From contig JAZSQZ010000044.1 in the NCBI GenBank assembly GCA_045538175.1, positions 5,031-69,030 on the forward strand: a stretch of 64,000 nucleotides of DNA. Direction: 5' to 3'. Origin of the DNA: Clostridia bacterium. GTDB lineage: Bacteria > Bacillota > Clostridia > Christensenellales > UBA1242. This document shows positions 1 to 64,000 of the stretch, piece by piece. Within the stretch, counting starts at the first letter, position 1. Each line of letters opens with the position of its first letter. The notes beneath the pieces are model-generated. The model was not told where the DNA came from and did no database searches. It saw only the letters and a program-made list of their open reading frames with translations. The position numbers and the translations under genes were made by a program.

Positions 1-756
1 TGCTCTAACATAGATATATCCTTGGTTTGCACCGATTGCATAACCTGCAATTGCCATTGCTTCTACAACTGAGTTAGGGTCGCTCTCTAAAATTGCCCTG
101 TCCATAAATGCACCAGGGTCGCCTTCGTCAGCGTTACAACAAACATATTTTTGGTCAGCATTAGATGCCTTTGCTAAACTCCATTTTTTACCTGTAGGAA
201 AACCTGCACCACCACGGCCACGAAGACCACTGTTTGAAATGATTTCGATGACTTGGTCAGGTGTGTATTCCTTAATACATTTTTCTAACGCAAAGTAACC
301 ATCTCTTGCGATGTATTCTTGAATTTTTGCAGGACAAGTAATACCACAGTTTCTAAGTGCAAGACGCAATTGTTTTTTAAAGAAAGGCATTTCGTAAATA
401 TCAACAAGTTTGCCGTCTTCCATATTGTAAACATATTTTTCTAAAACCTTTCCACCTACAATATGGCTTTCATAAATTTCGTCAACCTTTTCAACTGTAA
501 GGTTTTGATAGAAAGCGCCTTCAGGGTAGATAACTGCAGAAGGTCCTTTTGCGCAAAGGCCAAAACAACCAGGACTTGTGATTTTTATGTCCTTATTGTC
601 TTTGCAGAGTTCTGTAAATCTATCTAAAATTTCTTTGCTGTGGTTAGAAACACAACCTGAGCCCCCACAAACAAGAATTTGACGGAATTTTCCGCCCATT
701 TTTCTTTCATTAACAATCTCGAAATATTGTTCTTTAATTTCTTTTAAGTTTGTCAT
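1..756 (-). CDS. NuoF/HydB-like NADH-binding flavoprotein subunit (hydrogenase / NADH dehydrogenase); N-terminal part only, gene runs off the window start
   Basis: Open minus-strand frame from ATG (754-756) to the window edge; absent from the ORF track because it is truncated. My translation starts MTNLKEIKEQYFEIV and contains CGGSGC and GCFGLCAKGP (thioredoxin-like 2Fe-2S part). It also has the NuoF-type motifs GLRGRGGAGFPTGKKW and CNADEGDPGAF. Confidence 0.85.
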   Translation of the reverse strand, partial: MTNLKEIKEQYFEIVNERKMGGKFRQILVCGGSGCVSNHSKEILDRFTELCKDNKDIKITSPGCFGLCAKGPSAVIYPEGAFYQNLTVEKVDEIYESHIVGGKVLEKYVYNMEDGKLVDIYEMPFFKKQLRLALRNCGITCPAKIQEYIARDGYFALEKCIKEYTPDQVIEIISNSGLRGRGGAGFPTGKKWSLAKASNADQKYVCCNADEGDPGAFMDRAILESDPNSVVEAMAIAGYAIGANQGYIYVRA

Positions 757-809
757 AACATTTCCCTTTTAAATAAAGTAGATAAAAATAAAAAAGCAAA
801 CAAATAAAA

Positions 810-1289
810 CTATTTGTTTTCTTCTCTAAATTTATTTAAAATTCCCTCAACATCTTTAGGGTCAAGGTTGCCAAAAATTTGGTCGTCAATCATAAGAAGT
901 GGTGCAAGTGCACAGCAACCAACACACCTTACAGTGTCTAAACTGTAATAGCCATCTTCGGTTGTTTCACCATCTTTGATTTTTAAAACTTCTTCACATT
1001 TATCTAAAATGTCTTGTGAGCCTCTTACATAGCATGCTGTACCAAGACAAACAGATACTTTGTGTTTGCCGATTTTTTGAAGTTTAAATTGGGAATAAAA
1101 ACTTGCAACACCATAAACTTCTGAAGGATAAACCTTAAGTTTGTCGCAAATAATTTTTACACATTCTTCTGGAATATAACCAAAAAGAGTTTGTGCGTGT
1201 TGAAGGCAAGGCATAACAGCCCCTCTCATTTCTTTTAATTCTTCAACTTTTTTAATAAATTCTTCTAATCTACAACTATTATTTTCCAT
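810..1289 (-). CDS. NuoE/HydC-like thioredoxin-fold [2Fe-2S] ferredoxin subunit
   Basis: 159 aa with the 24-kDa-subunit pattern: CLGTACYVRG ... VRCVGCCALAPLLMID. Lies directly upstream of the NuoF-like gene on the same strand. Confidence 0.85.
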   Translation of the reverse strand: MENNSCRLEEFIKKVEELKEMRGAVMPCLQHAQTLFGYIPEECVKIICDKLKVYPSEVYGVASFYSQFKLQKIGKHKVSVCLGTACYVRGSQDILDKCEEVLKIKDGETTEDGYYSLDTVRCVGCCALAPLLMIDDQIFGNLDPKDVEGILNKFREENK

Positions 1290-1427
1290 ACGAACATTTT
1301 AGCAAAAAAAATATAAGCGTGTAAAGTAAATAAATATTATTCAATTAAAAATGCTATATTTTTTATTCTTATGATATTGTACAAAATTTTATAAACAATA
1401 TAATAATATTCGCAAAAAATTTTTATA

Positions 1428-1438
1428 TGTGCTATAAT
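1428..1438 (+). promoter_or_regulatory. Extended -10 promoter (TGTGcTATAAT) for the PEBP-like gene
   Basis: TRTGnTATAAT motif typical of Firmicutes, 24 nt upstream of the ATG at 1462. The same 11-mer class recurs at 11005, 49780 and 51943. Confidence 0.5.
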
Positions 1439-1461
1439 TATCTAAAGATTATGGGGGATAT

Positions 1462-1926
1462 ATGAAAGTTACAAGTACAGGAATAATTGACGGAGTAATC
1501 CAAGATATTTATGGCAAAAGAAGCAGGCACATCAAAATGGGTATGCCGACTTACTCTCTTCCAATCAAAATTGAAGAAGCCCCAAAAGGCACGGTAAGTT
1601 TTGCAATCGTTTTAGACGACCCTGACGCAATGAAGCCTTGTGGAAAAATTTGGATACATTGGCTTGTTGCAAATTTGACAAGGAACGAACTCAAAGAAAA
1701 TGAAAGTTTAAATTCTTTTGACTTTGTCCAAGGTGTAAACGATTGGAATGAAAATTGTTATGGTGGTATGGCTCCACCAGACGCTCCACATAACTATAGA
1801 ATAATTGTTTACGCACTTGATACAATGCTCAATCTTCGTGGCGACTTTACAAAAAAACTTTTAGAAGAAAGTATGAAAGGTCATATTCTAGAAGAAACAA
1901 CAATCTACGGAATTTATAATAACTAG
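1462..1926 (+). CDS. YbhB/YbcL (PEBP / Raf-kinase-inhibitor-like) family protein
   Basis: 154 aa. Family-typical segments FAIVLDDPDA, WIHWLVANL and PPDAPHNYRIIVYALD. RBS GGGGGA precedes the ATG. Confidence 0.75.
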   Translation: MKVTSTGIIDGVIQDIYGKRSRHIKMGMPTYSLPIKIEEAPKGTVSFAIVLDDPDAMKPCGKIWIHWLVANLTRNELKENESLNSFDFVQGVNDWNENCYGGMAPPDAPHNYRIIVYALDTMLNLRGDFTKKLLEESMKGHILEETTIYGIYNN

Positions 1927-2190
1927 ATAAAAGTTTTCCACAAAAAATCAATATTTGTTTATAACTTTTACAATATTTTAACAACAAAATCTTAAAATTA
2001 AAGAAGCCTTTTATCAGGTTTCTTTTTTTGTTTGCTTTGCACAAATATTTTTGTGCTGTTTTGCTTTACAAAAACAACAATCTTTGCTCAATATAAATTT
2101 TCCCCAAAAAACAAAAACCGTACAAGCCTTTATTTTTCTAGGGTTTATGCACATTATTCTAAAATTTTTCATATCTAATAAAAACTCTTT

Positions 2191-2267
2191 TGTAACAAAA
2201 GGGACACATCTTGTGTAACAAGGGGGACATATCTTAAAAATAATTTGTAACAAAAGGGACACATCTT
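2191..2267 (+). repeat. Three 22-bp direct repeats: TGTAACAAAAGGGACACATCTT / TGTAACAAGGGGGACATATCTT / TGTAACAAAAGGGACACATCTT
   Basis: Copies at 2191-2212, 2214-2235 and 2246-2267. Copies 1 and 3 are identical; copy 2 has 3 substitutions. The array ends 11 nt upstream of a -35 box. Confidence 0.9.
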
Positions 2268-2278
2268 TAAAATAATCA

Positions 2279-2307
2279 TTGACAACCTTATTTATAAGTA
2301 ATATAAT
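2279..2307 (+). promoter_or_regulatory. Consensus sigma-A-type promoter TTGACA-17-TATAAT
   Basis: TTGACA at 2279-2284, 17-nt spacer, TATAAT at 2302-2307. Lies 43 nt upstream of the ATG at 2350, which has RBS AAAGGAG. Confidence 0.75.
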
Positions 2308-2349
2308 AAGTCGATTATTATTTGATAATAAACATAAAGGAGTCGAAAA

Positions 2350-3213
2350 ATGGCAAGAACAGCTAGAGAGAAAAGTAAATACAACACATACCTTGTTGTC
2401 TTAAAAGGTGACACAGAACTTACTTTTGATGACGAAGATAAAGCAAACCTTCTTGGCACTGCTGTCACAATGTTTTATGAAGATGGCGCAAAAGTTCTTG
2501 CTTACTCTTTTGATGATTATGATTTTAGATTTGTTGTCCTAGATGGTGGAAGATTTGAAAACACAATTAAGAGAATCGGTATTAGCTTTGCATCATTTTA
2601 CAACAAAAAAAGAAACAGAGTAGGAAGCATTTTTAGAGATAGGTTCGAATCGATTCCTGCAAAAACAGAAAAAGATGTTTTCTATATGATAAGTGCAGTT
2701 CACTTCTGTACACAAAATCAAAAGTTTAACAGCAACACTGATTATTTTTCAAACGAGTTTGTAGCTTCAAAAGTTGTATTAAAAAAGTTTGTTGTTAAAA
2801 GAAGGCTTAAAAATTACTTAAAAGATATTAAGGCAAGTGAAGAAGTTCAAAAGTTAATCAAAAAGATTGCTTCAAAGTATGAAGATAAAGATATCGAAAA
2901 ACTTATCGAAAAAGAAATTGAAACAACCGTTGACGAAATATCTTCACTTCCAGATGATAATGTCAGGGGCGCCCTAGAAAAAGTTTTCCAATTTACAACT
3001 GCAAGCGTTAGACAAGTTGTAAACATAACAGGGCTTCCTTTTAGACTTGTTTATTCTGCCTTAAAAGCAACAGCAACAGCACCCGTTAAGATGACAAGAA
3101 AACTTTTAAAAAAGAAAGACAAGAAAAAAGAAGTGCCAACTATTGTTTTAGAAGACAAAGAAAGCAAAAAAGAAGTTTTAAAAATTAAAGAAAGGATTAA
3201 AAATGAAAAATAA
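2350..3213 (+). CDS. IS200/REP-associated Y1 (HUH) transposase-like protein, apparently catalytically inactive, with C-terminal HTH-like segment and Lys/Glu-rich tail
   Basis: The N-terminal ~130 aa follow the Firmicute COG1943-type pattern (ARxAREKSxxxxY ... L ... AYxxMxNHVHLL ... RVGxLFQDRFKS ... YIHxNP). The HUH position reads DYDFRFVV and the Tyr-helix position reads SAVHFCTQN. The C-terminal part carries TTASVRQVVNITGLPFRLVYSALK (HTH-like). Confidence 0.6.
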   Translation: MARTAREKSKYNTYLVVLKGDTELTFDDEDKANLLGTAVTMFYEDGAKVLAYSFDDYDFRFVVLDGGRFENTIKRIGISFASFYNKKRNRVGSIFRDRFESIPAKTEKDVFYMISAVHFCTQNQKFNSNTDYFSNEFVASKVVLKKFVVKRRLKNYLKDIKASEEVQKLIKKIASKYEDKDIEKLIEKEIETTVDEISSLPDDNVRGALEKVFQFTTASVRQVVNITGLPFRLVYSALKATATAPVKMTRKLLKKKDKKKEVPTIVLEDKESKKEVLKIKERIKNEK

Positions 3214-4126
3214 AAAGGAAGAAACCGTTGTTCTAGGTGAACAATCACCAAAGCCAAAGAAAATTCCAACAAAAAAACAACTTAGAATCCGTTTTTGGTC
3301 AATTACAGCACTTATTGTTGTGGTTGCAGTGTTTTTGGGACAATTCGTTGGCAACTGGATTGTTGACAGTTACCTAAACAAATTTACCTTTGCAGGGGAC
3401 GAGGCAATCCTTATGGAAACCGAAAGCACCATAAAAAAATGGAAAAACAAATCAATTGACAATATGACACCTGTTGAAGCATTTGTTGTTGCACAATACA
3501 ATCTTGAAAACAGCGAAAATTATTCAATGGTTATCGATGGTGAGATTATAGCAACAGTTCGTGGTATTTCAGTAAGTCAAAGTGTTTATTCTTATAACTA
3601 TCGTATTGGCGATGACTATTACAACGAATACATAAGTAAAAGTAGTATGGTCGAAGTTGCAACTGGCTATAAATACAACAAAAAAGAAAATGTTGTTCAC
3701 ACATTTAAGGGTGGTGCAGTTGATAAGACAACTGCTGTCTGGAAAGAATACTTAGACTTAACCTATGACGAATATAAAGAAAAATGTGGTATTTATGTTG
3801 GTCAAACAATCGACTATATCGTTTCAAGACAAACCGTAAACCAAGATAAGTGTGTTGCATTGCAAAAACAATCAAACGGCAATTATGTGTTTACATTATC
3901 ACTAAATAATTATGCAACTGTAAATTACACAAAGAAAATGGATTTCGTCGCAGGTACAAAAGCAGGGATATTTTATGACATTGTCCTAAATGTCGAAGTT
4001 GACGAAAACTTAAATTTTGTAACAGTAAATATTGTTGAAGAATATACAGTTCCAAAATTCATCGCAACAGCAAAAGCAAATATGACACAAATTTATGATT
4101 TCGTGTCAAAACCTATTGAAAGATAG
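3203..4126 (+). CDS. Hypothetical membrane-anchored protein (one N-terminal TM helix, extracytoplasmic body)
   Basis: 307 aa. Its ATG overlaps the upstream stop (ATGAAAAATAA, 3203-3213). TM helix WSITALIVVVAVFLGQFVGNWIV. I recognise no family motif. Confidence 0.7.
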   Translation: MKNKKEETVVLGEQSPKPKKIPTKKQLRIRFWSITALIVVVAVFLGQFVGNWIVDSYLNKFTFAGDEAILMETESTIKKWKNKSIDNMTPVEAFVVAQYNLENSENYSMVIDGEIIATVRGISVSQSVYSYNYRIGDDYYNEYISKSSMVEVATGYKYNKKENVVHTFKGGAVDKTTAVWKEYLDLTYDEYKEKCGIYVGQTIDYIVSRQTVNQDKCVALQKQSNGNYVFTLSLNNYATVNYTKKMDFVAGTKAGIFYDIVLNVEVDENLNFVTVNIVEEYTVPKFIATAKANMTQIYDFVSKPIER

Positions 4127-4163
4127 TTAAAAACCAAAAGAAAATTTCAAAAGGAGGAAAAGT

Positions 4164-7100
4164 ATGACAAAACTTAAAAGATTATTAAGTTATTCTGGCA
4201 TATTCTTGCTAACAATGTGTTTAGCAGCAGGATTTGTTATACTTCAGTTTCTTTTTAGCAATAAAAATTCCGTACCAGAACTTGTGGTAAGTGCAGAAGA
4301 CACAACTTTTTCACAAGTTCTAAATAAGGTTATGAATAGCGATAACATTTCAGCAGATTTTGATGTTACCGTTTCTTTTGGTGGCGAAAATTTAGAACTT
4401 GCAGGTGTTTTAGAACTTGACCTTGCAAAAATTCTAAATGCAGGGGACGATATCATAGGGGCTTTGGAAGTTTCAGTTGATTGCACCGTTTTAAGCAATG
4501 GCGAAATCCTTCCACTTACCATAAAAGTTAAAGAAGGTATGTGTTACACAACTGTTGCAAACAACCAACTTAAATTTAAACTTACAGACACAATGCAAAA
4601 TGTTGGCACAATCCTAACTTTGATTGGTGTCGAAATTCCAACAGGCGACATAATGGCAGACTTTGATATGTCAAACCTTATGGGTCTTATGGAAAATGTT
4701 ACAACCGAAACAACAGAAAATGGATACAAAATCTTAATTCCTTTATTTGATTATGGCACAGCAGAAATAATTGCTGACAAAGAATATAACATTACAGAAA
4801 TTAACTTAAACGAACTTTCAATTGAAGGCGTTGTTGCAACAGTTCAATTAAAAGTCGAAACTGACAAAGAAAACTTCGAAATCCCTGTTTTAGACGAAGA
4901 AGCAAACGGCTTAGATGTTTCAAATCTTATGAAGTTTGTAACAGCAGTTTCAAACATTGTTTCAGACAAACAAGTCGCTGGCAACCTTACACTTAAAACA
5001 AAGCATTTTGAAAACAGTTTTGATTTCGGTGCTAATTTTAACAACAGAAATTATGCTTATCTTACAAGCAATATCCTAGGAAAAGAATTACAAGTTTTAG
5101 CAAACGACGATAATGTATATCTTGCATTTAACGACTTTAAGTTTAAGGCAAGTTATGGCGAAATTATGTCAGTTGTAAACTTTGTAAAAGACTATATCGA
5201 AACTTTAACAAATGTTTCAATTGAAGAAGAAGTACAAAATCAATTAGATAACTTAAATCAAGAAAACTTAACAATAAGTGATATATTCGAAAAATTAAAC
5301 ATTGTTAGCGTTGATGTAAAAGATATCTTAAGTGCTTTAACATTTGAAAACGATGGTAACACTTTAGTGTTTGATTACAAAGGTGTAAAACTTGTTTTTG
5401 CACTAAACGAAAACCAACTTTCAACAATTGATTTTTCATATGGCGACTATGCAATTTCAATCGACCTAAATGGTACATTGCAAGAAATTGAAGTTGTTGA
5501 CAGCGAATATGTAAACTATACATTCTATCAAGAAATTTACAACAGAATAAAAACATTTGTTTCAAGTAAAAAAGTTGCACTTAAAACAGCAGTTGTTTTA
5601 GGTGAAAACGAATATGTTGTTGATATTAAAACAGACTTAAATAAAGGCTTTGATATTGAACTTAAAACAGAAATCTTAGATTACAACATTAAAGTAAATG
5701 TACTTGATAATATCTTATACCTACAATTAAACGAACAAAAAGTTTCATACGCTCTAAAGAGTGGTGAAAACTTAGCAAATATTTTAGGTGGTGTTTTAAA
5801 AACACTAGACATTGAAAACCTAGAAGAGAATGCTAAGGGTGAAGTTGAAAAACTTACACAAGAACTTGGCGAAATGTTAAATCAACTTTTAAATATAACA
5901 GAAGAACAAGTTTTTGAAATTCTTTCTTACTTTGCTCTAAACTACATTAACAACAATCAAGTTGACACAAATATTGATAACTACAAAGTATCTTTTGCAG
6001 TTGCAAACGACAACTTGCTTGATGTATTGGTTGAATATAAAGATGTAAAAGTCTTAGTTAATGTTAGTGATAAAGATTGGAACTTTGAATTAAACAAGGA
6101 AGAATATGTTGCAGTTGACAACATCAACTCAGTTGTAAACACAGTTGTTGAAATTGTTAACAACAAACAAGTAACCCTTACAGGAAACGTAACATACAAA
6201 ACATTGACCTTACCTGTAACAATCAAAGCAGATTTTAATGCAAACTATGTAGAATTTAATACAACCGTTTTAGAAAAAGATATTTGCCTTGTTTATACAA
6301 ACGATAAAGTATACTTAACTGTTGACGACCTAAAAGTTATGGCAACAACAAGCGAAATTTCTTCACTTGTAAATATGCTTATCGAAGTTTTAAATTCAAA
6401 TGGTGCAAATATCAATGTTGAAGAAATTACAACAAAGGTAAACGAAGCAACAGAAAAAATTAGTGACACAACTTTAACAAATATCTCAATTTTAGATATC
6501 TTAAAAACATTAAAACTTACAAATCAAAACAAAGATAATTTAACTGTAAGTTATAATGATGTTACAGTTTCTCTAAATCAAACAGACGGTAAATTAGGTA
6601 ATATCAACTTTACAATGCCATCTGTTGTAGCAAACTTTGATATTTCTACAACAGCAACAAAGAAGACTTTTGTTGATAACGATTATGTAAAAGTTGCAGA
6701 AATCGAAAACATTTACAACAAAGTAAAAGCAATTGTAGACGCAAGAGCAATGAATATTGTTGCAGATGTTAAATACGGCGATTACGAATTTAAAGGTAGT
6801 ATTTCATTAGACTTAAGCGACTTAAATGATCCAAAACTTAGAATATATAATGCATACTTTAATGAATACAAGGTTGATATTACATATATTGGCAACACAT
6901 TATATGCAAAAATCAACGAACTTAAAGTATATCTTGCAGTCGACCTTGATAATATTCAAGACGTATTAGATAAAGTCGGTTATGCTTATAACAACTTTAC
7001 AAACAGCAACCTTGATATTCCAAACATCAAAGCAATGATTGATGACTATAAGCAAATGTTTGAAGATATATTAAACAGCACAGAAGACTTTGATTTTGAA

Positions 7101-9542
7101 GACTTTATGGACATCTATAATAAGATAACATTAAATAGTATTTCAAAATTTAAAGTTGATGGCGTTTATGACAATATCAAGTTGATAGCAGAAATCAACG
7201 GGGCAAACTTAGTTGATGTCAATGTTGAATTTGATGACGTTAAAGCAAATGTTTCTATCGACAAAAAACAAACAGCAATTTATGTCCCTGACCTTACAGA
7301 TTATTCTAACTTAAATCCTGTTGTTGATATCTTAGGCAAAGTTACAGATACTTTCTCAACAAAGAAATTTGGTTTGTCTACAACAATCGAAGTTATGGGC
7401 GAAAAAATCTCAATCACAGGTTATGCAGACTTAAGCGACTTTGAAAATGGTCCTAAAGTATTTGCAACAGCAACAATTGCAAACACACCTGTATATATCA
7501 CATATTTTGAAGAAGTATTCTACTTTGAAGCAAAGGGCTTAAAGATGAGCGCAACTTTAAGTGAACTTCAACAACTTTTCGAAGTAGATATTAAGAAGTT
7601 TATCGAAACAACCTTAGACGAAACATTAAAGGGAATTGAAAATGATATTAGTGCAATGTTAGAAAGTTTAGATATTCTTGACTCAGTCGTAAAAGAAGAA
7701 AACGGACTTACACTTTGCACATCAATGGGTCTTGACTTAACATTTGTAGAAAGCGCCTCAAAGATTGAAACTATTGTTGTTGATTATGACGATATCGGTC
7801 TTAACGCAACCTTAAATGTTTTGGGTTACACAGGTACAATATCAAAACCAAGTGGAGAATTCACTGTTTATAAAAATGGTATCAAACTTATGAACACATT
7901 TATTGATTTTGTCACAAACGAAACCTTTAATGTTGCAATAAGTGGTACTGCTGCAAGTGAAGCACTCGATTTTGTATTTGATATCAAACAAAAAGATGCA
8001 TATATCACATCAATCAATGCAAAAGGTTCAATCGGTACAGGTACAAATCTTCAAATCGGTTACCTTGGCGAAGAGAAGTATATCTTAGTCAATGGCAATA
8101 AGGTTTATGATTACACCGAAGAACAAGCACAAACTAATACCGTTTATACAAATCCAAGTTTTGTTTTTGTCGATTATAACGGCTTAAAAATCAAACTCGA
8201 CACATTACTCGTTGATAAGATTATAGGATTTGTTACAGGCTTGTTTAATATAGATTTAAGTGTTGTATACGACCTTCTAAATGTAAATATTCCAAGTTAT
8301 GATATGGAAGTTATGCAAGGTTTAGTTACAGGATATGACACAGAAGTCAAACTTCCTGTTGACGAAAATTCTGGTTTAGAAGAAACATTAAATCTTTTAG
8401 AATCAATCAATCTTTCAATGGACGGCACAATCTTAACCGTATCATTAACTGACGGTGGAAAGGCAATTGTAAAAACAGAAGTTGTCGATGGCGTAACACG
8501 TATTGCAACACTCGAACTTGTAGATGTTGCTATGGGTGAAGACAAAATCAATCTTCTTATCGATTTCTATTGCGAACTTCCTAGTGATATGTCAAGCATT
8601 CCATCAAGAGACGATGCAGCATATATGGACCTTAGCACAATTGGAAATTTCTTAGAAACTCTTGTAGATACAGTAAACTTTAAGAGATACAAAATCCAAG
8701 GTGTTGCAACAATTGTTTTAGGAGACTCAGCAACACTTACAGCAATTGATGTTTTCGCAGATATTCAACTTATAAAAACAGAAAAATCTGATGGAACTTA
8801 TGTCTGGAAACCATATATTGTTGCATGGCTTAAGAACTTGCCAGATAGTAATGATGGTATAGTTTCTAGTATTGCAATTGAAAAAGCCGCAAGAGAAAAT
8901 GATGCAACAAATCACCAAACAAGGCTTTATATCGACAGTAATGGTATTTATGTTTATAGAACCGTATACAAATATGTAAAAGTACAAACTGGAAAGAACT
9001 GGTTGGGTTTGCCAACATACGAAAATGTTTATGGTACGCATGTCCTTTCAAAGAAAAAGTTTGGATTTGATGCATTTAGTTCAACAGATGGTATGGTTGA
9101 CTTTATGAATACAGTTATCGGTCTTAGCAACACTATGGAGTGGGTTATCGAAACCGCATTTAAAAACCCAACAACACCTAACGATTATTCGCCAGAAAAA
9201 ATGTTCTATAATGATGTTGCAAACAATAAGCGTTCATATGTTTATAATGGCAGATACAATTTGTTGTTTAATGGTAAATATCTACTAAACAATACAGCTA
9301 TCGGTGACTTAAGTGTTGATATTGGTACAGAAGTTATGGGTGATGGTAATGATTACTTGGCAAGCCTTAATTTTACAATGAATGCAAGCATTGTAAACAT
9401 TAAGTTGTCTGATACAAGGTTGATTGACTATATCAGCCATTCAAGTTATCCAACAATTAATGCTGATATTGGAAACGAATTAGCACAACTTAAAAATGGT
9501 ACAACAAGTTTTGAGGCATATTTCAATGCACTTGCAAGTTAA
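4164..9542 (+). CDS. Giant (1792 aa) N-terminally membrane-anchored modular protein of unknown function
   Basis: Uninterrupted 5.4-kb ORF. RBS AAGGAGGAAAAG precedes the ATG. N-terminal TM helix GIFLLTMCLAAGFVILQFLF. Acidic/Asn-rich beta-type sequence with seven recurring modules. Confidence 0.85.
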   Translation: MTKLKRLLSYSGIFLLTMCLAAGFVILQFLFSNKNSVPELVVSAEDTTFSQVLNKVMNSDNISADFDVTVSFGGENLELAGVLELDLAKILNAGDDIIGALEVSVDCTVLSNGEILPLTIKVKEGMCYTTVANNQLKFKLTDTMQNVGTILTLIGVEIPTGDIMADFDMSNLMGLMENVTTETTENGYKILIPLFDYGTAEIIADKEYNITEINLNELSIEGVVATVQLKVETDKENFEIPVLDEEANGLDVSNLMKFVTAVSNIVSDKQVAGNLTLKTKHFENSFDFGANFNNRNYAYLTSNILGKELQVLANDDNVYLAFNDFKFKASYGEIMSVVNFVKDYIETLTNVSIEEEVQNQLDNLNQENLTISDIFEKLNIVSVDVKDILSALTFENDGNTLVFDYKGVKLVFALNENQLSTIDFSYGDYAISIDLNGTLQEIEVVDSEYVNYTFYQEIYNRIKTFVSSKKVALKTAVVLGENEYVVDIKTDLNKGFDIELKTEILDYNIKVNVLDNILYLQLNEQKVSYALKSGENLANILGGVLKTLDIENLEENAKGEVEKLTQELGEMLNQLLNITEEQVFEILSYFALNYINNNQVDTNIDNYKVSFAVANDNLLDVLVEYKDVKVLVNVSDKDWNFELNKEEYVAVDNINSVVNTVVEIVNNKQVTLTGNVTYKTLTLPVTIKADFNANYVEFNTTVLEKDICLVYTNDKVYLTVDDLKVMATTSEISSLVNMLIEVLNSNGANINVEEITTKVNEATEKISDTTLTNISILDILKTLKLTNQNKDNLTVSYNDVTVSLNQTDGKLGNINFTMPSVVANFDISTTATKKTFVDNDYVKVAEIENIYNKVKAIVDARAMNIVADVKYGDYEFKGSISLDLSDLNDPKLRIYNAYFNEYKVDITYIGNTLYAKINELKVYLAVDLDNIQDVLDKVGYAYNNFTNSNLDIPNIKAMIDDYKQMFEDILNSTEDFDFEDFMDIYNKITLNSISKFKVDGVYDNIKLIAEINGANLVDVNVEFDDVKANVSIDKKQTAIYVPDLTDYSNLNPVVDILGKVTDTFSTKKFGLSTTIEVMGEKISITGYADLSDFENGPKVFATATIANTPVYITYFEEVFYFEAKGLKMSATLSELQQLFEVDIKKFIETTLDETLKGIENDISAMLESLDILDSVVKEENGLTLCTSMGLDLTFVESASKIETIVVDYDDIGLNATLNVLGYTGTISKPSGEFTVYKNGIKLMNTFIDFVTNETFNVAISGTAASEALDFVFDIKQKDAYITSINAKGSIGTGTNLQIGYLGEEKYILVNGNKVYDYTEEQAQTNTVYTNPSFVFVDYNGLKIKLDTLLVDKIIGFVTGLFNIDLSVVYDLLNVNIPSYDMEVMQGLVTGYDTEVKLPVDENSGLEETLNLLESINLSMDGTILTVSLTDGGKAIVKTEVVDGVTRIATLELVDVAMGEDKINLLIDFYCELPSDMSSIPSRDDAAYMDLSTIGNFLETLVDTVNFKRYKIQGVATIVLGDSATLTAIDVFADIQLIKTEKSDGTYVWKPYIVAWLKNLPDSNDGIVSSIAIEKAARENDATNHQTRLYIDSNGIYVYRTVYKYVKVQTGKNWLGLPTYENVYGTHVLSKKKFGFDAFSSTDGMVDFMNTVIGLSNTMEWVIETAFKNPTTPNDYSPEKMFYNDVANNKRSYVYNGRYNLLFNGKYLLNNTAIGDLSVDIGTEVMGDGNDYLASLNFTMNASIVNIKLSDTRLIDYISHSSYPTINADIGNELAQLKNGTTSFEAYFNALAS
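4536..8201 (+). repeat. Seven protein-level modules spaced ~570-640 nt apart inside the giant ORF
   Basis: Anchor motif (aromatic/aliphatic-x-h-x-h-N/D-x-h-K-h) recurs at about nt 4540, 5110, 5710, 6305, 6893, 7512 and 8156. The anchors read MCYTTVANNQLKFKL, NVYLAFNDFKFKAS, ILYLQLNEQKVSYA, KVYLTVDDLKVMAT, TLYAKINELKVYLA, VFYFEAKGLKMSAT and FVFVDYNGLKIKLD. Confidence 0.6.
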
Positions 9543-9546
9543 TTTT

Positions 9547-9585
9547 AAAAACTACTCTATGAAATTGGGGTAGTTTTTTCTTTTT
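9547..9585 (+). terminator. Intrinsic terminator after the giant ORF
   Basis: AAAACTAC ... GTAGTTTT stem followed by a T-run. Confidence 0.6.
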
Positions 9586-9621
9586 ATAAATATTTTATAA
9601 TTACTTGCAAAAACTATTTAT

Positions 9622-10896
9622 ATGAAAAAAATCGCAAGTATTTTACTGTTTTTGTTTGTTTTTGCCTTAAATTTGCCCCAAATTTCGCCTGCAATGGCTG
9701 AAAACGACACAAACAAAGAAAGTTATAATGAACTAAATTACGCCTTAGACGAAGAAAATGGTGGGGGAATTGTTTACAACTTTTTAGTGTTTGACGAAGA
9801 AGGAAATTTGATTTTTGAAAGGTCAAATGTTGAACTTGGAGATATAATTATCACAAAAGATTTCAACAAATATGAGATTGTCGATATTGATATCACAACA
9901 AAAATTGCAAAAGCAAAATTTGTTGAGAAAATAAAAAAACCACAAATTGTTAAAAAACAAAATGGACCAAAAACAAATGATGTTGTTGACAAAAAAATAG
10001 GTTTGTATATGACGCACAACGACGAAAGTTTTGTTATAGGTGACGGGGTGTCAAGCATAAATGGTGCAGGTGGAATTCACGATATTGCAAAAACAATTTC
10101 AACCGAGATGTCAAAACTTGGCATAAAAACAACTTTAGACGAAACCATACATAACCCACACAATTCTCTTGCTTATTCTAGAAGCGAAAAAACTGCAAAA
10201 AAACTTAAAAATATGGGTGTTGATGCTCTTTTTGATATCCATAGAGATGGTGTTGCAAGGTCTGTTTACGTAAAAAACATTGATGGGGTAGATAGGTGTA
10301 AGGTAAGAATTGTCGTAGGGCAGGCAAACCCAAATAAAGATATCAACCTAGAATTTGCAACATATCTTTTTGCAGTTGCAGAAGAGTATTGTCCGTGGTT
10401 ATTTTTAGATATTTACCTAGCAAAAGGGCATTATAATCAGTCGCTTAGCCCAAAGTCGCTTTTGTTTGAAATGGGCACATATCTTGCCGAAAAAGATTTG
10501 GTTAAAAACACAGTGCCTTACCTTGTGTCCGTTATAAACACAACGCTATATTCAGCAACCGTTGAAGATACAAATTCTGCACCAAATGACGATAAAAACG
10601 AAGTTATTGATAGTGGAAATATTGAAAACGGTGGTAGCAATATAACACCTGATATAAATAATAATGTAGATAGTAAAACACCAATTGATAAAATTGTTAT
10701 CGATAACAACATAGCACAAGAAAACACTATTTCTAATATACTAGATAGTAAGGTGGAAAGTGGTGGAAAAGTGGATATCTTAAGACTAATTTTAAGAATT
10801 GTTTTATTTTTAAATGTTACCGTAGGTATACTTTTCGTGCTTTATTATTTTTATATTAGAAGGAAAGAAGAAAAACAGAAAAGAAGAGAAAAATAA
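9622..10896 (+). CDS. spoIIP: Stage II sporulation protein P (SpoIIP family amidase/peptidase) with an unusual C-terminal extension and TM helix
   Basis: Core segments IGLYMTHNDESF ... IHDIAK ... FDIHRDG ... VRIVVGQANPN ... LFEMGT match the SpoIIP pattern. N-terminal signal-like peptide. The C-terminal ~110 aa are Asn/Asp-rich and end in a TM helix plus a KR-rich tail. Confidence 0.75.
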   Translation: MKKIASILLFLFVFALNLPQISPAMAENDTNKESYNELNYALDEENGGGIVYNFLVFDEEGNLIFERSNVELGDIIITKDFNKYEIVDIDITTKIAKAKFVEKIKKPQIVKKQNGPKTNDVVDKKIGLYMTHNDESFVIGDGVSSINGAGGIHDIAKTISTEMSKLGIKTTLDETIHNPHNSLAYSRSEKTAKKLKNMGVDALFDIHRDGVARSVYVKNIDGVDRCKVRIVVGQANPNKDINLEFATYLFAVAEEYCPWLFLDIYLAKGHYNQSLSPKSLLFEMGTYLAEKDLVKNTVPYLVSVINTTLYSATVEDTNSAPNDDKNEVIDSGNIENGGSNITPDINNNVDSKTPIDKIVIDNNIAQENTISNILDSKVESGGKVDILRLILRIVLFLNVTVGILFVLYYFYIRRKEEKQKRREK

Positions 10897-10935
10897 GTAT
10901 TTTTTTTAAATAAAAAATTAGGGTAAAAGTAATAG

Positions 10936-10965
10936 AAAAAACACAAAAGTTTTTGTGTTTTTTTG
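10936..10965 (+). terminator. Intrinsic terminator after spoIIP
   Basis: ACACAA ... TTGTGT stem flanked by an A-run and a T-run. Confidence 0.55.
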
Positions 10966-10986
10966 TTGTAAAGTGAAACTATTTTC

Positions 10987-11015
10987 TTTACAAACATAGT
11001 CATTTGTGCTATTAT
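10987..11015 (+). promoter_or_regulatory. Promoter TTTACA-17-(TGTGc)TATTAT for pnuC
   Basis: -35 at 10987-10992 and extended -10 at 11005-11015. It lies inside the track ORF's N-terminal extension, which supports the internal ATG at 11043 (RBS AAGGAAG). Confidence 0.55.
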
Positions 11016-11042
11016 TTTTCTTGTTTTAAAAGGAAGAATTTT

Positions 11043-11912
11043 ATGGAAAACGAAAAGAAAAGTTTTGGTGTAAAACTTAAAGAGTTTTTAAAATCATTTA
11101 CACCTTATCAAATTATTTATCTATCATCAGTTTTTGTTCTTGTTGCACTTTTTGCAATATTCTTACCAGAAGAAATGCTTGAAGATATGAGCAATCCTTT
11201 GGTTATCACTTGTTCTGTCATTGCTGTCCTTGCAAACCCTGTTTGCGAACTTTTGATTGCAAAGCAAAGCAAATGGAACTTTATTGTATCAATCCTATTT
11301 ATTGAAATTACAGAGTCAATCTTATATTTCTCACTTGGATATTATTCAGTTGCTTTAATCTCAGTTATTTTCTGGGTACCTATTGACATTATTTCATTTA
11401 TCGATTGGCACAAACACCCTGATAGAGAAGAAGAAGTTTTAACCGAAGTTAGACGCCTTAATTGGTGGCAAGATATTATCGTTGTTGGTTTAATCTTTGC
11501 TTTTGGTTTTGGTGTTGGCTACCTATTAACTTTAATCCCAGGGGCAGAGGACACATATCTTGACGCATTTGTAAGTGCTGTTGGTATGGCAAACGGTATT
11601 TTGATTTTACTTAGATACAACGAACAATGGATTGCTTGGTTTATCACACTTATCTTAGATGCAGCACTTATGATTGTAAGTGGAAGTTACATTATGCTTA
11701 TCACAATCGCAGCAATGATGGTAAACACTATCTATGGTTTTGTAAAATGGTTTATCTACACAAGCAAACAAAAGAAATTAGCACAAGAAAACATTGAAAC
11801 AAAAGAAGACGCAGTCAAAGAAGAAAACAGTACTGAAAAAACTGAAGAAAAAACTGAAGAAAAAAATGTAAGCGAAAAGAAAGAAAAAAAACAAAAAGCA
11901 AAAAATAACTAA
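11043..11912 (+). CDS. pnuC: Nicotinamide riboside / NMN transporter PnuC family
   Basis: About 7 TM helices. PnuC-like segments NPVCELLIAKQSKWNF ... WVPIDIISFIDW ... NEQWIAWFI. Lys/Glu-rich C-terminal tail. Confidence 0.65.
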   Translation: MENEKKSFGVKLKEFLKSFTPYQIIYLSSVFVLVALFAIFLPEEMLEDMSNPLVITCSVIAVLANPVCELLIAKQSKWNFIVSILFIEITESILYFSLGYYSVALISVIFWVPIDIISFIDWHKHPDREEEVLTEVRRLNWWQDIIVVGLIFAFGFGVGYLLTLIPGAEDTYLDAFVSAVGMANGILILLRYNEQWIAWFITLILDAALMIVSGSYIMLITIAAMMVNTIYGFVKWFIYTSKQKKLAQENIETKEDAVKEENSTEKTEEKTEEKNVSEKKEKKQKAKNN

Positions 11913-11916
11913 AAAT

Positions 11917-11948
11917 AAAAACGACTAAGAAAACTTAGTCGTTTTTTT
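11917..11948. terminator. Bidirectional intrinsic terminator between the convergent pnuC and ispH
   Basis: ACGACTAAG-AAAA-CTTAGTCGT, flanked by an A-run and a T-run. Confidence 0.8.
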
Positions 11949-12825
11949 AATTTAGAATTTTGTTTAGGTTGTCTTTAACTTTTAAAATATCTTCTTGCAT
12001 AGTTGAAGCGCCTGCTGTTATGCCGATTGTTTTTGCAAAAGATAATTCTTCTTTGTTTATATCAAAAACTTCATTAGGGTCTTCAATCTTGTATGTTTTT
12101 GTGTAGTTTGATATGTTTAAAAACAACTCTTTTGTGTTGCTTGAGTTTTTGCCCCCTATTACAAACATAATGTCACATTTTTTTGCTAACACTACGCTTG
12201 CATCGTTTATGTTTTTTTGTGCATTACAAATTGTGTTTTTAAATTCAAAAACCTTATTTTCTTTTTCAAGTTTGTTTTTTATTTTTTCGATAAACAAACT
12301 TGCCTTGTCTTTTGAAAATGTTGTTTGCACTGCAAGAAAATATTTATCAAAACCAAGGTCAATATTTTCGATTTCGCTTTCGTCTTCAATCAAAATTGGG
12401 TTTTCGCACCACCCAGATGTGCCCCTAACTTCAGGGTGTATAGGTTTAGCGTCAAAACCGTGTTTTCCGATTAGAATAATCTTAAAACCTTCGCTTTGTT
12501 TTTTCTCGACAAGTTTGTTTATTGCCAAAACGTTTGGGCAAGTGCAATCAAGATATTTTATGTTGTTGTCTTCAAAATATTTATAAGTGTCCTTTGGTTC
12601 TCCGTGGGCACGAATAATAACAAAGTCGTCTTTTGTTATATCTTCTAAGTTTTCTTTTGTTAAAGCGCCATTTTCTTCTAGGTGTTTTTTTACTGTTTTA
12701 TTGTGTAAAATTTCTTTAAACAAAACGACGTTTTTTTCTTTTTTTATTGTGTTAAAAGTTTCTGTTATTGCTCTGTTTGAACCATAACACAATCCGCATA
12801 CAGGGGATATTTCAATGTTTACCAT
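11947..12825 (-). CDS. ispH: 4-hydroxy-3-methylbut-2-enyl diphosphate reductase (IspH/LytB)
   Basis: CGLCYGSNRAI ... IIRAHGEP ... DCTCPNV ... ICNAQ ... VIGGKNSSNT ... AGASTM. Start moved to the MVNIEISP ATG at 12823-12825, which has RBS AGGAG. The longer track ORF overlaps the divergent promoter. Confidence 0.9.
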   Translation of the reverse strand: MVNIEISPVCGLCYGSNRAITETFNTIKKEKNVVLFKEILHNKTVKKHLEENGALTKENLEDITKDDFVIIRAHGEPKDTYKYFEDNNIKYLDCTCPNVLAINKLVEKKQSEGFKIILIGKHGFDAKPIHPEVRGTSGWCENPILIEDESEIENIDLGFDKYFLAVQTTFSKDKASLFIEKIKNKLEKENKVFEFKNTICNAQKNINDASVVLAKKCDIMFVIGGKNSSNTKELFLNISNYTKTYKIEDPNEVFDINKEELSFAKTIGITAGASTMQEDILKVKDNLNKILN

Positions 12826-12876
12826 AATTACTCCTACAATCATTATACAAAAAATTTTCAAATCATAAAACAATAA

Positions 12877-12905
12877 TTGACAAAATTTTACCCCTTTTTT
12901 ATAAT
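12877..12905 (+). promoter_or_regulatory. Perfect consensus promoter TTGACA-17-TATAAT; -10 ends 6 nt before the ATG at 12912
   Basis: TTGACA at 12877-12882 and TATAAT at 12900-12905. No Shine-Dalgarno sequence between the -10 box and the ATG. Confidence 0.7.
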
Positions 12906-12911
12906 GTCCGT

Positions 12912-13556
12912 ATGGATACAATTTATATATTATCGCAAGTGTTTGTTGTGCTTGCGTATGCTTTTAATTTTTCAACATATCTGTTTAGAAACAGAACATT
13001 GATTGTTATATGCAATCTTATATCTTCTTGCCTTTCAATTGTTTCACTTTTCTTTTTGTCAGCCTGGACAGGTCTTGGAAATGTCGTCATCGGGGTATTA
13101 AGAAACGTTGCATTTATGATAAGAGATAAGGCCTGTGGTAAGGCAGACTACATCACAAAAACCGATTGGTGTATTTATGCAGGCATCGAAGTTGCAACAA
13201 TAACTGTTGGAATTTTAACCTATGCCGGAATTCCAAGTATTATTGCAATGTTTAGTATGTCGGCAAACTCACTTGCAATAACTCAAAAAAATCCTTTCCT
13301 ATATAAAATTGTAAATATCCCTGCAAGTCTTACATATGTTGTGTATAATTTCTTAATCACATCATATTTTGGTGCAATTTGTGAGACAGTTATATTTATA
13401 ACAATCATTGTAGGTATCATAAGAGACAGCATATATTATAAGAAACAAAACGTAAGTCCGTTTGACTTAAAAGCAATAAATAAACTAAAAAAACAACAAG
13501 AAACAATAGAAAATATATCCCCAAAATTAGAAGAAAATGTGGATAATTCCCTTTAA
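12912..13556 (+). CDS. Small polytopic membrane protein (possibly YgjV-like)
   Basis: 214 aa with about 6 hydrophobic helices and a hydrophilic C-terminal tail. The family assignment is only a guess. Confidence 0.55.
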   Translation: MDTIYILSQVFVVLAYAFNFSTYLFRNRTLIVICNLISSCLSIVSLFFLSAWTGLGNVVIGVLRNVAFMIRDKACGKADYITKTDWCIYAGIEVATITVGILTYAGIPSIIAMFSMSANSLAITQKNPFLYKIVNIPASLTYVVYNFLITSYFGAICETVIFITIIVGIIRDSIYYKKQNVSPFDLKAINKLKKQQETIENISPKLEENVDNSL

Positions 13557-13622
13557 AATACTGAAAAGTAAGGAAAATCACAACAAATTTTAAAAAAACT
13601 TCAACTTTTTTTAAAAAAGGGG

Positions 13623-13651
13623 TTGACAGATACTAGATATGGTGGTATTCT
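13623..13651 (+). promoter_or_regulatory. Promoter TTGACA-17-(TGg)TATTCT
   Basis: TTGACA at 13623-13628, 17-nt spacer, TATTCT at 13646-13651 preceded by TGG. Confidence 0.6.
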
Positions 13652-13657
13652 TTCTTT

Positions 13658-13807
13658 CGTTGGAGACACGACTTTGAAAACTAAATTAAGCAAAAATCTA
13701 CTATTTATTATTATGGAAACACTCAGCATATAGAAACTATATGTAGATTTTTTGTGCAATCAAAAAGTTTAGAACATCTGCATATGGTTATGCGGGTGTT
13801 TTTTTTA
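13658..13807 (+). ncRNA. Candidate structured 5' leader or small RNA: boxA-like element plus two terminator-like hairpins
   Basis: ACTTTGAAAACTAAATTAAG lies at about 13670-13689. Hairpin 1 is AAAATCTAC (13693-13701) / GTAGATTTT (13743-13751) plus Ts. Hairpin 2 is ACATCTGCATA (13774-13784) / TATGCGGGTGT (13789-13799), 11 bp including G-U pairs, followed by T8. Confidence 0.35.
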
Positions 13808-13875
13808 TTGTTATATCCGTATTTAGCAGACAATTGAAGTTTTAAAAGTGTTTTTGATAAAAGGAGAAATTAGAG

Positions 13876-15792
13876 ATGCAAAAGAACACATTAACTGAAT
13901 TAACACAAAAGGGAAAAGAGTTATTCTCAAAATTGGCAAAGTCCTATGCTTATAATGGTATAGATTTGCTTATGACCGACTTAGTACCACAAAGGGGTGG
14001 TATTTTAAGCGAAGCTGTTGACGAAGGTGCAACAGCATATATCGCTGGTGGAAAAAACGGACAACAATTCTTCAAGAATATCCCACAATTCTCACCAGAC
14101 TTTGATACATTCACAAGAAGAACAAACGACACCGTTGGCGAAATTGTAAGTTGTTTGCCACAAGATTTGGTTAGCGATAAAATCGGTTTGTTTTTGTATG
14201 TTCCTATGGGCGACCGTATGTGGAGTAAGGCTGTTGAAAGTCACACAGGCGCAAAAGTTATCGCAACAAACGAACAAAACTTTAGAAGTTACTTCGAAGA
14301 AAAAACAAACTTAAGCGATATCTTAAGGGCTGCTGGTCTTGAAAAACACATTATTCCTTCAGAAGTTATAAGACACGACAGATCTTTAACAAGTGAAGAA
14401 GCACAAGCATTGTACGAACAATATGCTGATGCCGATGGCAAAATTGTTGTTCAATACTGTGGCGAAGGCTGTACAGAAAAGGGTGGTGGATACAGTACAA
14501 GAGTTATCACAAGTTATGAAGAATTTGAAGGCGTTTGTGCAGAACCTAGAGATAGTTATATGAAAGTTGCAAAATTCATCACAGGTTACAACTCAAACTT
14601 GTCAATTTGCGCAGGAAACTTAGTTCCTGCAACAGGAATGTTGGGTGCTGTTAAAAACAACTTAACCGAAAGAGAAAGCCGTTTCAGTGGCGCAACAATC
14701 TATAGTTTGTTGCATCGTGCAAGGGGTATGGGAATAAACGAAAACAATATTATCGTAAATGTCCAACCAAGCACATTAAAGGTTGTTGGTGCTCCACAAC
14801 TTACATCAATCGAAACAAACGGTGTTGGCAATCAACTTAACTATAATTTCGAACCACAAATTTCAGAAGCAATCTACAATTTAGGCAACAAACTTGGTAC
14901 ACTTATGGCTATGTGTGGTAAAGTTGGCCTTTGTGGTGCTGACTTAATCATCACAAAAGATGGCGAAGTTTATGTTAACGAAATCAACGACAGACAACAA
15001 GGTCCAACCGAAAGTGCTGGTTTAAACAATGAAGCACACGGACTTCCTGCATTACATAGAACTTCATTCTTCCTTAACTTTGGCAACCTTCACAATGCAG
15101 AAATGCAATCATATTTAAGCGAAGTGGGTTCTCGCTCTCGTGAAATCTATGACGAATCATTGCGTATCCCAAGTCCTTTCTATATCAAGTTTATAAGCAA
15201 ATACAGTGGTGTTGCAAAACAAGATGTAAGAGAAGGAAATTACGAATTAGGTCAAGACTTGTTTGGCAGATGGAATTGGAACTTAAGCGAACCTGTCGAA
15301 GGTTTAGACGGTGCATTGCCTGTTGTTGACTTAAGCACAGGAAGCACAGTTGTAAATATCAACACAGTAAGTATGAACCAAGGCGACTTCTTCCCAAAAG
15401 AAACTCAATTGTTAAGAATCAATGGTGTTTCAATGCCAGGCTCTGCACCATTTAGCATAAGCAAAGATGGAAAATCAGTATTGTCAAAAGATTGGGAAGC
15501 ACCTATCGAAGCTTTGTATGAAACTGTATTAGACAGAACTCAAACACAAGCACCTATCGAAAATATGTTGGGTGAAATGGTTGACCTTCCATCAATCGGC
15601 GACACTGTTGTAGAAGAAGAGTCTGTTGAAGAAACTCCTGTAGATACTCAAGTTGACGGTCAAATGGGTATTGTTGGTATGCCAGCAGAAAACAGAGCAT
15701 ACATCAACACAATCAGTGATATGATGGTAAGAAATTCTGTTTCAGCAGATGTAAAAGTTGATACTCAAGATGGTGGACAAGGCACCAACTAA
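13876..15792 (+). CDS. ATP-grasp fold ligase-like protein with uncharacterised N- and C-terminal regions
   Basis: 638 aa, RBS AAGGAGAAA. The central part fits the ATP-grasp pattern: GKIVVQYCGEGCTEKGGGYSTRVI ... YMKVAKFITGYNSNLSI ... GLCGADLIITKDGEVYVNEINDRQQGP (E-x-N Mg site). Acidic C-terminal tail. Confidence 0.6.
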   Translation: MQKNTLTELTQKGKELFSKLAKSYAYNGIDLLMTDLVPQRGGILSEAVDEGATAYIAGGKNGQQFFKNIPQFSPDFDTFTRRTNDTVGEIVSCLPQDLVSDKIGLFLYVPMGDRMWSKAVESHTGAKVIATNEQNFRSYFEEKTNLSDILRAAGLEKHIIPSEVIRHDRSLTSEEAQALYEQYADADGKIVVQYCGEGCTEKGGGYSTRVITSYEEFEGVCAEPRDSYMKVAKFITGYNSNLSICAGNLVPATGMLGAVKNNLTERESRFSGATIYSLLHRARGMGINENNIIVNVQPSTLKVVGAPQLTSIETNGVGNQLNYNFEPQISEAIYNLGNKLGTLMAMCGKVGLCGADLIITKDGEVYVNEINDRQQGPTESAGLNNEAHGLPALHRTSFFLNFGNLHNAEMQSYLSEVGSRSREIYDESLRIPSPFYIKFISKYSGVAKQDVREGNYELGQDLFGRWNWNLSEPVEGLDGALPVVDLSTGSTVVNINTVSMNQGDFFPKETQLLRINGVSMPGSAPFSISKDGKSVLSKDWEAPIEALYETVLDRTQTQAPIENMLGEMVDLPSIGDTVVEEESVEETPVDTQVDGQMGIVGMPAENRAYINTISDMMVRNSVSADVKVDTQDGGQGTN

Positions 15793-15846
15793 TATTATAT
15801 AATTGCTTTTGTTAGTAACTAAAATTTAAAAAATTAGGAGTTAAAT

Positions 15847-16791
15847 ATGAAAGAGTTTAAGAAAGATATCGTAGTTGGTACAGACGTTGTAGGTCATCCA
15901 ATTTACATCACAAAACACACAATCGATAGCGAAAAACCAGGCAAAACTGTATATATCCAAGGTGGTATCCACGGTGGCGAAATCACTCTTCATATGATAA
16001 GGGATATTTACGATTACCTTAAAAAGAATATAAAAGCAGGAAAGGTCTTCTTTGTGCCTTTTGCAAACCCATTTGGCTGGGGTCAAAAATCTTATACCTA
16101 TACCGTTGGTAAGTTCAACAACAAAACAGGCGAAGATTTTAACCGTACATTTGGAAGCAATAGCGAAGGCAACACAAGTGTACAAATTGCAAAAGCAATC
16201 TTAAAAGAATGTGAAGAAGAAAAAATTGATTTTGCTGTTGACCTTCATACAGCACACACAAGTTTTCCACATACAATTTCTTTTAGCGAAGTTGATATGA
16301 AATTTATTAAACTTGCAAACATCGAATACAACCGTCTTTGCTACAACAGTGAAGAATACAAAACAACCCTTAACTATCAACTTACAAAAAGGGGAATCAA
16401 CAATTTCACAATCGAATGTGGCAGTCACGATAGTATCGACAAAGTTTATCAAAAACAAGTTGTCGAAGGCGTACTTAATGTTATTGCAAACCTTGGTATT
16501 TGTGATTTTACACCAACTTTGAAAAGAACAAATCAAGTTTCATTTTCAAAGGCTGTAAGTTACTTTGCTGAAATCGGTGGTATCGTAGAGTTTAACTTTG
16601 ACCTTGGCGAAAGATTCAAAAAAGGTGATGTGTTATACACAATTCACCCAGCAGATTTAGGAAAAGAATCATACAAAAAAGTTGCAGAATTTGATGGTGT
16701 TGTTTTTAGATTTGCAAAAACACATATCTATAATTCTTTTGACGAAGTTATGAGAGTGTTTAAAGACGAACACTTAACCCCTATAAAATAA
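15847..16791 (+). CDS. Succinylglutamate desuccinylase/aspartoacylase (AstE/AspA, M14-like zinc hydrolase) family protein
   Basis: GKTVYIQGGIHGGEITLH (HxxE zinc site), VDLHTAH (second His), and a C-terminal GGIVEFNFDLGERFKKGDVLYTI barrel-like segment. Starts 54 nt after the ATP-grasp gene. Confidence 0.7.
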   Translation: MKEFKKDIVVGTDVVGHPIYITKHTIDSEKPGKTVYIQGGIHGGEITLHMIRDIYDYLKKNIKAGKVFFVPFANPFGWGQKSYTYTVGKFNNKTGEDFNRTFGSNSEGNTSVQIAKAILKECEEEKIDFAVDLHTAHTSFPHTISFSEVDMKFIKLANIEYNRLCYNSEEYKTTLNYQLTKRGINNFTIECGSHDSIDKVYQKQVVEGVLNVIANLGICDFTPTLKRTNQVSFSKAVSYFAEIGGIVEFNFDLGERFKKGDVLYTIHPADLGKESYKKVAEFDGVVFRFAKTHIYNSFDEVMRVFKDEHLTPIK

Positions 16792-16813
16792 ATAAAAACC
16801 TTTTATCAAAAAC

Positions 16814-16847
16814 AAAAAAGATAAGCAGATTCGCTTATCTTTTTTTT
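16814..16847. terminator. Bidirectional intrinsic terminator
   Basis: AAAAAAGATAAGC-AGATTC-GCTTATCTTTTTTTT. Confidence 0.8.
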
Positions 16848-16854
16848 GTTATAT

Positions 16855-19017
16855 TTAGTTTGATACAACTCTTCTATTTAAGTTAGGAGTTATTTCTAAA
16901 GGATTTCCTTGTAGGTCAACAACTTCAACATTTGCCCAATCACTAGCATCGCCTTCGTAGTTGATTATCACATTATGTGCTACATTTCTATTGATAACAA
17001 TTTTTTCTGTTTTATCTTTTGCAACATTTAATGTTGGATATAAGGGTTGAGTGAATGTACTGTTAAGGTCTATAACAATTTCTTTTGTCCTTAAAAATGT
17101 TGCAGAAAATGCTGAGCCGTAATTTGCATATATATCTTCTTCTATCGTTACTTTTTCATTTTCTCCAAAAACAACAATATCTGGTACAGTTGCGTTTGAT
17201 AAAGAAATGTTTTTTACTTTGCCGATATGTAGTGAATTTGTCCCACCCAAAAGAGTAAGGGTTTCGACAGTTTCTGGATTATAAATTTCTAAAGTAGTTA
17301 CAAAACCTGCATATAGGGTTATATTTTTATGTGTGGTTTCTAAATGTACTTTATCGCATCTAAGGTAAAGGTCAAGGTCTTCATTTTCACAACTTGTGCT
17401 ATCATTTTTATAAACGATGCTTGAAACTCTATCGTATGAATAAATTTCTCTTAAGTCTACAAAAGTACCATCTATAAACATAGGGATTACAAGTTCGCCA
17501 TTTTTATTTCCACCAAAGAATGATAGCCAATCGTTACTTGATGGATTGCTAAGTTTTACAACTTTTCCTGCATCTCTTGTATAATATCCACCTGCAAAAG
17601 CGCCTGCAGCATTATAAGAGCTAAAAGCATCAAAAGCAAGGAAGAAATAACAACCAAGGGACGCAATACAAAGCACAAAAGGTATAACCCTATGGAAGTT
17701 AATTCTGTTAACACCATATTTTTTTCTTATTTTTGCACTTATTATTGTAAAAACAATTAGGGCAACAATCAAAATTGGGAATATTGCAAATTCTGGATAA
17801 GTTACAAATCTTGCTTTTGTTATAAGAGAAGTAAGAACCATCGCAAGTGATGACAATATTGCCAAAATTTCAAAGATACAAAGCGTAATAAAACTCTTTT
17901 TGTTTTCCTTGAGTTTTGCCATATTTGCTTTGTATGCCTGTTTTTTCTCTTTTTTGTTTTCGAACTTTTGTCGATAAGATTCTTTTCTTCTTGCAAGATT
18001 TTCGTTAAAGGCTTGTTCTCTTCTAAGTTTTCTTCTTTGATAGATATCAAGTTCTTCTTCAGGCTCGTTTGGTCTAAATGTAGGTGCAGGTTCTTCTTTT
18101 TGACTTCTAGGTTTAATGTATTTTGAAACACCATCTGCAACAGTTATTTCATATCCAAGTTTTGAAGCGTCAACACCTTGGGCATATTTATTGTTGACAG
18201 TTGGCATATCGTTTGGTGACATATCTTTAAATACAGGGATAAAACTCCTTGCACTCAATTCGTCATCAGTTCTTATTCTGTCGATAAACCTTGTCCATTC
18301 ATTTTTAACCCAAACAGAGTTTATATATTCCTTCTTTGTTCCAACAAGAATAAAAATTTCTGAAGTGTTGATTGCCTTAAATATAATTGGTTCATAGTCG
18401 CTTCCAAGTCTAGATTCAAGTGTCTTTTCTGCAAGGAAAACTTTAAAACCATACTTTGTAAGTTGGTCATAAATGTTTCTTGCAATAATACTATCTTCAG
18501 TTCTATCTCCATTAGGGTCGGTTGCCTTGTAGGAAATAAAGACATCAAAATCTTCTTCTTTTTCAAGTTGTTTTGAAATTGCTTGTTGCAACTCTTCAAT
18601 CTTTTTAACTTTGTTTTTTAAAGAATCTTTTTCTTCATCATCACAAAGGGAGAGAAGTGTTTTGTAAGTTTCGTCTTCGTAAATAGAGTTGAAGTGTGTC
18701 CTATGGCAAGTTGGCACAAGGGTGTTTGTCCTTGGGTCTTTTACATACTCAATTCCGTATTTTGCAAGTAGCAAACCTTCGTAGGCCGATTTTTCTCTTT
18801 TATCCTTTGTAATTGCAAATTCATAAGTTTTGATTGCTGCATCAAAGTCATAGTTGGCTCGTTGCAAATATGCTGTATTTAAAAGAGCTATAATTTCTTC
18901 ATTTGGCCTTGGCATAATTACGGTCGAACCACAGTGTGTGCAAACGCCAAGACTTTTGTCTTCAAGTTGTTGTATCTCTGAAGCCCCACAACAACTACAA
19001 GTTATATTGTTACTCAT
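16855..19017 (-). CDS. Zinc-ribbon / TIR-domain / 3-TM / LRR-like ectodomain protein (paralog 1)
   Basis: Start set at MSNNITCSCCG (ATG 19015-19017, RBS GGAGAAAAC) by analogy with paralog 2. Zinc ribbon CSCCG..CTHCG. TIR block DFDVFISYKATD ... SVWVKNEWTRF. Three hydrophobic helices. C-terminal repeat region ending YEGDASDWANVE. Confidence 0.75.
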   Translation of the reverse strand: MSNNITCSCCGASEIQQLEDKSLGVCTHCGSTVIMPRPNEEIIALLNTAYLQRANYDFDAAIKTYEFAITKDKREKSAYEGLLLAKYGIEYVKDPRTNTLVPTCHRTHFNSIYEDETYKTLLSLCDDEEKDSLKNKVKKIEELQQAISKQLEKEEDFDVFISYKATDPNGDRTEDSIIARNIYDQLTKYGFKVFLAEKTLESRLGSDYEPIIFKAINTSEIFILVGTKKEYINSVWVKNEWTRFIDRIRTDDELSARSFIPVFKDMSPNDMPTVNNKYAQGVDASKLGYEITVADGVSKYIKPRSQKEEPAPTFRPNEPEEELDIYQRRKLRREQAFNENLARRKESYRQKFENKKEKKQAYKANMAKLKENKKSFITLCIFEILAILSSLAMVLTSLITKARFVTYPEFAIFPILIVALIVFTIISAKIRKKYGVNRINFHRVIPFVLCIASLGCYFFLAFDAFSSYNAAGAFAGGYYTRDAGKVVKLSNPSSNDWLSFFGGNKNGELVIPMFIDGTFVDLREIYSYDRVSSIVYKNDSTSCENEDLDLYLRCDKVHLETTHKNITLYAGFVTTLEIYNPETVETLTLLGGTNSLHIGKVKNISLSNATVPDIVVFGENEKVTIEEDIYANYGSAFSATFLRTKEIVIDLNSTFTQPLYPTLNVAKDKTEKIVINRNVAHNVIINYEGDASDWANVEVVDLQGNPLEITPNLNRRVVSN

Positions 19018-19216
19018 AAAGTTTTCTCCGTTGTCATTGTAGCAAATTAAATCAATTTTGAAAACAAAAAAGAGAATATTGTTTGTTTTAGGGGGCAAAG
19101 TGTACAAAAAAACTCGAATTTTATCGAAAATTTTCAAATTAGGTCTTGAAATATTTAGTATTTGGGATTAAACTATATACACTTAACCAATTCTTTTTTT
19201 ATTTTAGGGGGTTGAT

Positions 19217-20473
19217 ATGGTAGGAGTTATTATGGCAGGCGGACAAGGCGTTAGACTTCAATCCGTAACAGGGCCATTACCAAAAGCAATGGTAAACATT
19301 AGAAACACAACCGTTGAAAATTTTGGTAAAGCTAAAGATACAATTCTAGAACATCAAATGAGAGTGTTATCCGAAAACGGCGTAACAGATTTTATTCTGG
19401 TCGTGGGTAATAAAAAGGAATATATCCAAGCAGCATTCACAAACGAAATTATTAACCGAAATATCCCAGGAAGAAACATTACAATTAGATACTTTGTAGA
19501 AGACCGTCCACTTGGTACAGCAGGGGCTTTTTGTTCGCGAGAACTTCAAGACATGATACAAGAGGACGATTTTTTATTTACTTATGCAGATGTTTTGTAT
19601 GATGTAAATATTCGCAAAATGTTCGAATTACATAAAAGGGAAAAGGCAGATGCAACTGTCCTTATCTCTCCTTGCTCTGAACCTGACGATAGACCAATTT
19701 GCGTTTGCGAAAAAGGTTCTAACATTATTTCAGGAATTATTCCAAAGCAAGGAAAAACTGATGGCCCAAGGGGTGGCGCATTCCCAAACACTCCTAAAAA
19801 TGGAATTATGATTTTAAACAAGTCTGCACTTAAACTTCTTCCAAGTCAACCAACATACTTAGATATGGAAGAAAGTTTATTAACAAGACTTATATATAGT
19901 GGTGCACACAAAGTTTGTGCTTGGAACACACCATGTTACATTAAAGACATCGGTACAGTTGATAGATATTATGAAGGTGTTTCAGAACTTGCAAGAAATA
20001 TTCCTATGCTTAGAAACCCAGACAAAAATCCACAAAGTTGTGTTATATTTAAAGCAAAAGACTTAATCACTGTTTCACCTGAAGGAATCGCAGTTTTAGA
20101 TACAGAACTTGCAGACGCAATAAAAACACTCAACGATAACGGTATTATCACAGCAGTTTATAGAGACAACCCACAAATCGCTGTTCACCCACAAGAAGAA
20201 TGGCTTATCGATACAATGCTTGTAAGAGATGGCGACGGGGCATTCTTAAACACAAAATTTGGCGAAGACCAAGTTGAAGAGTTTAACGCACAAATGGCAG
20301 AATGGAACGTTGCTCCAGAAAATATTATCCAAGTTGATATGATGCCAAAAGGTTGCTTGCTTTCACATGTGGACGGCACAAGACAAATGTTTGGCGATGC
20401 AGAAACAGCAATCAAAGATTTGTTAGGTACATATTCTATCCAAGACTTCGGTGGACAAGGCGACGACGAATAA
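19217..20473 (+). CDS. Sugar-phosphate nucleotidyltransferase with a C-terminal extension (possibly a degenerate HAD/GmhB-like domain)
   Basis: N-terminus MAGGQGVRLQSVTGPLPKAMV has the NTP_transferase G-x-G-x-R-L signature. The C-terminal ~140 aa have HAD-like spacing (CVIFKAKD ... LNDNGIITAVYRDN) but lack the DxD nucleophile motif. The C-terminal call is low confidence. Confidence 0.65.
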   Translation: MVGVIMAGGQGVRLQSVTGPLPKAMVNIRNTTVENFGKAKDTILEHQMRVLSENGVTDFILVVGNKKEYIQAAFTNEIINRNIPGRNITIRYFVEDRPLGTAGAFCSRELQDMIQEDDFLFTYADVLYDVNIRKMFELHKREKADATVLISPCSEPDDRPICVCEKGSNIISGIIPKQGKTDGPRGGAFPNTPKNGIMILNKSALKLLPSQPTYLDMEESLLTRLIYSGAHKVCAWNTPCYIKDIGTVDRYYEGVSELARNIPMLRNPDKNPQSCVIFKAKDLITVSPEGIAVLDTELADAIKTLNDNGIITAVYRDNPQIAVHPQEEWLIDTMLVRDGDGAFLNTKFGEDQVEEFNAQMAEWNVAPENIIQVDMMPKGCLLSHVDGTRQMFGDAETAIKDLLGTYSIQDFGGQGDDE

Positions 20474-20482
20474 TAAAAAATC

Positions 20483-20519
20483 AAAGCAAGGTAAAATTAC
20501 TTTGCTTTATTTTTTTTTG
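20483..20519 (+). terminator. Weak intrinsic terminator after the nucleotidyltransferase gene
   Basis: AAAGCAA ... TTGCTTT stem with a 12-nt loop followed by T9. Confidence 0.4.
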
Positions 20520-20550
20520 ATTGTATAATTATATAAAAGGAAAATGATTT

Positions 20551-21447
20551 ATGATTGATTTACATATCCACACACAATATTCTGATGGTCTTCCAACCGT
20601 AACAGAAATTTTAAAACTTGCAGAAGAAAGAAAACTTGACTATATCTCAATAACCGACCACGACGCAATCGGGGCATATGAAGAATTGAACAAAATGAAC
20701 ATTAAAGAACACTTTAGTGGAAAAATTATCTACGGGTGCGAGTTGAAGTTTATTTATAATAAAACCCAAATGGAACTTGTAGCACTTGGTTATGATTGGG
20801 AAAAATTAAATAAATCTTATTGGGTGCACGAAGAAAGTTATCACGCAAACAAAAGGGCACTCCTTAAAAATGCTATTGAAAAGGGCAAAAAAGCTGGTTT
20901 TGTTTATGACAATCTTGAATACAAGTCAAATGAAAAGTCAGAAAAAACTTTCTATTTCGAACTTTTAAAACACGAAGAAAATTTGCCTATTTTAGAAAAA
21001 TATAAGGTTAAACACGGTGGCGACTTCTTTAGAAATATTGTTGCAAACCCAGAAAGCCCACTTTATTTTGACCCAACTGATTACACTTTGGGTTTTGAAG
21101 AAGCTGTTGACCTTATTCACGAATGTGGTGGCGTTGCACTTCTTGCACACCCTTTTGGTGTTTATAAAATCGATAATCCAAAAGAAATCATAAACGAATT
21201 GCTTGCAAAAAACAAACTTGATGGTTTGGAATGTTATCATAGCAGTATGACCGAAGAGCACACAGAATATCTATTAAACTTGTGCAAAGAAAAAGGACTT
21301 TTAACTTCAGGTGGAAGTGATTATCACAATTACCCTGGTCAACACTTTGCAAAAGCACATGACGGAAGGACTGATATCCCAACAGAAATTATTTTGCCTA
21401 TCTTAAAAAGAATAGGGGATAGGGGTATCGTTGAAGGTAGTAAGTAA
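20551..21447 (+). CDS. PHP-domain metal-dependent phosphoesterase (TrpH/YciV-like)
   Basis: MIDLHIHTQYSDG ... ISITDHD ... LAHP ... GGSDYH: the PHP His/Asp motif series. Confidence 0.8.
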   Translation: MIDLHIHTQYSDGLPTVTEILKLAEERKLDYISITDHDAIGAYEELNKMNIKEHFSGKIIYGCELKFIYNKTQMELVALGYDWEKLNKSYWVHEESYHANKRALLKNAIEKGKKAGFVYDNLEYKSNEKSEKTFYFELLKHEENLPILEKYKVKHGGDFFRNIVANPESPLYFDPTDYTLGFEEAVDLIHECGGVALLAHPFGVYKIDNPKEIINELLAKNKLDGLECYHSSMTEEHTEYLLNLCKEKGLLTSGGSDYHNYPGQHFAKAHDGRTDIPTEIILPILKRIGDRGIVEGSK

Positions 21448-21894
21448 ATGAAGATTTGTATGTTAAGCGACAGTCACGGAAGAAAAAAATCAGTTTTTAC
21501 ACTTTTGTATGAAACTGATTATGATTATATCTTTTACCTTGGTGACGGACTTAAAGATATGGAAGATTTCGATGCTAAAAATGTTTTAAAGGTTTGTGGA
21601 AATTGTGACATATTTGAAGTTGCCCCTATAACACAACTTATCGAAATCGAAGGTGTTAAGTTTTTGTTAACACACGGACACGAGTTTAAGGCAAAGTACT
21701 CAGAATATGGCCTTGTAAAAGTGGCACACGAAAGGGGTGCAAATGTTGTTTGTTTTGGGCACACACATAAGCAAAGATATGACGAAGTTGATGGCATAAC
21801 TTTACTCAATGCAGGTGCTTTTAAAAATGGCGATTATGCTGAAATTATAGTTAAAAATGGCAAAATCGAAAAAGTAGATTTTAAAGAAATCTAA
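21448..21894 (+). CDS. YfcE/MJ0936-family metallophosphoesterase
   Basis: LSDSHG ... GDG ... THGH ... GHTH motifs. Its ATG directly abuts the PHP stop codon (TAAATG). Confidence 0.85.
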   Translation: MKICMLSDSHGRKKSVFTLLYETDYDYIFYLGDGLKDMEDFDAKNVLKVCGNCDIFEVAPITQLIEIEGVKFLLTHGHEFKAKYSEYGLVKVAHERGANVVCFGHTHKQRYDEVDGITLLNAGAFKNGDYAEIIVKNGKIEKVDFKEI

Positions 21895-21905
21895 AAGGAA
21901 AAACT

Positions 21906-24113
21906 ATGGAACAAAAGATAATAATGTGTAACAACTGTGGTGGAGAAGAGATTACACATATTGAAGGCAAAAATTTAGGTATATGTAAGCACTGTGGTGC
22001 AACTATTATTATGCCAAGACCAAATGAAGAAATCATAGGTCTACTTAACACTGCCTATCTTCAAAGGGCAACTTATGATTTTGATGCTGCAATAAAAACT
22101 TACGAATATGTCCTTGATAAAGACTCTCAAGAGAAATCTGCATACGAAGGTTTGTTACTTGCAAAATATGGTATTGAATATATAAAAGACCCAAGGTCAT
22201 CAAAACTAATACCTACTTGCCACAGAACACACTTTAATTCCATTTATGAAGACGATGCCTATTTATCTCTTGTTGCATTATGTGACGAAGAAGAAAAAGA
22301 AATTTTAAAAGACAAATTTGCAAAAATCGATAAACTTCAAAAAGCAATTGCAAAACAGTTAGAAAAAGAAGAAGATTTTGATGTATTTATCTCATACAAA
22401 GCAACTGATGAAAACGGCGAGAAAACTGAAGACAGTGTTATCGCAAGAAACATATACGATAAACTTACCGAAAAGAATTATAAAGTGTTCTTAGCAGAAA
22501 AAACTTTAGAAGATAGGTTAGGTAGTGATTACGAACCTATCATTTTTAAAGCAATACAAACTTCTAAAATATTTGTCCTTGTCGGCACAAAAAAAGAATA
22601 TGTAAATTCTGTTTGGGTAAAAAACGAGTGGACAAGATTTGTTGATAGAATCAAAAACGAAAACAATGGCGAAATTTCTTCACAATCTTTTATACCTGTC
22701 TTTAAAGATATGTCGCCATACGATATGCCAAAAGTCAACAACAAATTTGTCCAAGGCGTTGATGCTTCAAAAATAGGTTATGCAATCACAGTTACCGATG
22801 GCATCACAAAACTTTTAAAACCAAAAGACACAAAAGATGTTATAAAAACTTTCAATGACTTTGAAAATATTGTTGAATTTAAAAGAGTTCAAAAACAAGC
22901 AAAAAAAGAACACCATAAAAAACAAATTTCAAAACTTAAAGAAAACAAATTAAAATATGCTTTATTTTTAACTATGGAAATTTTATGTTTTGTTTTGCCT
23001 CTTGTCATGATAGGAATTTCTTTTACTCAAAAATTTCCATTTTTGCAATATTGTAATTTTTGGATATTCCTAACACTTGGTTTGTTGTGGATAGTATGTT
23101 TTGTATTTGTTTTGGTGTATAAAGGTAAAACAAAAATTTGTCAATCGGTTATAAGAATAGTTTTATCATCAATTTGTATGAGTATGGCACTTTTGTTTAT
23201 GATTTTAACTAGCGTGACTTATACTATTTATGTGGAAATGTGGGGTGGGATAAATCCTGGCAATGTGTGTGGTGTTTATTCAGGTGGATATTATAATATC
23301 GAAAATAACAAAATTACAAGGTTATATAATGTAAAACCAAACAGCGGTAATGATTTTATTGTACCAGAGTATATTAATGGTATTAAAGTAGAATTGCAAA
23401 GTATAAATGGCAATACAAAATATGAAAGTATTTATATAGACACAAAAAACATCAATAAAACAGAAAATTTTTATTTTAATGTCAATGTTGAAAAATTAGA
23501 AATTTCTGGTGAAAAAATTAACAATTTTTATTTTGATAATTATGGTTCTATTGATGAATTGGAAATTTCTTTTCCAGCAGATAGTTTCGAGTTGCACTCT
23601 ACCAAGGTTATAAATAATGTGTCAATAAAAAACAAAATACAACAATTAATTATTATAGAAGGCATTGAATCAATTGATAATTTAATATCACACCTTTCTA
23701 TAGATTCAAGTATGGATAGTTTTAGTATTACAGATTGGGAAGGAGGTACATCAATAGAAAAAGTTTCTATTAATGCTTTAGTTAATAATTTAAGACTGGA
23801 TTTACGCATTGATAAATTTGAAGTAAATACGACTATTAATGATTTAAAAATAGAGAAATTAGGTGGTTGGTATTGGGAAGAAGTAAACACTAATAATAAT
23901 GTTGAAAGATTGACAATTGAGGGTGCTTCCGGAATTAAAAAGATAAAAATTGGAGAGAATATTGACTACATAAAAATTACTGCATATAATGTTAGTGGAA
24001 CTGGAATAGTTGTTTGTTTTGAAGGGGATGAAACTGAATGGAATGCTGTTGAAAAGGATATTCCAGATTACGTTCTCCCAGAAATTACAGTTTTATTTAA
24101 TCAATCAATATAA
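21906..24113 (+). CDS. Zinc-ribbon / TIR-domain / 3-TM / LRR-like ectodomain protein (paralog 2)
   Basis: Zinc ribbon CNNCG..CKHCG. TIR block aa ~157-300 (DFDVFISYKATD ... SVWVKNEWTRF; Glu241 = nt 22626-22628). TM helices at about aa 351-373, 383-405 and 416-443. Repeat-rich C-terminus ending FEGDETEWNAVE. Starts 12 nt after the yfcE-like stop. Confidence 0.8.
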   Translation: MEQKIIMCNNCGGEEITHIEGKNLGICKHCGATIIMPRPNEEIIGLLNTAYLQRATYDFDAAIKTYEYVLDKDSQEKSAYEGLLLAKYGIEYIKDPRSSKLIPTCHRTHFNSIYEDDAYLSLVALCDEEEKEILKDKFAKIDKLQKAIAKQLEKEEDFDVFISYKATDENGEKTEDSVIARNIYDKLTEKNYKVFLAEKTLEDRLGSDYEPIIFKAIQTSKIFVLVGTKKEYVNSVWVKNEWTRFVDRIKNENNGEISSQSFIPVFKDMSPYDMPKVNNKFVQGVDASKIGYAITVTDGITKLLKPKDTKDVIKTFNDFENIVEFKRVQKQAKKEHHKKQISKLKENKLKYALFLTMEILCFVLPLVMIGISFTQKFPFLQYCNFWIFLTLGLLWIVCFVFVLVYKGKTKICQSVIRIVLSSICMSMALLFMILTSVTYTIYVEMWGGINPGNVCGVYSGGYYNIENNKITRLYNVKPNSGNDFIVPEYINGIKVELQSINGNTKYESIYIDTKNINKTENFYFNVNVEKLEISGEKINNFYFDNYGSIDELEISFPADSFELHSTKVINNVSIKNKIQQLIIIEGIESIDNLISHLSIDSSMDSFSITDWEGGTSIEKVSINALVNNLRLDLRIDKFEVNTTINDLKIEKLGGWYWEEVNTNNNVERLTIEGASGIKKIKIGENIDYIKITAYNVSGTGIVVCFEGDETEWNAVEKDIPDYVLPEITVLFNQSI

Positions 24114-24117
24114 AAAC

Positions 24118-24150
24118 AAAAAAGATAAGTGATTTCACTTATCTTTTTTT
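24118..24150. terminator. Bidirectional intrinsic terminator
   Basis: AAAAAAGATAAGTG-ATTT-CACTTATCTTTTTTT. Closely resembles the terminator at 16814-16847. Confidence 0.8.
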
Positions 24151-24622
24151 ATTCATCTTTATTATTTATTTGCATTGAGTATGCTATGTTTTTTAGTCTA
24201 AACCCAAATTTTTCGTAAGTTTTTATGCCAGGTATGTTTTCTTCATTTACAGTTAAGTATAGGTCAGTGCAGTTGTTTTTTAAGGCATACTCTTTTACAA
24301 ACTCTAAAAGTTTTGTGCCGATTCCTTTATGCCTAACGGTTTTGTCAACACACATAGCGTCAATTGATAATTGTTTTCTAAATCGCATAATAGGGTTTGC
24401 TTTTTCTTTAATATCAAATGTTATGTATCCTACAATTTCTTCATTTTCTTTTGCAACAAAAATTTGTGTGTTTTCAATTAAGTTAAAAAATCTTTCTTTA
24501 TCTATTACAATTTCGCTGGAAACAAATATGTCAGGTCTCCAACCGACGTGAAGTTCGTGCACTTGTACGGCAAGGTTGTTGACCTTTTCCCAGTCGTTTT
24601 TATTTGGAACAACAATTTCCAT
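24149..24622 (-). CDS. GNAT family N-acetyltransferase
   Basis: 157 aa. Acetyl-CoA-binding pattern VDKTVRHKGIGTKLLEF ... YEKFGF. Confidence 0.8.
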   Translation of the reverse strand: MEIVVPNKNDWEKVNNLAVQVHELHVGWRPDIFVSSEIVIDKERFFNLIENTQIFVAKENEEIVGYITFDIKEKANPIMRFRKQLSIDAMCVDKTVRHKGIGTKLLEFVKEYALKNNCTDLYLTVNEENIPGIKTYEKFGFRLKNIAYSMQINNKDE

Positions 24623-24634
24623 TTTAGTTTCTCC

Positions 24635-25099
24635 TTAATTTTGTGGATTTGTTGAACCAAAACCCCCTTTTCTAACGACGGTTGATTCAACATCATCATC
24701 TACGGTCAAGAATTTAAAGAAGAAGATTTGACCGATTTTATCTCCTTTCTTTATGTGATAAGTTGTTTTGTTTAGGTTATGAAGCAAAAATCCAATGTTT
24801 CCGTCGTTGCTCTCATTATCTGCATAATCGCTTTCAATTATGCCGATACCATTTGCAAGAATAATTCCTTTTTTGCCCAAACCACTTGTTGAAGCAAGAA
24901 TATATCCTTCGTCGTGGTTGCAATATGCTTTAAAATTTATAAAAACAAGTTCGGTTGATTGTGCTTCAATGTCAATATCAATAGGTGAAAAGCAGTCATA
25001 ACAGACTGCATATTTTGTTGCCCTATAAGGTTTCTTTAGTTCTTCTTTTTTCACACCATACTTTAAAAATTCGTCTTTAACTATCTCAAACTTTCTCAT
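24635..25099 (-). CDS. dut: dUTP diphosphatase (trimeric dUTPase, YncF/YosS-like)
   Basis: GIGIIESDYADNES ... IKKGDKIGQIFFFKF ... RKGGFGSTN, parallel to the B. subtilis YncF motifs. Confidence 0.8.
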   Translation of the reverse strand: MRKFEIVKDEFLKYGVKKEELKKPYRATKYAVCYDCFSPIDIDIEAQSTELVFINFKAYCNHDEGYILASTSGLGKKGIILANGIGIIESDYADNESNDGNIGFLLHNLNKTTYHIKKGDKIGQIFFFKFLTVDDDVESTVVRKGGFGSTNPQN

Positions 25100-25252
25100 A
25101 ATTTCTCTCCTTAAAGTATTGTATCACACATAGTAAAAGTAGTCAAAGTTTATAAATTGTTGCTTTGCACAAATAAATATTTCCTAAAACTCTTTTATTT
25201 TACAATACAAAAAATTTTTAGTGTGATATAATTTTTCTATTAAGGGGATAAA

Positions 25253-28200
25253 ATGGAAACAGAAGAACTTTACGAGAAACTCTTTAACCTAAGAGAAAAG
25301 TTAAAAAGAAAATTTCAATCAAACGGCAGAATGCCAAACATCTGTAGTGACGAATCTTTAAGAGAAATCGCAACAAGAGCACCACGCCAAAAAGATGACT
25401 TGCTTGGTATCGGTGGAATAGGAGATACCTTTGTCGAAAAATATGGCGACTTTTTTATGGTCTATCTTAATCAATATCACAGAAGCCACGTAAAACTTAC
25501 AGAACTTAAAAAAGAAGTCAAAAACACACTTAAAAACTTAGAAAACAGACTTGTAAACATAAGCAAGAAAAATCGTCTTTTATATATGGGCAAAATTCAC
25601 AGCAAATATGCTTACGATATGTTTTGTGATAATGACGAATTTAATGATTCCGTTGCAGGGCTTTTAATGGGCAAACTCTCAAAACTCAACATAACTGCTG
25701 CAACTGACGACATTGAAGAAAAGGAAAGAAGATTTAAAAAAGTCTTACCTTTAATTAGAGAAGTCAACAAAGAGTTTAGAGAAAGTGGACAGTATGATTT
25801 ATATATTGGCTATCCTTTTGTTATGGGTAAAACTAAGGGCGAAGACTTTAATGTTAGGGCACCACTTATGTTGTTTCCTGTAACATATGAGCGAAAAGAC
25901 CAAGATGTTATCTTAAGATTAGACAAAACAAAAGACATTATGTACAACAGCAACCTAATCTTGATGCAAAACAAATTCTTAAACAAAAATGGGGAACTTC
26001 CAAATCATATCTTAGAAGAAGTTAACACACAAACAATCATCGAAGATATGAAAAATTTTTACGAAACAAACGATATTACGCTTAACATAACAGATAGTTC
26101 CTACATAAATCAAAAGTTAAACGATATCAAAGCAGACGAGTTTCCAAAGTTTAACTCCGGCGAGTTTCAAGTTTTGTCTAGTGCAGTTTTAGGTAAGTTC
26201 TCACTTTACTCAACAGCACTTCAAAAAGACTTTAAAAAGATTATCGAAGGCGACGAAATCAACACAACTTTAAACGAACTTATTTCAAATATGGATTCAA
26301 TCAATGTTTACGACGAAGATTTAACCGAAGACGAAACTGTTGAAGAACCATATATCACTTTCCAAGAAAACAATATCAGCTACATTAACGACCTTAACTC
26401 TTCTCAAGAGCAAGCCATTATGGCAATTGATAAAAACGATAAACTTGTTATTCAAGGCCCTCCGGGAACAGGTAAATCACAAACAATCACCTCACTAATT
26501 GCTGATGCTGTAAACAAGGGTAAAAATGTTTTGATGGTTTCTCAAAAGAAAGCAGCGCTAGATGTTATTTATTCTCGCTTGGGTCACCTTTCAAAATTTG
26601 CAATTATGTTAAACGATGTTAAAGATAAAGTTGGTTTTTATAATCAACTTAACAACTTGTTTAACTGTGATAAAATTTTTAAGTTTGAAAGATTAGCGTA
26701 CGAAAAGTTGTCAACAAACATTGACACAAATATTAAAAACTTAGAAACGATTGCAAACAAGTTATACACATTTAAAACTAATGGTGTTGGCATATACCAA
26801 ATTTATCAAGATAGTTCAAACAACACCTTTAAAACATCACAACCTTTTGAAAATGTTTTTTATCAAAACACAAATCAAAAATTGTTAAGTGTAGGCTATA
26901 GTGAACTTAAAGAAATTAAAGAAAAGTTTGAAAATATTGATATTTTGCAAGCAGGCATTGATTTTGCAATTGCAAATGAAAATTATGGTTGGCTTGAAGA
27001 TGTCAAAAAAGATTTATCACTTTTTGACTTTAACAATATTCAAGCAGAGTTTGAAAAGTTTGCAACATCTCAATTAGAGTTTTTAAAACTAGGCTTCTTT
27101 AAGCGTCTATCAAAAAAAGGCGAACAAAAAAGAGCTTTAAAACAAATTTATAAAACATATTTTAACAAGCGCAGAAGTTTTAAAGAGATATTTAAAAATC
27201 CACAAAAACTTGCTGACGGCATAAAACTTTATGATGATTATCAAAACACAAAACTTGTAAGTGCTTCATTTAGCGAAAATGAAAAACTTTATGTTTCAAC
27301 TCTTGCAAAAATTCATATGCAAGATAGCGCAGTTGCAAAAAATGATTACTTATTCGACTTTATTACAAGTTGTATCACAAAGCAATTCGAAAATCAAAAC
27401 CGTGATGTTTTTGTAAATATTTCTAACTTTAATTATATTAGAGATTCAATTATCGCTTGCATAAATGAGAAAAAAGAATACACAAAAGAGAAACTTAAAA
27501 GCGTTGTTGTTTCTACATACCGAAAGGAACTTTTAAGGTCAAAGAGATATTTCGAAATTTGCAGGCAACTTGAAAGCACAAGAAAGTGGGATATTACAAA
27601 GTTCTTAAAGAAATTCGACTTTGAATTGTTCAAAGGTGTAAAAGTTTGGCTTATGACACCAGAGTCTGTTTCAGAAGTTTTACCACTTGAAAAAGGCCTT
27701 TTTGATTTGCTTATATTCGATGAAGCATCACAAATTTATATCGAAAGGGGTATCCCTGCTATTGCAAGAGCAAAGAAAGTTGTTATTGCAGGCGACCACA
27801 AACAACTTCGTCCTTCAAGTTTAGGCTTTGGAAGATTAGAATACGAAGACGACGAGATGAGTGAAGAAGAACTCGAAACAAACGCAGCCCTAGAAGAAGA
27901 AAGTTTGCTTGACCTTGCAAGATTTAAGTATCCATCAGTTATGCTTAATTATCACTATAGGTCAAAGTACGAAGAACTTATCAATTTCTCAAACTATGCC
28001 TTCTATAAAGGACGCCTTAATGTTTCGCCAAACATTGAAAAACCTGCTACACCACCAATCGAATTTATCAAAATTGATAATGGTATGTGGGTAAACAGAT
28101 GCAACAAGGTTGAAGCTGTAAAAGTTGTAGAAACAATCAAAAACTTCTTAAAAACTAGAAAGAAAAACGAAACATTAGGTGTTATTACATTTAACACAAA

Positions 28201-28981
28201 CCAAAGAGATGCAATCTTAGATGAGATTGATAGCGAATGCCTAAAAGATAAAACATTTGCAAGTCTTTATAAAAAAGAGTTCGACAGAAAAGAAGATGGC
28301 GAAGACAAAGGCTTGTTTGTAAAAAATATCGAAAACGTTCAAGGGGACGAGAGAGATTGTATTATCTTCTCAATAGGATACGCCAAAAACGAACAAGGCA
28401 AAATTGTTAGAAACTTTGGTTGGTTAAATCAACAAGGTGGCGAAAATCGTCTTAATGTTGCAATTTCAAGAGCAAAGAGAAAAATCTTTGTTATCACATC
28501 ACTTGCTCCACACGAACTTGTTACAGACGACCTTAAAAACGAAGGTCCAAAGTTATTTAGAAAATATCTAGAATATTGTTATGCTGTTTCAACAGACAAT
28601 CCTTACGAAGTTGATAGAATTTTATCTTCAATCGGCACAAAGCAAGAAGAAATATTAGAAGATATTGTTTCAACTGATTTCGAAAACGATGTTTATAATG
28701 CTTTAACCCAAAATGGTCTTGTGGTTGATAGAGAAGTCGGTGCTGGGGGATATAAAATCGACTTTGCAATAAAAAACCAAGAAGGGAAGTACTTGCTTGG
28801 AATTGAGTGCGACGGTAAATTATACGGAAGCAATATGAAAACAAGGGAAAGAGATATTTATAGACAACAATACCTAGAAATTAGGGGTTGGAATATCTAT
28901 AGATTGTGGACAACAAATTGGTTTAAAAACAAAGACCAAGAGATTCAAAACATTTTAAACAAATTGCAAAACTTAAAATAA
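25253..28981 (+). CDS. HRDC / DUF4011-like / SF1 (Upf1-DNA2-like) helicase / Vsr-DUF559-like endonuclease fusion protein
   Basis: 1242 aa. N-terminal HRDC-like ICSDESLREIATRAPRQKDDLLGIGGIGDTFVEKYG. DUF4011-like NRLLYMGK ... YIGYPFVMGK ... RAPLMLFPV. Walker A GPPGTGKSQT (aa 402-411) and Walker B IFDEASQI. Further helicase motifs GDHKQLRP, YRSKYEELINFSN, VQGDERDCIIFS and LNVAISRAKRKIFV. C-terminal YKIDFAI ... LGIECDG ... RGWNIYRLW (PD-(D/E)xK, Vsr-like). Confidence 0.8.
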   Translation: METEELYEKLFNLREKLKRKFQSNGRMPNICSDESLREIATRAPRQKDDLLGIGGIGDTFVEKYGDFFMVYLNQYHRSHVKLTELKKEVKNTLKNLENRLVNISKKNRLLYMGKIHSKYAYDMFCDNDEFNDSVAGLLMGKLSKLNITAATDDIEEKERRFKKVLPLIREVNKEFRESGQYDLYIGYPFVMGKTKGEDFNVRAPLMLFPVTYERKDQDVILRLDKTKDIMYNSNLILMQNKFLNKNGELPNHILEEVNTQTIIEDMKNFYETNDITLNITDSSYINQKLNDIKADEFPKFNSGEFQVLSSAVLGKFSLYSTALQKDFKKIIEGDEINTTLNELISNMDSINVYDEDLTEDETVEEPYITFQENNISYINDLNSSQEQAIMAIDKNDKLVIQGPPGTGKSQTITSLIADAVNKGKNVLMVSQKKAALDVIYSRLGHLSKFAIMLNDVKDKVGFYNQLNNLFNCDKIFKFERLAYEKLSTNIDTNIKNLETIANKLYTFKTNGVGIYQIYQDSSNNTFKTSQPFENVFYQNTNQKLLSVGYSELKEIKEKFENIDILQAGIDFAIANENYGWLEDVKKDLSLFDFNNIQAEFEKFATSQLEFLKLGFFKRLSKKGEQKRALKQIYKTYFNKRRSFKEIFKNPQKLADGIKLYDDYQNTKLVSASFSENEKLYVSTLAKIHMQDSAVAKNDYLFDFITSCITKQFENQNRDVFVNISNFNYIRDSIIACINEKKEYTKEKLKSVVVSTYRKELLRSKRYFEICRQLESTRKWDITKFLKKFDFELFKGVKVWLMTPESVSEVLPLEKGLFDLLIFDEASQIYIERGIPAIARAKKVVIAGDHKQLRPSSLGFGRLEYEDDEMSEEELETNAALEEESLLDLARFKYPSVMLNYHYRSKYEELINFSNYAFYKGRLNVSPNIEKPATPPIEFIKIDNGMWVNRCNKVEAVKVVETIKNFLKTRKKNETLGVITFNTNQRDAILDEIDSECLKDKTFASLYKKEFDRKEDGEDKGLFVKNIENVQGDERDCIIFSIGYAKNEQGKIVRNFGWLNQQGGENRLNVAISRAKRKIFVITSLAPHELVTDDLKNEGPKLFRKYLEYCYAVSTDNPYEVDRILSSIGTKQEEILEDIVSTDFENDVYNALTQNGLVVDREVGAGGYKIDFAIKNQEGKYLLGIECDGKLYGSNMKTRERDIYRQQYLEIRGWNIYRLWTTNWFKNKDQEIQNILNKLQNLK

Positions 28982-28983
28982 TA

Positions 28984-29011
28984 AAAAGAGCACACATTTG
29001 TGCTCTTTTTT
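28984..29011 (+). terminator. Intrinsic terminator after the helicase-nuclease gene
   Basis: AGAGCACA-CATT-TGTGCTCT followed by T6. Confidence 0.85.
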
Positions 29012-29096
29012 ATCAAAATTTTTATAAAAAATAGTGTTTTGTTTGGAAAGTTTTTAAGTTTTGTTTATAATGGAGTTGTAGAAAGGAGAAATATTT

Positions 29097-29399
29097 ATGA
29101 TAGACGATTACAATTCAAATCCCATGAAACTCTTAACAGGGTTATGTGCAACTGTTATGACAGTTGTTTATGGATTATTCCTAACTAATATGATTTGGGG
29201 ATATATTCCTGCTGACCACTTTGTTTTGCCACTTATCACAAACCTAATGTATTATGGTCCACTTACATTGTGTGCTGTTTGTTCTGTTTCACTTGTTTGG
29301 AAGAAATCACTTTTAATTAAAATTGCCTTTATTGTTGTTTGGGCTTCAATTATTATCTTCTCATTCTTCCCATCAGTATTTGTAGAACTTTTTGCATAA
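29097..29399 (+). CDS. Small 3-TM membrane protein (paralog of 30768-31103)
   Basis: 100 aa, RBS AAAGGAGAAA. Shares its C-terminal pattern (IIIFSFFPSVFVELF vs VIIFQFFPGVWAEF) and overall helix layout with the 111-aa protein. Confidence 0.65.
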   Translation: MIDDYNSNPMKLLTGLCATVMTVVYGLFLTNMIWGYIPADHFVLPLITNLMYYGPLTLCAVCSVSLVWKKSLLIKIAFIVVWASIIIFSFFPSVFVELFA

Positions 29400-29421
29400 A
29401 ATAAAAGGAGAAATGTAAGAT

Positions 29422-30486
29422 ATGAAATTATTTTGGTCATTATTATTATGCGCTGTTGTTATATTCGCACCATCTACTATTTCTGCTGCTCAAACTCCAA
29501 GAATAAATACTGCAAACATTGAGTGTAGAGAATATCAAGACAGCATTTCTAACGAAACAATGTTCGCCCTAGGTGTTGAAGCGTACCAAAATCTTTGGGG
29601 GAGTGTTGTAAAATGGATGGCAAAGGTTGAAGACAACAAAGTAAATGGTTGGATTCACAAATATACATATGACGGTAAAGAAGATTTTAGTTGTACCGTT
29701 TGGGAAAACAAATATAACCCAAATTCTTACGCCTTTGTTTTGTCTGGTACAGACAATTTGTTAAGAGAACCTTTTGCAACATATTTGCCAATGATGACAA
29801 ATGAAGAGCTTTGTCCACAACTCTTAGAGACTGTTGAACAAGCAAAAGCAATGAGAAACCATAATGGCATAAACAGAATTGATCACTTGTATATCACAGG
29901 TTATTCTTTAGGTGGTTACTTATCAAACTTTTTAGGAACAGAGCTTGTAGATGATGCAAATGGATATGAAAGTAATGTTAAATTAAGTGATTTTAGTAAT
30001 ACACTTAAAATTGAAAATGTAAAGTGTGTTTCATATGCGGCACCTGGTTTTTATATTGAAAAATTGAATATTCCAAAAATAAATGATATTATTGATGGAA
30101 TAGAAAACGCTGTAAATAATGTTACAACTTGGACAAAAGCAAAGATGGAAAGGGACGACCAAGGTCTTTACGATAAAACTATCACAAATATTTTAAATGG
30201 TAGGGATCCTGTTGCAAACTTACCAATCACAATTAAAAACTTATTGAAAGGTTTGGGAGAAACTATTGATATAAAAGTTCCAGAGAAAAGTTTTAGACAA
30301 GTTGGAAAAATAATTAGGGTTGAAAACCCAGGCAATCCTCCACTTGCAAATACACCACTTATTGGAAAACTTGTTGAGGCTTTTGCAAATGGGGCAGGAC
30401 CTGTTGGCGAAGTATTATACCATGCACCAGATACATATTTTAGATGTATTGAAATGATAGAAGAAGGAAAATGTACAATTTTATAA
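29422..30486 (+). CDS. Secreted alpha/beta-hydrolase, class-3 lipase / DUF2974-like
   Basis: Signal peptide MKLFWSLLLCAVVIFAPSTISAA. Nucleophile elbow ITGYSLGGYLS (GxSxG). RBS AAAGGAGAAA. Confidence 0.65.
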   Translation: MKLFWSLLLCAVVIFAPSTISAAQTPRINTANIECREYQDSISNETMFALGVEAYQNLWGSVVKWMAKVEDNKVNGWIHKYTYDGKEDFSCTVWENKYNPNSYAFVLSGTDNLLREPFATYLPMMTNEELCPQLLETVEQAKAMRNHNGINRIDHLYITGYSLGGYLSNFLGTELVDDANGYESNVKLSDFSNTLKIENVKCVSYAAPGFYIEKLNIPKINDIIDGIENAVNNVTTWTKAKMERDDQGLYDKTITNILNGRDPVANLPITIKNLLKGLGETIDIKVPEKSFRQVGKIIRVENPGNPPLANTPLIGKLVEAFANGAGPVGEVLYHAPDTYFRCIEMIEEGKCTIL

Positions 30487-30493
30487 AAACAAA

Positions 30494-30524
30494 AAAAGAA
30501 ACCTAAACTTAGGTTTCTTTTTTG
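30494..30524 (+). terminator. Intrinsic terminator after the lipase-like gene
   Basis: AGAAACCTA-AACT-TAGGTTTCT followed by T5. It abuts the 3' end of the tRNA on the opposite strand. Confidence 0.8.
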
Positions 30525-30601
30525 TGGTGCACCCATAGGGACTCGAACCCCAAACCTTCACGTCCGTAGCGTGACGCTCTATCCAATTGCGCTATGAGTG
30601 C
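30525..30601 (-). tRNA. tRNA-Arg (anticodon ACG), CCA encoded
   Basis: Reverse complement is GCACTCATAGCGCAATTGGATAGAGCGTCACGCTACGGACGTGAAGGTTTGGGGTTCGAGTCCCTATGGGTGCACCA. 7-bp acceptor stem, anticodon loop CTACGGA, T-loop GGTTCGAGTCC. Confidence 0.9.
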
Positions 30602-30624
30602 ATATATTTTAATGTAACGCTACT

Positions 30625-30653
30625 ATTTTAATGCCTTTGAGTGATTTTGTCAA
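30625..30653 (-). promoter_or_regulatory. Promoter TTGACA-17-TAAAAT for tRNA-Arg(ACG)
   Basis: On the plus strand, TGTCAA at 30648-30653 and ATTTTA at 30625-30630 with a 17-nt spacer. Confidence 0.6.
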
Positions 30654-30731
30654 TCTATATTTTGATTTTTGTCTAATATTTATTAGTAAATATAATTAGA
30701 TTTTTTAATATACTTAAACTTAAAAAAGTGC

Positions 30732-30765
30732 AAAAAAAAATCAACCCGAAGGTTGACTTTTTTTG
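30732..30765. terminator. Bidirectional terminator downstream of the 111-aa membrane protein gene
   Basis: A9-TCAACC-CGAA-GGTTGA-CT7. Confidence 0.75.
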
Positions 30766-30767
30766 TA

Positions 30768-31103
30768 TTACCTAATGACAAGGCCTACTGCACCAGTAAA
30801 TTCTGCCCATACACCTGGGAAGAATTGGAAAATGATAACTGCTGCACAGACAGCTAAGATAATAATACGGAAAATGAAACTACCTTTTGAAGAAGTTTCA
30901 AGGCAAGTTGCAACAACTAATGCAAGTGGTGCATAAACCATAATTGAATTGATGATATTTACAATTGCGCCTTCTGCTGGGAGAATATCAACATAAATAT
31001 CAAGGATTCTTACTGCATAGATTGCAAGCATAACAACAGCGATTATTTTACCTAAAAGGTTAAATAATGCTTCTCTTCCATTATCTTCACTCATTTGCGA
31101 CAC
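30768..31103 (-). CDS. Small 3-TM membrane protein (paralog of 29097-29399)
   Basis: 111 aa, RBS AAAGGAG on the minus strand. See the paralog entry. Confidence 0.65.
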   Translation of the reverse strand: MSQMSEDNGREALFNLLGKIIAVVMLAIYAVRILDIYVDILPAEGAIVNIINSIMVYAPLALVVATCLETSSKGSFIFRIIILAVCAAVIIFQFFPGVWAEFTGAVGLVIR

Positions 31104-31223
31104 TCCTTTTTATAATTTGTTACCTTAATTTTACAAAAAAATAATACAGGTGTCAATTTTTTTTTGAAAAATCTTATAAATATGCTAGAATATTAGTATA
31201 AATTTATGCAATTTGGAGAGAAA

Positions 31224-32354
31224 ATGGCAAAAATTATAGTAACTTCAAACGGTATTTCTAAAAGAACGCCCGTTATTGACGAATTATTTATGTCTTACTG
31301 CAACGGCAAAAAAGTTTGTGTTATTGCTAATGCCGCGAACATAAACTCAAACAATTTTGTTAATAGAGAAGTTGTAAAAACAAATCTTTTATCTATCGGT
31401 GCTACAGCAGTTGATGTTGTAAACTTAAATATTGTGACAATAAACGCTGTTTTAAAATACGATGTTTTATATATTATGGGTGGAAAACTTCAAGACCTTG
31501 TTAGAGCTTTTAGAGAAGTAAACACAAGAGAAGTTTTCACAAAGTTTTTAGAACAAGGCGTAATCATAACCGAAGGCGAAGGCACAATTGCTTTAGCAGA
31601 AAACTTTAAGTATTATTACGAAACAAATGGCAAAGTAAATTTGATGCCAGATAACGAAACTTATGAAGGTTTAGGATTTATTAAGTATAAAATTTATCCA
31701 CACTATAATCTTCTTGGCGACATCTTAAAAAAGAAAATTGCAGACTATAACTATGAACACACAAACAACATTATCACACGCATTGCAGATGGTGAATATG
31801 TTGAGATTGACAACTTTGAAGATTTTCCTGAACTTACAATGTGTTACAGCGAAAATGGCGAAAAGTTGTATCGCAACGAAGGCATTGTAAAGATTAAAGA
31901 GCAAGGTATGTTTTATGGTCTTGTTGGTATGTGGGTAATAAACTCAAAAGGTCAAATTTTGTTGCAAAAAAGAAGTGCAAACAAGCGTAGCAATCCAAAT
32001 ATGTGGGCAATGTGTGCAGGGCACATACAGACTTGCGAAACTTATGAAGAAGCAGTTATTCGTGAAACAAGAGAAGAAATCGGGTTAAGGTTGGAGAAAA
32101 AGGACTTTAAACCTTTGATTGACCTTACTGCAGGTTCAAAACTTTATAAAGGTTATTACACACATTGTGATTGGGCAATTCAAAACTTTAGAAGACAAGA
32201 AAGCGAAGTTAGCGAACTTAAGTGGATAGATTTTGAAGAGTTTAAGGCAATGTATAAAAAAGGTGACGAAACAATCGTCTTTAAAAAGAGCGAAACAAGC
32301 GACGCTGAGTTTAGAAAACTTGGTCGCGTGGTTGCAAAATTAAAAACAAAATAG
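31224..32354 (+). CDS. Fusion protein: peptidase S51 (PepE-like) type N-domain + NUDIX hydrolase C-domain
   Basis: Start at MAKIIV (RBS GGAGAG). The N-terminal half has S51-like layout (IIVTSNG ... VCVIANA ... LYIMGG). The C-terminal half has the Nudix box GHIQTCETYEEAVIRETREEIGL. Confidence 0.6.
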   Translation: MAKIIVTSNGISKRTPVIDELFMSYCNGKKVCVIANAANINSNNFVNREVVKTNLLSIGATAVDVVNLNIVTINAVLKYDVLYIMGGKLQDLVRAFREVNTREVFTKFLEQGVIITEGEGTIALAENFKYYYETNGKVNLMPDNETYEGLGFIKYKIYPHYNLLGDILKKKIADYNYEHTNNIITRIADGEYVEIDNFEDFPELTMCYSENGEKLYRNEGIVKIKEQGMFYGLVGMWVINSKGQILLQKRSANKRSNPNMWAMCAGHIQTCETYEEAVIRETREEIGLRLEKKDFKPLIDLTAGSKLYKGYYTHCDWAIQNFRRQESEVSELKWIDFEEFKAMYKKGDETIVFKKSETSDAEFRKLGRVVAKLKTK

Positions 32355-32364
32355 GAGAATAAAT

Positions 32365-32772
32365 ATGAGCGAAGATTGTATTTTTTGTAAAATAATTAAA
32401 GGCGAGTGCCCATCATATAAAATTTATGAAGATGAAGACACTCTTGCATTTTTATCAATCGGTAATGATTGCTATGGTCACACACTTGTTATCCCTAAAA
32501 AGCATTATGTAAATGTTTTGGATTGTGAAGATGAAGTATTGGCAAAAGTTATGAAAACCGTAAGAAAGGTTTCAAATCACTATGTTGACAATTGTGGCTT
32601 TAAGGGTGTAAACGTAATGAACGCAAGTGGAAAGGAAGCAGAGCAAAGCGTTTTCCATTTGCACTTCCATATTTTGCCAAAGAAAACCGTTGATGATTTC
32701 CACTCTTGGCCAGACCTTGGAAAATGCGAAGTTGAACTAAAAGAACAAATGGAAAAACTAAAACTTAACTAA
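32365..32772 (+). CDS. HIT family (histidine triad) nucleotide hydrolase
   Basis: CIFCKII ... HTLVIPKKH ... FHLHFHILP. Confidence 0.9.
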   Translation: MSEDCIFCKIIKGECPSYKIYEDEDTLAFLSIGNDCYGHTLVIPKKHYVNVLDCEDEVLAKVMKTVRKVSNHYVDNCGFKGVNVMNASGKEAEQSVFHLHFHILPKKTVDDFHSWPDLGKCEVELKEQMEKLKLN

Positions 32773-32889
32773 ACCGACAAATAAGAATAAAAAACCAACA
32801 AAAACTACAAAGTGTTTGCGCTTTGTGGTTTTTTGTTTTTTTGTATCAAAAGTATAATTATTTTGAGTTTATTTTTGTTTGGGGGTTAT

Positions 32890-35190
32890 ATGCAAGTATC
32901 TGTGTTAAAAGAAGATAAAACAAAAGTTTTGTTGGTTTCGTTTTTTAAGGTGATTGGTTTTGGAATTTTATTTTTGTTATTATTTCTTTCAAAAATTGCA
33001 AACACATTAAGTCCTTTTAAGTATGGACTTTATTCTTCATTGTGTTTTTTAAATTATAATATATATCTTTTAAGTTTTACATTTTTTGTTTCAGGGTTTG
33101 TTTTAGGTTTCGGATTAAACAACTTGATTTGCAACTTGTTTGTTGTCATTTTTACAACACTTGTGTGTTTGTTTTTTAAAAAGAAAAATAAAAAAATAAA
33201 ACTATATCTTGCCACAATTTTTTACATAATTTCTGTTTTGCCACAATTTTATTTTACCAACACAGGAAGTGAAATTATTGTTTTGTTAATCGAAACTTTA
33301 ATAGGTGTTGTTTTTACTGTTTCTAATATGATTTTTATTTCTGCTATAGTAAAAAGAAACTTTACCTTAAAACTCAACACTGACGAAAAGGTTTGTGGTG
33401 CAATACTTGTTTTATCTTTGTTTCTAGGGTTAGGTAATATAAGTTTGCCGATTGATTTTGTAAGACTTTTTGCAACAATTATTATTTTGTTTTTGTCTTT
33501 AAATTCTAAAAATTTTGCAATTCCCGTAGGTGTTTGTATGGGACTTGGGGTATCTCTTGCCTTAGGGGATATTGCATACATTGCCTTATTTTCTTTTATG
33601 GCGATAATCGCAAGTGTTTTTAAGGAAAACAAATTTTATTCCTTTGTGTCTATTATTCTTGCAGACATATTATTTGGATTTTATTTCAACTGTTTTGTTT
33701 CTTACAGTTACATAAATATTTTGTCTGTAGTAACGGGTGGAGTTTTTTATGTCTTTTTTCCAAGCAGAATCATAAAAAAATGTGCTAGCATTTTGTTTGC
33801 AGAAAACACAACAACAGCAAGTAAAAGTTTGGTGTTAAAAAACAAATTGATTTTATCAAACAAATTACTTGCAACTGCCGATGTTTTTTATGAGTTAGAC
33901 AAAACCTTTAGAAAACTTACAAAAGGCAATATGCCCCTAGAAGATGCAAAAAAAATGATAACTGTCGAAATCATACGCACAACTTGTGAAGGTTGCAAAC
34001 AAAGGCAGGAATGTTTTAGGCGTCTTGGCGAATCGGTAAAGGAAATTTTTACAAACCTTACAAATGTTGGTTTTGAAAAAGGCAAGGTGTCTTTAGTTGA
34101 CTTGCCACAATATCTTACAAGTAAGTGTCAAAACTTAAACAACTTAATTTCAAACACAAACTCTCTTTTAAATCAGTATAGCGATTATAGTGGTATGATA
34201 AACAATCTTGACGCAAGCAAACTTTTGATTGCTGAGCAGTTGTCAGGGGTGTCAAACATTTTAAAAAATCTTGCAACAAACACCGGAAAAGAAATATTGT
34301 TTAATACGGAAACAGAAGAAAAAATCAAAGAAGAATTGATATATAACAATATTATTATTCAAGACATAATTGTTTTTGATAGTGATTTTCAAACTTGTAA
34401 TATAAGTATTATGTTAAAAGAATCATACGCAAACGATGAGCGACTTGTAAATATTATAAACAAGGTTTGCAAAAGCAATTTTGTTGTAGATGAGATTATG
34501 CCAGCAGATGTTCTTGATTATGTTGTTATAAACTTAAAGACAGCGCCTAAGTATGATATAACTTTTGGTATCTCACAAGAAACAAAAGGAGAGAGTGATA
34601 TAAGTGGCGACACATATTCCTTAACACGCCTTGATAATGATAAATATTTAGTTTGTTTGTGCGATGGTATGGGAAGTGATGATAAGGCTTTTGAAACAAG
34701 TAGTACAGCCATCGGTCTTATAGAAAATTTTTACAAAGCAGGGTATGACAGTCAAGTTGTTATAACGTCTGTAAACAAACTTTTAAACTTAGGTAGAAAT
34801 GATGTTTTTTCTGCAATTGATGTTTGTGTTGTCGACCTTAAAAGCGCCATTGTTGATATGATAAAGTTAGGTGCTTGCGTTGGATTTATAAAGCAACCGG
34901 ACAAAACAACCGTTGTTGAAAGTGGTGCACTCCCTATAGGTATCTTAGAAGAAGTAAAACCAAAAATTACAAAAACAGCCCTAAACTCTGGCGATATGAT
35001 TGTGCTTGTAAGTGATGGGATAGTTGACGCTTTTGGAGATGAAGAAAACATAAAAACATTTATAACAAAAGACGAGACAACAAACCCACAAACCCTTGCA
35101 GACAATATCCTAAAAAAAGCAAAAGAGTTTGATAAAAACTTTCCAAAAGACGATATGACAGCGCTTGTTTTAAAAATATATTATGCCTAA
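32890..35190 (+). CDS. spoIIE: Stage II sporulation protein E (membrane PP2C phosphatase)
   Basis: About 10 N-terminal TM helices followed by a PP2C-type domain (GDTYSL ... CDGMGSD ... LVSDGIVDAF). Start set at MQVSVL (RBS GGGGG) because the longer ORF overlaps a hairpin after the HIT gene. tilS follows, as in Bacillus. Confidence 0.85.
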   Translation: MQVSVLKEDKTKVLLVSFFKVIGFGILFLLLFLSKIANTLSPFKYGLYSSLCFLNYNIYLLSFTFFVSGFVLGFGLNNLICNLFVVIFTTLVCLFFKKKNKKIKLYLATIFYIISVLPQFYFTNTGSEIIVLLIETLIGVVFTVSNMIFISAIVKRNFTLKLNTDEKVCGAILVLSLFLGLGNISLPIDFVRLFATIIILFLSLNSKNFAIPVGVCMGLGVSLALGDIAYIALFSFMAIIASVFKENKFYSFVSIILADILFGFYFNCFVSYSYINILSVVTGGVFYVFFPSRIIKKCASILFAENTTTASKSLVLKNKLILSNKLLATADVFYELDKTFRKLTKGNMPLEDAKKMITVEIIRTTCEGCKQRQECFRRLGESVKEIFTNLTNVGFEKGKVSLVDLPQYLTSKCQNLNNLISNTNSLLNQYSDYSGMINNLDASKLLIAEQLSGVSNILKNLATNTGKEILFNTETEEKIKEELIYNNIIIQDIIVFDSDFQTCNISIMLKESYANDERLVNIINKVCKSNFVVDEIMPADVLDYVVINLKTAPKYDITFGISQETKGESDISGDTYSLTRLDNDKYLVCLCDGMGSDDKAFETSSTAIGLIENFYKAGYDSQVVITSVNKLLNLGRNDVFSAIDVCVVDLKSAIVDMIKLGACVGFIKQPDKTTVVESGALPIGILEEVKPKITKTALNSGDMIVLVSDGIVDAFGDEENIKTFITKDETTNPQTLADNILKKAKEFDKNFPKDDMTALVLKIYYA

Positions 35191-35213
35191 AGCAAATTGC
35201 TTTAGGTTTTTTT
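35186..35213 (+). terminator. Intrinsic terminator after spoIIE
   Basis: CCTAAAGC-AAATT-GCTTTAGG followed by T7. Confidence 0.8.
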
Positions 35214-35230
35214 ATTTAAAATTATAGGGG

Positions 35231-35259
35231 TTGAAATATCTTTATATATTTGGTATAAT
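35231..35259 (+). promoter_or_regulatory. Promoter TTGAAA-17-(TGg)TATAAT for tilS
   Basis: TTGAAA at 35231-35236 and TATAAT at 35254-35259. Confidence 0.65.
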
Positions 35260-35291
35260 TATCTTGTAAGAAATTTTTTTAAGGGAAAAAG

Positions 35292-36644
35292 ATGGAAGAA
35301 CAAGTTTTAAAAGCAATAAATGACAATCACCTTGTAAAAAGGGGCGAAACAATTGGTGTTGCAGTAAGTGGTGGAGTTGACTCTATGAGTTTGCTACACT
35401 TTTTAAACACACAAAAAGAAAAATTAGACATCGATATCGTTGCAATCACAGTTGACCATTGTTTAAGAGAACAATCTTTAGATGACTGTATGTTTGTTAT
35501 GAATTGGTGCAGGAAAAATGGAATCTATTGTCACAAATTCGCAGTTGACGCAAGCAAGATTGCAGAAGAAAAAAATATCGGTATCGAGCAAGCTGCAAGA
35601 GAAGCAAGATATGGTGTTTTTGATGCATTGCTAAAAAAAGGTATCGTTGATAAAATCGCACTTGCTCACCACGTATGCGACCAAGCCGAAACAATTCTTT
35701 TACATATCCTAAGGGGTGCAGGCCTTACAGGTGCTAGTGGTATGGAATATATGAGAAATGGTGTTTATATTAGACCATTTTTAAATGTTCAAAAAGACGA
35801 TATAGTTAAGTATTCACTAATTCACGATATCGATAGCGTCGAAGATGAAACAAATGCAGATTCAGCATTTAACAGAAATTTTATTCGCAATCAAATTATA
35901 CCTATGTTCAAAAAGAGATGGCCAACTGTTGAGCAAAACATTGTAAACTTTGGTAAGGCTTGTAAGGAAGATGACGAGTATATCATAAGTCAAGCATCTC
36001 TTAATGCTTTGATTGTTGAAGATAATGTTGTAAAAATTCCTTTTGTTTACTTTCTATATAAATCAAGTGTTACAAACAGAGTTGTTATAAAGGCATTTGA
36101 AAGTATCAACGCAGCCTACAACCTAGAGAGAGTACACATAAGTATGGTAAAAGAACTTGCAAAAGGCGAAAATGGTAAGAGAATAAACCTTCCAAATTCA
36201 GTTATTGCAATCAAAGAATACGAATATGTAACTTTAATTAGAAAAGAAAAACAAGTTATCGCAGGGGAATATCCATTTAAGACAGGCGTTACGAATTTTG
36301 CAGATATAACAAGTATTGTTGTTAAAAAATCAAAAGATAACAAAATCAGCCCAACAAAACTTCTAATTGATTCAAGAAAACTTCCAAAAGATGCTGTTTG
36401 GAGAACAATGAGAAAAGGGGATATGTTTACAAAGTACGGTGGTGGAAGCAAAGCCTTAAGGTCTTTCTTAATCGACAGGAAAATTCCTTCACGCGTCCGT
36501 CAACAACTTCCTGTGCTTGCAAGTGGAAGCGAAGTTTATTGTGTTTTGGGTGTCGAAATTAGCGATAAAGTTAAAATAGACGAAACAACAAAACTTGCTT
36601 ACGAAATCACAGAAAAAGAACTTAAAGGTGGCAAAAACAATTAA
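35292..36644 (+). CDS. tilS: tRNA(Ile)-lysidine synthetase
   Basis: PP-loop VAVSGGVDSMSLLHFL ... AHHVCDQAETILLHILRG. C-terminal TilS substrate-binding part. Confidence 0.9.
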   Translation: MEEQVLKAINDNHLVKRGETIGVAVSGGVDSMSLLHFLNTQKEKLDIDIVAITVDHCLREQSLDDCMFVMNWCRKNGIYCHKFAVDASKIAEEKNIGIEQAAREARYGVFDALLKKGIVDKIALAHHVCDQAETILLHILRGAGLTGASGMEYMRNGVYIRPFLNVQKDDIVKYSLIHDIDSVEDETNADSAFNRNFIRNQIIPMFKKRWPTVEQNIVNFGKACKEDDEYIISQASLNALIVEDNVVKIPFVYFLYKSSVTNRVVIKAFESINAAYNLERVHISMVKELAKGENGKRINLPNSVIAIKEYEYVTLIRKEKQVIAGEYPFKTGVTNFADITSIVVKKSKDNKISPTKLLIDSRKLPKDAVWRTMRKGDMFTKYGGGSKALRSFLIDRKIPSRVRQQLPVLASGSEVYCVLGVEISDKVKIDETTKLAYEITEKELKGGKNN

Positions 36645-36669
36645 AAAACTTTTACACAAATGTTAAAAG

Positions 36670-36784
36670 TTATCCACAAAGTTATATTTATACATATTTG
36701 TTAATAAATATAAAAATTTTGAATTTTTAATCGTTTTTTTGCATAATTAACCATTTATGCACAAGAGTTATCCACTTATCCACA
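36670..36784. promoter_or_regulatory. Cluster of three consensus-type DnaA boxes
   Basis: TTATCCACA at 36670-36678, TTATCCACT at 36768-36776 and TTATCCACA at 36776-36784. The last two overlap by one T. All lie in an AT-rich 260-bp intergenic region. Confidence 0.6.
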
Positions 36785-36812
36785 AAAAAACATAGATTTT
36801 TATGTAAAAATT

Positions 36813-36845
36813 AAAGAATTAGAAAATGTTCTAATTCTTTTTTTG
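36813..36845 (+). terminator. Strong intrinsic terminator with no annotated gene immediately upstream
   Basis: AAAGAATTAGAA-AATG-TTCTAATTCTTT (12-bp perfect stem) followed by Ts. Confidence 0.7.
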
Positions 36846-36904
36846 TTGTTAATTTAAGTTTTTATTTTTTGTTAAAAATGTTATACTAAAAATAGGAGAA
36901 AGTT

Positions 36905-37192
36905 ATGGACGATATTAAAAACTTTTTAGACACAAAGTATGCTGATATTTTAAATAAATATAAAGATAATAAAAATGCATGGTTACTATTAGCCCAAGAA
37001 ATTATAGATGCAAGTGAAGATATGCAAGTTGATTTTAAGTCTTTTTCACTTATTCCTGTGTTTGATATTTTTGATAACGACTTTATATGTTTTCAAATTA
37101 AAAATGGTAAGTGGTGTGTTTTTAATATTGTTGATGAAATATCTTTTAAAACAGATAAAACACTAGAAGAATTATTATTACTTAAATCATAA
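36905..37192 (+). CDS. Small hypothetical cytoplasmic protein (faint SUKH/SMI1-KNR4-like flavour)
   Basis: 95 aa, RBS AGGAGAAAG, extended -10 TGTTATACT upstream, terminator downstream. The family guess is weak. Confidence 0.5.
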   Translation: MDDIKNFLDTKYADILNKYKDNKNAWLLLAQEIIDASEDMQVDFKSFSLIPVFDIFDNDFICFQIKNGKWCVFNIVDEISFKTDKTLEELLLLKS

Positions 37193-37221
37193 AAAAAGAA
37201 ACCTTAAACGGTTTCTTTTTT
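37191..37221. terminator. Bidirectional terminator
   Basis: A7-GAAACC-TTAAAC-GGTTTC-T6. Confidence 0.8.
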
Positions 37222-37222
37222 G

Positions 37223-38530
37223 TTATCCTAGTAAATTTCCAAATGTTGCAAAAAGGTAAACATAATCTAATAGATAAAGTAGAAGAAGTGATGTGCCTTG
37301 TAAACGATATGTTTTTTTCTTAATGATTGTAGGTACAAAAATTATAAGTGAAATCAAAATTGTAAGTGGAATTGAAATATATAATGTATCAAGTGAGAAT
37401 GTAAGTGGATTTCCAATTGCATTTGAGATGATACCAGACATACCCAAAATCAATGTTACATTTATAAATGAAGCGCCTATCATATTTCCAAGTGCAAGGT
37501 CTGGGGTATTCTTTTTTATACTGATGATTGCTGTTACAAGTTCAGGTAAACTTGTGCCAAGTGCCACAACTGTAATACCAACAACAATAGGGTCAATTCC
37601 AAGGAAGTCAACTGCAAGTTTTTGACCATTGTCGCAAAGGAGTGTTGCGCCGATATATACAGCAAAACCACCTAAGATGTAATAGAAAATTGTTTTAAAA
37701 ATGTCTTTTTTAAATTGTGGTGATTGTTTGTATTTTTTGTATGCTTCGCCTTTAAGTTGTGTGTTGTCTTCTTCAACTTCGCCATACTTTATTTCGTTCA
37801 TAATTTTGACAATTTCTTGACCAATATATAAAACAAAAACTACACCAAGTATAACAACCCCAAAAGTAGAAATCATATCGTCTTGTTTATAGATTACAGA
37901 AAGTACTATTGTTGCAATACAAACAATTGTTGTCAAAACAAGTTTTACAATATCTTTTATATAGTGTGTTTCAAGAGAGCGTACAGCTTCTTTTTTTGTG
38001 TCATCAAATTCTTTTATAGGTTGTTCGATGTTGCTTGTTTGTAAACCAACTTCTATGTTTGCTTCTAGTTTTGCGTCTTTAACGCCGTCAAAAACATTGA
38101 CACTAAAGAAAAATAAAAACATTGCGAACAAAATGATTGCTTCGACCAAACCTAATTCTTGATTTAAGCCAAAAACAAAAAGTAAAACTGTGCTTAGTAA
38201 TAGTAGAACAGACTTAAACCAAAAATCTTTTCTTGAAACTGATAATGTTTTGCAAGTTAATACTACACCTAAAATTAGTGTGCAGTCGCAAATGATACTT
38301 CCAAGTGCGTTACCAACTGCAAGGTCAGGTTTGCCTGTGCTTGTGCCGATAATATTAACCAAAAGTTCCGGAAGGGTGGTACATATACTTACAACTGTTA
38401 CTCCTATAATAATATGTGAAATCCCTGTGATTTTAGATAGCCTTAGTGAAGAATCAACCATAAAATCTCCACCCTTTATAATGACAACAAGGCCAATTAT
38501 AAAAAGCAATACTGTAAGTACTAATTCCAT
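37223..38530 (-). CDS. Ca2+/Na+ antiporter (CaCA / YrbG-like) with a long central loop
   Basis: Two alpha-repeat regions (GVTVVSICTTLPELLVNI ... GNALGS and VVALGTSLPELVTAI ... GNMIGAS). 435 aa. Confidence 0.8.
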   Translation of the reverse strand: MELVLTVLLFIIGLVVIIKGGDFMVDSSLRLSKITGISHIIIGVTVVSICTTLPELLVNIIGTSTGKPDLAVGNALGSIICDCTLILGVVLTCKTLSVSRKDFWFKSVLLLLSTVLLFVFGLNQELGLVEAIILFAMFLFFFSVNVFDGVKDAKLEANIEVGLQTSNIEQPIKEFDDTKKEAVRSLETHYIKDIVKLVLTTIVCIATIVLSVIYKQDDMISTFGVVILGVVFVLYIGQEIVKIMNEIKYGEVEEDNTQLKGEAYKKYKQSPQFKKDIFKTIFYYILGGFAVYIGATLLCDNGQKLAVDFLGIDPIVVGITVVALGTSLPELVTAIISIKKNTPDLALGNMIGASFINVTLILGMSGIISNAIGNPLTFSLDTLYISIPLTILISLIIFVPTIIKKKTYRLQGTSLLLLYLLDYVYLFATFGNLLG

Positions 38531-38564
38531 TTTCCTTTCTCCTTTGTATTATATTTTTTTGATT

Positions 38565-39986
38565 TTAATTTTGTTCAAGATGAAAAATTTCTTCGTTAAG
38601 TTTTGCAGTTTCGGGTATAACAAAACCTTCAATCAAATCCTCGGTGCCTTCATAGATAATGCCTGGTTGTGCTTCGTATCTATCGCTCCTGATTTGTTTT
38701 TTGTTTGAAAGTTTGCCATCTATAAAATATTCAAGATAGGCCCTGCTTTCATATCCGTCACGTCTAGGCTTAACTCTTAAAAATTCGCCTTTAAACATAA
38801 TTTTGTCAATGTATTTCTTGTCTGTATCTTTTATAATTTTGTCGTCGCTACTTTTTATTGTATTTACAATTTCGCTTTTGGTTTTGATAACAACATTTTT
38901 CTCTTTTGTATCTCCATAAATACTAAAAGTTATTGTGTCGTTATCGCACTTGCTTGATATAAAGATTGGAAGGTTTGTGTTGTTTTTAAACTTAAGGTCA
39001 GCCGACCCCCAAGAAACCATTGCGTCAAGTGAAGGTGATATGTAACTTACAGGAAGGGAATGTTTGTGTACTTCTAAAACATCAATTCCTGATAGCAACA
39101 AAGCGTTATATAAAGTGGTGGAAACTTGACAGATTCCACCACCTACACCAGATACAAATTCGCCATTTTTTATAATTTTGGCTGGTTTGTAACCGTTTTC
39201 TTCACTTCTAACTCCGATTATATCATTAAAACTAAAAACTTGTAAAGGACTAATCATACTTCCGTTTAGTTTTTTTGTACAAAGTGCTATATTGTGTTTT
39301 CTCTCTACTGTCGATGAAGAAAAGTTTGTTGAAAAAGTGGCTTGCTTTTGTGTGCATTTTTTTAACATTTCTTCAGTGTAGTTGGGTTTTATTTCTGTTG
39401 TTTTTACAAATACTATTGCGTTTTTTGTTTTTTGTATACTCTCTATTATGTCGTTTATAAGTTTGTCTCTATCAACTTTTATTCCTACTTTGGATTTTGT
39501 TATGTTGAAGGTTTCATTTGTTTTGTTAAAAGTTATTTCACTGTTTATTGGATTCTCTTCGATTTCCGAAATTATGCCATCAATTTTTTCATCAATCTCG
39601 CGAAAGGTAAAGTTGAGTGCGATATAGTTATCAAAACCCATTTTTTTGATTTGTTTTATTGCTTTGATTTTTTTTGTATAGTCGCCAAAAAAATTGTTTG
39701 CATACAAGTCATCTAAAACGATGTGAATTTTGCTTGTTGGTAAAAAATTACTTCCGTTAAACGACCAAACTTTATCCATATATTTTATGTCTAAAGTTAT
39801 CTCTTTTGTGTAGTTATCTATGTATCTATCAAAAATTTCGGTTGCTTCTTCTTTTGAAATTTCGCTTAAGTTTATGCCGTTTACAACAATTTGATTTTCT
39901 TTAAAAAATGTGTTTGTTGCAAGGCAAAATCCAAAAAGTATAAGTAAAACAGAAAAAAACAAGACAAAAATATTTTTCTTAAACAT
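38565..39986 (-). CDS. VanW family protein
   Basis: N-terminal TM helix. VanW core FSFNDIIG ... GYKPAKII ... GGGICQVSTTLYNALL ... HSLPVSYI. Confidence 0.8.
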   Translation of the reverse strand: MFKKNIFVLFFSVLLILFGFCLATNTFFKENQIVVNGINLSEISKEEATEIFDRYIDNYTKEITLDIKYMDKVWSFNGSNFLPTSKIHIVLDDLYANNFFGDYTKKIKAIKQIKKMGFDNYIALNFTFREIDEKIDGIISEIEENPINSEITFNKTNETFNITKSKVGIKVDRDKLINDIIESIQKTKNAIVFVKTTEIKPNYTEEMLKKCTQKQATFSTNFSSSTVERKHNIALCTKKLNGSMISPLQVFSFNDIIGVRSEENGYKPAKIIKNGEFVSGVGGGICQVSTTLYNALLLSGIDVLEVHKHSLPVSYISPSLDAMVSWGSADLKFKNNTNLPIFISSKCDNDTITFSIYGDTKEKNVVIKTKSEIVNTIKSSDDKIIKDTDKKYIDKIMFKGEFLRVKPRRDGYESRAYLEYFIDGKLSNKKQIRSDRYEAQPGIIYEGTEDLIEGFVIPETAKLNEEIFHLEQN

Positions 39987-40050
39987 AACAGTTTTCCTTT
40001 TGTTTTAGTATGTGAAAACTGTGTTTAATATATACTTTTGTCTTGTATTG

Positions 40051-41373
40051 TTAGTCATTTGAATCTATAAAGTTTTCAAGCAAATTTGTTTCTTTAGGTC
40101 CATCAATATCAACAACATCTTTAAGTTTTCTTTGAATTGTTTTTGTTTTCTTTGTCGCATCTTCAATTGTATTTGATGCTTCGTCAATCTTCTTTTGAGT
40201 TTTACCCAAAAGTTCAACAAATTTTGAAAACTCTTGTTTGAAAACTCCAAGTAACTGCCAAATCTCACTTGACCTTTTTTCGATTGCGAGAGTTTTAAAG
40301 CCCATTTGTAAGCTGTTTAGAAGTGCTGTAAGGGTTGAAGGTCCGCAAATCAAAATTCTATATTGTTGTTGTAAAGTTTCAACAAGTGCAGGTCTTCTTG
40401 TGACTTCTGCATATAAACCTTCAACAGGTAAGTAGAGCACAGCAAAGTCTGTTGTTTTTGGAACATCAATATATTTTTCGCAAATTTTCTTTGCTTCTTC
40501 TTTGATTCTCTTTTCGATATTCTTGCTTTGAATTTCTACTTCATCTTTGTTGCCTTCTTCGCTTGCAGTGCAAAGTCTGGAATAATCTTCAAGTGGAAAT
40601 TTTGCATCAATAGGGAGCATAATTGTATCATTATTTTTGCCCGGCATATTGATAACAAAGTCAACACGCTCTGTTGTGTTTTGTTTTATCATAACTTGAG
40701 AAGCGTATTGATTTGGAGATAAAATTTGTTCAAGCAAAGTGCCAAGTTGAACTTCGCCCCAACCACCACGAGTTTTTACATTTGTTAAAACTCTCTTAAG
40801 GTCGCCCATACCTGAAGCAATGTTTTGCATCTCTCCTAAACCTTTTGAAACTGTATCGATACCATTTGTTATAATCTTTACAGATTCGCTAAGACGTTTT
40901 TCTAGGGTAGAACTTAACTTTTCATCAACGGTTTGACGCATTTGTTCAAGTTTCTTTTCGTTGTTTTCTTGTAAACTGTTAAGGTTTTGAGAAATTGTAT
41001 CGATAATTTTATCAAGGCGCTCATTGTTGTTTTTTAAGATTTCGTTTAGCCTGTTTTCAATTGTTACAAGTTGGTTTGCTTGAGTGTTTGTTACGTTGTT
41101 GATACGATTTAAAATATCGTTGTTGTAGTTTGAAACACTTGTTGATAAAAGTTCGTTAAATTGTTTGTAAACGGAAAGTTGATTTTCAAACAAAGTCTTA
41201 AAAGTTTTTTCGTGATTGTCTAACTCTCTTTTAAGTTCATTTATTATTCCGTCCATACCTTCAAAACCCTTAGGCCTTTTGATAAAACTTAAAACCAAAA
41301 GCGAAAGTATGCCGATTGATATAAGCAATAATAATACAAGTAAAATAGTTTCCATAAAACTCCTTTTAGCCAA
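40051..41373 (-). CDS. rmuC: DNA recombination protein RmuC
   Basis: N-terminal TM helix, long coiled coil, and a C-terminal RmuC nuclease-like core (RGGWGEVQL ... DFVINMPG ... IDAKFP ... AVLYLPVEGLY). Overlaps the upstream gene by 8 nt. Confidence 0.85.
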   Translation of the reverse strand: MAKRSFMETILLVLLLLISIGILSLLVLSFIKRPKGFEGMDGIINELKRELDNHEKTFKTLFENQLSVYKQFNELLSTSVSNYNNDILNRINNVTNTQANQLVTIENRLNEILKNNNERLDKIIDTISQNLNSLQENNEKKLEQMRQTVDEKLSSTLEKRLSESVKIITNGIDTVSKGLGEMQNIASGMGDLKRVLTNVKTRGGWGEVQLGTLLEQILSPNQYASQVMIKQNTTERVDFVINMPGKNNDTIMLPIDAKFPLEDYSRLCTASEEGNKDEVEIQSKNIEKRIKEEAKKICEKYIDVPKTTDFAVLYLPVEGLYAEVTRRPALVETLQQQYRILICGPSTLTALLNSLQMGFKTLAIEKRSSEIWQLLGVFKQEFSKFVELLGKTQKKIDEASNTIEDATKKTKTIQRKLKDVVDIDGPKETNLLENFIDSND

Positions 41374-42244
41374 GCGCAGTCATAAAAATTTCTTTAAACT
41401 GACTAAGCGTTGTTTTTTTGATTTTGTTGTAATAGTTATATAAGTCAAATATAAAACTATCCATTGTTTGTTGTCTTTTTGTTGCACTTAATATTTTGTA
41501 TACCGATTTGATATTTTTTAAAACATCGTCATTAAAAATATATTGCCAAGCAGAAATTTTGTCAAGAAACTTTATTCCTGCTTCAAAATTAGATATGTTT
41601 TTATACTTTTTGTTGCAAGTGATAATTTTTGTAAGTTCGTTTAACTTTGTTTTTTGTGATTGTGTCGAAATATTTTTTGCATAAGTTTTTGCACTTAGCA
41701 AAGTCTTCTTTTCAACACTAAAGTTTAATTCACTTGCAAAGCGTGCAAGCCTTAAAATTCTTGCGCCATCGTTCCTTAAGACATAATCTGGGTTTTCGAT
41801 TGTGCGAATTTGTTTTTTGCTTAGGTCGCTTATGCCACCATAAAAATCGATAACTTCGTGAGTGATTAAACTATAGTAAATACAGTTTATTGTAAAGTCA
41901 CGTCTTTTGGCGTCCTGGACAATGTTTGTGTCAAACCTAACATAAGTTGGATTGTGTTTTCCACCTTCGTCGTAGTTTTCTTCTCGAAAAGTGCTGTACT
42001 CGTACACTTCATTTTTGTATCTGATTTCTGCAGTATTTAGTTTTTTGTTTTTTACAACAAGGCTAAACTCTGAGTTTTTTAAAATCTCTTCGACTTCTTT
42101 AAGTGAGCATGACGAGCATATATCTATATCTTTTAAGGGAAGGTTTAAAAGTTTGTTTCTAACATATCCACCTACAACAAATAGGGGAGAGTGGTCGTAG
42201 AAAAGTTTTGCAAGCTCCCTTAATTCTTTCTTTTGTATTCTCAT
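41366..42244 (-). CDS. tRNA nucleotidyltransferase / poly(A) polymerase head-domain family protein (short form)
   Basis: GGYVRNKLLNLPLKDIDI ... RRDFTINCIYY ... RILRLARFA. Confidence 0.7.
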   Translation of the reverse strand: MRIQKKELRELAKLFYDHSPLFVVGGYVRNKLLNLPLKDIDICSSCSLKEVEEILKNSEFSLVVKNKKLNTAEIRYKNEVYEYSTFREENYDEGGKHNPTYVRFDTNIVQDAKRRDFTINCIYYSLITHEVIDFYGGISDLSKKQIRTIENPDYVLRNDGARILRLARFASELNFSVEKKTLLSAKTYAKNISTQSQKTKLNELTKIITCNKKYKNISNFEAGIKFLDKISAWQYIFNDDVLKNIKSVYKILSATKRQQTMDSFIFDLYNYYNKIKKTTLSQFKEIFMTALG

Positions 42245-42315
42245 AGTCTAATTATATCAAAATACAATTTAATTACAAAGAAGAAAATAAAAAAAAGTTA
42301 GGTTTCCCTAACTTT

Positions 42316-43698
42316 TTACATCTCATCTAAGATGTTTGTGATTATTGAATAAGTTTTTACGATTGACGGAATATAAACTTTTTCGCTTGTTGAGTGTACG
42401 TCCATAATCTTTGGTGACAAAACAATAAATTCAAGGTTTGCTATATTGTCTGCAAAAATTCCACCTTCTAAGGAAATATGTTTTGTGCAAACGGTAGGGG
42501 TTATGTTATATAGTTTGTTAAAACCGTTTGTTGCTTTTTTTACAAGTGAGGAATCTATGTTTGTGCTAAAACCTTTTTGCTTGTCAAAAATTTCAAAAAC
42601 AAAACCGAACTTTTCTGCCAAGGCTTGAAGATAGATTATGTTTTCGTCTTCAAGGTCTATGCTGTGACCACGATGACTAATTTTAATTAAGTTTTCATCG
42701 GTGTCAACAGATGATAAATTTTGTGAAAGCAAAATTCCAAATTCGTTTTTCTCTAGGACACCTGTTTTTATGTTGTTTATAAGTGAAACAAGAGATAGTG
42801 AATCTTTAAAACCTATTGTGCTATCAAGTTTTGTAAGTTTAAGTTCAACTTTAAGTGTTGGATAAATTTGTTTTTGTTCAATTGTAAAGTTGTTTAAAAT
42901 TTCTGTAACTTCGTCAAAGTTGTTTTTGCAACAAAATTTTACAACTGTTTGGTTTGGAATAAAGTTAAATTGTTTTCCACCAACAAAACTTTGAATTTCT
43001 AAACCATCTAATTTTTCTAAAAACTTTGCTGTAAGCTTTATTGCGTTGCCAAGGTTTTTATCAATTTGATTTCCTGAGTGGCCACCCTTTAGGCCAGAGA
43101 TGACAAGGGTATATCCATCAACTTGCTTTTCTGTTTTTAAAAAAGTTGTGTGTATTTTCATATCGCAAATACTTGCACAACCCGTGATAATTTCTTCATC
43201 ACTAAAACCGTCCAAACTTATTGCATTTTTTGAATTTATTTTTGAATAATCAAAGTTGATTGCGCCTGTCATTGTGACTTCTTCATCACTTGTAAACAAT
43301 GCTTCGATATCGTAATCGTTATCAGCATCAAGAAGGGATAAGATAATTGCAACACCCAAACCATTGTCTGCACCAAGGGAAGTTTTATGGGCTTTTAAAT
43401 AATCGCCTTCGTATATAAGTTTTATAGGGTCTTTGCTAAAATCAACATCATAATCATCATCTTTTATGCAAACCATATCAGTGTGTGATTGAAGCATAAT
43501 AGGTGAGTGTTTGTTTGAACCTTTTTTAATTAAAACATTGTTGAAGTTATCAACATAATATTCAAAACCATGTTCTTTTGCAAACTTAACAAGCCAATCT
43601 GCAACAGCCTTTTCGCTTCCTGATTGGCGAGGTATTTTTGATAATTCTTCAAAAAAGTATAAAACTTTATTATCCATTTCTTTATCCTTAATTTCCAA
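42316..43698 (-). CDS. pepD: Aminoacyl-histidine (Xaa-His) dipeptidase, M20 family
   Basis: LQSHTDMV ... GADNGLGVAI ... FTSDEEVTMTGA ... GLKGGHSG. Confidence 0.8.
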   Translation of the reverse strand: MEIKDKEMDNKVLYFFEELSKIPRQSGSEKAVADWLVKFAKEHGFEYYVDNFNNVLIKKGSNKHSPIMLQSHTDMVCIKDDDYDVDFSKDPIKLIYEGDYLKAHKTSLGADNGLGVAIILSLLDADNDYDIEALFTSDEEVTMTGAINFDYSKINSKNAISLDGFSDEEIITGCASICDMKIHTTFLKTEKQVDGYTLVISGLKGGHSGNQIDKNLGNAIKLTAKFLEKLDGLEIQSFVGGKQFNFIPNQTVVKFCCKNNFDEVTEILNNFTIEQKQIYPTLKVELKLTKLDSTIGFKDSLSLVSLINNIKTGVLEKNEFGILLSQNLSSVDTDENLIKISHRGHSIDLEDENIIYLQALAEKFGFVFEIFDKQKGFSTNIDSSLVKKATNGFNKLYNITPTVCTKHISLEGGIFADNIANLEFIVLSPKIMDVHSTSEKVYIPSIVKTYSIITNILDEM

Positions 43699-44521
43699 AT
43701 TCTAAATCTGCTAATGGTGTGTTGTAGTTGTTGTTTAAAGTTACAATGCTGTGACCTTCAGTTGAAACAAGTGTGATTCCATCGCCTTGGTTTCCTATAT
43801 CTTGCAAAGTTGCCATCATTGTGTCATATGTATGTTGTTGATTGCCATCAAGTGTAACGTTAAATGGTACTTCTGTTTCTTCGACAGGTGTGTCAAATGA
43901 ACTGTAACCTAAGATTGTAAGGTCAGTATCTTCTGACTCAGGGTTTTCAAGGTAGTGAATACCAACAACGTTAAATGTAGGTGTTCCATCATCTTGCTTA
44001 ACTGAACCTGTTGAACGAAGGTTAGAGAAGTTTTCGCAACTGATTTCAAAACCAGCACCACCGATATGAAGATTTGGATATGCTGCTGAATAATGTTTAA
44101 GTCCTTTTACAACTGCTGTAACAATACGTGGGTTGATACCATTTCCACGGCAATCAGGGTCAACAGCAAGTCCACCCAAGATGTATGAAGTTTTGCCTTC
44201 GTCGTAACTTGGTGTACGGAAGTATTTTGAATCAGGTTCTGATGGTTTTGTGTATGCAACTCCAACAAGTTGGTCTTTATCTTTAAAGTATCCAACAACT
44301 GCTGAATCTGGAGAAGTGATAAGTTCTTCAACTTCTTCACGAGCAACAGGGTGAATAAACTTTTCGTTCTTCTCAGCTTTCAACTTTTCGTAAACCATAC
44401 GATAAAGTTCAACAACGCTATCAATATGTGATGCGTCTAATGCTTGAATATGTCCACCGTTTGATAGGTGAATATTCATTTTTCCACTTTCGTAATTTAT
44501 ATGATCAATTAAATGTCCCAT
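43688..44521 (-). CDS. Hypothetical protein with a GNAT-like acyltransferase core
   Basis: 277 aa. LGGLAVDPDCRGNGINPRIV resembles the GNAT motif A region. Overlaps pepD by 11 nt, so an operon is probable. Confidence 0.5.
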   Translation of the reverse strand: MGHLIDHINYESGKMNIHLSNGGHIQALDASHIDSVVELYRMVYEKLKAEKNEKFIHPVAREEVEELITSPDSAVVGYFKDKDQLVGVAYTKPSEPDSKYFRTPSYDEGKTSYILGGLAVDPDCRGNGINPRIVTAVVKGLKHYSAAYPNLHIGGAGFEISCENFSNLRSTGSVKQDDGTPTFNVVGIHYLENPESEDTDLTILGYSSFDTPVEETEVPFNVTLDGNQQHTYDTMMATLQDIGNQGDGITLVSTEGHSIVTLNNNYNTPLADLEFGN

Positions 44522-44726
44522 TTTAAAAATCCTTTCTTAATTTTGGTATAAAAAAACTAACAGCCCTTTTGCCGTTAGTCTAACCTTCCTTAAGATATAG
44601 TTACAATTTTGTTTAAACTAATCGGCGCAAGTAAAAACTCACTCACCTTTGTGAGTGTTCTTAGTTCCTGCACCTGTTGTTTAATACAAAATTGGTTGTT
44701 TTCATAATTATATTACCTCTAATTAT
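44522..44726 (-). promoter_or_regulatory. ~205-nt structured 5' leader ending in an intrinsic terminator about 15 nt before the RBS (attenuator/riboswitch-like, unclassified)
   Basis: On the minus strand: hairpin CACTCAC-AAAG-GTGAGTG followed by AGUUUUUA (44632-44657), then terminator CTAACGGC-AAAAG-GGCTGTTAG followed by T7 (44550-44580). Confidence 0.4.
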
Positions 44727-44732
44727 GTGTAT

Positions 44733-44761
44733 ATTCTAACAAAAAAAAGGGGGTATGTCAA
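44733..44761 (-). promoter_or_regulatory. Promoter TTGACA-17-TAGAAT driving the leader and the GNAT-like/pepD operon
   Basis: On the plus strand, TGTCAA at 44756-44761 and ATTCTA at 44733-44738 with a 17-nt spacer. Confidence 0.65.
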
Positions 44762-44862
44762 TACTTGTATCAAAAAAACTTGCAAAAAAGGGGCGTTTTT
44801 AACGAAAATAGTTGCTAAAATTGGGGAAAATAAGTAAACTATTATGGTTAGAGGAGAGAATT

Positions 44863-45396
44863 ATGAATATTTGGACAGATATTAGAGATAATCGTATTCA
44901 ACCAGAAGATTTCATCGCTTGTATCGAAATCGAATGTGGTAGCAAAAACAAATACGAATTAGACAAAGAAACAGGACTTATTATCTTAGATAGAGTTTTG
45001 TATACAGCAACTCACTATCCTATGAATTATGGCTTTATTCCAAGGACATATTGCGAAGATAACGATCCACTTGATGTTTTTGTATTGTGCTCTCAACCAA
45101 TCGAAAAAATGAGTTTGGTTAGATGTTACCCTATTGGTGTTATTGAAATGAGAGATAGAGATGCAGAAGACCAAAAAGTTATCGCAATTCCTTTTGGTGA
45201 CCCACAATATAATTCTTACAATGATATTTCAGAATTACCAAAACATATCTTTGACGAACTTAAACACTTCTTGTCAGTTTACAAACAACTCGAAGATAAA
45301 AATGTTGAAGTTCAAGAAATCAATGGCAGAGAAAAAGCTCTTGAAGCAATCGATAGAGCAAAAAAATTATTCTTTGACAGATTCTGCACAAAATAA
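44863..45396 (+). CDS. ppa: Inorganic pyrophosphatase, family I
   Basis: Start at MNIW (RBS GAGGAGAG). EIECGSKNKYELDKETG ... YPMNYGFIP ... DPLDVFVL ... DQKVIA. Confidence 0.9.
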   Translation: MNIWTDIRDNRIQPEDFIACIEIECGSKNKYELDKETGLIILDRVLYTATHYPMNYGFIPRTYCEDNDPLDVFVLCSQPIEKMSLVRCYPIGVIEMRDRDAEDQKVIAIPFGDPQYNSYNDISELPKHIFDELKHFLSVYKQLEDKNVEVQEINGREKALEAIDRAKKLFFDRFCTK

Positions 45397-45403
45397 TCAA
45401 GTA

Positions 45404-45432
45404 AAAAGAAACTGGATTCAGTTTCTTTTTTT
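45404..45432 (+). terminator. Intrinsic terminator after ppa
   Basis: AAGAAACTG-GATT-CAGTTTCTT followed by T5. Confidence 0.8.
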
Positions 45433-45517
45433 ATAATAAAAATAAAAAGTTTGACAGATTGTGTCGTATTTTGTTAAACTGAAAAAAATAAAAAGGGTAA
45501 TGTTAATAGGGGTGAAA

Positions 45518-46585
45518 ATGGGAGAACAAACTATTACAAATACCATAGACACGCAAGAAGTTAAAACTGAAAAAATAAATCAAAGGAGTTGCTGGGTTGA
45601 TACAGCAAAAGCTTTTGGTATTTTTTTAGTTTTTTTAGGACACATTTGGTATTTAAGTGATTTTCCTTTGTTAAATCAAATGATTTATTCTTTTCATGTC
45701 TTGGCTTTCTTTATTTTATCGGGGTATGTTATAAGAAGAAGACAAGAAAAGGGTGGCTTTTTAAAATTTGTTTGGAAAAAATTTAAAAGGCTTTTACTTC
45801 CTGCTATTGTTTGTACTATAATAACACTTCCACTTTATTTTTTAAGTCTAAAAACTTTTTCAACAATAAAAATTTTAAAAAGAATTTTCTTTTGGGAGGG
45901 TTTGGTTGCATACAATGACCCATTGTGGTTTTTAATTGTAATGTTTGAAACAGTTGTTATTGAAAGATTACTTAAGATTAAAGATAAAAATGTTTATATA
46001 AAAGCACTTTACTTTTTTGTATTTATAGTTGCTGGATTTTTAGTTTATAGGTTTGATATTTTCTTGCCGTTTGGTTTAAACAAAATGCTTATATGTCTTG
46101 CATTTTTGGTTTTGGGAATTTTACTTCGTGAACTTATAGATGTTTTAAAAAATAATATAAAAACAATGAATATCTTTTTGATAATAGCATTTGTTGTTTC
46201 GGTAGGATTGTGGTTTCTTTTTGGAGTAGTTTTAAATCCAAAAGCATCTATATATTATATGACCATTGGTAATTATTGGCATTTCTGTTTGTCTGGATTG
46301 TTTGGTTCTGCTTGGTATTTTATAATTTGCTATGGCATCTCAAAGCTTACAAAATTCTTTGAGCGTGTAAGTAAACCAACCATTTTAATTTTAGGCACAC
46401 ATTATATTTTTACAAGAGGTTTTAGGCGAATGGCAACAAGTTACAATTTTGCTTATACTTGGGTTTATAGTGTTACAGCATTTATTTATACCATACTCAT
46501 AATTGCATTATATGTTCTAACTGTTATGGTTATTAAAAAAATAACAAATAAATATAAAATTAAAAAAGAAAAAGAGACTGTTTAA
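45518..46585 (+). CDS. Acyltransferase family 3 (OafA/YrhL-like) membrane protein
   Basis: Start at MGEQT (RBS AGGGGTGA). WVDTAKAFGIFLVFLGH is characteristic. About 10 TM helices. Confidence 0.75.
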   Translation: MGEQTITNTIDTQEVKTEKINQRSCWVDTAKAFGIFLVFLGHIWYLSDFPLLNQMIYSFHVLAFFILSGYVIRRRQEKGGFLKFVWKKFKRLLLPAIVCTIITLPLYFLSLKTFSTIKILKRIFFWEGLVAYNDPLWFLIVMFETVVIERLLKIKDKNVYIKALYFFVFIVAGFLVYRFDIFLPFGLNKMLICLAFLVLGILLRELIDVLKNNIKTMNIFLIIAFVVSVGLWFLFGVVLNPKASIYYMTIGNYWHFCLSGLFGSAWYFIICYGISKLTKFFERVSKPTILILGTHYIFTRGFRRMATSYNFAYTWVYSVTAFIYTILIIALYVLTVMVIKKITNKYKIKKEKETV

Positions 46586-46598
46586 GGTCTCTTTTTTG
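46570..46598. terminator. Bidirectional terminator between the acyltransferase gene and pflB
   Basis: AGAGAC-TGTTTAAG-GTCTCT flanked by A and T runs. Confidence 0.7.
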
Positions 46599-46602
46599 TT
46601 TA

Positions 46603-48831
46603 TTAGAATTTTTCGTGGATTGTTCTTGCGATAACGTCGTCTTGTTGTTCTTTTGTAAGTTTAACAAAGTTAACAGCGTAACCTGATACACGAATTGTAA
46701 GTTGTGGATATTTTTCTGGGTGGTTTTGTGCATCAATTAAAGTTTCTCTGCTGAATACGTTAACGTTTAAGTGGTGACCTCTACTTCTCATATAACCATC
46801 AAGAAGATTTGCAAGGTTAGTGATTTGTCCGTCTAAGTCTTTTCCAAGAGATGAAGGAACAATTGAGAATGTGTTAGAAATTCCGTCTCTTGCGTTTTCG
46901 TATTTTAATTTTGCAACTGATTCAAGAGAAGCAAGTGCGCCACTTGTATCTCTACCTGCCATAGGGTTAGCGCCAGGTGCTAGTGGTTCGCCAGCTTTTC
47001 TTCCATCAGGGGTAGAACCTGTCTTTTTGCCATAAACAACATTTGATGTGATTGTTAAGATACTTGTTGTTGCTTCTGCATTTCTATAAGTTTTGTGGCT
47101 TCTAACTTTGTTCATAAATCTGTTAACAATGTCAACAGCGATTTCGTCAACTCTGTCATCGTTGTTACCATATTTTGGATAGTCGCCTGTGATTTCGTAA
47201 TCAACAACCATACCATCTTCGTCTCTTACAGTTTTAACTTTTGCATATTTAATTGCTGATAAACTATCTGTTGCACAAGAAAGTCCTGCAATACCTGTTG
47301 CGAAGAATCTGTGTACTTTGTTGTCGTGTAAAGCCATTTCTAATGCTTCGTAGCAATATTTATCGTGCATATAGTGGATACAGTTGAGTGTGTCAACATA
47401 AAGTTTAACAAGCCAATCCATCATTTGATCGAATTTTTGCATAACTTCGTCGTAGTCAAGATATTCGCTTGTGATTGCTTCAAACTTAGGTGATACTTGG
47501 TCTTTTGTTTTTTCGTCAACACCACCATTGATAGCGTAAAGCAAGCATTTTGCAAGGTTTGCTCTAGCACCAAAGAATTGCATATCTTTACCAACTCTCA
47601 TACAACTTACGCAGCAAGCGATTGCATAATCGTCGCCCATAAATTCTCTCATAAGGTCATCATTTTCATATTGAATTGCACAAGTTTTGATTGACATCTT
47701 TGCGCAATATCTCTTGAATTTTTCTGGAAGTTGTTGTGACCAAAGAATTGTAAGGTTTGGTTCAGGTGAGTGGCCAAGGTTGTCAAGAGTATGTAAAATT
47801 CTAAAAGCAGTTTTTGTTACAAGTGGTCTGCCATCAAGTGCCATACCACCGATTGCTTCTGTAACCCAAGTTGGGTCGCCTGAGAACAACTTGTTGTATT
47901 CTGGTGTTCTCATAAATTTTACAATTCTAAGTTTCATAACAAAATGGTCGATAAGTTCTTGTGCTTGTTCTTCTGTTAAAGTACCATTTTTTAAGTCCCT
48001 TTCGATATAAATATCAAGGAATGTGCTGTTTCTACCGATAGACATTGCAGCACCGTTTTGATCTTTAACTGCACCAAGGTAACCAAAGTATAAAAATTGA
48101 ACTGCTTCTTGTGCATTTTTTGCAGGTCCAGAAATATCAAAACCATAACTTGCAGCCATTGTTTTAAGGTCGTTTAAAGCTTTGATTTGGTCGCTTGTTT
48201 CTTCTCTTGTTCTAATTGTTTCTTCGCTAAAGTTAGTAACTTCAGATTTTAAGAAAGCCTTTTTGTCTTCGATAAGTCTATTAACACCGTAAAGAGCAAC
48301 TCTACGATAGTCACCAATAATTCTTCCTCTGCCATAAGCATCTGGAAGACCAGTGATGATACCAACGTGTCTTGCTTTTCTCATTTCTTCTGTGTAAACA
48401 TCAAAAACACCTTGGTTGTGAGTTTTACGATATTTTGTGAAAGTTTCTCTTACAGTTGGGTCAATTTCGTATCCGTAGGAAGTAAGTGCACTTTCGCTAG
48501 AACGGATACCACCAAATGTGTATAAGCCTCTTTTAAAAGGTTTGTCTGTTTGTACGCCAACAATCTTTTCTAAGTCTTTGTTTAAGTAACCAGGTCCGTG
48601 GCTTGTGATTGTTGATACGATAGATGTGTCAGCATCTAAAACGCCACCTTTTTCTCTTTCTTGTTGGTTTAATTCGTTTACTTGTTCAACAAGTTTTTTT
48701 GTTGCTTCTGTTGGTTCGCAAAGAAAATTGTCGTCACCTTCGTAAACTGTGTAGTTATTCAATATGAAATCTCTAACGTTGATTTCTTCACACCAACTGC
48801 CTTCTTTAAAATCAATCCATTCTTCTCTCAT
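46603..48831 (-). CDS. pflB: Formate C-acetyltransferase (pyruvate formate-lyase)
   Basis: 742 aa. Active-site ACCVSCM and glycyl-radical motif [11 protein letters not shown] near the C-terminus. Confidence 0.95.
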
Positions 48832-48837
48832 AATTTT

Positions 48838-49557
48838 TTACCCTTTTAATATTTTATTTGCAAGTTCCACCTGTTCTTTTGTTGGTGGCTCTATGCCTTT
48901 AAGTTTATAGTCTATACCTAACTTTTTGTATTTTTCTACACCATAAGTATGATATGGTAAAATTTCTATGTTCTCTACATTGTTAAGCGTATCAATAAAT
49001 TTTCTTAAACTCTTTAAAGATTCTTCATCATCATTTATTGTAGGAATCAAAACGTGTCTTATCCATACAGGTTTTTTGATTTCGTCTAAGTATCTTGCAA
49101 ACTTTAAGATATTTGCGTTTGGATGCCCTGTAAGTTTTTGGTGATTTTCGCTTGTTATGTGCTTTATGTCAAGCATAACAAGATCCGTAACTTGCATAAG
49201 TTCATCAAACTTTTTCTTGGTTTCTATCGTGTCTGTATATGTGACGCCCGATGTGTCAAGACAAGTATGTATGTTTTCTTCCTTTAATGCACGGAAAAGT
49301 TTTGTTACAAACTCAATTTGCATCAATGGCTCTCCACCAGAAACTGTAACACCGCCTGTTGTACCATAATAATGTTTGTATTTTTTAATCTCAAACATCA
49401 ATTCTTCAATGCTTGTTTCTTTGCCAAAGTTCAAAAGCCAAGTGTCAGGATTGTGACAAAACAAGCATCTCATAGGACAGCCCTGCACAAAAATTACAAA
49501 GCGAATCCCGGGGCCATCAACGGTTCCGAAAGTTTCTATCGAATGAATCTTTCCCAT
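48838..49557 (-). CDS. pflA: Pyruvate formate-lyase activating enzyme (radical SAM)
   Basis: GCPMRCLFCHNPDTW cluster motif, GGVTVSGGEP. Lies immediately upstream of pflB. Confidence 0.95.
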   Translation of the reverse strand: MGKIHSIETFGTVDGPGIRFVIFVQGCPMRCLFCHNPDTWLLNFGKETSIEELMFEIKKYKHYYGTTGGVTVSGGEPLMQIEFVTKLFRALKEENIHTCLDTSGVTYTDTIETKKKFDELMQVTDLVMLDIKHITSENHQKLTGHPNANILKFARYLDEIKKPVWIRHVLIPTINDDEESLKSLRKFIDTLNNVENIEILPYHTYGVEKYKKLGIDYKLKGIEPPTKEQVELANKILKG

Positions 49558-49761
49558 AGAATTTCCCTAAATTTTAGATATATTTTTTTGATGCGAAATC
49601 GACTTTTTTCGCACCGGAATATCTTAACACAAAACAAAATATTTATCAATAGAAAGTTGCCCAAATTTATGATAATTTTTAAATTTTTTTTATAAATTTT
49701 CAACATTAGTATGGTATAAAAAATTTTTAATATGCAAAGTTGATTTTATCAATTTAAGTGA

Positions 49762-49790
49762 TTGCAATTAAAATTTATTTGTGCTATAAT
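49762..49790 (+). promoter_or_regulatory. Promoter TTGCAA-17-(TGTGc)TATAAT for tRNA-Arg(CCU)
   Basis: TTGCAA at 49762-49767 and TATAAT at 49785-49790 with a TRTG extension. Confidence 0.65.
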
Positions 49791-49832
49791 GCCTAAGTCA
49801 AAAACACAAAAAATTAAAAACACCCACAATAT

Positions 49833-49907
49833 GTTCCCGTAGTAAAGTGGATATTACGGTCCCCTCCTAAGGGATTGTCGGCTGTTCGAGTCAGCCCGGG
49901 AACGCCA
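49833..49907 (+). tRNA. tRNA-Arg (anticodon CCT), CCA encoded
   Basis: GTTCCCGTAGTAAAGTGGATATTACGGTCCCCTCCTAAGGGATTGTCGGCTGTTCGAGTCAGCCCGGGAACGCCA. Acceptor stem GTTCCCG/CGGGAAC, anticodon loop CTCCTAA, T-loop TTCGAGT. Confidence 0.9.
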
Positions 49908-49911
49908 AAAC

Positions 49912-49939
49912 AAAAAGACGACTTTTAGCCGTCTTTTTT
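49912..49939. terminator. Bidirectional terminator between the tRNA and the DUF262/DUF1524 gene
   Basis: AAAAGACG-ACTTTTAGC-CGTCTTTT. Confidence 0.7.
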
Positions 49940-51824
49940 ATTCTATTTCATTTGTGTCTTCTAAGTCATCGTTACTTTCATCAACTATAATAGGAGTTAC
50001 TTCTTCTTCATTAAAACACCAAGTGTTTTTTGCAAAATCAAGCAGTTTATTTTTTCTTTTTATTATTGAGTTTAGTGTCCACTTTTTATTCTCCAAGAAA
50101 TTATCTAGCTCAAGTTGACTCATCAACGGGGCATATTTAAAGAACTCACTATTTTTATCTTCAAAATCGTTTTTCCCTTTTGCAGAATTTGCTGATTTAG
50201 GATCAATTGTTAGATTCCCGATAGAATGTAGGTACTCTTTATCAAATTTCTTTCTTTGTCCTATTTTTACAAATTTGTCATCTTTTAAAATACGAAACTT
50301 GTCTTTTTCGTTTGCTTGAGCAATTATGTGCTCAATGGTTAATTTCTTTTTTGTATCTTTTTCCCATAGATGTTCAAAAGTCAAATTGGGATAATTTTTG
50401 CCTTTTTGGTTTCTTAAATAATTCTCGTAAGACCAAAAGAAATAGTTTCTATCTTGTGATGAATATTCTTTAAAAAACTCCTCATTCTCTAACTTTTTAA
50501 GAAATTTTTTATTATCGCCTAGAGAAATTATTAATGTTTTAATTTCTTTAAACAAATTCTTGAAATCTCCTTTAAAATCTCTCGCCATGCTGAAGAATTT
50601 ATCTTGATATTTATTTGATAGGTATTTCATTATGGTTAAACCCCTAAAGCAGAAGATTTCACACAAGTGGCACAACTCACAGAAATTTCCTTTATTTGGG
50701 GTTTCGTCAGAGTAGTGTGCTTTTATTAATAGTGGATAAATAGAAGCCATTCTATCTAATGCTAAGAGTTTAAAGAATTCTTTATATCTATTATTAAACA
50801 TGTGTTCTATAGCAGTAAATGAGTTCTGTAAGTTATGTATATAATTATTTATGTATTCGTTGAGTTCGTTGCTTTTTATATTTTTTTCTTTTTCATCTAC
50901 TGCTAAGTTTATATCTAATATCATTTTATTAACTTTTTCTTTTAATTCTTCAAGATAATGTTGATAGGCTTTGTAGCTTTTTTGGCCACTTATTTTTTTA
51001 TTTTTCCATCCTTCAAACGCAATAAAAGAATATTGTTGAATTGAACTTTCACTTATATTAAATTTTTCTTTTTCTCTAAGATTTTCATACTTTATAAAAA
51101 TTTCATTAAAGATTTCTTGTATAGTATCTAATGTGGAGTCATAATTTGTTAGGACTGTGGAAACTTTATACATCAAAAAACTTTTAGTTTTTTCCAAGTT
51201 TGTTAATAATTTGCCTCTATCATTTGTTGTCTCAAAAATCATTGCAGCTTCGCCTCTATCAGATACGCTATAAATAAGACAATTTGCTGAACTAATTCTT
51301 TCCATGTATCCTTCTAAATCTTCTTTTGTGCAATTTTCTAAATTTCTAATAAAAAAATTTTTTGCTTCTAAGAGATTTTTTTGTGCTGGTGTTGCAATAG
51401 AAGGATCGTTACTTTCTGATAGTATATATGATTTGAAAAAGTTATTATCTTGTTTTTGAAGTTTGAGTATAGGGTTGTTGTTATGATCGCATATGTATTT
51501 TTTTGATAAAGATTCAATAGTTGTACTCCCTATTTTTTCTTGTTTCATTTTATTTATTAAACAATATATAAAAATTACAAGAGTTGTTATTCTCTGTTGT
51601 CCATCTACAATTTCATATGTTTCGGTAGGTAAACCTTCTTTTTTTTGCAAAAGAATAGTTCCATAATAATATTTTTTATGGTTTTCAGCGGCACTGAAAT
51701 CATTTAAAAAATCTTTCAATTGTTTTTCTGACCAAGCGTAACTTCTCTGATAGTCTGGAATTTCAAATCGTCTACCTTCTTCAAATATACTTTCAATACT
51801 TAGTTTTCCGTTTTCGATTTCCAT
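49938..51824 (-). CDS. DUF262 + DUF1524 protein (GmrSD-like type IV restriction endonuclease family)
   Basis: N-terminal IPDYQRSYAWSEKQ and VDGQQRITTL (DUF262/ParB-like NTPase). C-terminal LTIEHIIAQ ... HSIGNLTI ... NSAKGKNDF (His-Me finger, DUF1524). Confidence 0.8.
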   Translation of the reverse strand: MEIENGKLSIESIFEEGRRFEIPDYQRSYAWSEKQLKDFLNDFSAAENHKKYYYGTILLQKKEGLPTETYEIVDGQQRITTLVIFIYCLINKMKQEKIGSTTIESLSKKYICDHNNNPILKLQKQDNNFFKSYILSESNDPSIATPAQKNLLEAKNFFIRNLENCTKEDLEGYMERISSANCLIYSVSDRGEAAMIFETTNDRGKLLTNLEKTKSFLMYKVSTVLTNYDSTLDTIQEIFNEIFIKYENLREKEKFNISESSIQQYSFIAFEGWKNKKISGQKSYKAYQHYLEELKEKVNKMILDINLAVDEKEKNIKSNELNEYINNYIHNLQNSFTAIEHMFNNRYKEFFKLLALDRMASIYPLLIKAHYSDETPNKGNFCELCHLCEIFCFRGLTIMKYLSNKYQDKFFSMARDFKGDFKNLFKEIKTLIISLGDNKKFLKKLENEEFFKEYSSQDRNYFFWSYENYLRNQKGKNYPNLTFEHLWEKDTKKKLTIEHIIAQANEKDKFRILKDDKFVKIGQRKKFDKEYLHSIGNLTIDPKSANSAKGKNDFEDKNSEFFKYAPLMSQLELDNFLENKKWTLNSIIKRKNKLLDFAKNTWCFNEEEVTPIIVDESNDDLEDTNEIE

Positions 51825-51944
51825 AATTCCTCCTTAAACATAAACTATTATAGCACACATTTTGATGTTTGTCTTGTCTATGATACTATTATTAAATGTT
51901 ACAAAATAGAAATAGTATAAAACATTTTTTATTTTTGATATTTG

Positions 51945-51953
51945 TGCTATAAT
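51945..51953 (+). promoter_or_regulatory. Extended -10 promoter TGcTATAAT ending 6 nt before the ATG at 51960
   Basis: TATAAT at 51948-51953 preceded by TGTGC. No SD sequence before the ATG. Confidence 0.45.
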
Positions 51954-51959
51954 AAAAAT

Positions 51960-52514
51960 ATGAAAGTTTTGATTGATAAAAATTTAGCGACATTAATTCA
52001 TGTGTATGACATTTTAAATGGTGGGTATTATGCTGCTCATCATCAATTAAGGTTCTTTGATGATAAAGCATATAGACTTTATCAGAATAAAGATTGGGAA
52101 GGGTTAAAAAACCTATATTATGAGTTAAAAGATACTGTGCCTGAATGGATTTTAAAGTTTGTTGAAAATTCAAAAGGTATAAGATATTTTTGTTGTGATG
52201 GGTGTCACGATGCAAGGGTAATTGGTGTTGACTATGTAGGTGATGGGCTAAATATTAAACTTGGCACAACCGGTATGCTTGGGTGTCTTGATGTTGGAAA
52301 CACTTGTGTGGTAAAAATAAAAACCAAAACTTCAAATGCTTGTAATGAGTTTGTTTATGATTTTGAGTGCTTTGAGAAAATGTATTGGCTTAGCACAGAT
52401 ATTACATTTGAAGAAGGCACAGTTAACTTTGAGTTGGGGGTACAAGTATTTAACGGAAATTCTCACGAAGACATATGTTATCGTTTTAAGATTTTAGACA
52501 TAGAGATTGAATAA
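51960..52514 (+). CDS. Hypothetical cytoplasmic protein (184 aa)
   Basis: Start at MKVLIDK, because the longer track ORF overlaps the -10 box. Terminator follows at 52516-52545. I recognise no motif. Confidence 0.55.
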   Translation: MKVLIDKNLATLIHVYDILNGGYYAAHHQLRFFDDKAYRLYQNKDWEGLKNLYYELKDTVPEWILKFVENSKGIRYFCCDGCHDARVIGVDYVGDGLNIKLGTTGMLGCLDVGNTCVVKIKTKTSNACNEFVYDFECFEKMYWLSTDITFEEGTVNFELGVQVFNGNSHEDICYRFKILDIEIE

Positions 52515-52515
52515 C

Positions 52516-52545
52516 AAAAAGCAGTTGTTAAGACTGCTTTTTTTG
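52516..52545 (+). terminator. Intrinsic terminator
   Basis: AAGCAGT-TGTTAAG-ACTGCTT followed by T6. Confidence 0.8.
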
Positions 52546-52601
52546 TTTAATAAATTGCCTTTATATGTGTTTTATTGTAAAATGAAATTAAGGAGAAAAA
52601 T

Positions 52602-53105
52602 ATGGATTACGGCAAACAAAACAATCTAAATGTAACAACAGTTACAAAAGACGAAAGGACAAACGCTTGCAATGCGATAATTATAAAAGTTGAAAATGGC
52701 GAAAAGTTTTTCTTGTTAGGTTTAAGAGCAAAACATAAGTCAGGTGGTGGACAATGGGGACTTGTAGGTGGCACGCAAGCAGTGGGCGAGACAATGGAAG
52801 AAACCCTAAAAAGAGAACTGTTTGAAGAGATAGGAATTGAAGTTAATATTGAAGATATAAAGTGGAACAACTTTTTTCAATGCATAGCAACTGAGAAAGT
52901 TCATTTTGACCATCACGGTTTTGTTGTTGAAAAGTGGACAGGGGAAATTCAAAACAAAGAGCCAAACAAGTGTGATGATTTAAGATGGTTTAGCGAAAAA
53001 GAATTACCACTTGATAACTTTTTTGTTTCAAAGGGAAATCTTGTAAATTATCTAAACGGCGAAAAATACAACAACAAAACAAACTTTACATATAAAAAAG
53101 ATTAA
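52602..53105 (+). CDS. NUDIX hydrolase
   Basis: Nudix box GGTQAVGETMEETLKRELFEEIGI. Confidence 0.85.
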   Translation: MDYGKQNNLNVTTVTKDERTNACNAIIIKVENGEKFFLLGLRAKHKSGGGQWGLVGGTQAVGETMEETLKRELFEEIGIEVNIEDIKWNNFFQCIATEKVHFDHHGFVVEKWTGEIQNKEPNKCDDLRWFSEKELPLDNFFVSKGNLVNYLNGEKYNNKTNFTYKKD

Positions 53106-53129
53106 AAACATTTTTAAGGGGAAACAAAA

Positions 53130-54158
53130 ATGGCAAAAACAGAAAAGATTGTTGCTTTTGGGGAGATAATGTTACGACTTACTCCACCAGATTATACGAC
53201 AATTGCACAAGCAAGAAACTTTATTGCAAACTATGGTGGGGGAGAAGCAAATGTTTTGGTGTCCTTATCACACCTAGGACACAATACAGAATTTGTCACA
53301 AAACTTCCTGACAATCAACTTGGAGATTCTGCAATAAAACATTTAAAAAGTCACGGGGTAGAAACTGACAATATCGTTAGGGGTGGCTCTAACCTTGGTA
53401 TGTATTTTGTTGAAACAGGTTTTGGTGGTAGACCGTCAAAGGTTTTATATAATCGTAGATATTCTTCTGTTACAACAATTGAACCTGACGAAATTGATTA
53501 TGACAAAGTTTTTGCAAACGCAACTTGGTTTCACTTATCAGGCATAACTTTAGCCCTTGGTAATCACGTAAGAAACGTTGCTTTTAAGTGCTTAGAATAT
53601 GCTGAAAAATATAATGTAAAAGTTTCGTTTGACTTTAACTATAGGTCAAAACTTTGGAATTCTATCGAAGAAGCAAGACCTTACTTTAAAAAGGTTATAC
53701 CTTATGTTGATGTATTGTTTGCAAATCATTTTGACATTCAAGAAATTTTAGAAGTAAGTTTGGATAATGCTTGCGAAGATATCATCACAAAGAAAATTGA
53801 GTTATCAAAAAAACTTTTAACACAAACAAAGATAAGTTATATTTTTGGTACAGACAGGGTTGTGCATACTGCAAGTGACAACTCACTTTCATCTTACTGT
53901 GTAGGAAGAAATGATGAGTACAAAAGCGAAGGGCCTATTAGATTTTCTATTTATGATAGAATCGGTGGTGGCGACGCTTTTGCTTCAGGCGTAATTCACG
54001 GACTTATTAAAGACTATAAAAACATTGAGTATGCCTTAAAGTTTGGTCTTGCAACTTCTATTTTAGAGCATACATTATATGGTGATGTGTCAACTCTTTC
54101 TGAAAGCGAAGTTGAAGAGTTTATAAAAACAAATGGTAACGCAAGCATTCAAAGATAA
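53130..54158 (+). CDS. kdgK: PfkB-family sugar kinase, 2-dehydro-3-deoxygluconokinase-like
   Basis: VAFGEIMLRLTPP ... NYGGGEANV ... GGGDAFASG. Confidence 0.75.
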   Translation: MAKTEKIVAFGEIMLRLTPPDYTTIAQARNFIANYGGGEANVLVSLSHLGHNTEFVTKLPDNQLGDSAIKHLKSHGVETDNIVRGGSNLGMYFVETGFGGRPSKVLYNRRYSSVTTIEPDEIDYDKVFANATWFHLSGITLALGNHVRNVAFKCLEYAEKYNVKVSFDFNYRSKLWNSIEEARPYFKKVIPYVDVLFANHFDIQEILEVSLDNACEDIITKKIELSKKLLTQTKISYIFGTDRVVHTASDNSLSSYCVGRNDEYKSEGPIRFSIYDRIGGGDAFASGVIHGLIKDYKNIEYALKFGLATSILEHTLYGDVSTLSESEVEEFIKTNGNASIQR

Positions 54159-54170
54159 GGGGGAAAACAA

Positions 54171-54707
54171 ATGAAAAAAGTTGTAATTATTTCATCAACA
54201 CCAAGGGTAAATGGTAATTCCGAAGTTCTTGCAAAAGAGTTTGCAAAGGGCGCAACTGATGCAGGCAATCAAGTTTACTTTATAAACTTAAGAGATTATG
54301 ACCTAAATTATTGTAAAGGTTGCTATGCCTGTAAAAAAATAGGCAAATGTATACACAATGATGGTATGGATGAAATTGTAAATAAGATTTTAGCAAGTGA
54401 TGTTTTAGTGCTTGCAACACCTGTATATTTCTATTCTATGAGTGGTCAGCTTAAAGTCTTTATCGATAGACTTGTTCCTGTTTACGAAGAGATAAGAACA
54501 GATATTTATATGATTTTATCTCAATGGGATAGCGACAAAGAAATAATGGAAAACACAGTAAACGCAATTCGTGGTTGTACTAGAGATTGCCTTGAAAACT
54601 GCGAAGAAAAAGGCATAATTTATGGTGTAGGATTATCAGAACTTGGCGAAGCCGAGAAGAATGCGGAATATTTAAAACAAGCCTACAATATGGGAAAATC
54701 AGTCTAA
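54171..54707 (+). CDS. Flavodoxin-like NAD(P)H-dependent FMN reductase / iron-sulfur flavoprotein family
   Basis: VVIISSTPRVNGNS ... CKGCYACKKIGKC ... LVLATPVYFYSMSGQLKVFIDR. Confidence 0.8.
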   Translation: MKKVVIISSTPRVNGNSEVLAKEFAKGATDAGNQVYFINLRDYDLNYCKGCYACKKIGKCIHNDGMDEIVNKILASDVLVLATPVYFYSMSGQLKVFIDRLVPVYEEIRTDIYMILSQWDSDKEIMENTVNAIRGCTRDCLENCEEKGIIYGVGLSELGEAEKNAEYLKQAYNMGKSV

Positions 54708-54713
54708 AAAGCA

Positions 54714-54746
54714 AATACCTTAAGATACAACTTAAGGTATTTTTAT
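54714..54746 (+). terminator. Intrinsic terminator
   Basis: AATACCTTAAG-ATACAA-CTTAAGGTATT followed by T4. Confidence 0.8.
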
Positions 54747-54852
54747 TTATAAAAACTAATAATTATTCATTTTAAAAATTTGCCAACTTTTTGTTTGAAA
54801 AATGGGTTTTGTATGCTACACTCATAGAGAGAAAAACATAGGAGAATTATTT

Positions 54853-56175
54853 ATGATAAACGAAAATGAATCTTGTGCAAAAATAATTGGACAATCAGAT
54901 TTGGGTGTTCAAGTATGTTCTGCAGCAGCTAGAATTTCAACAACAGAAGGCACTGCTTTTAGTGTTTTCAACAAATCTCAAGAAAGCAACGAAGTAAACG
55001 TTAAGCTTATTGGAAAGGTTTTAAATTCAGGACATAAAACAATTATTGAGCATCATTGTTTCAACGTTGCTTTTAACAATGTTTCAGTTATTGTTGAACA
55101 ATTCTTAATCGAATTTAGACTAACATCTTTTACAATAAAGTCAAGAAGATATGTTGACTTTTCAAATGCTGGTTATTATATGCCAAACATTGAAAATAAA
55201 AAAGACAGAGAAACTTTTGAAAACACAACAAGAGAATTATTTACAAAATATAATGAACTTATGACTCTAGGTTTAATTAAAGAAGATGCAAGATTCTTGC
55301 TTCCATATAATTTTAAGAGTAATATTTTGTGTACTTGCAATGCAAGAGAACTTTTACACATTATTTGCACAATGATTTATGGCAGAGGAAAAGTTTATCC
55401 AGAACTTGTCGAACTTGGCACACAACTTAAAAATCAATTTGAAGAAATCTATCCAGGCATTGTCGAAAAGGAACAAGCAAAGTACGAAAGATATCAAACT
55501 CCTGCAAGCGTTCCTGTAAAACAAGGACCTGTTACTTTTGCTGAAAGTGAAGTCGAACTTATCACTTCTACTGCAGATATCGATAAGGTTTTAAAAGAGG
55601 CAATGAAGGTCGAAGGAATTGATAATTTTGATGTAAAAACTTTGATTACAGACGGAAAACTCGCAAGAGTTTTAGAACAAATCAATTTTACATTTAAAAT
55701 CAAAGACATTACACTTGCAAGCCTTACACACTTTACACGTCACAGAATGCACTCACATATTATTCCAAACCTTAACACAATTATAAACAACAATAGATAT
55801 AAAATTGCCCCAAACATTAAGGCAAATGAAGAATATCTAAAGATTTACAAAGACACTGTAAATATGGCTTCAAAAACAATCGAAGATTTATCAAATCTCG
55901 GTGCAGAAACACTTTCATATCTATATGTCAGTGGCAGAACAATCGATGTTATGACAACAATGAACGCAAGAGAACTTTTATGGTTCTTTAAACTTAGAAC
56001 ATGTGATAGGGCACAATGGGAAATTAGAGAAATCGCAATCAATATGCTAAAACTCTTAAAAACAAAATATCCAAAAATTTTCTCAAATTTTGGACCAAGT
56101 TGCTTAGTCGAAGGTAGATGTCCAGAAGGAAAGTTAACTTGTGGAAAAATCAAAACCCCAGACAACTTTGCTTAA
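54853..56175 (+). CDS. thyX: FAD-dependent thymidylate synthase ThyX, double-length (tandem-domain) form
   Basis: Start at MINENES (RBS GGAGA). The first half has GHKTIIEHHCF ... EFRLTSFTIKSRRY. The second half has FTFKIKDITLASLTHFTRHRMHS (RHR motif). Confidence 0.7.
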   Translation: MINENESCAKIIGQSDLGVQVCSAAARISTTEGTAFSVFNKSQESNEVNVKLIGKVLNSGHKTIIEHHCFNVAFNNVSVIVEQFLIEFRLTSFTIKSRRYVDFSNAGYYMPNIENKKDRETFENTTRELFTKYNELMTLGLIKEDARFLLPYNFKSNILCTCNARELLHIICTMIYGRGKVYPELVELGTQLKNQFEEIYPGIVEKEQAKYERYQTPASVPVKQGPVTFAESEVELITSTADIDKVLKEAMKVEGIDNFDVKTLITDGKLARVLEQINFTFKIKDITLASLTHFTRHRMHSHIIPNLNTIINNNRYKIAPNIKANEEYLKIYKDTVNMASKTIEDLSNLGAETLSYLYVSGRTIDVMTTMNARELLWFFKLRTCDRAQWEIREIAINMLKLLKTKYPKIFSNFGPSCLVEGRCPEGKLTCGKIKTPDNFA

Positions 56176-56182
56176 TAAAAAA

Positions 56183-56213
56183 ATAAAACACACCTTAGTT
56201 GGTGTGTTTTTTA
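56183..56213. terminator. Bidirectional terminator
   Basis: AAAACACACC-TTAGTT-GGTGTGTTTT. Confidence 0.8.
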
Positions 56214-56858
56214 TTTATTTAAAAATGGGTCTAGTTTTTCAGGGATTGTTCGGGAGTCGGTTATAAGGCAAGTGTTTATGTTTAGTTTTCTTGCAGGTTC
56301 TAGGTCGTTTTTGTCACTATCCCCAAGTACAATTGCGTTTTGTGGTTTGCAATTTTCTTTTTCTAAAATTCTTTTATAGTAATGCTTTTTTGTTCTGTCT
56401 TTTGCCGTAAAGCGATTGCTTATGATTTCCTTAAACCAATTTTTATCAATACCGAACATTTCCATATAATAATATATATGAGTCGGAGATGAGTTGCTAA
56501 CGATATATACCGGGTATTTTTGACATATGTCGTTTAGATAATTGTTATCAACTAAAAGGTTTTTATCGATAACTAAGGGGTCGGGCGTTGAGTTTTGCCA
56601 ATTCCAAAAATCTTTTACGGATATATCAAACTGTGGATATTTTTCTTTTAGGTCGTACATAAGGTCGACGATTTCCGACCCATTATATTCTTTTTCCCAT
56701 AGAGGATTTTCGTTTACGATTTTTTTATATTCTTCTTCTCTTAGGCGTGGCATAAACTTTCTTCTATTTTCTTTTATAAAATTTTCAAGTTTTAAAAAAG
56801 CTTGCTCGCCAGAATAAAAAGTGCCATCAAAGTCAAAGATTATAACCTTCTTTTTCAT
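56211..56858 (-). CDS. HAD-superfamily hydrolase
   Basis: Start at MKKKVIIFDFDGTF (DxDxT motif) ... VSNS ... GDSDKND. Confidence 0.8.
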   Translation of the reverse strand: MKKKVIIFDFDGTFYSGEQAFLKLENFIKENRRKFMPRLREEEYKKIVNENPLWEKEYNGSEIVDLMYDLKEKYPQFDISVKDFWNWQNSTPDPLVIDKNLLVDNNYLNDICQKYPVYIVSNSSPTHIYYYMEMFGIDKNWFKEIISNRFTAKDRTKKHYYKRILEKENCKPQNAIVLGDSDKNDLEPARKLNINTCLITDSRTIPEKLDPFLNK

Positions 56859-56997
56859 CTCTTGTCCTTTTAAATCAATATGAGACATTTTAGCATAAGG
56901 TTTTTAAAAGTCCAAACTTTTAGATTATTAAAGTTAAAATCGTTTGCAACTTTTTTATTTGTTTTGTATATTATAGTAAAAAAATCAAGGGGTATAT

Positions 56998-57903
56998 ATG
57001 GATTTAGTTATTATGGCCGCTGGTATCGGCAGTAGGTTTGGTGGCTTAAAACAATTACAATCTATTGATGACAATAATAACTTTATTATAGACTATTCAA
57101 TCTTTGACGCTGTTAAGGCCGGGTTTGACCATATTGTTTTTATTATAAAAGAAGAATTGTTAGACGACTTTAAGTCAAGCATTGGCAATCGCATTGAAAA
57201 GTTTGTAAAAGTTGATTACGTTTTCCAAGACAACAAGAACATTCCAGATAGATATTTTGTGCCAAAAGAAAGGGTAAAACCTTTCGGCACGGGGCACGCA
57301 ATTCTTTGTGCAAAAGAAAAAATTACAGGCGATTTTGCTGTAATAAATGCAGATGATTTTTACGGAAGAGATTCTTTTGTTGTTGCTGCAAAGTTTTTAA
57401 AACAAAACAAAAAAGGAGATAAATATTCTCTTGTGGGTTACAAGGCAGAAAATGTTATAGGAAACAGCGCAAAAGCAAAAAGGGGAGTTTGCAAAACTGA
57501 CGGCAACACGCTTATAAACATTATCGAATCTATTATCGAAAGAAAAGAAGATGGCACTTTGTTTTCTACCCCAATTGATATAAGAGAAGGTGTTGGAAAA
57601 CCAATTTTAAATGATAGATGTGTTTCGATGAATTTATTTGTTTTTACAAAAGATTTTCTTGATGCCCTTGAGAAAGACTTTTTTGAATTTTTAGAAAAAA
57701 ACAAAGACGATTTGTCAACTTGTGAATTTTGCCTTCCAACAGTTGTTACAAATTTGATAGACAAAAAGTTTGCAACAGTTGATGTTTTATCAACCACAGC
57801 AGAGTGGTATGGCCTTACATATAAAGACGATGTCGAAACTGTAAAGACTGCCATTGAAGATATGGTAAATAAGGGAATATACACCAAAAACTTATGGAGT
57901 TAA
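56998..57903 (+). CDS. Sugar-phosphate nucleotidyltransferase family protein
   Basis: MAAGIGSRFGGLKQL ... GTGHA ... INADDFYG. Confidence 0.75.
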   Translation: MDLVIMAAGIGSRFGGLKQLQSIDDNNNFIIDYSIFDAVKAGFDHIVFIIKEELLDDFKSSIGNRIEKFVKVDYVFQDNKNIPDRYFVPKERVKPFGTGHAILCAKEKITGDFAVINADDFYGRDSFVVAAKFLKQNKKGDKYSLVGYKAENVIGNSAKAKRGVCKTDGNTLINIIESIIERKEDGTLFSTPIDIREGVGKPILNDRCVSMNLFVFTKDFLDALEKDFFEFLEKNKDDLSTCEFCLPTVVTNLIDKKFATVDVLSTTAEWYGLTYKDDVETVKTAIEDMVNKGIYTKNLWS

Positions 57904-57907
57904 AAAA

Positions 57908-57937
57908 TAAAACCTATACTTAGCGTATAGGTTTTTT
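57908..57937. terminator. Bidirectional terminator
   Basis: AAACCTATAC-TTAGC-GTATAGGTTT followed by Ts. Confidence 0.8.
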
Positions 57938-57939
57938 GT

Positions 57940-59106
57940 TTATTGTTGTTCTGTTTTTTTCTTTTCGTTTTCTTTAATATGATACTCATATTTTTCGCAA
58001 ATTTCTTTTACGCAATCGTCCCAAGAAACATAAAGTTGTTTTGATGCGTTTTCGCTGACTTCTTCATACAACTCTTTGTTAGCAAGGACTTCTTCGATTT
58101 TTTCAGCAAACTTTTCAACACTGTCTTCACAAATAAAACCATTTACGTTGTTTGTAACGGTTGCACTTGTTGCTGTACCTTCAAGAAAGATAGTAGGTGT
58201 TTTTTGAGATGCTGCTTCGATTTGTACAAGAGAACTTGCGTCATACTTTGATGGGAACAAGAAAAGTTTTGCCCTTAGGTAGAGTGCTTTTAAAAGTTCT
58301 CTATCCATAATTTTACCTGTTAAGATTACATTATCTTTAAGACCATATTTCTTTGCAAGATGTCTAACTTCAGTTGCGTCGTTACCTTCGCCAACAAAGA
58401 ACATTTTGAAATTTTTGTCCTTTAATTTTGACAATGCTTCAACAATAAAGTAGACATTTTTTAATCTTGTGATCCTGCCAACAAAAAGCAAAACTGTGGT
58501 GTCTTTATCCAAAGCATATTTTTCGTTGACCATTTTGATGGCTTCTTTTGGGTTTTCAACGGGCAACATATCTGTACCGTTTCTTTGTACCCCTGGCAAT
58601 TCTTTTAGGCCATAGTCCTTAAATATTTCAGCAATTTTGTCGTTTACAGCATAGTTCCTGTCGCACTTTGCAAAAACTTTTAGGATATGTCGCATCATTA
58701 TATTTACGATAAAATTAAAGCGCGCTGATCTTTTGAAGTCAAGTTTGAATTGAGAGTGTAAAGTTGAGATTACAGGAATACCTTTCTTCTTTGCATATTT
58801 TACAGCAGCTTTACCAACTGCAAAAGGAGAGTGGATATGTACAATATCTAAATCGTACTTATCAAGTTCCTTTTTAAATTTTCTTGTGGCATAAGGAATT
58901 TTATATGCAAGTTTAAAAAGTTGAACGCTTTTTGTTTTAACAACTTTATAAGGATATTCTTTTGTGTCTTTACCTGTATCAACAGTAAAAACTGTAACAT
59001 CACAAAATTTAGAAAGGCGTCTTGCATAATTATCAACAACAACAATTACGCCGTCAACCATAGGGTACCAAGTATCTATAAATAAACCGATTTTGAGTTT
59101 TTTCAT
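57940..59106 (-). CDS. Glycosyltransferase family 4 (GT-B fold)
   Basis: N-terminal IDTWYPMVDGV (Glyco_transf_4-like). C-terminal FPSKYDASSLVQIEAASQKTPTI (E-x7-E type region). Confidence 0.8.
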   Translation of the reverse strand: MKKLKIGLFIDTWYPMVDGVIVVVDNYARRLSKFCDVTVFTVDTGKDTKEYPYKVVKTKSVQLFKLAYKIPYATRKFKKELDKYDLDIVHIHSPFAVGKAAVKYAKKKGIPVISTLHSQFKLDFKRSARFNFIVNIMMRHILKVFAKCDRNYAVNDKIAEIFKDYGLKELPGVQRNGTDMLPVENPKEAIKMVNEKYALDKDTTVLLFVGRITRLKNVYFIVEALSKLKDKNFKMFFVGEGNDATEVRHLAKKYGLKDNVILTGKIMDRELLKALYLRAKLFLFPSKYDASSLVQIEAASQKTPTIFLEGTATSATVTNNVNGFICEDSVEKFAEKIEEVLANKELYEEVSENASKQLYVSWDDCVKEICEKYEYHIKENEKKKTEQQ

Positions 59107-59267
59107 CGTTACCTCACAAAAATCTTAATTTTGTATAGTTTAACACAAAATTTCTTTAAAAGAAAACAATATCGCCTAAAAATAATAAAAAGTATGTTTT
59201 TATTATCGTTTTACAAAGAAAAATGATTTTGATATAATTTTAGTATTATTTGGAAAGGAGATTTTTT

Positions 59268-60422
59268 ATGGCAGAAAGATTTGTTTTAAACGAAACTTCT
59301 TATTTTGGAAGGGGCGCAAGGGCTGAACTTGCAAAAGAAATTAAAAATAGAGGTTTTAGGAGAGTTTTGTTTGTAACTGATGCTTCACTTATCAAGTGTG
59401 GTGTTGCAAAAAAAGTTACAGATGTTTTAGACCAAGCAAAAATTAAATACGAAACATATAGTGATATTAAACCAAACCCAACAGTTAAAAATGTTAAAGA
59501 TGGCGTTGCAAAGTGTAGAGAATTTAAGGCAGACGTCATTGTCGCTGTTGGTGGTGGCTCAGTTATTGATACAGCAAAAGGAATTTCAATTGTTGATAGA
59601 AATCCTGAAAGAGAAGATGTTGTATCTCTAAATGGTTTATCAAACACAAAAAGAAAAGGATTACCACTTATTGCACTTCCAACAACACACGGAACTGCAG
59701 CTGAAGTTACAATCAACTATGTTATAACCGACGAAGACAAAAAAGTAAAAATGGTTTGTGTCGACCCAAATGATATTCCTGTGCTTGCAATTGTTGACTC
59801 TGAACTTATGGAAACTTTGCCTAAAGCAACTGCTGCTGCAACGGGATTAGATGCCTTAACACACGCTGTTGAAGGTTATATCACAAAGGGGCATAACACA
59901 ATGGCAGATATGTTCCATATGCGAGCAATTGAACTTATTTTTGAAAACTTACCAAAAGCAGTCAACGAAAAGGACGAAAAGGCAATCGAAAATATGGCAC
60001 TTGCTCAATATATTGCAGGTATGGGATTTTCAAACGTAGGTCTTGGAATTGTACATAGTATGGCACATCAATTAGGCGCTGTTTATGATACACCACACGG
60101 TATTGCAAACGCAATTTTACTTCCTACAGTTATGAGATTTAATGGTGTTGTTTGCGCAGATAGATTTAGAGAAATTCTTTGTCATATCGGTAGACCTGAC
60201 GCAAGACACTTAAACGACCAAGATGTTATCAACACATTTGTTTGGATGATTCAAGAATTGTCAAAAGCTGTAGGAGTTACCCAAACGGTAAAAGATACAG
60301 GCTGTAAGGTAGAAGATATCGAAATGCTTGCAGAAAAGGCAATGGAAGACCCTTGTAAACCAGGCAACCCAAGAGAAGTTACAAAACAAGATTTTATCGA
60401 CCTATATAATGCTGCAATGTAA
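59268..60422 (+). CDS. fucO: Iron-containing alcohol dehydrogenase, lactaldehyde reductase-like
   Basis: Start at MAERFVLNETSYFGRGA, parallel to the FucO N-terminus. GGGSVIDTAKG ... HSMAHQLGAVYDTPHGIANAILLP. Confidence 0.75.
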   Translation: MAERFVLNETSYFGRGARAELAKEIKNRGFRRVLFVTDASLIKCGVAKKVTDVLDQAKIKYETYSDIKPNPTVKNVKDGVAKCREFKADVIVAVGGGSVIDTAKGISIVDRNPEREDVVSLNGLSNTKRKGLPLIALPTTHGTAAEVTINYVITDEDKKVKMVCVDPNDIPVLAIVDSELMETLPKATAAATGLDALTHAVEGYITKGHNTMADMFHMRAIELIFENLPKAVNEKDEKAIENMALAQYIAGMGFSNVGLGIVHSMAHQLGAVYDTPHGIANAILLPTVMRFNGVVCADRFREILCHIGRPDARHLNDQDVINTFVWMIQELSKAVGVTQTVKDTGCKVEDIEMLAEKAMEDPCKPGNPREVTKQDFIDLYNAAM

Positions 60423-60426
60423 ATAC

Positions 60427-60455
60427 AAAAAACACCTCAAAAGGTGTTTTTTTTA
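60427..60455 (+). terminator. Intrinsic terminator
   Basis: AAAACACCT-CAAA-AGGTGTTTT followed by Ts. Confidence 0.8.
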
Positions 60456-60513
60456 TTTTAAATAATAGTTTATTTTTGTTTTGTTTAGTGGTATTATTAA
60501 ATTAGGAGATAAT

Positions 60514-60927
60514 ATGGAAACAGTAAAAGCAGGTTGCTTTTTGTTTAACAAAAAGGAAAAAAAGGTTGCTTTGGTGTATAGGGAAAAGCAAAAGGATTAT
60601 TCTTTTCCTAAAGGACACCTAGAAGAAGGCGAAGACTTAAAGACTTGTGCAATACGTGAAGTTGAAGAAGAAACAAAAAGAAAACCAGAGATTATAGATG
60701 GAATCAAACCTTTTGTACAAAGATACACAACAAAAGTTGGGGAAAAGTGTATTTGTTATATGTTTATAGCAAGGGATTTAGGTAAAAGTGACAACCAAAG
60801 TTTAGACACCCACGAATTGCATTGGGTTGATGTGGATAAGGTTGAAAAGGTTTTAAGTTATACAAGTCTAAAAAAAGAATGGAAAAAGGTTAAAAAACAT
60901 ATTTTAGAGCAAATCAACAAAGACTAG
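60514..60927 (+). CDS. NUDIX hydrolase
   Basis: Start at METVKAG (RBS AGGAGA). Nudix box GHLEEGEDLKTCAIREVEEETK. Confidence 0.85.
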   Translation: METVKAGCFLFNKKEKKVALVYREKQKDYSFPKGHLEEGEDLKTCAIREVEEETKRKPEIIDGIKPFVQRYTTKVGEKCICYMFIARDLGKSDNQSLDTHELHWVDVDKVEKVLSYTSLKKEWKKVKKHILEQINKD

Positions 60928-60970
60928 TTTTTTGTTGAAAAAACATAGTAAATATGTTAGAATTTTGATT

Positions 60971-61783
60971 ATGGTAAGTAGTAAAAAAATTATAAAAAGA
61001 TTAGTTATATTTATAATAATTGCAGTTATTTCCCTAATTTCGATAATTACAATGTGGCCACGCGTTGATGTGCCTTATACACACGAAGAAATGGTTGCAA
61101 ACAACAAAGATTTGGCAATATCAAATCCAGAGTATGAAGGCGAAGATTGTTTAACTTTCGTTACAGACCAAAGATACAGCGCATATCACGACGGTTATAA
61201 AGCAAGGGTTTATTTTACAGGTGTTATCCACAACTCAACAGAAGATGTGATTGAATCTGCAACCTTAACTTTTGGGTTTACACTAGACAGAAGGACATAC
61301 TCTATCGAAGTTGAGTTTGAAGATTTGCTTGTAGGTGAAAACACATTTGTAAGAATGTATCTAGATGAAATATACAGAAATTATTCTTATACAAACGTAG
61401 AGGTCGAGACTTCTGTTTTCTATAGAATAGGAAGCGACACAGAATACGAATTATGTAATACTTATATGGACCCAGAAAATCCACCAGAAAAACACAATTC
61501 AGCATTAGAAACATTTGCAACAATTGGAAGTTGTGTTGCAGGTGTTACGCTAATTATAGTTATTATCACAATTATAAGTTTGATTAAAAACAGACTACTT
61601 ACAGAGCACGTTTCTTCAGCTTTCTTTGAAGAAGAAACTCAAGAAAATAAAAAAGAAACAAAAAAGCATATAAAAAGCGAAGCCGTTGTATATTGTAAAT
61701 ATTGTGGTGGCGAATTTGATAAGGTTTATACAAAATGTCCTGATTGTGGTGCAAGACTTATAAAAAACAATAGGAAAAAATAA
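60971..61783 (+). CDS. Hypothetical bitopic membrane protein with a C-terminal zinc ribbon
   Basis: Two TM helices (LVIFIIIAVISLISIITMW; IGSCVAGVTLIIVIITIISLI) and C-terminal CKYCGG ... CPDCG. The start codon is uncertain, with no clear RBS; the track start at 60932 is a TTG. Confidence 0.55.
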   Translation: MVSSKKIIKRLVIFIIIAVISLISIITMWPRVDVPYTHEEMVANNKDLAISNPEYEGEDCLTFVTDQRYSAYHDGYKARVYFTGVIHNSTEDVIESATLTFGFTLDRRTYSIEVEFEDLLVGENTFVRMYLDEIYRNYSYTNVEVETSVFYRIGSDTEYELCNTYMDPENPPEKHNSALETFATIGSCVAGVTLIIVIITIISLIKNRLLTEHVSSAFFEEETQENKKETKKHIKSEAVVYCKYCGGEFDKVYTKCPDCGARLIKNNRKK

Positions 61784-61809
61784 AAAGAAGGTGTTATGCC
61801 TTCTTTTTT
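61784..61809 (+). terminator. Intrinsic terminator
   Basis: AAGAAGG-TGTTATG-CCTTCTT followed by T4. Confidence 0.7.
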
Positions 61810-61912
61810 GTTGTGTGACAAATTAAACAAAAATATAAAATGAGTTTTGTTTTGTTTGCTAAAGTTATTATTTTGGAGTAATATTTATAGAAATAAATTA
61901 AGGAGTTAATTT

Positions 61913-63745
61913 ATGGAAGTAGAAAAGTATGACAGTATTATGCACAAGTTTTTTAAATCTCCAAACGAAGCAATAAGCGAGATTATAAACTTGCAAGCAA
62001 TTTTAAACCTACCTAAAGGTACTGAGCACTTTATGAGTGATTTGCACGGCGAAGCAGACACTTTTATTCATATTTTAAAAAATGCGTCTGGGGTTATAAG
62101 ATTAAAACTTGAAGCAGTTTTTAAAAACCTTATGACAAACGGCGAAATTCAAGATTTACTTACACTTATTTATTATCCTGAAGAAAGATTAAAACTTATT
62201 AAAACCGAAGAAAAGGATATAGAAGGTTGGTGCAAAAAAACTTTGCTCCATCTTATTAAGGTTTTAAGAGAAATTTCTAGCAAATATACACGAAGCAAAG
62301 TTAGAAAAGCACTTCCACAAGATTATGCTTATATTATGGACGAACTTATCAATATGACAGTTGAGTCCAGCAAGGAAAGTTATTACGAAAATATTATGAA
62401 CAGTATTATCGAACTTGGCGAAGGTGATAGATTTATTGTTGCCCTTTGTCAAGTTATTCAACGTCTTGCTATCGATCACTTACATATCGTTGGTGATATT
62501 TTTGATAGGGGCAAAGGTCCTGACATAATTTTAGATAGACTTATGACATATCACTCTCTTGATATTCAATGGGGCAACCACGATGTATTGTGGATAGGTG
62601 CATATCTTGGCAATTTGTCTTGTATTGCAAACATAATAAGAATAAACTGTGGATACAAAAACTTGGGAGTATTAGAGAGTTCTTATGGCATCAACTTAAG
62701 AGCTCTTGAAACATTTGCTATTAAAAAATATACAAACGACAAGTGCGAAAACTTTAAGATTAAAGACCTAGATGGCGACAACAATCCTTTTGATGATATG
62801 AATTTGTTATCAAAAATGTATAAGGCAATCACTGTTTTGCAATTCAAACTTGAAAACAATCTTTTATATCTTCACCCAGAGTGGGATATGGATGATAGAA
62901 TAATTCTAGAAGACGATAAACTTACAAAAGAAGAGATGTCTTTGATGAATATCCTAAAACAAGAGTTTATGCACAGCAAAAGGTTAAAAGAGCATATCGA
63001 GTTTTTGATAAGAAAAGGAAGTATGTATCTAGTGTACAACAACAACCTTTTAATGCACGGCTGTGTGCCTACAAATAAGGACGGCACATTTACAGAAATC
63101 AAAATCGGCGACAAGATTTATAGTGGTAAAGCCTTGTATGATAGATGTAACGAACTTGTCCACCTTGCATACAACAATAAAGACAAATATGCAATCGATT
63201 ATATGTGGTACCTATGGTGTGGCAAAAACTCTCCACTTTTTGGTAGAGACGTTATGCGTACATACGAAACATATATGCTTGGCAAAAAAATCAAGGAAAA
63301 CAAAAACCCATATTACGACTATATAAAAATCACACCTTTCTGTGATAAGGTTTTAAAAGAGTTTGGGGCAAGTGGCGAATATGCACATATTATAAACGGT
63401 CATATGCCTGTAAAAGTTATTGCAGGGGAAGACCCTGTAAGTGCAAACGGTAAGCATATCATTATCGATGGTGGTTTATCAAAGGCATATCATAAACATA
63501 CAGGTATCGGTGGATATACACTTATGTCAAACTCACACGGTTTATACCTTACAACTCACGCACCATTTTGTAAAACTCAAGAAGCAATTAGAAGAAAGTT
63601 AGACTTAAACTCTCAAACAACAGAAGTACAACTTTATAAGAAGAGGGTTATGGTTAAAGATACCGACAACGGTAAACTTTTGCAAGACCAAATTGATGTT
63701 TTGAAAATGTATCTTAAGAGTTATTATCATATGGATATAAAATAA
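61913..63745 (+). CDS. fbp: Fructose-1,6-bisphosphatase class 3
   Basis: Metallophosphoesterase-type motifs LHIVGDIFDRG ... GNHD ... LMHGCVP ... INGHMPV, and the ~610-aa size typical of Firmicute Fbp. Confidence 0.9.
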   Translation: MEVEKYDSIMHKFFKSPNEAISEIINLQAILNLPKGTEHFMSDLHGEADTFIHILKNASGVIRLKLEAVFKNLMTNGEIQDLLTLIYYPEERLKLIKTEEKDIEGWCKKTLLHLIKVLREISSKYTRSKVRKALPQDYAYIMDELINMTVESSKESYYENIMNSIIELGEGDRFIVALCQVIQRLAIDHLHIVGDIFDRGKGPDIILDRLMTYHSLDIQWGNHDVLWIGAYLGNLSCIANIIRINCGYKNLGVLESSYGINLRALETFAIKKYTNDKCENFKIKDLDGDNNPFDDMNLLSKMYKAITVLQFKLENNLLYLHPEWDMDDRIILEDDKLTKEEMSLMNILKQEFMHSKRLKEHIEFLIRKGSMYLVYNNNLLMHGCVPTNKDGTFTEIKIGDKIYSGKALYDRCNELVHLAYNNKDKYAIDYMWYLWCGKNSPLFGRDVMRTYETYMLGKKIKENKNPYYDYIKITPFCDKVLKEFGASGEYAHIINGHMPVKVIAGEDPVSANGKHIIIDGGLSKAYHKHTGIGGYTLMSNSHGLYLTTHAPFCKTQEAIRRKLDLNSQTTEVQLYKKRVMVKDTDNGKLLQDQIDVLKMYLKSYYHMDIK

Positions 63746-63775
63746 AAAAGAAATGCCAAAAGCATTTCTTTTTAT
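63746..63775. terminator. Bidirectional terminator
   Basis: AAGAAATGC-CAAAA-GCATTTCTT flanked by A and T runs. Confidence 0.8.
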
Positions 63776-63777
63776 TT

Positions 63778-64000
63778 TTATCCTTTGTATGCGATATAAA
63801 CATTTTCGTCGTGAAGGGATAATTTGCTTACTTTTACAAGTTTTTCAAAAACAGAATCTGTTTCTTCAATTCCGGCTTCTATATATAAGTCGCTGTTTTC
63901 GTTTGTAGGAATCCAACCACCAATTGATTCTGGAAGGTAAGGGGATACAAAATCGCTATAAACATCATACAAAAACAATGGATATGCCTTGTCGATTGCT
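63778..64000 (-). CDS. Hypothetical protein, C-terminal fragment (gene continues past the window end)
   Basis: The minus-strand frame stays open to nt 64000 (..AIDKAYPLFLYDVYSDF..VYIAYKG*). The track's 'M' at 63978 is a TTG inside this longer frame. Confidence 0.5.
   Translation of the reverse strand, partial: AIDKAYPLFLYDVYSDFVSPYLPESIGGWIPTNENSDLYIEAGIEETDSVFEKLVKVSKLSLHDENVYIAYKG

Follow-up and report, generated by a model that had tools for sequence, protein, structure and literature searches.

A pair of membrane TIR proteins with a receptor-like layout from a large, uncharacterised bacterial family

Genes A and B of the window, by which we mean the whole 64,000-nucleotide stretch of DNA that was analysed, encode membrane proteins predicted to hold a conserved zinc ribbon-TPR-TIR head inside the cell and a beta-solenoid outside it. 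The two proteins, receptor-like in layout, are members of a large, uncharacterised bacterial family. The best explanation is that A and B are single-chain receptors that signal from the outside in and thereby activate a TIR domain able to cleave NAD, a reading that we hold to be evenly poised between right and wrong. An earlier note on this DNA had proposed a Toll-like membrane TIR system, for instance one that senses phage or another cell; its domains, topology and receptor logic stood up to our analysis, whereas the self-contained "system" did not, the LRR-like label held at the fold level only and the genes do not lie in a defence island.

Two genes with one layout

Both open reading frames lie where the earlier note had placed them, A on the minus and B on the plus strand:

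16814 to 16845, no strand: two-way terminator hairpin 3' of gene A, 82% identical over 50 nt to the hairpin after gene B
16855 to 19017, minus: gene A, a 720-aa membrane TIR protein with zinc ribbon, TPR, TIR, three helices and beta-solenoid (ORF; TIR_2 E 1.1e-12 at aa 159-284; orthologue P0012 in the same context)
21906 to 24113, plus: gene B, a 735-aa membrane TIR protein, paralogue of A (ORF; TIR_2 E 1.9e-12; full-length model pLDDT 84)
24118 to 24149, no strand: two-way terminator hairpin 3' of gene B

Gene A starts at the ATG at 19017, which has a GGAG ribosome-binding site, and its promoter-like site lies at 19064-19036; a longer ORF with a TTG start, extending to 19137, is probably not used. 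Gene B starts 12 nt past the stop of the upstream phosphodiesterase gene and has the ribosome-binding site AAAGGA. Upon comparison of the two proteins, we found 47% identity over the full length, with 74% in residues 1-305, 28% in the linker and membrane part and 17% in the C-terminal domain. The same domain order from N to C terminus was confirmed in both. Judged by sequence, A and B are paralogues that share one layout. They are neighbouring genes of a gut-type Clostridium.

A conserved head with a TIR catalytic position

The conserved head of ∼305 residues is predicted to carry a zinc ribbon, followed by a single TPR, a hairpin and a TIR domain that retains its catalytic Glu:

18913 to 19005, minus: A zinc ribbon, aa 5-35 (CSCC..CTHC; four Cys invariant in 55 relatives)
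21921 to 22013, plus: B zinc ribbon, aa 6-36 (CNNC..CKHC; invariant Cys; model strands 16-35)
22026 to 22367, plus: B helical region, aa 41-154, one TPR and a conserved hairpin, GIEY..PTCHR (TPR match, invariant residues, model)
18118 to 18543, minus: A TIR domain, aa 159-300 (Pfam TIR_2)
22374 to 22814, plus: B TIR domain, aa 157-303 (Pfam TIR_2; fold matches)
18298 to 18300, minus: A Glu240 codon at the TIR catalytic position (translation SVWVKNEWTRFI; same motif as B)
22626 to 22628, plus: B Glu241 codon at the TIR catalytic position (RUN1/L6 alignment; invariant in 55 relatives)

Residues C8, C11, C27 and C30 of the proposed zinc ribbon are invariant across the 55 relatives, and the AlphaFold model has three short strands there. 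The stretch described as TPR-like was likewise confirmed, as the family profile matches the consensus TPR at residues 45-80; hairpin residues P103, T104, C105, H106 and R107 are invariant in the same relatives. For the TIR assignment, Pfam TIR_2 gave 48.9 bits for A and 48.2 bits for B against a cut-off of 28 (E about 1e-12), and the best fold matches for the full-length B model were solved TIR domains, namely TIR-STING 6wt6, SPARTA 8isy and SpbK 9phb. The Glu to which the earlier note had pointed (E240 in A, E241 in B) occupies the catalytic position: that of B aligns with the Glu of the plant TIR NADases RUN1 (SRWCLDEL) and L6 (SKWCLMEL), which we take to be RUN1 E100 and L6 E135. The WxxNEW motif around it is invariant in the 55 relatives. 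Profile searches of A and B against models of known defence TIR proteins returned only weak matches, far below the cut-offs.

Membrane helices and an outer beta-solenoid

In both proteins, a Lys-rich linker separates the TIR domain from the helices:

17632 to 17889, minus: A three transmembrane helices, aa 377-462 (hydropathy, Lys/Arg counts)
22962 to 23204, plus: B three transmembrane helices, aa 353-433 (hydropathy; model helices 348-372, 383-409, 415-436)
16858 to 17631, minus: A predicted extracellular domain, aa 463-720 (topology)
23205 to 24110, plus: B predicted extracellular beta-solenoid, aa 434-735 (model; fold matches)

Our topology is based on a hydropathy script written for this analysis and on the AlphaFold helices, which agree on three hydrophobic helices (A 377-395, 410-428 and 444-462; B 353-371, 386-404 and 415-433). 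Lys and Arg number 5-6 on the N-terminal side, 1-2 in loop 1, 3-6 in loop 2 and 0 on the C-terminal side, and the N-terminal side is the richer one in 49/49 three-helix and 29/29 one-helix relatives. Furthermore, surface-type binding domains lie past the membrane helix in relatives (LRR_5, E 2e-75; DUF6273; Flg_new; RCC1; SH3_3). The proposed N-in/C-out topology is supported by both observations: charge distribution and the domain types of relatives place the TIR domain, as predicted, in the cytoplasm and the solenoid on the far side of the membrane.

At the C terminus, some 290 residues form a solenoid that is all-beta in a confident model (pLDDT 91.6, pTM 0.87). The A ectodomain is 95% identical to that of orthologue P0012 and 17% to that of B. 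The description of the repeats as LRR/BspA-like held in part. The best fold matches of the B ectodomain were the BspA-type LRR proteins PcpA 4cp6 and 4gt6, with a borderline E of about 1e-3 and TM-scores of only about 0.2, whereas Pfam found no LRR or LRR_5 match in the window ectodomains and hhalign profile-profile comparison with true LRR_5 domains gave a probability of only 2%. As modelled, the solenoid is LRR-like at the fold level only. The shared (Y/F)EG..(D/E)W tail was recovered, with E706, G707 and W712 nearly invariant in 11 close relatives.

Genomic context and relatives

Two phosphoesterase genes stand upstream of B:

20551 to 21447, plus: PHP phosphoesterase (Pfam, NCBIfam)
21448 to 21894, plus: YfcE-family phosphodiesterase (Pfam, NCBIfam)

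A terminator at 20483-20508 lies upstream of this pair and none lies before B, which is probably co-transcribed with both phosphoesterases as the last gene of an operon; the order is common to three related loci (L001, L096 and L097). Housekeeping genes surround A and B (ispH, dUTPase, GNAT, spoIIE and tilS), and B keeps its position among such genes, in conserved order, in a related genome. The window genes do not lie in a defence island, and no Thoeris-type effector gene was found among their neighbours.

Rather than an isolated pair or a self-contained system, A and B are paralogues in a family whose N-terminal module was located at no fewer than 590 sites across species-representative genomes, nearly all of gut or rumen Clostridia. 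Behind the module come 0, 1, 3 or 5 helices, with BspA-LRR, DUF6273, Flg_new, RCC1 or SH3 domains after them. Family members also cluster, with 2 to 5 of them within 10 kb in 27 of 78 species-representative loci. Some relatives adjoin integrases or relaxases, and the operons of some encode small proteins that carry an Rx4-6H motif and match HEPN faintly. Our literature search found no paper describing such a family, in line with the earlier note, which was aware of no described bacterial system of this layout.

A same-strand Band_7_1 SPFH gene adjoins family members in 51 of the 85 loci examined, and a same-strand gene for a four-helix membrane protein of ∼234 aa does so in 42. These commonest neighbours suggest membrane organisation or stress rather than immunity. 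The earlier note had held that homologues uniformly in housekeeping or cell-envelope operons would tell against its reading, and this applies in part, because the SPFH and small membrane-protein neighbours are an association of the cell-envelope type. A and B might be cell-envelope or adhesion proteins, an explanation that we rate as unlikely though worth weighing. The outer domain would bind cell wall, host or partner surfaces, and the zinc ribbon-TPR-TIR head would be a non-catalytic docking platform tying the protein to an SPFH scaffold, on the model of Bacillus subtilis, where the SPFH protein YdjI is recruited and anchored at the membrane by YdjH together with YdjG, a zinc-ribbon membrane protein (PMC8581546). 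The housekeeping context fits, as do the LRR_5, Flg_new and SH3_3 domains of relatives, which are Gram-positive surface-protein domains. However, the window holds no SPFH homologue, the three-helix subfamily lacks both partner genes and no PspA gene is prominent among the recurrent family neighbours; moreover, a pure scaffold would not need an invariant catalytic Glu and WxxNEW motif.

Uneven divergence of the two halves

For gene A, dN/dS was 0.03 in the N-terminal module and 0.53 in the ectodomain, the latter being below 1 and based on few substitutions. The cytoplasmic module is under strong purifying selection. The halves are also discordant, as relative P0004 and B are 99% identical in the N-terminal module and 26% in the ectodomain. 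When we compared the window with L097 by blastn, we observed 97.7% identity over 13314-22922, no match over 22923-24083 and 98.4% identity over 24084-30523, which delimits one further feature:

22923 to 24083, plus: B cassette of linker end, helices and ectodomain (blastn vs L097, no DNA similarity)

Between strains of about 98% identity, the part that spans the membrane and lies beyond it has been exchanged as one cassette. In another locus (L026), a complete retroelement (reverse transcriptase, bAvd and template repeat) is directed at a family member's C-terminal DUF6273, with template-repeat mismatches at adenines (20/20), and the same adenine signature occurs in L029 and L059. The outer DUF6273 of these three relatives is a target of a diversity-generating retroelement. 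Our search of the window found no retroelement for A and B themselves, which vary by cassette exchange instead.

Receptor logic gains support from these results, because the outer part is cassette-swapped and the outer domain of relatives is retroelement-diversified. Variability alone is no proof of sensing, since hypervariable surface domains are typical of adhesins and of phage receptors selected for escape. It is improbable, in our judgement, that the outer domain is simply a phage or host-antibody target that varies to evade, with a TIR head that is constitutive or acts inside-out, unresponsive to ligand. Cassette replacement and discordant halves would fit escape as well as recognition, but what retroelements with C-type-lectin-like variable domains are known to produce is binding diversity rather than escape (PMC11792537; bioRxiv 10.1101/2024.10.15.618418). 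Lastly, in hundreds of species the TIR head is invariantly fused to outer domains of widely differing type, which is hard to explain without communication between the parts.

Proposed mechanism

In favour of the receptor reading we counted the TIR score, fold and Glu, the topology, the dN/dS contrast, the cassette, the retroelement, the paralogue clusters and the relatives beside integrases, relaxases or Rx4-6H/faint-HEPN small proteins; against it we counted the housekeeping context, the missing Thoeris-type effector, the weak defence-TIR matches, the SPFH neighbours and dN/dS below 1. The enzyme activity, activation by clustering, ligand nature and physiological outcome of A and B are what we only infer, as follows. 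Outside, the fast-evolving beta-solenoid would be the ligand-binding part, and a Lys-rich helix would join the conserved inner head to the three membrane helices. A surface ligand, whether a phage component (tail or receptor-binding protein), the surface of another cell or a molecule of the host, would gather or rearrange receptor molecules such that cytoplasmic TIR domains meet and the active site is assembled, as in other TIR enzymes. NAD+ would then be cleaved, and either depleted or converted to an ADP-ribose-derived signal, with growth arrest or another protective response as the possible outcome.

A Thoeris-like arrangement, in which a nucleotide signal made by the membrane TIR would turn on an effector encoded by another gene, is very improbable: weak similarity to ThsB1 and ThcB4 models, the Rx4-6H proteins in some relatives' operons and the two phosphoesterases probably co-transcribed with B, which could in principle degrade such a signal, speak for it, but no SIR2/SLOG, Macro or other known effector adjoins A or B, the score is 30.8 bits against a family cut-off of 220, and both phosphoesterases resemble general housekeeping enzymes (Rnm-like PHP, YfcE) and show no link to other members of the subfamily.

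Relation to known systems

BspA-type LRR surface proteins (Pfam LRR_5; PcpA, F. prausnitzii 4gt6) provide the best ectodomain fold matches and a similar end motif, YYGGSAQEWNKI in the LRR_5 relative P0088 and CFEGDETEWNAV in B; they differ by the Pfam, hhalign and TM-score results given above. With Bacillus subtilis ydjGHI (samGHI), the wider family shares a gene set in which a Band_7_1 SPFH protein is encoded together with two membrane proteins, one with a zinc ribbon and one small, a likeness of gene make-up and domain types. This module is absent from the window and, to our knowledge, YdjG has no TIR domain. YdjG does carry a zinc ribbon (bioRxiv 10.1101/2021.02.15.431232).

Thoeris ThsB, TIR-STING, SPARTA TIR-APAZ and SpbK share with A and B the TIR fold with its catalytic Glu, and TIR-STING, SPARTA and SpbK are the best structural matches of the B TIR domain. 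These are cytosolic proteins that respond to internal cues or act with a partner effector, whereas the candidate sensor of the window is extracytoplasmic, has no partner encoded nearby and matches their models weakly in sequence. Retroelement-diversified "antigen sensors" with effector domains including TIR have been described (Dore et al., PNAS 2024, PMC10907252). Their pairing of a hypervariable C-type-lectin-like sensor with a TIR effector resembles the window family, with its three retroelement-targeted relatives. Those systems are STAND-NTPase or MoxR-vWA proteins of multicellular Proteobacteria and Cyanobacteria and are mostly cytoplasmic (PMC10907252); in contrast, the window family has no NTPase, comes from Clostridia and carries its variable domain outside, and the window genes vary without a retroelement.

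Like animal Toll-like and IL-1 receptors, the family has its TIR domain inside the cell, its variable binding domain outside and one or more membrane spans between them. Relative P0088 has a true LRR ectodomain, and TLR2 and TLR4 are among the fold matches of the window ectodomain, with poor scores. The Toll-like layout proposed in the earlier note thus holds for the outside repeat domain and the inside TIR, but it is inverted: the window TIR is N-terminal and followed by three helices, whereas the animal order is reversed with one helix, and the window ectodomain has no LRR recognisable by sequence. The TIR domains of animal receptors are scaffolds, whereas those of the window keep the catalytic Glu of enzymatic TIRs. 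Taken together, the Toll-like resemblance is an analogy, not common descent of the whole architecture.

Results

Genes A and B

The two open reading frames pointed out in the earlier note are both real genes, A and B, and each is followed by a terminator:

16855-19017, minus strand: gene A, 720 aa from the ATG at 19017, with a GGAG ribosome-binding site and a promoter-like site (19064-19036) upstream
21906-24113, plus strand: gene B, 735 aa, starting 12 nt past the stop of a YfcE-family phosphodiesterase gene
16814-16845 and 24118-24149: nearly identical two-way terminator hairpins, after A and after B, respectively

A and B are paralogues. Their identity drops from 74% in residues 1-305 (the head) to 28% in the linker plus membrane helices and to 17% in the C-terminal domain. 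Their 3′ flanks (16808-16857 and 24112-24161) have a common 50-nt stretch, 82% identical, that forms the terminator hairpin, and the duplication that gave rise to the pair apparently took in the terminator too. Since a terminator at 20483-20508 precedes the PHP gene but none was found directly before B, the PHP gene, the YfcE gene and B look like a single operon.

The neighbouring genes encode sugar-phosphate nucleotidyltransferase-like, PHP, YfcE, GNAT, dUTPase, AstE-like and ATP-grasp-like proteins. The ATP-grasp-like protein (638 aa, weak Pfam match) and an AstE/AspA-like deacylase (314 aa), encoded at 13876-16791 on the plus strand, accompany copy A in the window and in three loci of relatives in other genomes, L003, L096 and L097. 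The divergent A/B pair is kept with its gene order in L096 and L097; in L001, a related genome, B stands alone at an unchanged position, and A is missing together with its two adjoining genes. Two genes downstream of B (25253-28981, plus strand) we found a helicase-nuclease of 1242 aa with HRDC, DUF4011, AAA_11/AAA_12 and MTES_1575 nuclease domains, which matches PADLOC PDC-S37 (E 3e-166) and Hhe (E 1.7e-94). Its presence in L097, a strain locus, and its absence from L001 make it a strain-variable candidate defence gene. Upstream of spoIIP lies an ORF of 1792 aa (4164-9542, plus strand), the L001 counterpart of which has 4858 aa and no clear family assignment.

The head

The head opens with a zinc ribbon whose two CxxC pairs do not vary across an alignment of 55 sequences and which folds as three short strands in the AlphaFold model. 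Residues 45-80 match the consensus TPR, and after them come a conserved hairpin and helix in which P103, T104, C105, H106 and R107 are invariant in the same alignment. When the query was cut down to the N-terminal 155 residues, it recovered short fragments only.

The TIR domain that had been proposed next in order is borne out by Pfam TIR_2 (PF13676), which scores 48.9 bits for A and 48.2 bits for B against a cut-off of 28. In the full-length model (pLDDT 84), Foldseek indicates a flavodoxin-like alpha/beta fold like that of solved TIR domains, with 6wt6 TIR-STING (probability 1.0), 8isy SPARTA and 9phb SpbK as top matches; the E-values are modest because the query is 735 aa long. Sequence and profile searches of the PDB with the full-length query and the family profile found no TIR, and usable PDB TIR alignments came solely from the isolated TIR segment. 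With this segment, phmmer aligned NSVWVKNEW of B with RSRWCLDEL of RUN1 and DSKWCLMEL of L6. This places E241 of B and E240 of A at the position of the catalytic Glu (helix C, S-x-W-x-x-x-E), as the earlier note had expected for B; we take that residue to be E100 in RUN1 and E135 in L6. Both codons were confirmed in the DNA, and all 55 aligned relatives keep the Glu. Models of known defence TIR proteins match A and B weakly: with NCBIfam ThcB4 the score is 30.8 bits where the cut-off is 220, and PADLOC ThsB1 matches A only, over part of the model (E 5e-5).

Membrane topology

A hydropathy scan gave three helices per protein, located in the AlphaFold model of B at residues 348-372, 383-409 and 415-436. 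Lys and Arg residues in A and B number 5-6 ahead of helix 1, fall to 1-2 in the first loop, rise to 3-6 in the second and are absent after helix 3; all 49 three-helix and all 29 one-helix relatives examined have the same charge bias. Past the membrane helix, relatives carry LRR_5 (E 2e-75), DUF6273, Flg_new, RCC1 repeats or SH3_3, domains of the kinds usual in secreted and surface proteins. The N-terminus of A and B has no signal peptide, the Cys4 zinc ribbon coming first. Taken together, the hydropathy, the charges, the modelled helices, the outer domains of relatives and the N-terminus make an N-in/C-out orientation a well-supported prediction.

The ectodomain

Modelled alone (nine sequences), the ectodomain came out as a confident all-beta solenoid (pLDDT 91.6, pTM 0.87). 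The closest PDB folds are BspA-type LRR proteins, PcpA (4cp6, E 9e-4) and a Faecalibacterium cell-surface protein (4gt6, E 2e-3), followed by plant NLR LRRs, TLR LRRs and some beta-helices, all with TM-scores of ∼0.2. A viral structure library yielded LRR and FNIP-repeat proteins with similar scores. The common tail of the two proteins (CFEGDETEWNAV in B) resembles the ends of LRR_5 domains (YYGGSAQEWNKI in the relative P0088). At the level of sequence, Pfam detected no LRR in the ectodomain of A or B even when E values up to 1 were allowed, and hhalign against a true LRR_5 set gave a probability of 2%, so that homology to LRR_5 is not established. Any likeness to the LRR/BspA-like ectodomain first proposed lies in the predicted fold, at borderline scores, and not in the sequence: "LRR-like solenoid" is a fair label for the model, whereas the domain cannot be assigned to the BspA LRR family on these results.

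The ectodomain alone (23214-24110) found no match by phmmer against 1.84 billion representatives or by a word-indexed search. Because both searches missed even the parent protein, and because local phmmer with the ectodomain recovered 4-5 relatives (including P0003, P0002, P0007 and P0004), these two null results reflect limits of the tools and are no proof of an orphan domain.

Family size and distribution

Our first search returned 705 matches, and a scan of one genome per species gave at least 590 relatives; among the matches listed, nearly all belong to gut or rumen Clostridia (Acutalibacteraceae, Oscillospiraceae, Ruminococcaceae, Lachnospiraceae, Anaerovoracaceae and others). Source databases give them generic names such as "TIR domain-containing protein". 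The 305-residue head is complete in every case. It is followed by additional TPRs or by ankyrin repeats, after which come 0, 1, 3 or 5 helices and finally varied outer domains, where the zero-helix counts are too high, the filter having masked helices within profile-matched regions (for instance in the locus L026). Two to five members lie within 10 kb of each other at 27 of 78 species-representative loci, and L005 and L017 hold tandem pairs. A phage or plasmid origin was rejected since the family is essentially absent from such collections, with no relative in 50,697 phage records or 72,556 plasmids and 2 in 2.9 million viral contigs.

Gene neighbourhoods

No common partner links A, B and the other three-helix members, all of which lie among unrelated housekeeping genes. 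In the wider family, a Band_7_1 SPFH gene lies beside the TIR gene(s) on the same strand at 51 of 85 loci, and a gene for a four-helix membrane protein of ∼234 aa, itself with no family match, does so at 42 of 85. The conserved one-strand operon seen at 51 loci (L005, L009, L040 at ∼7000-14530 and others) consists of the SPFH gene, the four-helix protein gene and 1 to 5 TIR-family genes, and its SPFH protein ends in SHOCT or a zinc ribbon. These operons resemble the Bacillus subtilis ydjGHI module, in which the membrane proteins YdjG (zinc ribbon) and YdjH recruit the SPFH protein YdjI (PMC8581546; bioRxiv 10.1101/2021.02.15.431232). The main rival to a receptor function is that A and B are surface or envelope proteins in which the TIR head serves SPFH scaffolds as a docking platform. 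We regard this as unlikely, though it is the alternative we take most seriously; the window has neither partner gene, and tblastn of the SPFH protein and the small membrane protein against it gave no match. The idea that the three-helix block is a fused copy of that small protein was rejected (hhalign probability 9%).

Some SPFH operons, in about a dozen loci, add a protein of ∼185-230 aa with an Rx4-6H motif (L009 12822-13379; L005 4165-4800). Its faint HEPN matches (Pfam pEK499_p136, E 0.0018; PADLOC CARF_HEPN, E 0.005) suggest that it could be an RNase effector. A gene for a PnuC-type nicotinamide riboside transporter occurs in the window (11004-11912), L001 (4651-5466), L013 (17185-17833) and L019 (6713), and NUDIX genes occur in L001, L004, L013 and L019, in several cases less than 10 kb from three-helix members. 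This proximity would be notable for an NAD+-cleaving enzyme, but much of it is gene order common to related genomes, and the whole may be no more than that. Full-length RelA/SpoT genes lie a few kb from members in at least four loci of different lineages (L004 5788-7983, L039, L090 and L009), and in L004, 18 nt separate the end of the RelA/SpoT gene from the TIR gene that follows. The association seems to exceed chance, on small numbers and crude, heterogeneous ORF clusters.

Diversification of the outer part

Between A and its L003 orthologue, dN/dS rises from 0.03 in the head to 0.25 in the helices and 0.53 in the ectodomain, on small counts. Identity of the relative P0004 to B falls from 99% in the head to 40% in the helices and 26% in the ectodomain. 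Its outer part is nearest to P0007's, and P0007 in turn has a head identical to P0003's. Head and outer part have discordant histories. The clearest case is L097, for which blastn gave 97.7% identity to the window over 13314-22922, 98.4% over 24084-30523 and no similarity over 22923-24083; the linker end, helices and ectodomain were swapped as one cassette between conserved flanks. Copy A of L097 was considered as a pseudogene and found intact, the break in its ORF being an assembly N-run.

All family genes were scanned for diversity-generating retroelements (DGRs), a repeat of the last 600 nt being sought, and signatures were found at the following loci:

L026, 334-4761: DGR with 20/20 adenine-specific mismatches; target with C-terminal DUF6273, bAvd gene, template repeat and reverse transcriptase (complete)
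L029, 9995-13241: DGR signature on a TIR-family gene, with 17/20 adenine-specific mismatches
L059, 6040-12994: DGR signature with two target genes (17/18 and 17/20) and one common template repeat

No reverse transcriptase adjoins the template repeat in L059, and the window holds no variable/template repeat pair with adenine mismatches and no retroelement. DUF6273 has been described as a variable domain, of the C-type-lectin-like kind, in phage receptor-binding proteins (PMC11792537; bioRxiv 10.1101/2024.10.15.618418).

The outer part is therefore diversified in three ways, by paralogues, cassette exchange and retroelements. Such variation could also serve antigenic escape with no signalling at all, which we judge distinctly improbable; an invariant head of enzymatic type, in fixed fusion to many binding domains and combined with the three ways of diversification, is best fitted by a receptor.

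Discussion

We propose, with about even confidence, that A and B are receptors in which recognition outside the cell controls the cytoplasmic TIR. The control would run most simply through clustering, since TIR enzymes require self-association. A role in defence is plausible, and the gene context in the window lends it no support. More tentatively, and with more doubt than belief, we suggest that the family is a bacterial counterpart of pattern-recognition receptors in hundreds of gut Clostridia species, with an ectodomain that owes its diversity to paralogue expansion, exchange of allelic cassettes and, in certain lineages, hypermutation by a retroelement, and that signals across the membrane to a TIR NAD-cleaving domain.

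If this is true, it would be the first outside-in TIR immune signalling in bacteria, with phage or competitor sensed at the cell surface before entry, and bacteria would couple surface recognition to NAD+ metabolism or signalling. The logic would parallel that of animal Toll-like receptors but with the ancestral enzymatic TIR retained. As abundant and mostly uncultured Clostridia of gut and rumen commonly carry the family, its candidate ligands (phages, neighbour bacteria or host molecules) could matter for microbiome ecology. Cassette exchange and retroelement targeting would also amount to natural libraries of binding domains on a simple, putatively enzymatic read-out.

Among known systems, a Thoeris-like multi-gene arrangement is very unlikely, because A and B, TIR proteins though they are, fall below the cut-offs of ThsB-type families and no Thoeris effector (SIR2/SLOG, Macro-TM, caspase-like or others) adjoins them in the window. 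The Toll-like layout put forward at the outset stands in part, in that the TIR is predicted inside and the outer domain outside. Toll-like receptors, however, have an N-terminal extracellular LRR, a single membrane helix and a C-terminal cytoplasmic TIR, whereas A and B have the inverted order, three helices and no LRR at the sequence level. To our knowledge, all characterised bacterial TIR systems sense intracellular events, and we found neither the A/B family nor any bacterial TIR with a sensor outside the cytoplasm described in the literature. The nearest published idea is that of retroelement-diversified "antigen sensors" with TIR or other effectors in multicellular bacteria, which are drawn from other protein families and lie mostly in the cytoplasm (PMC10907252). 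The fusion of a TIR effector to a variable sensor is thus of a known kind, and what is new here is a sensor predicted to be transmembrane and to face outside.

Follow-up and report, generated by a model that had tools for sequence, protein, structure and literature searches.

The 64,000-nucleotide stretch of Clostridia bacterium DNA analyzed here (the window) contains a stand-alone gene whose 1242-aa product joins a helicase to a nuclease. The question that it raises is whether this protein guards the cell against foreign DNA, as a preliminary description of the locus had proposed, or maintains the cell's own genome.

A stand-alone gene for a four-domain protein

We recovered the open reading frame exactly as first described (Table 1). 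Its G+C content is 31 to 33%, the same as that of the window. The proposed monocistronic layout, with the gene's own promoter and a strong terminator, is plausible: the upstream neighbor, a dUTPase gene, lies on the minus strand and diverges from the helicase-nuclease gene, a putative extended -10 element and a ribosome-binding site precede the start codon, and the downstream hairpin folds with -14.6 kcal/mol (z = -6.05, RNA fold). The promoter is the less secure part of that layout, as a consensus scan called no -35/-10 pair at 25224-25232 and no good -35 hexamer was found 5' of the extended -10 element.

Table 1. Features of the helicase-nuclease gene and its flanks (positions in the window)
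Feature	Positions	Strand	Basis or remark
Extended -10 promoter element TGATATAAT (putative)	25224..25232	+	perfect match, read from sequence
Ribosome-binding site AGGGG	25243..25247	+	5 nt 5' of ATG, read from sequence
Coding sequence	25253..28981	+	ATG start, 1242 aa; HRDC / DUF4011-like / SF1B helicase / Vsr-fold nuclease
HRDC domain, residues 4-69	25262..25459	+	Pfam PF00570, E = 6.8e-11
DUF4011-like region, residues 83-352	25499..26308	+	long helix, six-stranded beta unit, alpha/beta subdomain
RecA1, first part: Q motif, Walker A GPPGTGKS, motif Ia	26375..26662	+	AAA_11 match, invariant columns; IGHMBP2, Upf1, Dna2 sequence matches
K408 (Walker A) codon	26474-26476	+	
All-helical insert within RecA1, residues 471-795	26663..27637	+	secondary structure of model
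Remaining RecA1 and RecA2: motifs II, III GDHKQLRP, IV, V VQGDERD, VI LNVAISRAKR	27638..28507	+	AAA_11, AAA_12, invariant columns, Foldseek
Motif II DEASQ	27719-27733	+	
MTES_1575/DUF559 Vsr-fold PD-(D/E)xK-type nuclease, residues 1143-1238	28679..28966	+	Pfam PF18741, E = 4.4e-31
Bidirectional intrinsic terminator	28983..29010	.	12-bp stem between A run and T run

Domain architecture and conservation

We then analyzed the protein with Pfam, a structure model, and a set of 60 homologs having 45 to 87% identity to the query. The reading of four parts (HRDC, DUF4011-like region, Upf1-type SF1 motor, and Vsr-like nuclease) held up, and every motif quoted in its support was found at its position. 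The N terminus scores 42.4 bits against the Pfam gathering cutoff of 23.8 and is thus an HRDC domain; its profile matches the RecQ HRDC domain in the PDB (1wud, E = 1.8e-7), and the N-terminal structure model superimposes on RecQ HRDC with a TM score of 0.85 and an rmsd of 2.4 to 2.6 Å (Foldseek). In the region that follows, Pfam recognizes only the second half of DUF4011 (PF13195; residues 157 to 236, 29.0 bits against 22.2, model positions 74 to 155 of 158), whereas a BLASTP alignment to the anti-phage protein ProA spans the whole of it. This region was modeled at a pLDDT of 80 to 95, and Foldseek returned no PDB fold match for it at E < 0.001.

The motor is an SF1B, Upf1-like helicase, as indicated by the presence of motifs Q, I, Ia, and II to VI, by the Pfam matches (AAA_11 from residue 381, 71.8 bits; AAA_12 at residues 892 to 1083, 78.8 bits; cutoff of 27 for both), and by the fold similarity to Upf1-family structures. 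The AlphaFold2 model of residues 43 to 1242 (mean pLDDT, 84.9; pTM, 0.77) retrieved Aquarius, SETX, Upf1, IGHMBP2, Dna2, and Sen1 with E values of 1e-14 to 1e-10. K408, D823, E824, and all motor motifs are invariant in the 60 homologs. Mean pairwise identity is 66 to 70% in the motor versus 31% in the helical insert, where conservation is lowest.

The C-terminal nuclease fold, whose absence from HMM searches was to have counted against the initial proposal, is clearly recognized: the domain belongs to the MTES_1575 restriction-endonuclease fold (PF18741, 107.2 bits against a cutoff of 38.2), also matches DUF559 (25.9 bits against 20.6), and aligns with the nuclease of ProA. D1170 is kept in 57 and D1187 in 58 of the 60 homologs, and all 60 have an acidic residue at 1185 as well as R1198 and D1201. 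D1170, E1185, D1187, and D1201 are candidate metal ligands.

Distribution, inheritance, and genomic neighborhood

We found more than 3240 homologs, mostly of ∼1240 aa, a length conserved across more than 100 clusters. The HRDC type forms a separate clade of ∼80 clusters at 50% identity, composed of gut Clostridia, one Bacteroidaceae metagenome-assembled genome, and Methanomassiliicoccales archaea, the last as a single nested clade; we conclude from this distribution that the gene has been transferred horizontally. At present the Methanomassiliicoccales orthologs carry the annotation "RecD2" or "AAA domain-containing." Searches of 72,556 plasmids, 50,697 phages, and the IMG/VR viral contigs yielded no HRDC-type member.

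The gene seems to have been inherited vertically. In 16 Methanomassiliicoccales lineages it occupies one syntenic housekeeping locus, with a mean identity (71.5%) that equals that of the neighboring class I tRNA synthetase (71.6%) and a divergence that correlates with those of the tRNA synthetase (r = 0.87), eIF2-alpha (r = 0.88), and RpiA (r = 0.82). One Clostridia clade likewise has it at a syntenic housekeeping locus, diverging in step with its neighbors, and the 85%-identical relative of the window gene has the same neighbors in conserved synteny. Across 18 further contexts, the 122 neighbors are ordinary metabolic and housekeeping genes. Thus, for the HRDC-type subfamily we largely observed what the preliminary description had named as evidence against its own proposal, that is, a syntenic housekeeping locus and no association with defense islands.

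Clear defense neighbors occurred in ∼3 of ∼30 context classes (raw count), and neither enrichment of such neighbors nor carriage by mobile elements, either of which would define a defense-island gene, was observed in these contexts and collections. The exceptions include two members of the bacterial clade that is sister to the archaea, one beside BREX (L013) and the other with genes for type I restriction-modification, DUF2726, and NYN proteins as neighbors (L023). In the window, two fast-evolving TIR proteins are encoded 1 to 8 kb upstream of the gene. No neighbor family recurred across clades, and DNA-metabolism genes (those for RecD2, Cmk, ComF, SSB, PolA, a UvrD-like helicase, DprA, and LigD, plus the dUTPase gene of the window) recurred loosely.

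Proposed function and alternatives

The protein is an SF1B (Upf1-like) helicase, predicted to be ATP driven, fused to a predicted Vsr-fold endonuclease, and there is good support for its predicted action as a DNA helicase-nuclease at the molecular level. As to its cellular role, we give about an even chance to constitutive surveillance against foreign DNA, exerted by a copy that is fixed in the chromosome and passed on vertically, not by a mobile island gene. In such a scheme, the HRDC and DUF4011-like modules would keep the enzyme bound to DNA that is single-stranded or branched, the motor would use K408, D823, E824, and conserved arginines in motifs V and VI for ATP-driven 5' to 3' translocation, and the C-terminal nuclease, with D1170, E1185, D1187, and D1201, would cut the DNA fed to it. 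Since no methyltransferase or other partner gene is present, discrimination would have to be based on DNA structure (free ends, or replication or recombination intermediates of invading elements) or, alternatively, on activation by the DNA-metabolism functions of the invader, as reported for Hhe.

The defense role is favored because the architecture and catalytic motifs are intact, because the top matches in defense libraries are all anti-phage models (PDC-S37 being a candidate), because the core is collinear with that of ProA from Klebsiella and Acinetobacter plasmids, because the gene stands alone with no neighbor family recurring across clades, and because there are traces of past mobility, namely, the spread across domains, the BREX and restriction-modification neighbors, and the nearby TIR proteins. 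It is weakened by scores far under the ProA and Hhe cutoffs, by the missing ProA N terminus and DUF3320, and by the lack of plasmid, phage, or IMG/VR members, together with housekeeping synteny, ordinary neighbors, and host-like G+C. Given this synteny and the lack of mobile-element members, the role would rest on homology and not on genomic context.

The inheritance pattern fits a genome-maintenance enzyme acting in repair, recombination, or fork or flap processing, a Dna2-like protein with a RecQ-style HRDC that either descended from Hhe/ProA or was ancestral to them. We take this to be a serious possibility, if short of an even chance. A tRNA synthetase-like substitution rate at housekeeping loci in the Methanomassiliicoccales and a Clostridia clade, synteny retained in the 85%-identical relative, the absence from mobile-element collections, the strongly conserved motor in a protein of fixed length, the loose recurrence of DNA-metabolism neighbors, and the presence of Dna2 among the structural matches all agree with it, as does the report of a DUF4011 gene belonging to the core genes of Pseudomonas aeruginosa (PMC10250203). 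However, the nearest characterized relatives are all anti-phage proteins, some members adjoin BREX or restriction-modification systems, and a search for an operon link to a repair pathway found none. Moreover, the loci were sampled for presence of the gene, so universal presence cannot be read from them, and in Mycoplasma hominis a conjugative element disrupts a chromosomal DUF4011 gene without apparent harm (PMC12228374). A specific form of this idea, which we put forward tentatively and consider less likely than not, is that within the Hhe/ProA defense superfamily the HRDC type was domesticated for housekeeping and is devoted to Dna2-like end, flap, or fork processing with the RecQ-style HRDC. 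After a single transfer from gut Firmicutes to the common ancestor of host-associated Methanomassiliicoccales, it would have been kept there as a core maintenance gene.

The motor could also act on RNA or on RNA:DNA hybrids (in R-loops, transcription termination, or RNA surveillance), with the HRDC domain binding RNA, since the best structure and sequence matches (SETX, Upf1, Aquarius, IGHMBP2, and Sen1) are RNA or RNA/DNA helicases and since RNase D and Rrp6 (Foldseek ranks 36 and 44) carry HRDC domains too. This is improbable: the effector is a restriction-endonuclease-type domain of the Vsr/DUF559 fold, a DNase family (PMC3710099), the best HRDC match is RecQ, and both Hhe and ProA have been called DNA helicase-nucleases. 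That the gene is a decayed or inactive relic of a defense gene, with no current function, is scarcely credible. Nothing specific suggests it, although the protein is shorter than ProA and Hhe, and against it stand the intact reading frame, catalytic motifs that are invariant or nearly so in the 60 homologs, the length conserved in so many clusters, and the confident structure model.

Significance

The inheritance pattern raises the question of whether this superfamily is always immune or comprises in part genome-maintenance enzymes. Should the domesticated-branch idea prove correct, immune defense and DNA repair would be documented as two roles of helicase-nucleases from a single family present in more than one domain of life. 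The Methanomassiliicoccales orthologs represent a further case of transfer from a gut bacterium to an archaeon followed by long-term retention. There is also an annotation issue: PADLOC would probably report genes of this kind as defense candidates, and this one scores several hundred bits against NCBI anti-phage models yet falls under the curated cutoffs. With 1242 aa compared to 1700 to 1960 aa for Hhe and ProA, a conserved core, a well-understood HRDC domain, and a confident model, the protein is convenient for biochemistry and cryo-EM.

Comparison with known systems

The 1242-aa protein represents a short, HRDC-bearing, previously undescribed branch of the superfamily that combines DUF4011, a helicase, and MTES_1575. 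The preliminary description was right to tie it to single-gene helicase-nuclease immunity, as its top defense-library matches are PDC-S37, ProA, and Hhe, but it was mistaken in considering the DUF4011-helicase-nuclease family functionally uncharacterized: there are NCBIfam and PADLOC models and experimental work on Hhe, and the DUF4011 / Upf1-like helicase / MTES_1575 architecture was reported in 2013 with a predicted defensive role, supposedly operating without DNA modification (PMC3710099). The helicase and the Vsr-family nuclease of that architecture are common to our protein, in which Pfam detected no HEPN, transglutaminase, or winged-helix/DUF3320 module.

ProA is the best NCBIfam match, with 570.9 bits, which is far from the curated 1500 bits of this equivalog model (NF058533) and from the 1782 and 2222 bits of true members. 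Bona fide ProA proteins, annotated as "DUF3320/DUF4011 domain-containing," have 1718 to 1963 aa and are encoded on Klebsiella, Raoultella, and Acinetobacter plasmids, whereas the HRDC type is chromosomal. The cores are collinear over DUF4011, the AAA_11/AAA_12 motor, and the MTES_1575 nuclease (BLASTP aligns residues 83 to 531 with ProA 359 to 816 and residues 728 to 1228 with 1234 to 1699, at 24 to 32% identity). The full-length ProA architecture (an N-terminal part of ∼370 aa, the entire DUF4011, motor, and MTES_1575, optionally DUF3320) is not reproduced: the first ∼358 residues of ProA and the C-terminal, winged-helix DUF3320 part are missing, HRDC is present instead, and the helical insert is ∼200 residues shorter. 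Our literature search found no primary paper on ProA.

Hhe (NF042953; PADLOC PDLC02194) is likewise a single-gene combination of DUF4011, an SF1 Upf1-like helicase, and a Vsr-type nuclease. It reportedly goes back to Gao et al. 2020. The 1242-aa protein scores 422.3 bits against the Hhe equivalog model, whose cutoff is 2000 bits (E = 1.7e-94 in PADLOC), and aligns well only over the motor and nuclease (residues 798 to 1242 with profile positions 1263 to 1684 of 1797); it has HRDC and lacks the long N terminus of Hhe. Hhe is classed as SF1_Upf1 (PMC10925250). It has been used in experiments as a single-gene defense, for which genes of phage DNA metabolism are the trigger (bioRxiv 10.1101/2024.10.10.617714). 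The best PADLOC match is PDC-S37 (E = 3e-166), a "phage defence candidate" that aligns best over positions 919 to 1341 of its 1550-position profile and for which our literature search found no publication naming it.

Mokosh shares the Upf1-like motor (PADLOC MkoA, E = 1.3e-38; MkoC, E = 6.6e-33), and both Mokosh and Nhi have effector domains and N termini unlike those of the 1242-aa protein. The likeness to Nhi that had been suggested is weak: no Nhi family was among the PADLOC matches at E ≤ 1, and Nhi is placed in the SF1_UvrD group (PMC10925250). Outside immunity, eukaryotic and archaeal Dna2 also combines an SF1B Upf1-like motor with a PD-(D/E)xK-type nuclease (Foldseek 5eaw and 5ean, E ∼ 1e-11), although its nuclease is N-terminal and of a different family, the sequence homology being confined to the motor, and RecQ has an HRDC fold that matches that of the 1242-aa protein.

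Domain organization of the helicase-nuclease

The 1,242-aa ORF is present just as the preliminary description gave it, and its proposed division into HRDC, DUF4011-like, Upf1-type helicase and Vsr-like nuclease parts was borne out by Pfam, with the second half of the model only in the case of DUF4011. Six families matched, all exceeding the gathering score (see the table). We then aligned 60 homologs having 45 to 87% identity to the window protein. Among the helicase motifs read earlier from the sequence, Walker A K408 and D823/E824 of DEASQ were invariant, and each of the remaining ones contained invariant residues. In the nuclease, D1170 was conserved in 57/60 homologs and D1187 in 58/60, while position 1185 was acidic, and R1198 and D1201 were conserved, in all 60. 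The helical insert had a mean identity of 31%, versus 66 to 70% for the motor, and is possibly a regulatory element.

Features of the window and of the helicase-nuclease (nt, window coordinates; aa, residues of the window protein)
Feature	Position	Strand	Remark
Helicase-nuclease gene	25253-28981 nt	+	1,242 aa
HRDC	4-69 aa		Pfam
DUF4011	157-236 aa		Pfam, second half of model only
AAA_11	from 381 aa		Pfam
AAA_12	892-1083 aa		Pfam
MTES_1575	1143-1238 aa		Pfam, restriction-endonuclease fold
DUF559			Pfam
Very long ORF	4164-9542 nt	+	1,792 aa
TIR-domain protein	16855-19137 nt	-	760 aa
TIR-domain protein	21906-24113 nt	+	735 aa
tRNA-Arg (ACG)	30525-30601 nt	-	right after orf354; 3' end toward helicase block

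Two separate structure models were built, covering residues 43 to 1242 and residues 1 to 385. The AlphaFold2 model of the longer segment was confident (pLDDT 84.9, pTM 0.77) and resembled the Upf1-like SF1B helicases Aquarius, SETX, Upf1, IGHMBP2, Dna2, Sen1, and ZNFX1, an assignment with which PDB sequence profiles concurred. In the shorter model, the first 75 residues superposed onto RecQ HRDC domains (TM 0.85). The DUF4011-like part was modeled with confidence, and a Foldseek search with the N-terminal model returned no match except HRDC and no solved counterpart; from the order of its secondary-structure elements, this region might be the equivalent of the stalk and 1B barrel found in Upf1-like helicases.

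The gene had been described as monocistronic, with its own promoter and a strong terminator. The terminator was confirmed as a hairpin after the stop codon (-14.6 kcal/mol, z = -6). Concerning the promoter, we found a perfect extended -10 element and a ribosome-binding site before the ATG, but a consensus scan returned no -35/-10 pair. Since, in addition, the upstream neighbor is divergent, the gene looks monocistronic.

Neighborhood in the window and in the closest relative

The window is part of the chromosome of a sporulating Firmicute, as SpoIIE and TilS are encoded downstream. Upstream of the helicase gene lie dUTPase and GNAT genes and, past these, two paralogous TIR-domain proteins flanking nucleotidyltransferase, PHP, and metallophosphoesterase genes; downstream are two ORFs lacking a family match (orf100 and orf354), tRNA-Arg, and NUDIX and HIT genes. 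The locus of an 85%-identical relative (L136) retains GNAT, dUTPase, helicase, orf100, and orf354 at 85 to 95% identity, and the TIR gene beside this block is only 29% identical to that of the window. L136 also has an extra 95-aa ORF (6319 to 6606 of that locus) between the helicase gene and orf100. This ORF has no counterpart in the window, and no Pfam family is recorded for it.

We considered orf100 and orf354 as partner genes. Neither has a Pfam or PADLOC match, and outside the window both were seen solely in the 85%-identical relative, not in the other clades; therefore, they do not form a conserved system with the helicase. An island integrated at tRNA-Arg was also rejected, as the 3' end of the tRNA is not repeated elsewhere in the window, no integrase was found among the scanned neighbors, and the G+C content shows no anomaly.

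The two TIR proteins of the window are 47% identical overall. Both carry a Cys-pair zinc-ribbon motif at the N terminus, and the half containing the TIR domain is highly conserved; they also have hydrophobic stretches resembling membrane segments, and their C-terminal parts diverge. Their matches to known defense models are weak (PDC-S66 and ThsB, ∼1e-5), and they may represent a TIR system not described before, encoded at a locus that evolves fast.

Distribution of the HRDC-type subfamily

More than 3,240 database proteins matched the window protein at an E value of ≤1e-10. The best 120 of these all had 1,214 to 1,307 aa with HRDC, AAA_11/AAA_12, and MTES_1575, and DUF4011 was recorded for most of them. 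A phmmer search of 1.84 billion cluster representatives with the N-terminal 385 residues yielded 82 clusters at an E value of ≤1e-30, whose full-length members nearly all had 1,180 to 1,290 aa with HRDC first. A scan of genome contigs with the single window protein gave 3 loci, too few to serve as a test of distribution. The named members belonged to Clostridia and Bacillota metagenome-assembled genomes (MAGs), one Bacteroidaceae MAG, and, unexpectedly, Methanomassiliicoccales archaea. The latter included "Candidatus Methanoplasma termitum" (WP_048112878.1, annotated as RecD2), Methanomassiliicoccaceae archaeon DOK (QHK18028.1), and many Methanomethylophilaceae MAGs; public records label the archaeal orthologs "RecD2" or "AAA domain-containing." Three archaeal entries of 1,796 to 1,836 aa (P0186, P0196, and P0203) contain a TctA transporter domain as well as the helicase and are probably merged gene calls rather than real fusions, because TctA is encoded upstream at the archaeal locus.

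In a neighbor-joining tree built without support values, the HRDC type was monophyletic relative to ProA, and the archaeal sequences formed one clade nested within bacteria, suggesting that archaea acquired the gene once. We found no HRDC-type member in plasmid, phage, or IMG/VR collections, where relatives had ≤36% identity and matched from about residue 130 or later, past the HRDC domain. Among the closest plasmid relatives is one from Spiroplasma citri plasmid pSciBLHMB-7 (L018, 5480 to 9078), which matches from residue 155 at 36% identity. Its annotation shows two adjoining coding sequences, one for a DUF4011 protein and the other for a hypothetical protein; the gene may have been split or frameshifted. 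An NgoFVII-family restriction endonuclease is encoded nearby.

Genomic contexts of the homologs

We gathered about 30 distinct context classes across the homologs, and the neighbors were mostly housekeeping or metabolic genes. Clear defense systems adjoin the gene at two loci, BREX at L013 and type I restriction-modification with DUF2726 and NYN at L023, and the TIR genes of the window are a third case of defense neighbors. Among 122 neighbors from 18 additional contexts, PADLOC detected no convincing system. One strong "SspH/mad8" match, a 762-aa protein of locus L131, probably corresponds to the FtsK/SpoIIIE-family protein listed in the Pfam summary rather than to a defense gene. L013 and L023 belong, together with L022, to the bacterial clade sister to the archaea (proteins P0101, P0078, and P0071), whose members lie beside defense or mobile-element genes; a resolvase gene accompanies the type I restriction-modification genes, and a cluster of UvrD-like, M78 peptidase, DEAD helicase, and DprA genes is also among the neighbors. 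This lineage may be the mobile one.

Two clades showed long-standing synteny. In three Clostridia lineages, ComF, RecD2, an unnamed gene, and Cmk are followed by the helicase on the opposite strand, and helicase identities (83, 61, and 60%) track those of Cmk (81, 55, and 54%). At the corresponding loci (L003, L020, and L021, ∼13800 to 22000), the left flank with Cmk, RecD2, and ComF is conserved. The 8 to 9 kb from the helicase to S18-SSB-S6 in L003 and L021 is variable and contains HTH regulators, Fic, and unknown genes, and the right flank of L020 is different and variable too. This variable flank recalls the cDHS1 defense hotspot of Pseudomonas aeruginosa, which is bordered by a core DUF4011 gene (PMC10250203).

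The second clade comprises sixteen Methanomassiliicoccales lineages with a common locus, at which the helicase gene is preceded by those for a class I tRNA synthetase, TctA, MFS, and thioesterase and followed by those for diphthamide synthase, RpiA, and eIF2-alpha (L061, L064, L067, L070, L096, L099, L105, L111, and L123, among others; helicase at ∼10001 to 13730 in most). Across the sixteen lineages, mean identity was 71.5% for the helicase versus 71.6% for the tRNA synthetase, and pairwise divergence of the helicase correlated with that of the synthetase (r = 0.87), eIF2-alpha (r = 0.88), RpiA (r = 0.82), and an ABC-2 permease (r = 0.98). In both clades, the gene is vertically inherited and evolves at a housekeeping-like rate; because these loci were found through containing the gene, the sample is blind to losses in other lineages.

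Activity and biological role

The intact motifs and the predicted folds provide good support for a 5'-to-3' motor that runs on ATP and delivers a Vsr-fold DNase, for which HRDC and the DUF4011-like module would serve as nucleic acid handles. For the biological role, we regard defense as roughly an even bet, based on homology to Hhe, ProA, and PDC-S37, on the occurrence as a stand-alone gene, on the transfer between domains of life, and on the island contexts seen in one bacterial clade. A role in genome maintenance is a serious, somewhat less probable reading. It would account for the syntenic, vertically inherited, slowly evolving copies, the ordinary neighborhoods, and the lack of members in the mobile-element collections, and it agrees with the existence of a core DUF4011 gene in P. 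aeruginosa (PMC10250203) and with the likeness to Dna2, in which a motor of this class is combined with a PD-(D/E)xK-type nuclease. An RNA-directed function appears improbable, and a dead relic scarcely credible.

The HRDC type cautions against calling every member of the family anti-phage, and it exemplifies a gene that passed from bacteria to archaea and was then stably kept there. The window protein also offers a compact model in which to study the mechanism of this immune family.

Relation to Hhe, ProA, and PDC-S37

The family had been considered functionally uncharacterized, a view that we revise, since the best PADLOC and NCBIfam matches include the anti-phage proteins Hhe and ProA and since the helicase/Vsr-nuclease architecture was described in 2013, with a predicted role in modification-independent defense (PMC3710099). 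Hhe, whose motor class is SF1_Upf1 (PMC10925250), has been treated as a single-gene helicase-nuclease defense triggered by phage DNA-metabolism genes (bioRxiv 10.1101/2024.10.10.617714). The literature searched contained no paper on ProA or PDC-S37, the papers found on archaeal and rumen defense systems mention neither Hhe nor PDC-S37, and we could not find a description of the HRDC-bearing short form.

In PADLOC, the window protein matched PDC-S37 best (E = 3e-166), then Hhe (E = 1.7e-94), and after these the Mokosh helicases. In NCBIfam, "anti-phage protein ProA" ranked first with 571 bits against a curated cut-off of 1500, and "DUF4011 domain-containing anti-phage protein Hhe" gave 422 bits against 2000; with both scores far under the cut-offs, the window protein is not a member of either family as curated. 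True ProA members include plasmid proteins of Klebsiella and Raoultella (1,963 aa) and Acinetobacter (1,718 aa), which score 2222 and 1782 bits against the ProA model. Nevertheless, we infer that the window protein acts like ProA and Hhe. In these plasmid proteins, some 370 residues at the N terminus precede a complete DUF4011, the motor, and MTES_1575, and DUF3320 is present in some of them. In BLASTP alignments, residues 359 to 816 and 1234 to 1699 of ProA were collinear with the window protein; therefore, it keeps the ProA core without both ends, and it differs further from ProA by a shorter helical insert and by the HRDC domain at its N terminus.
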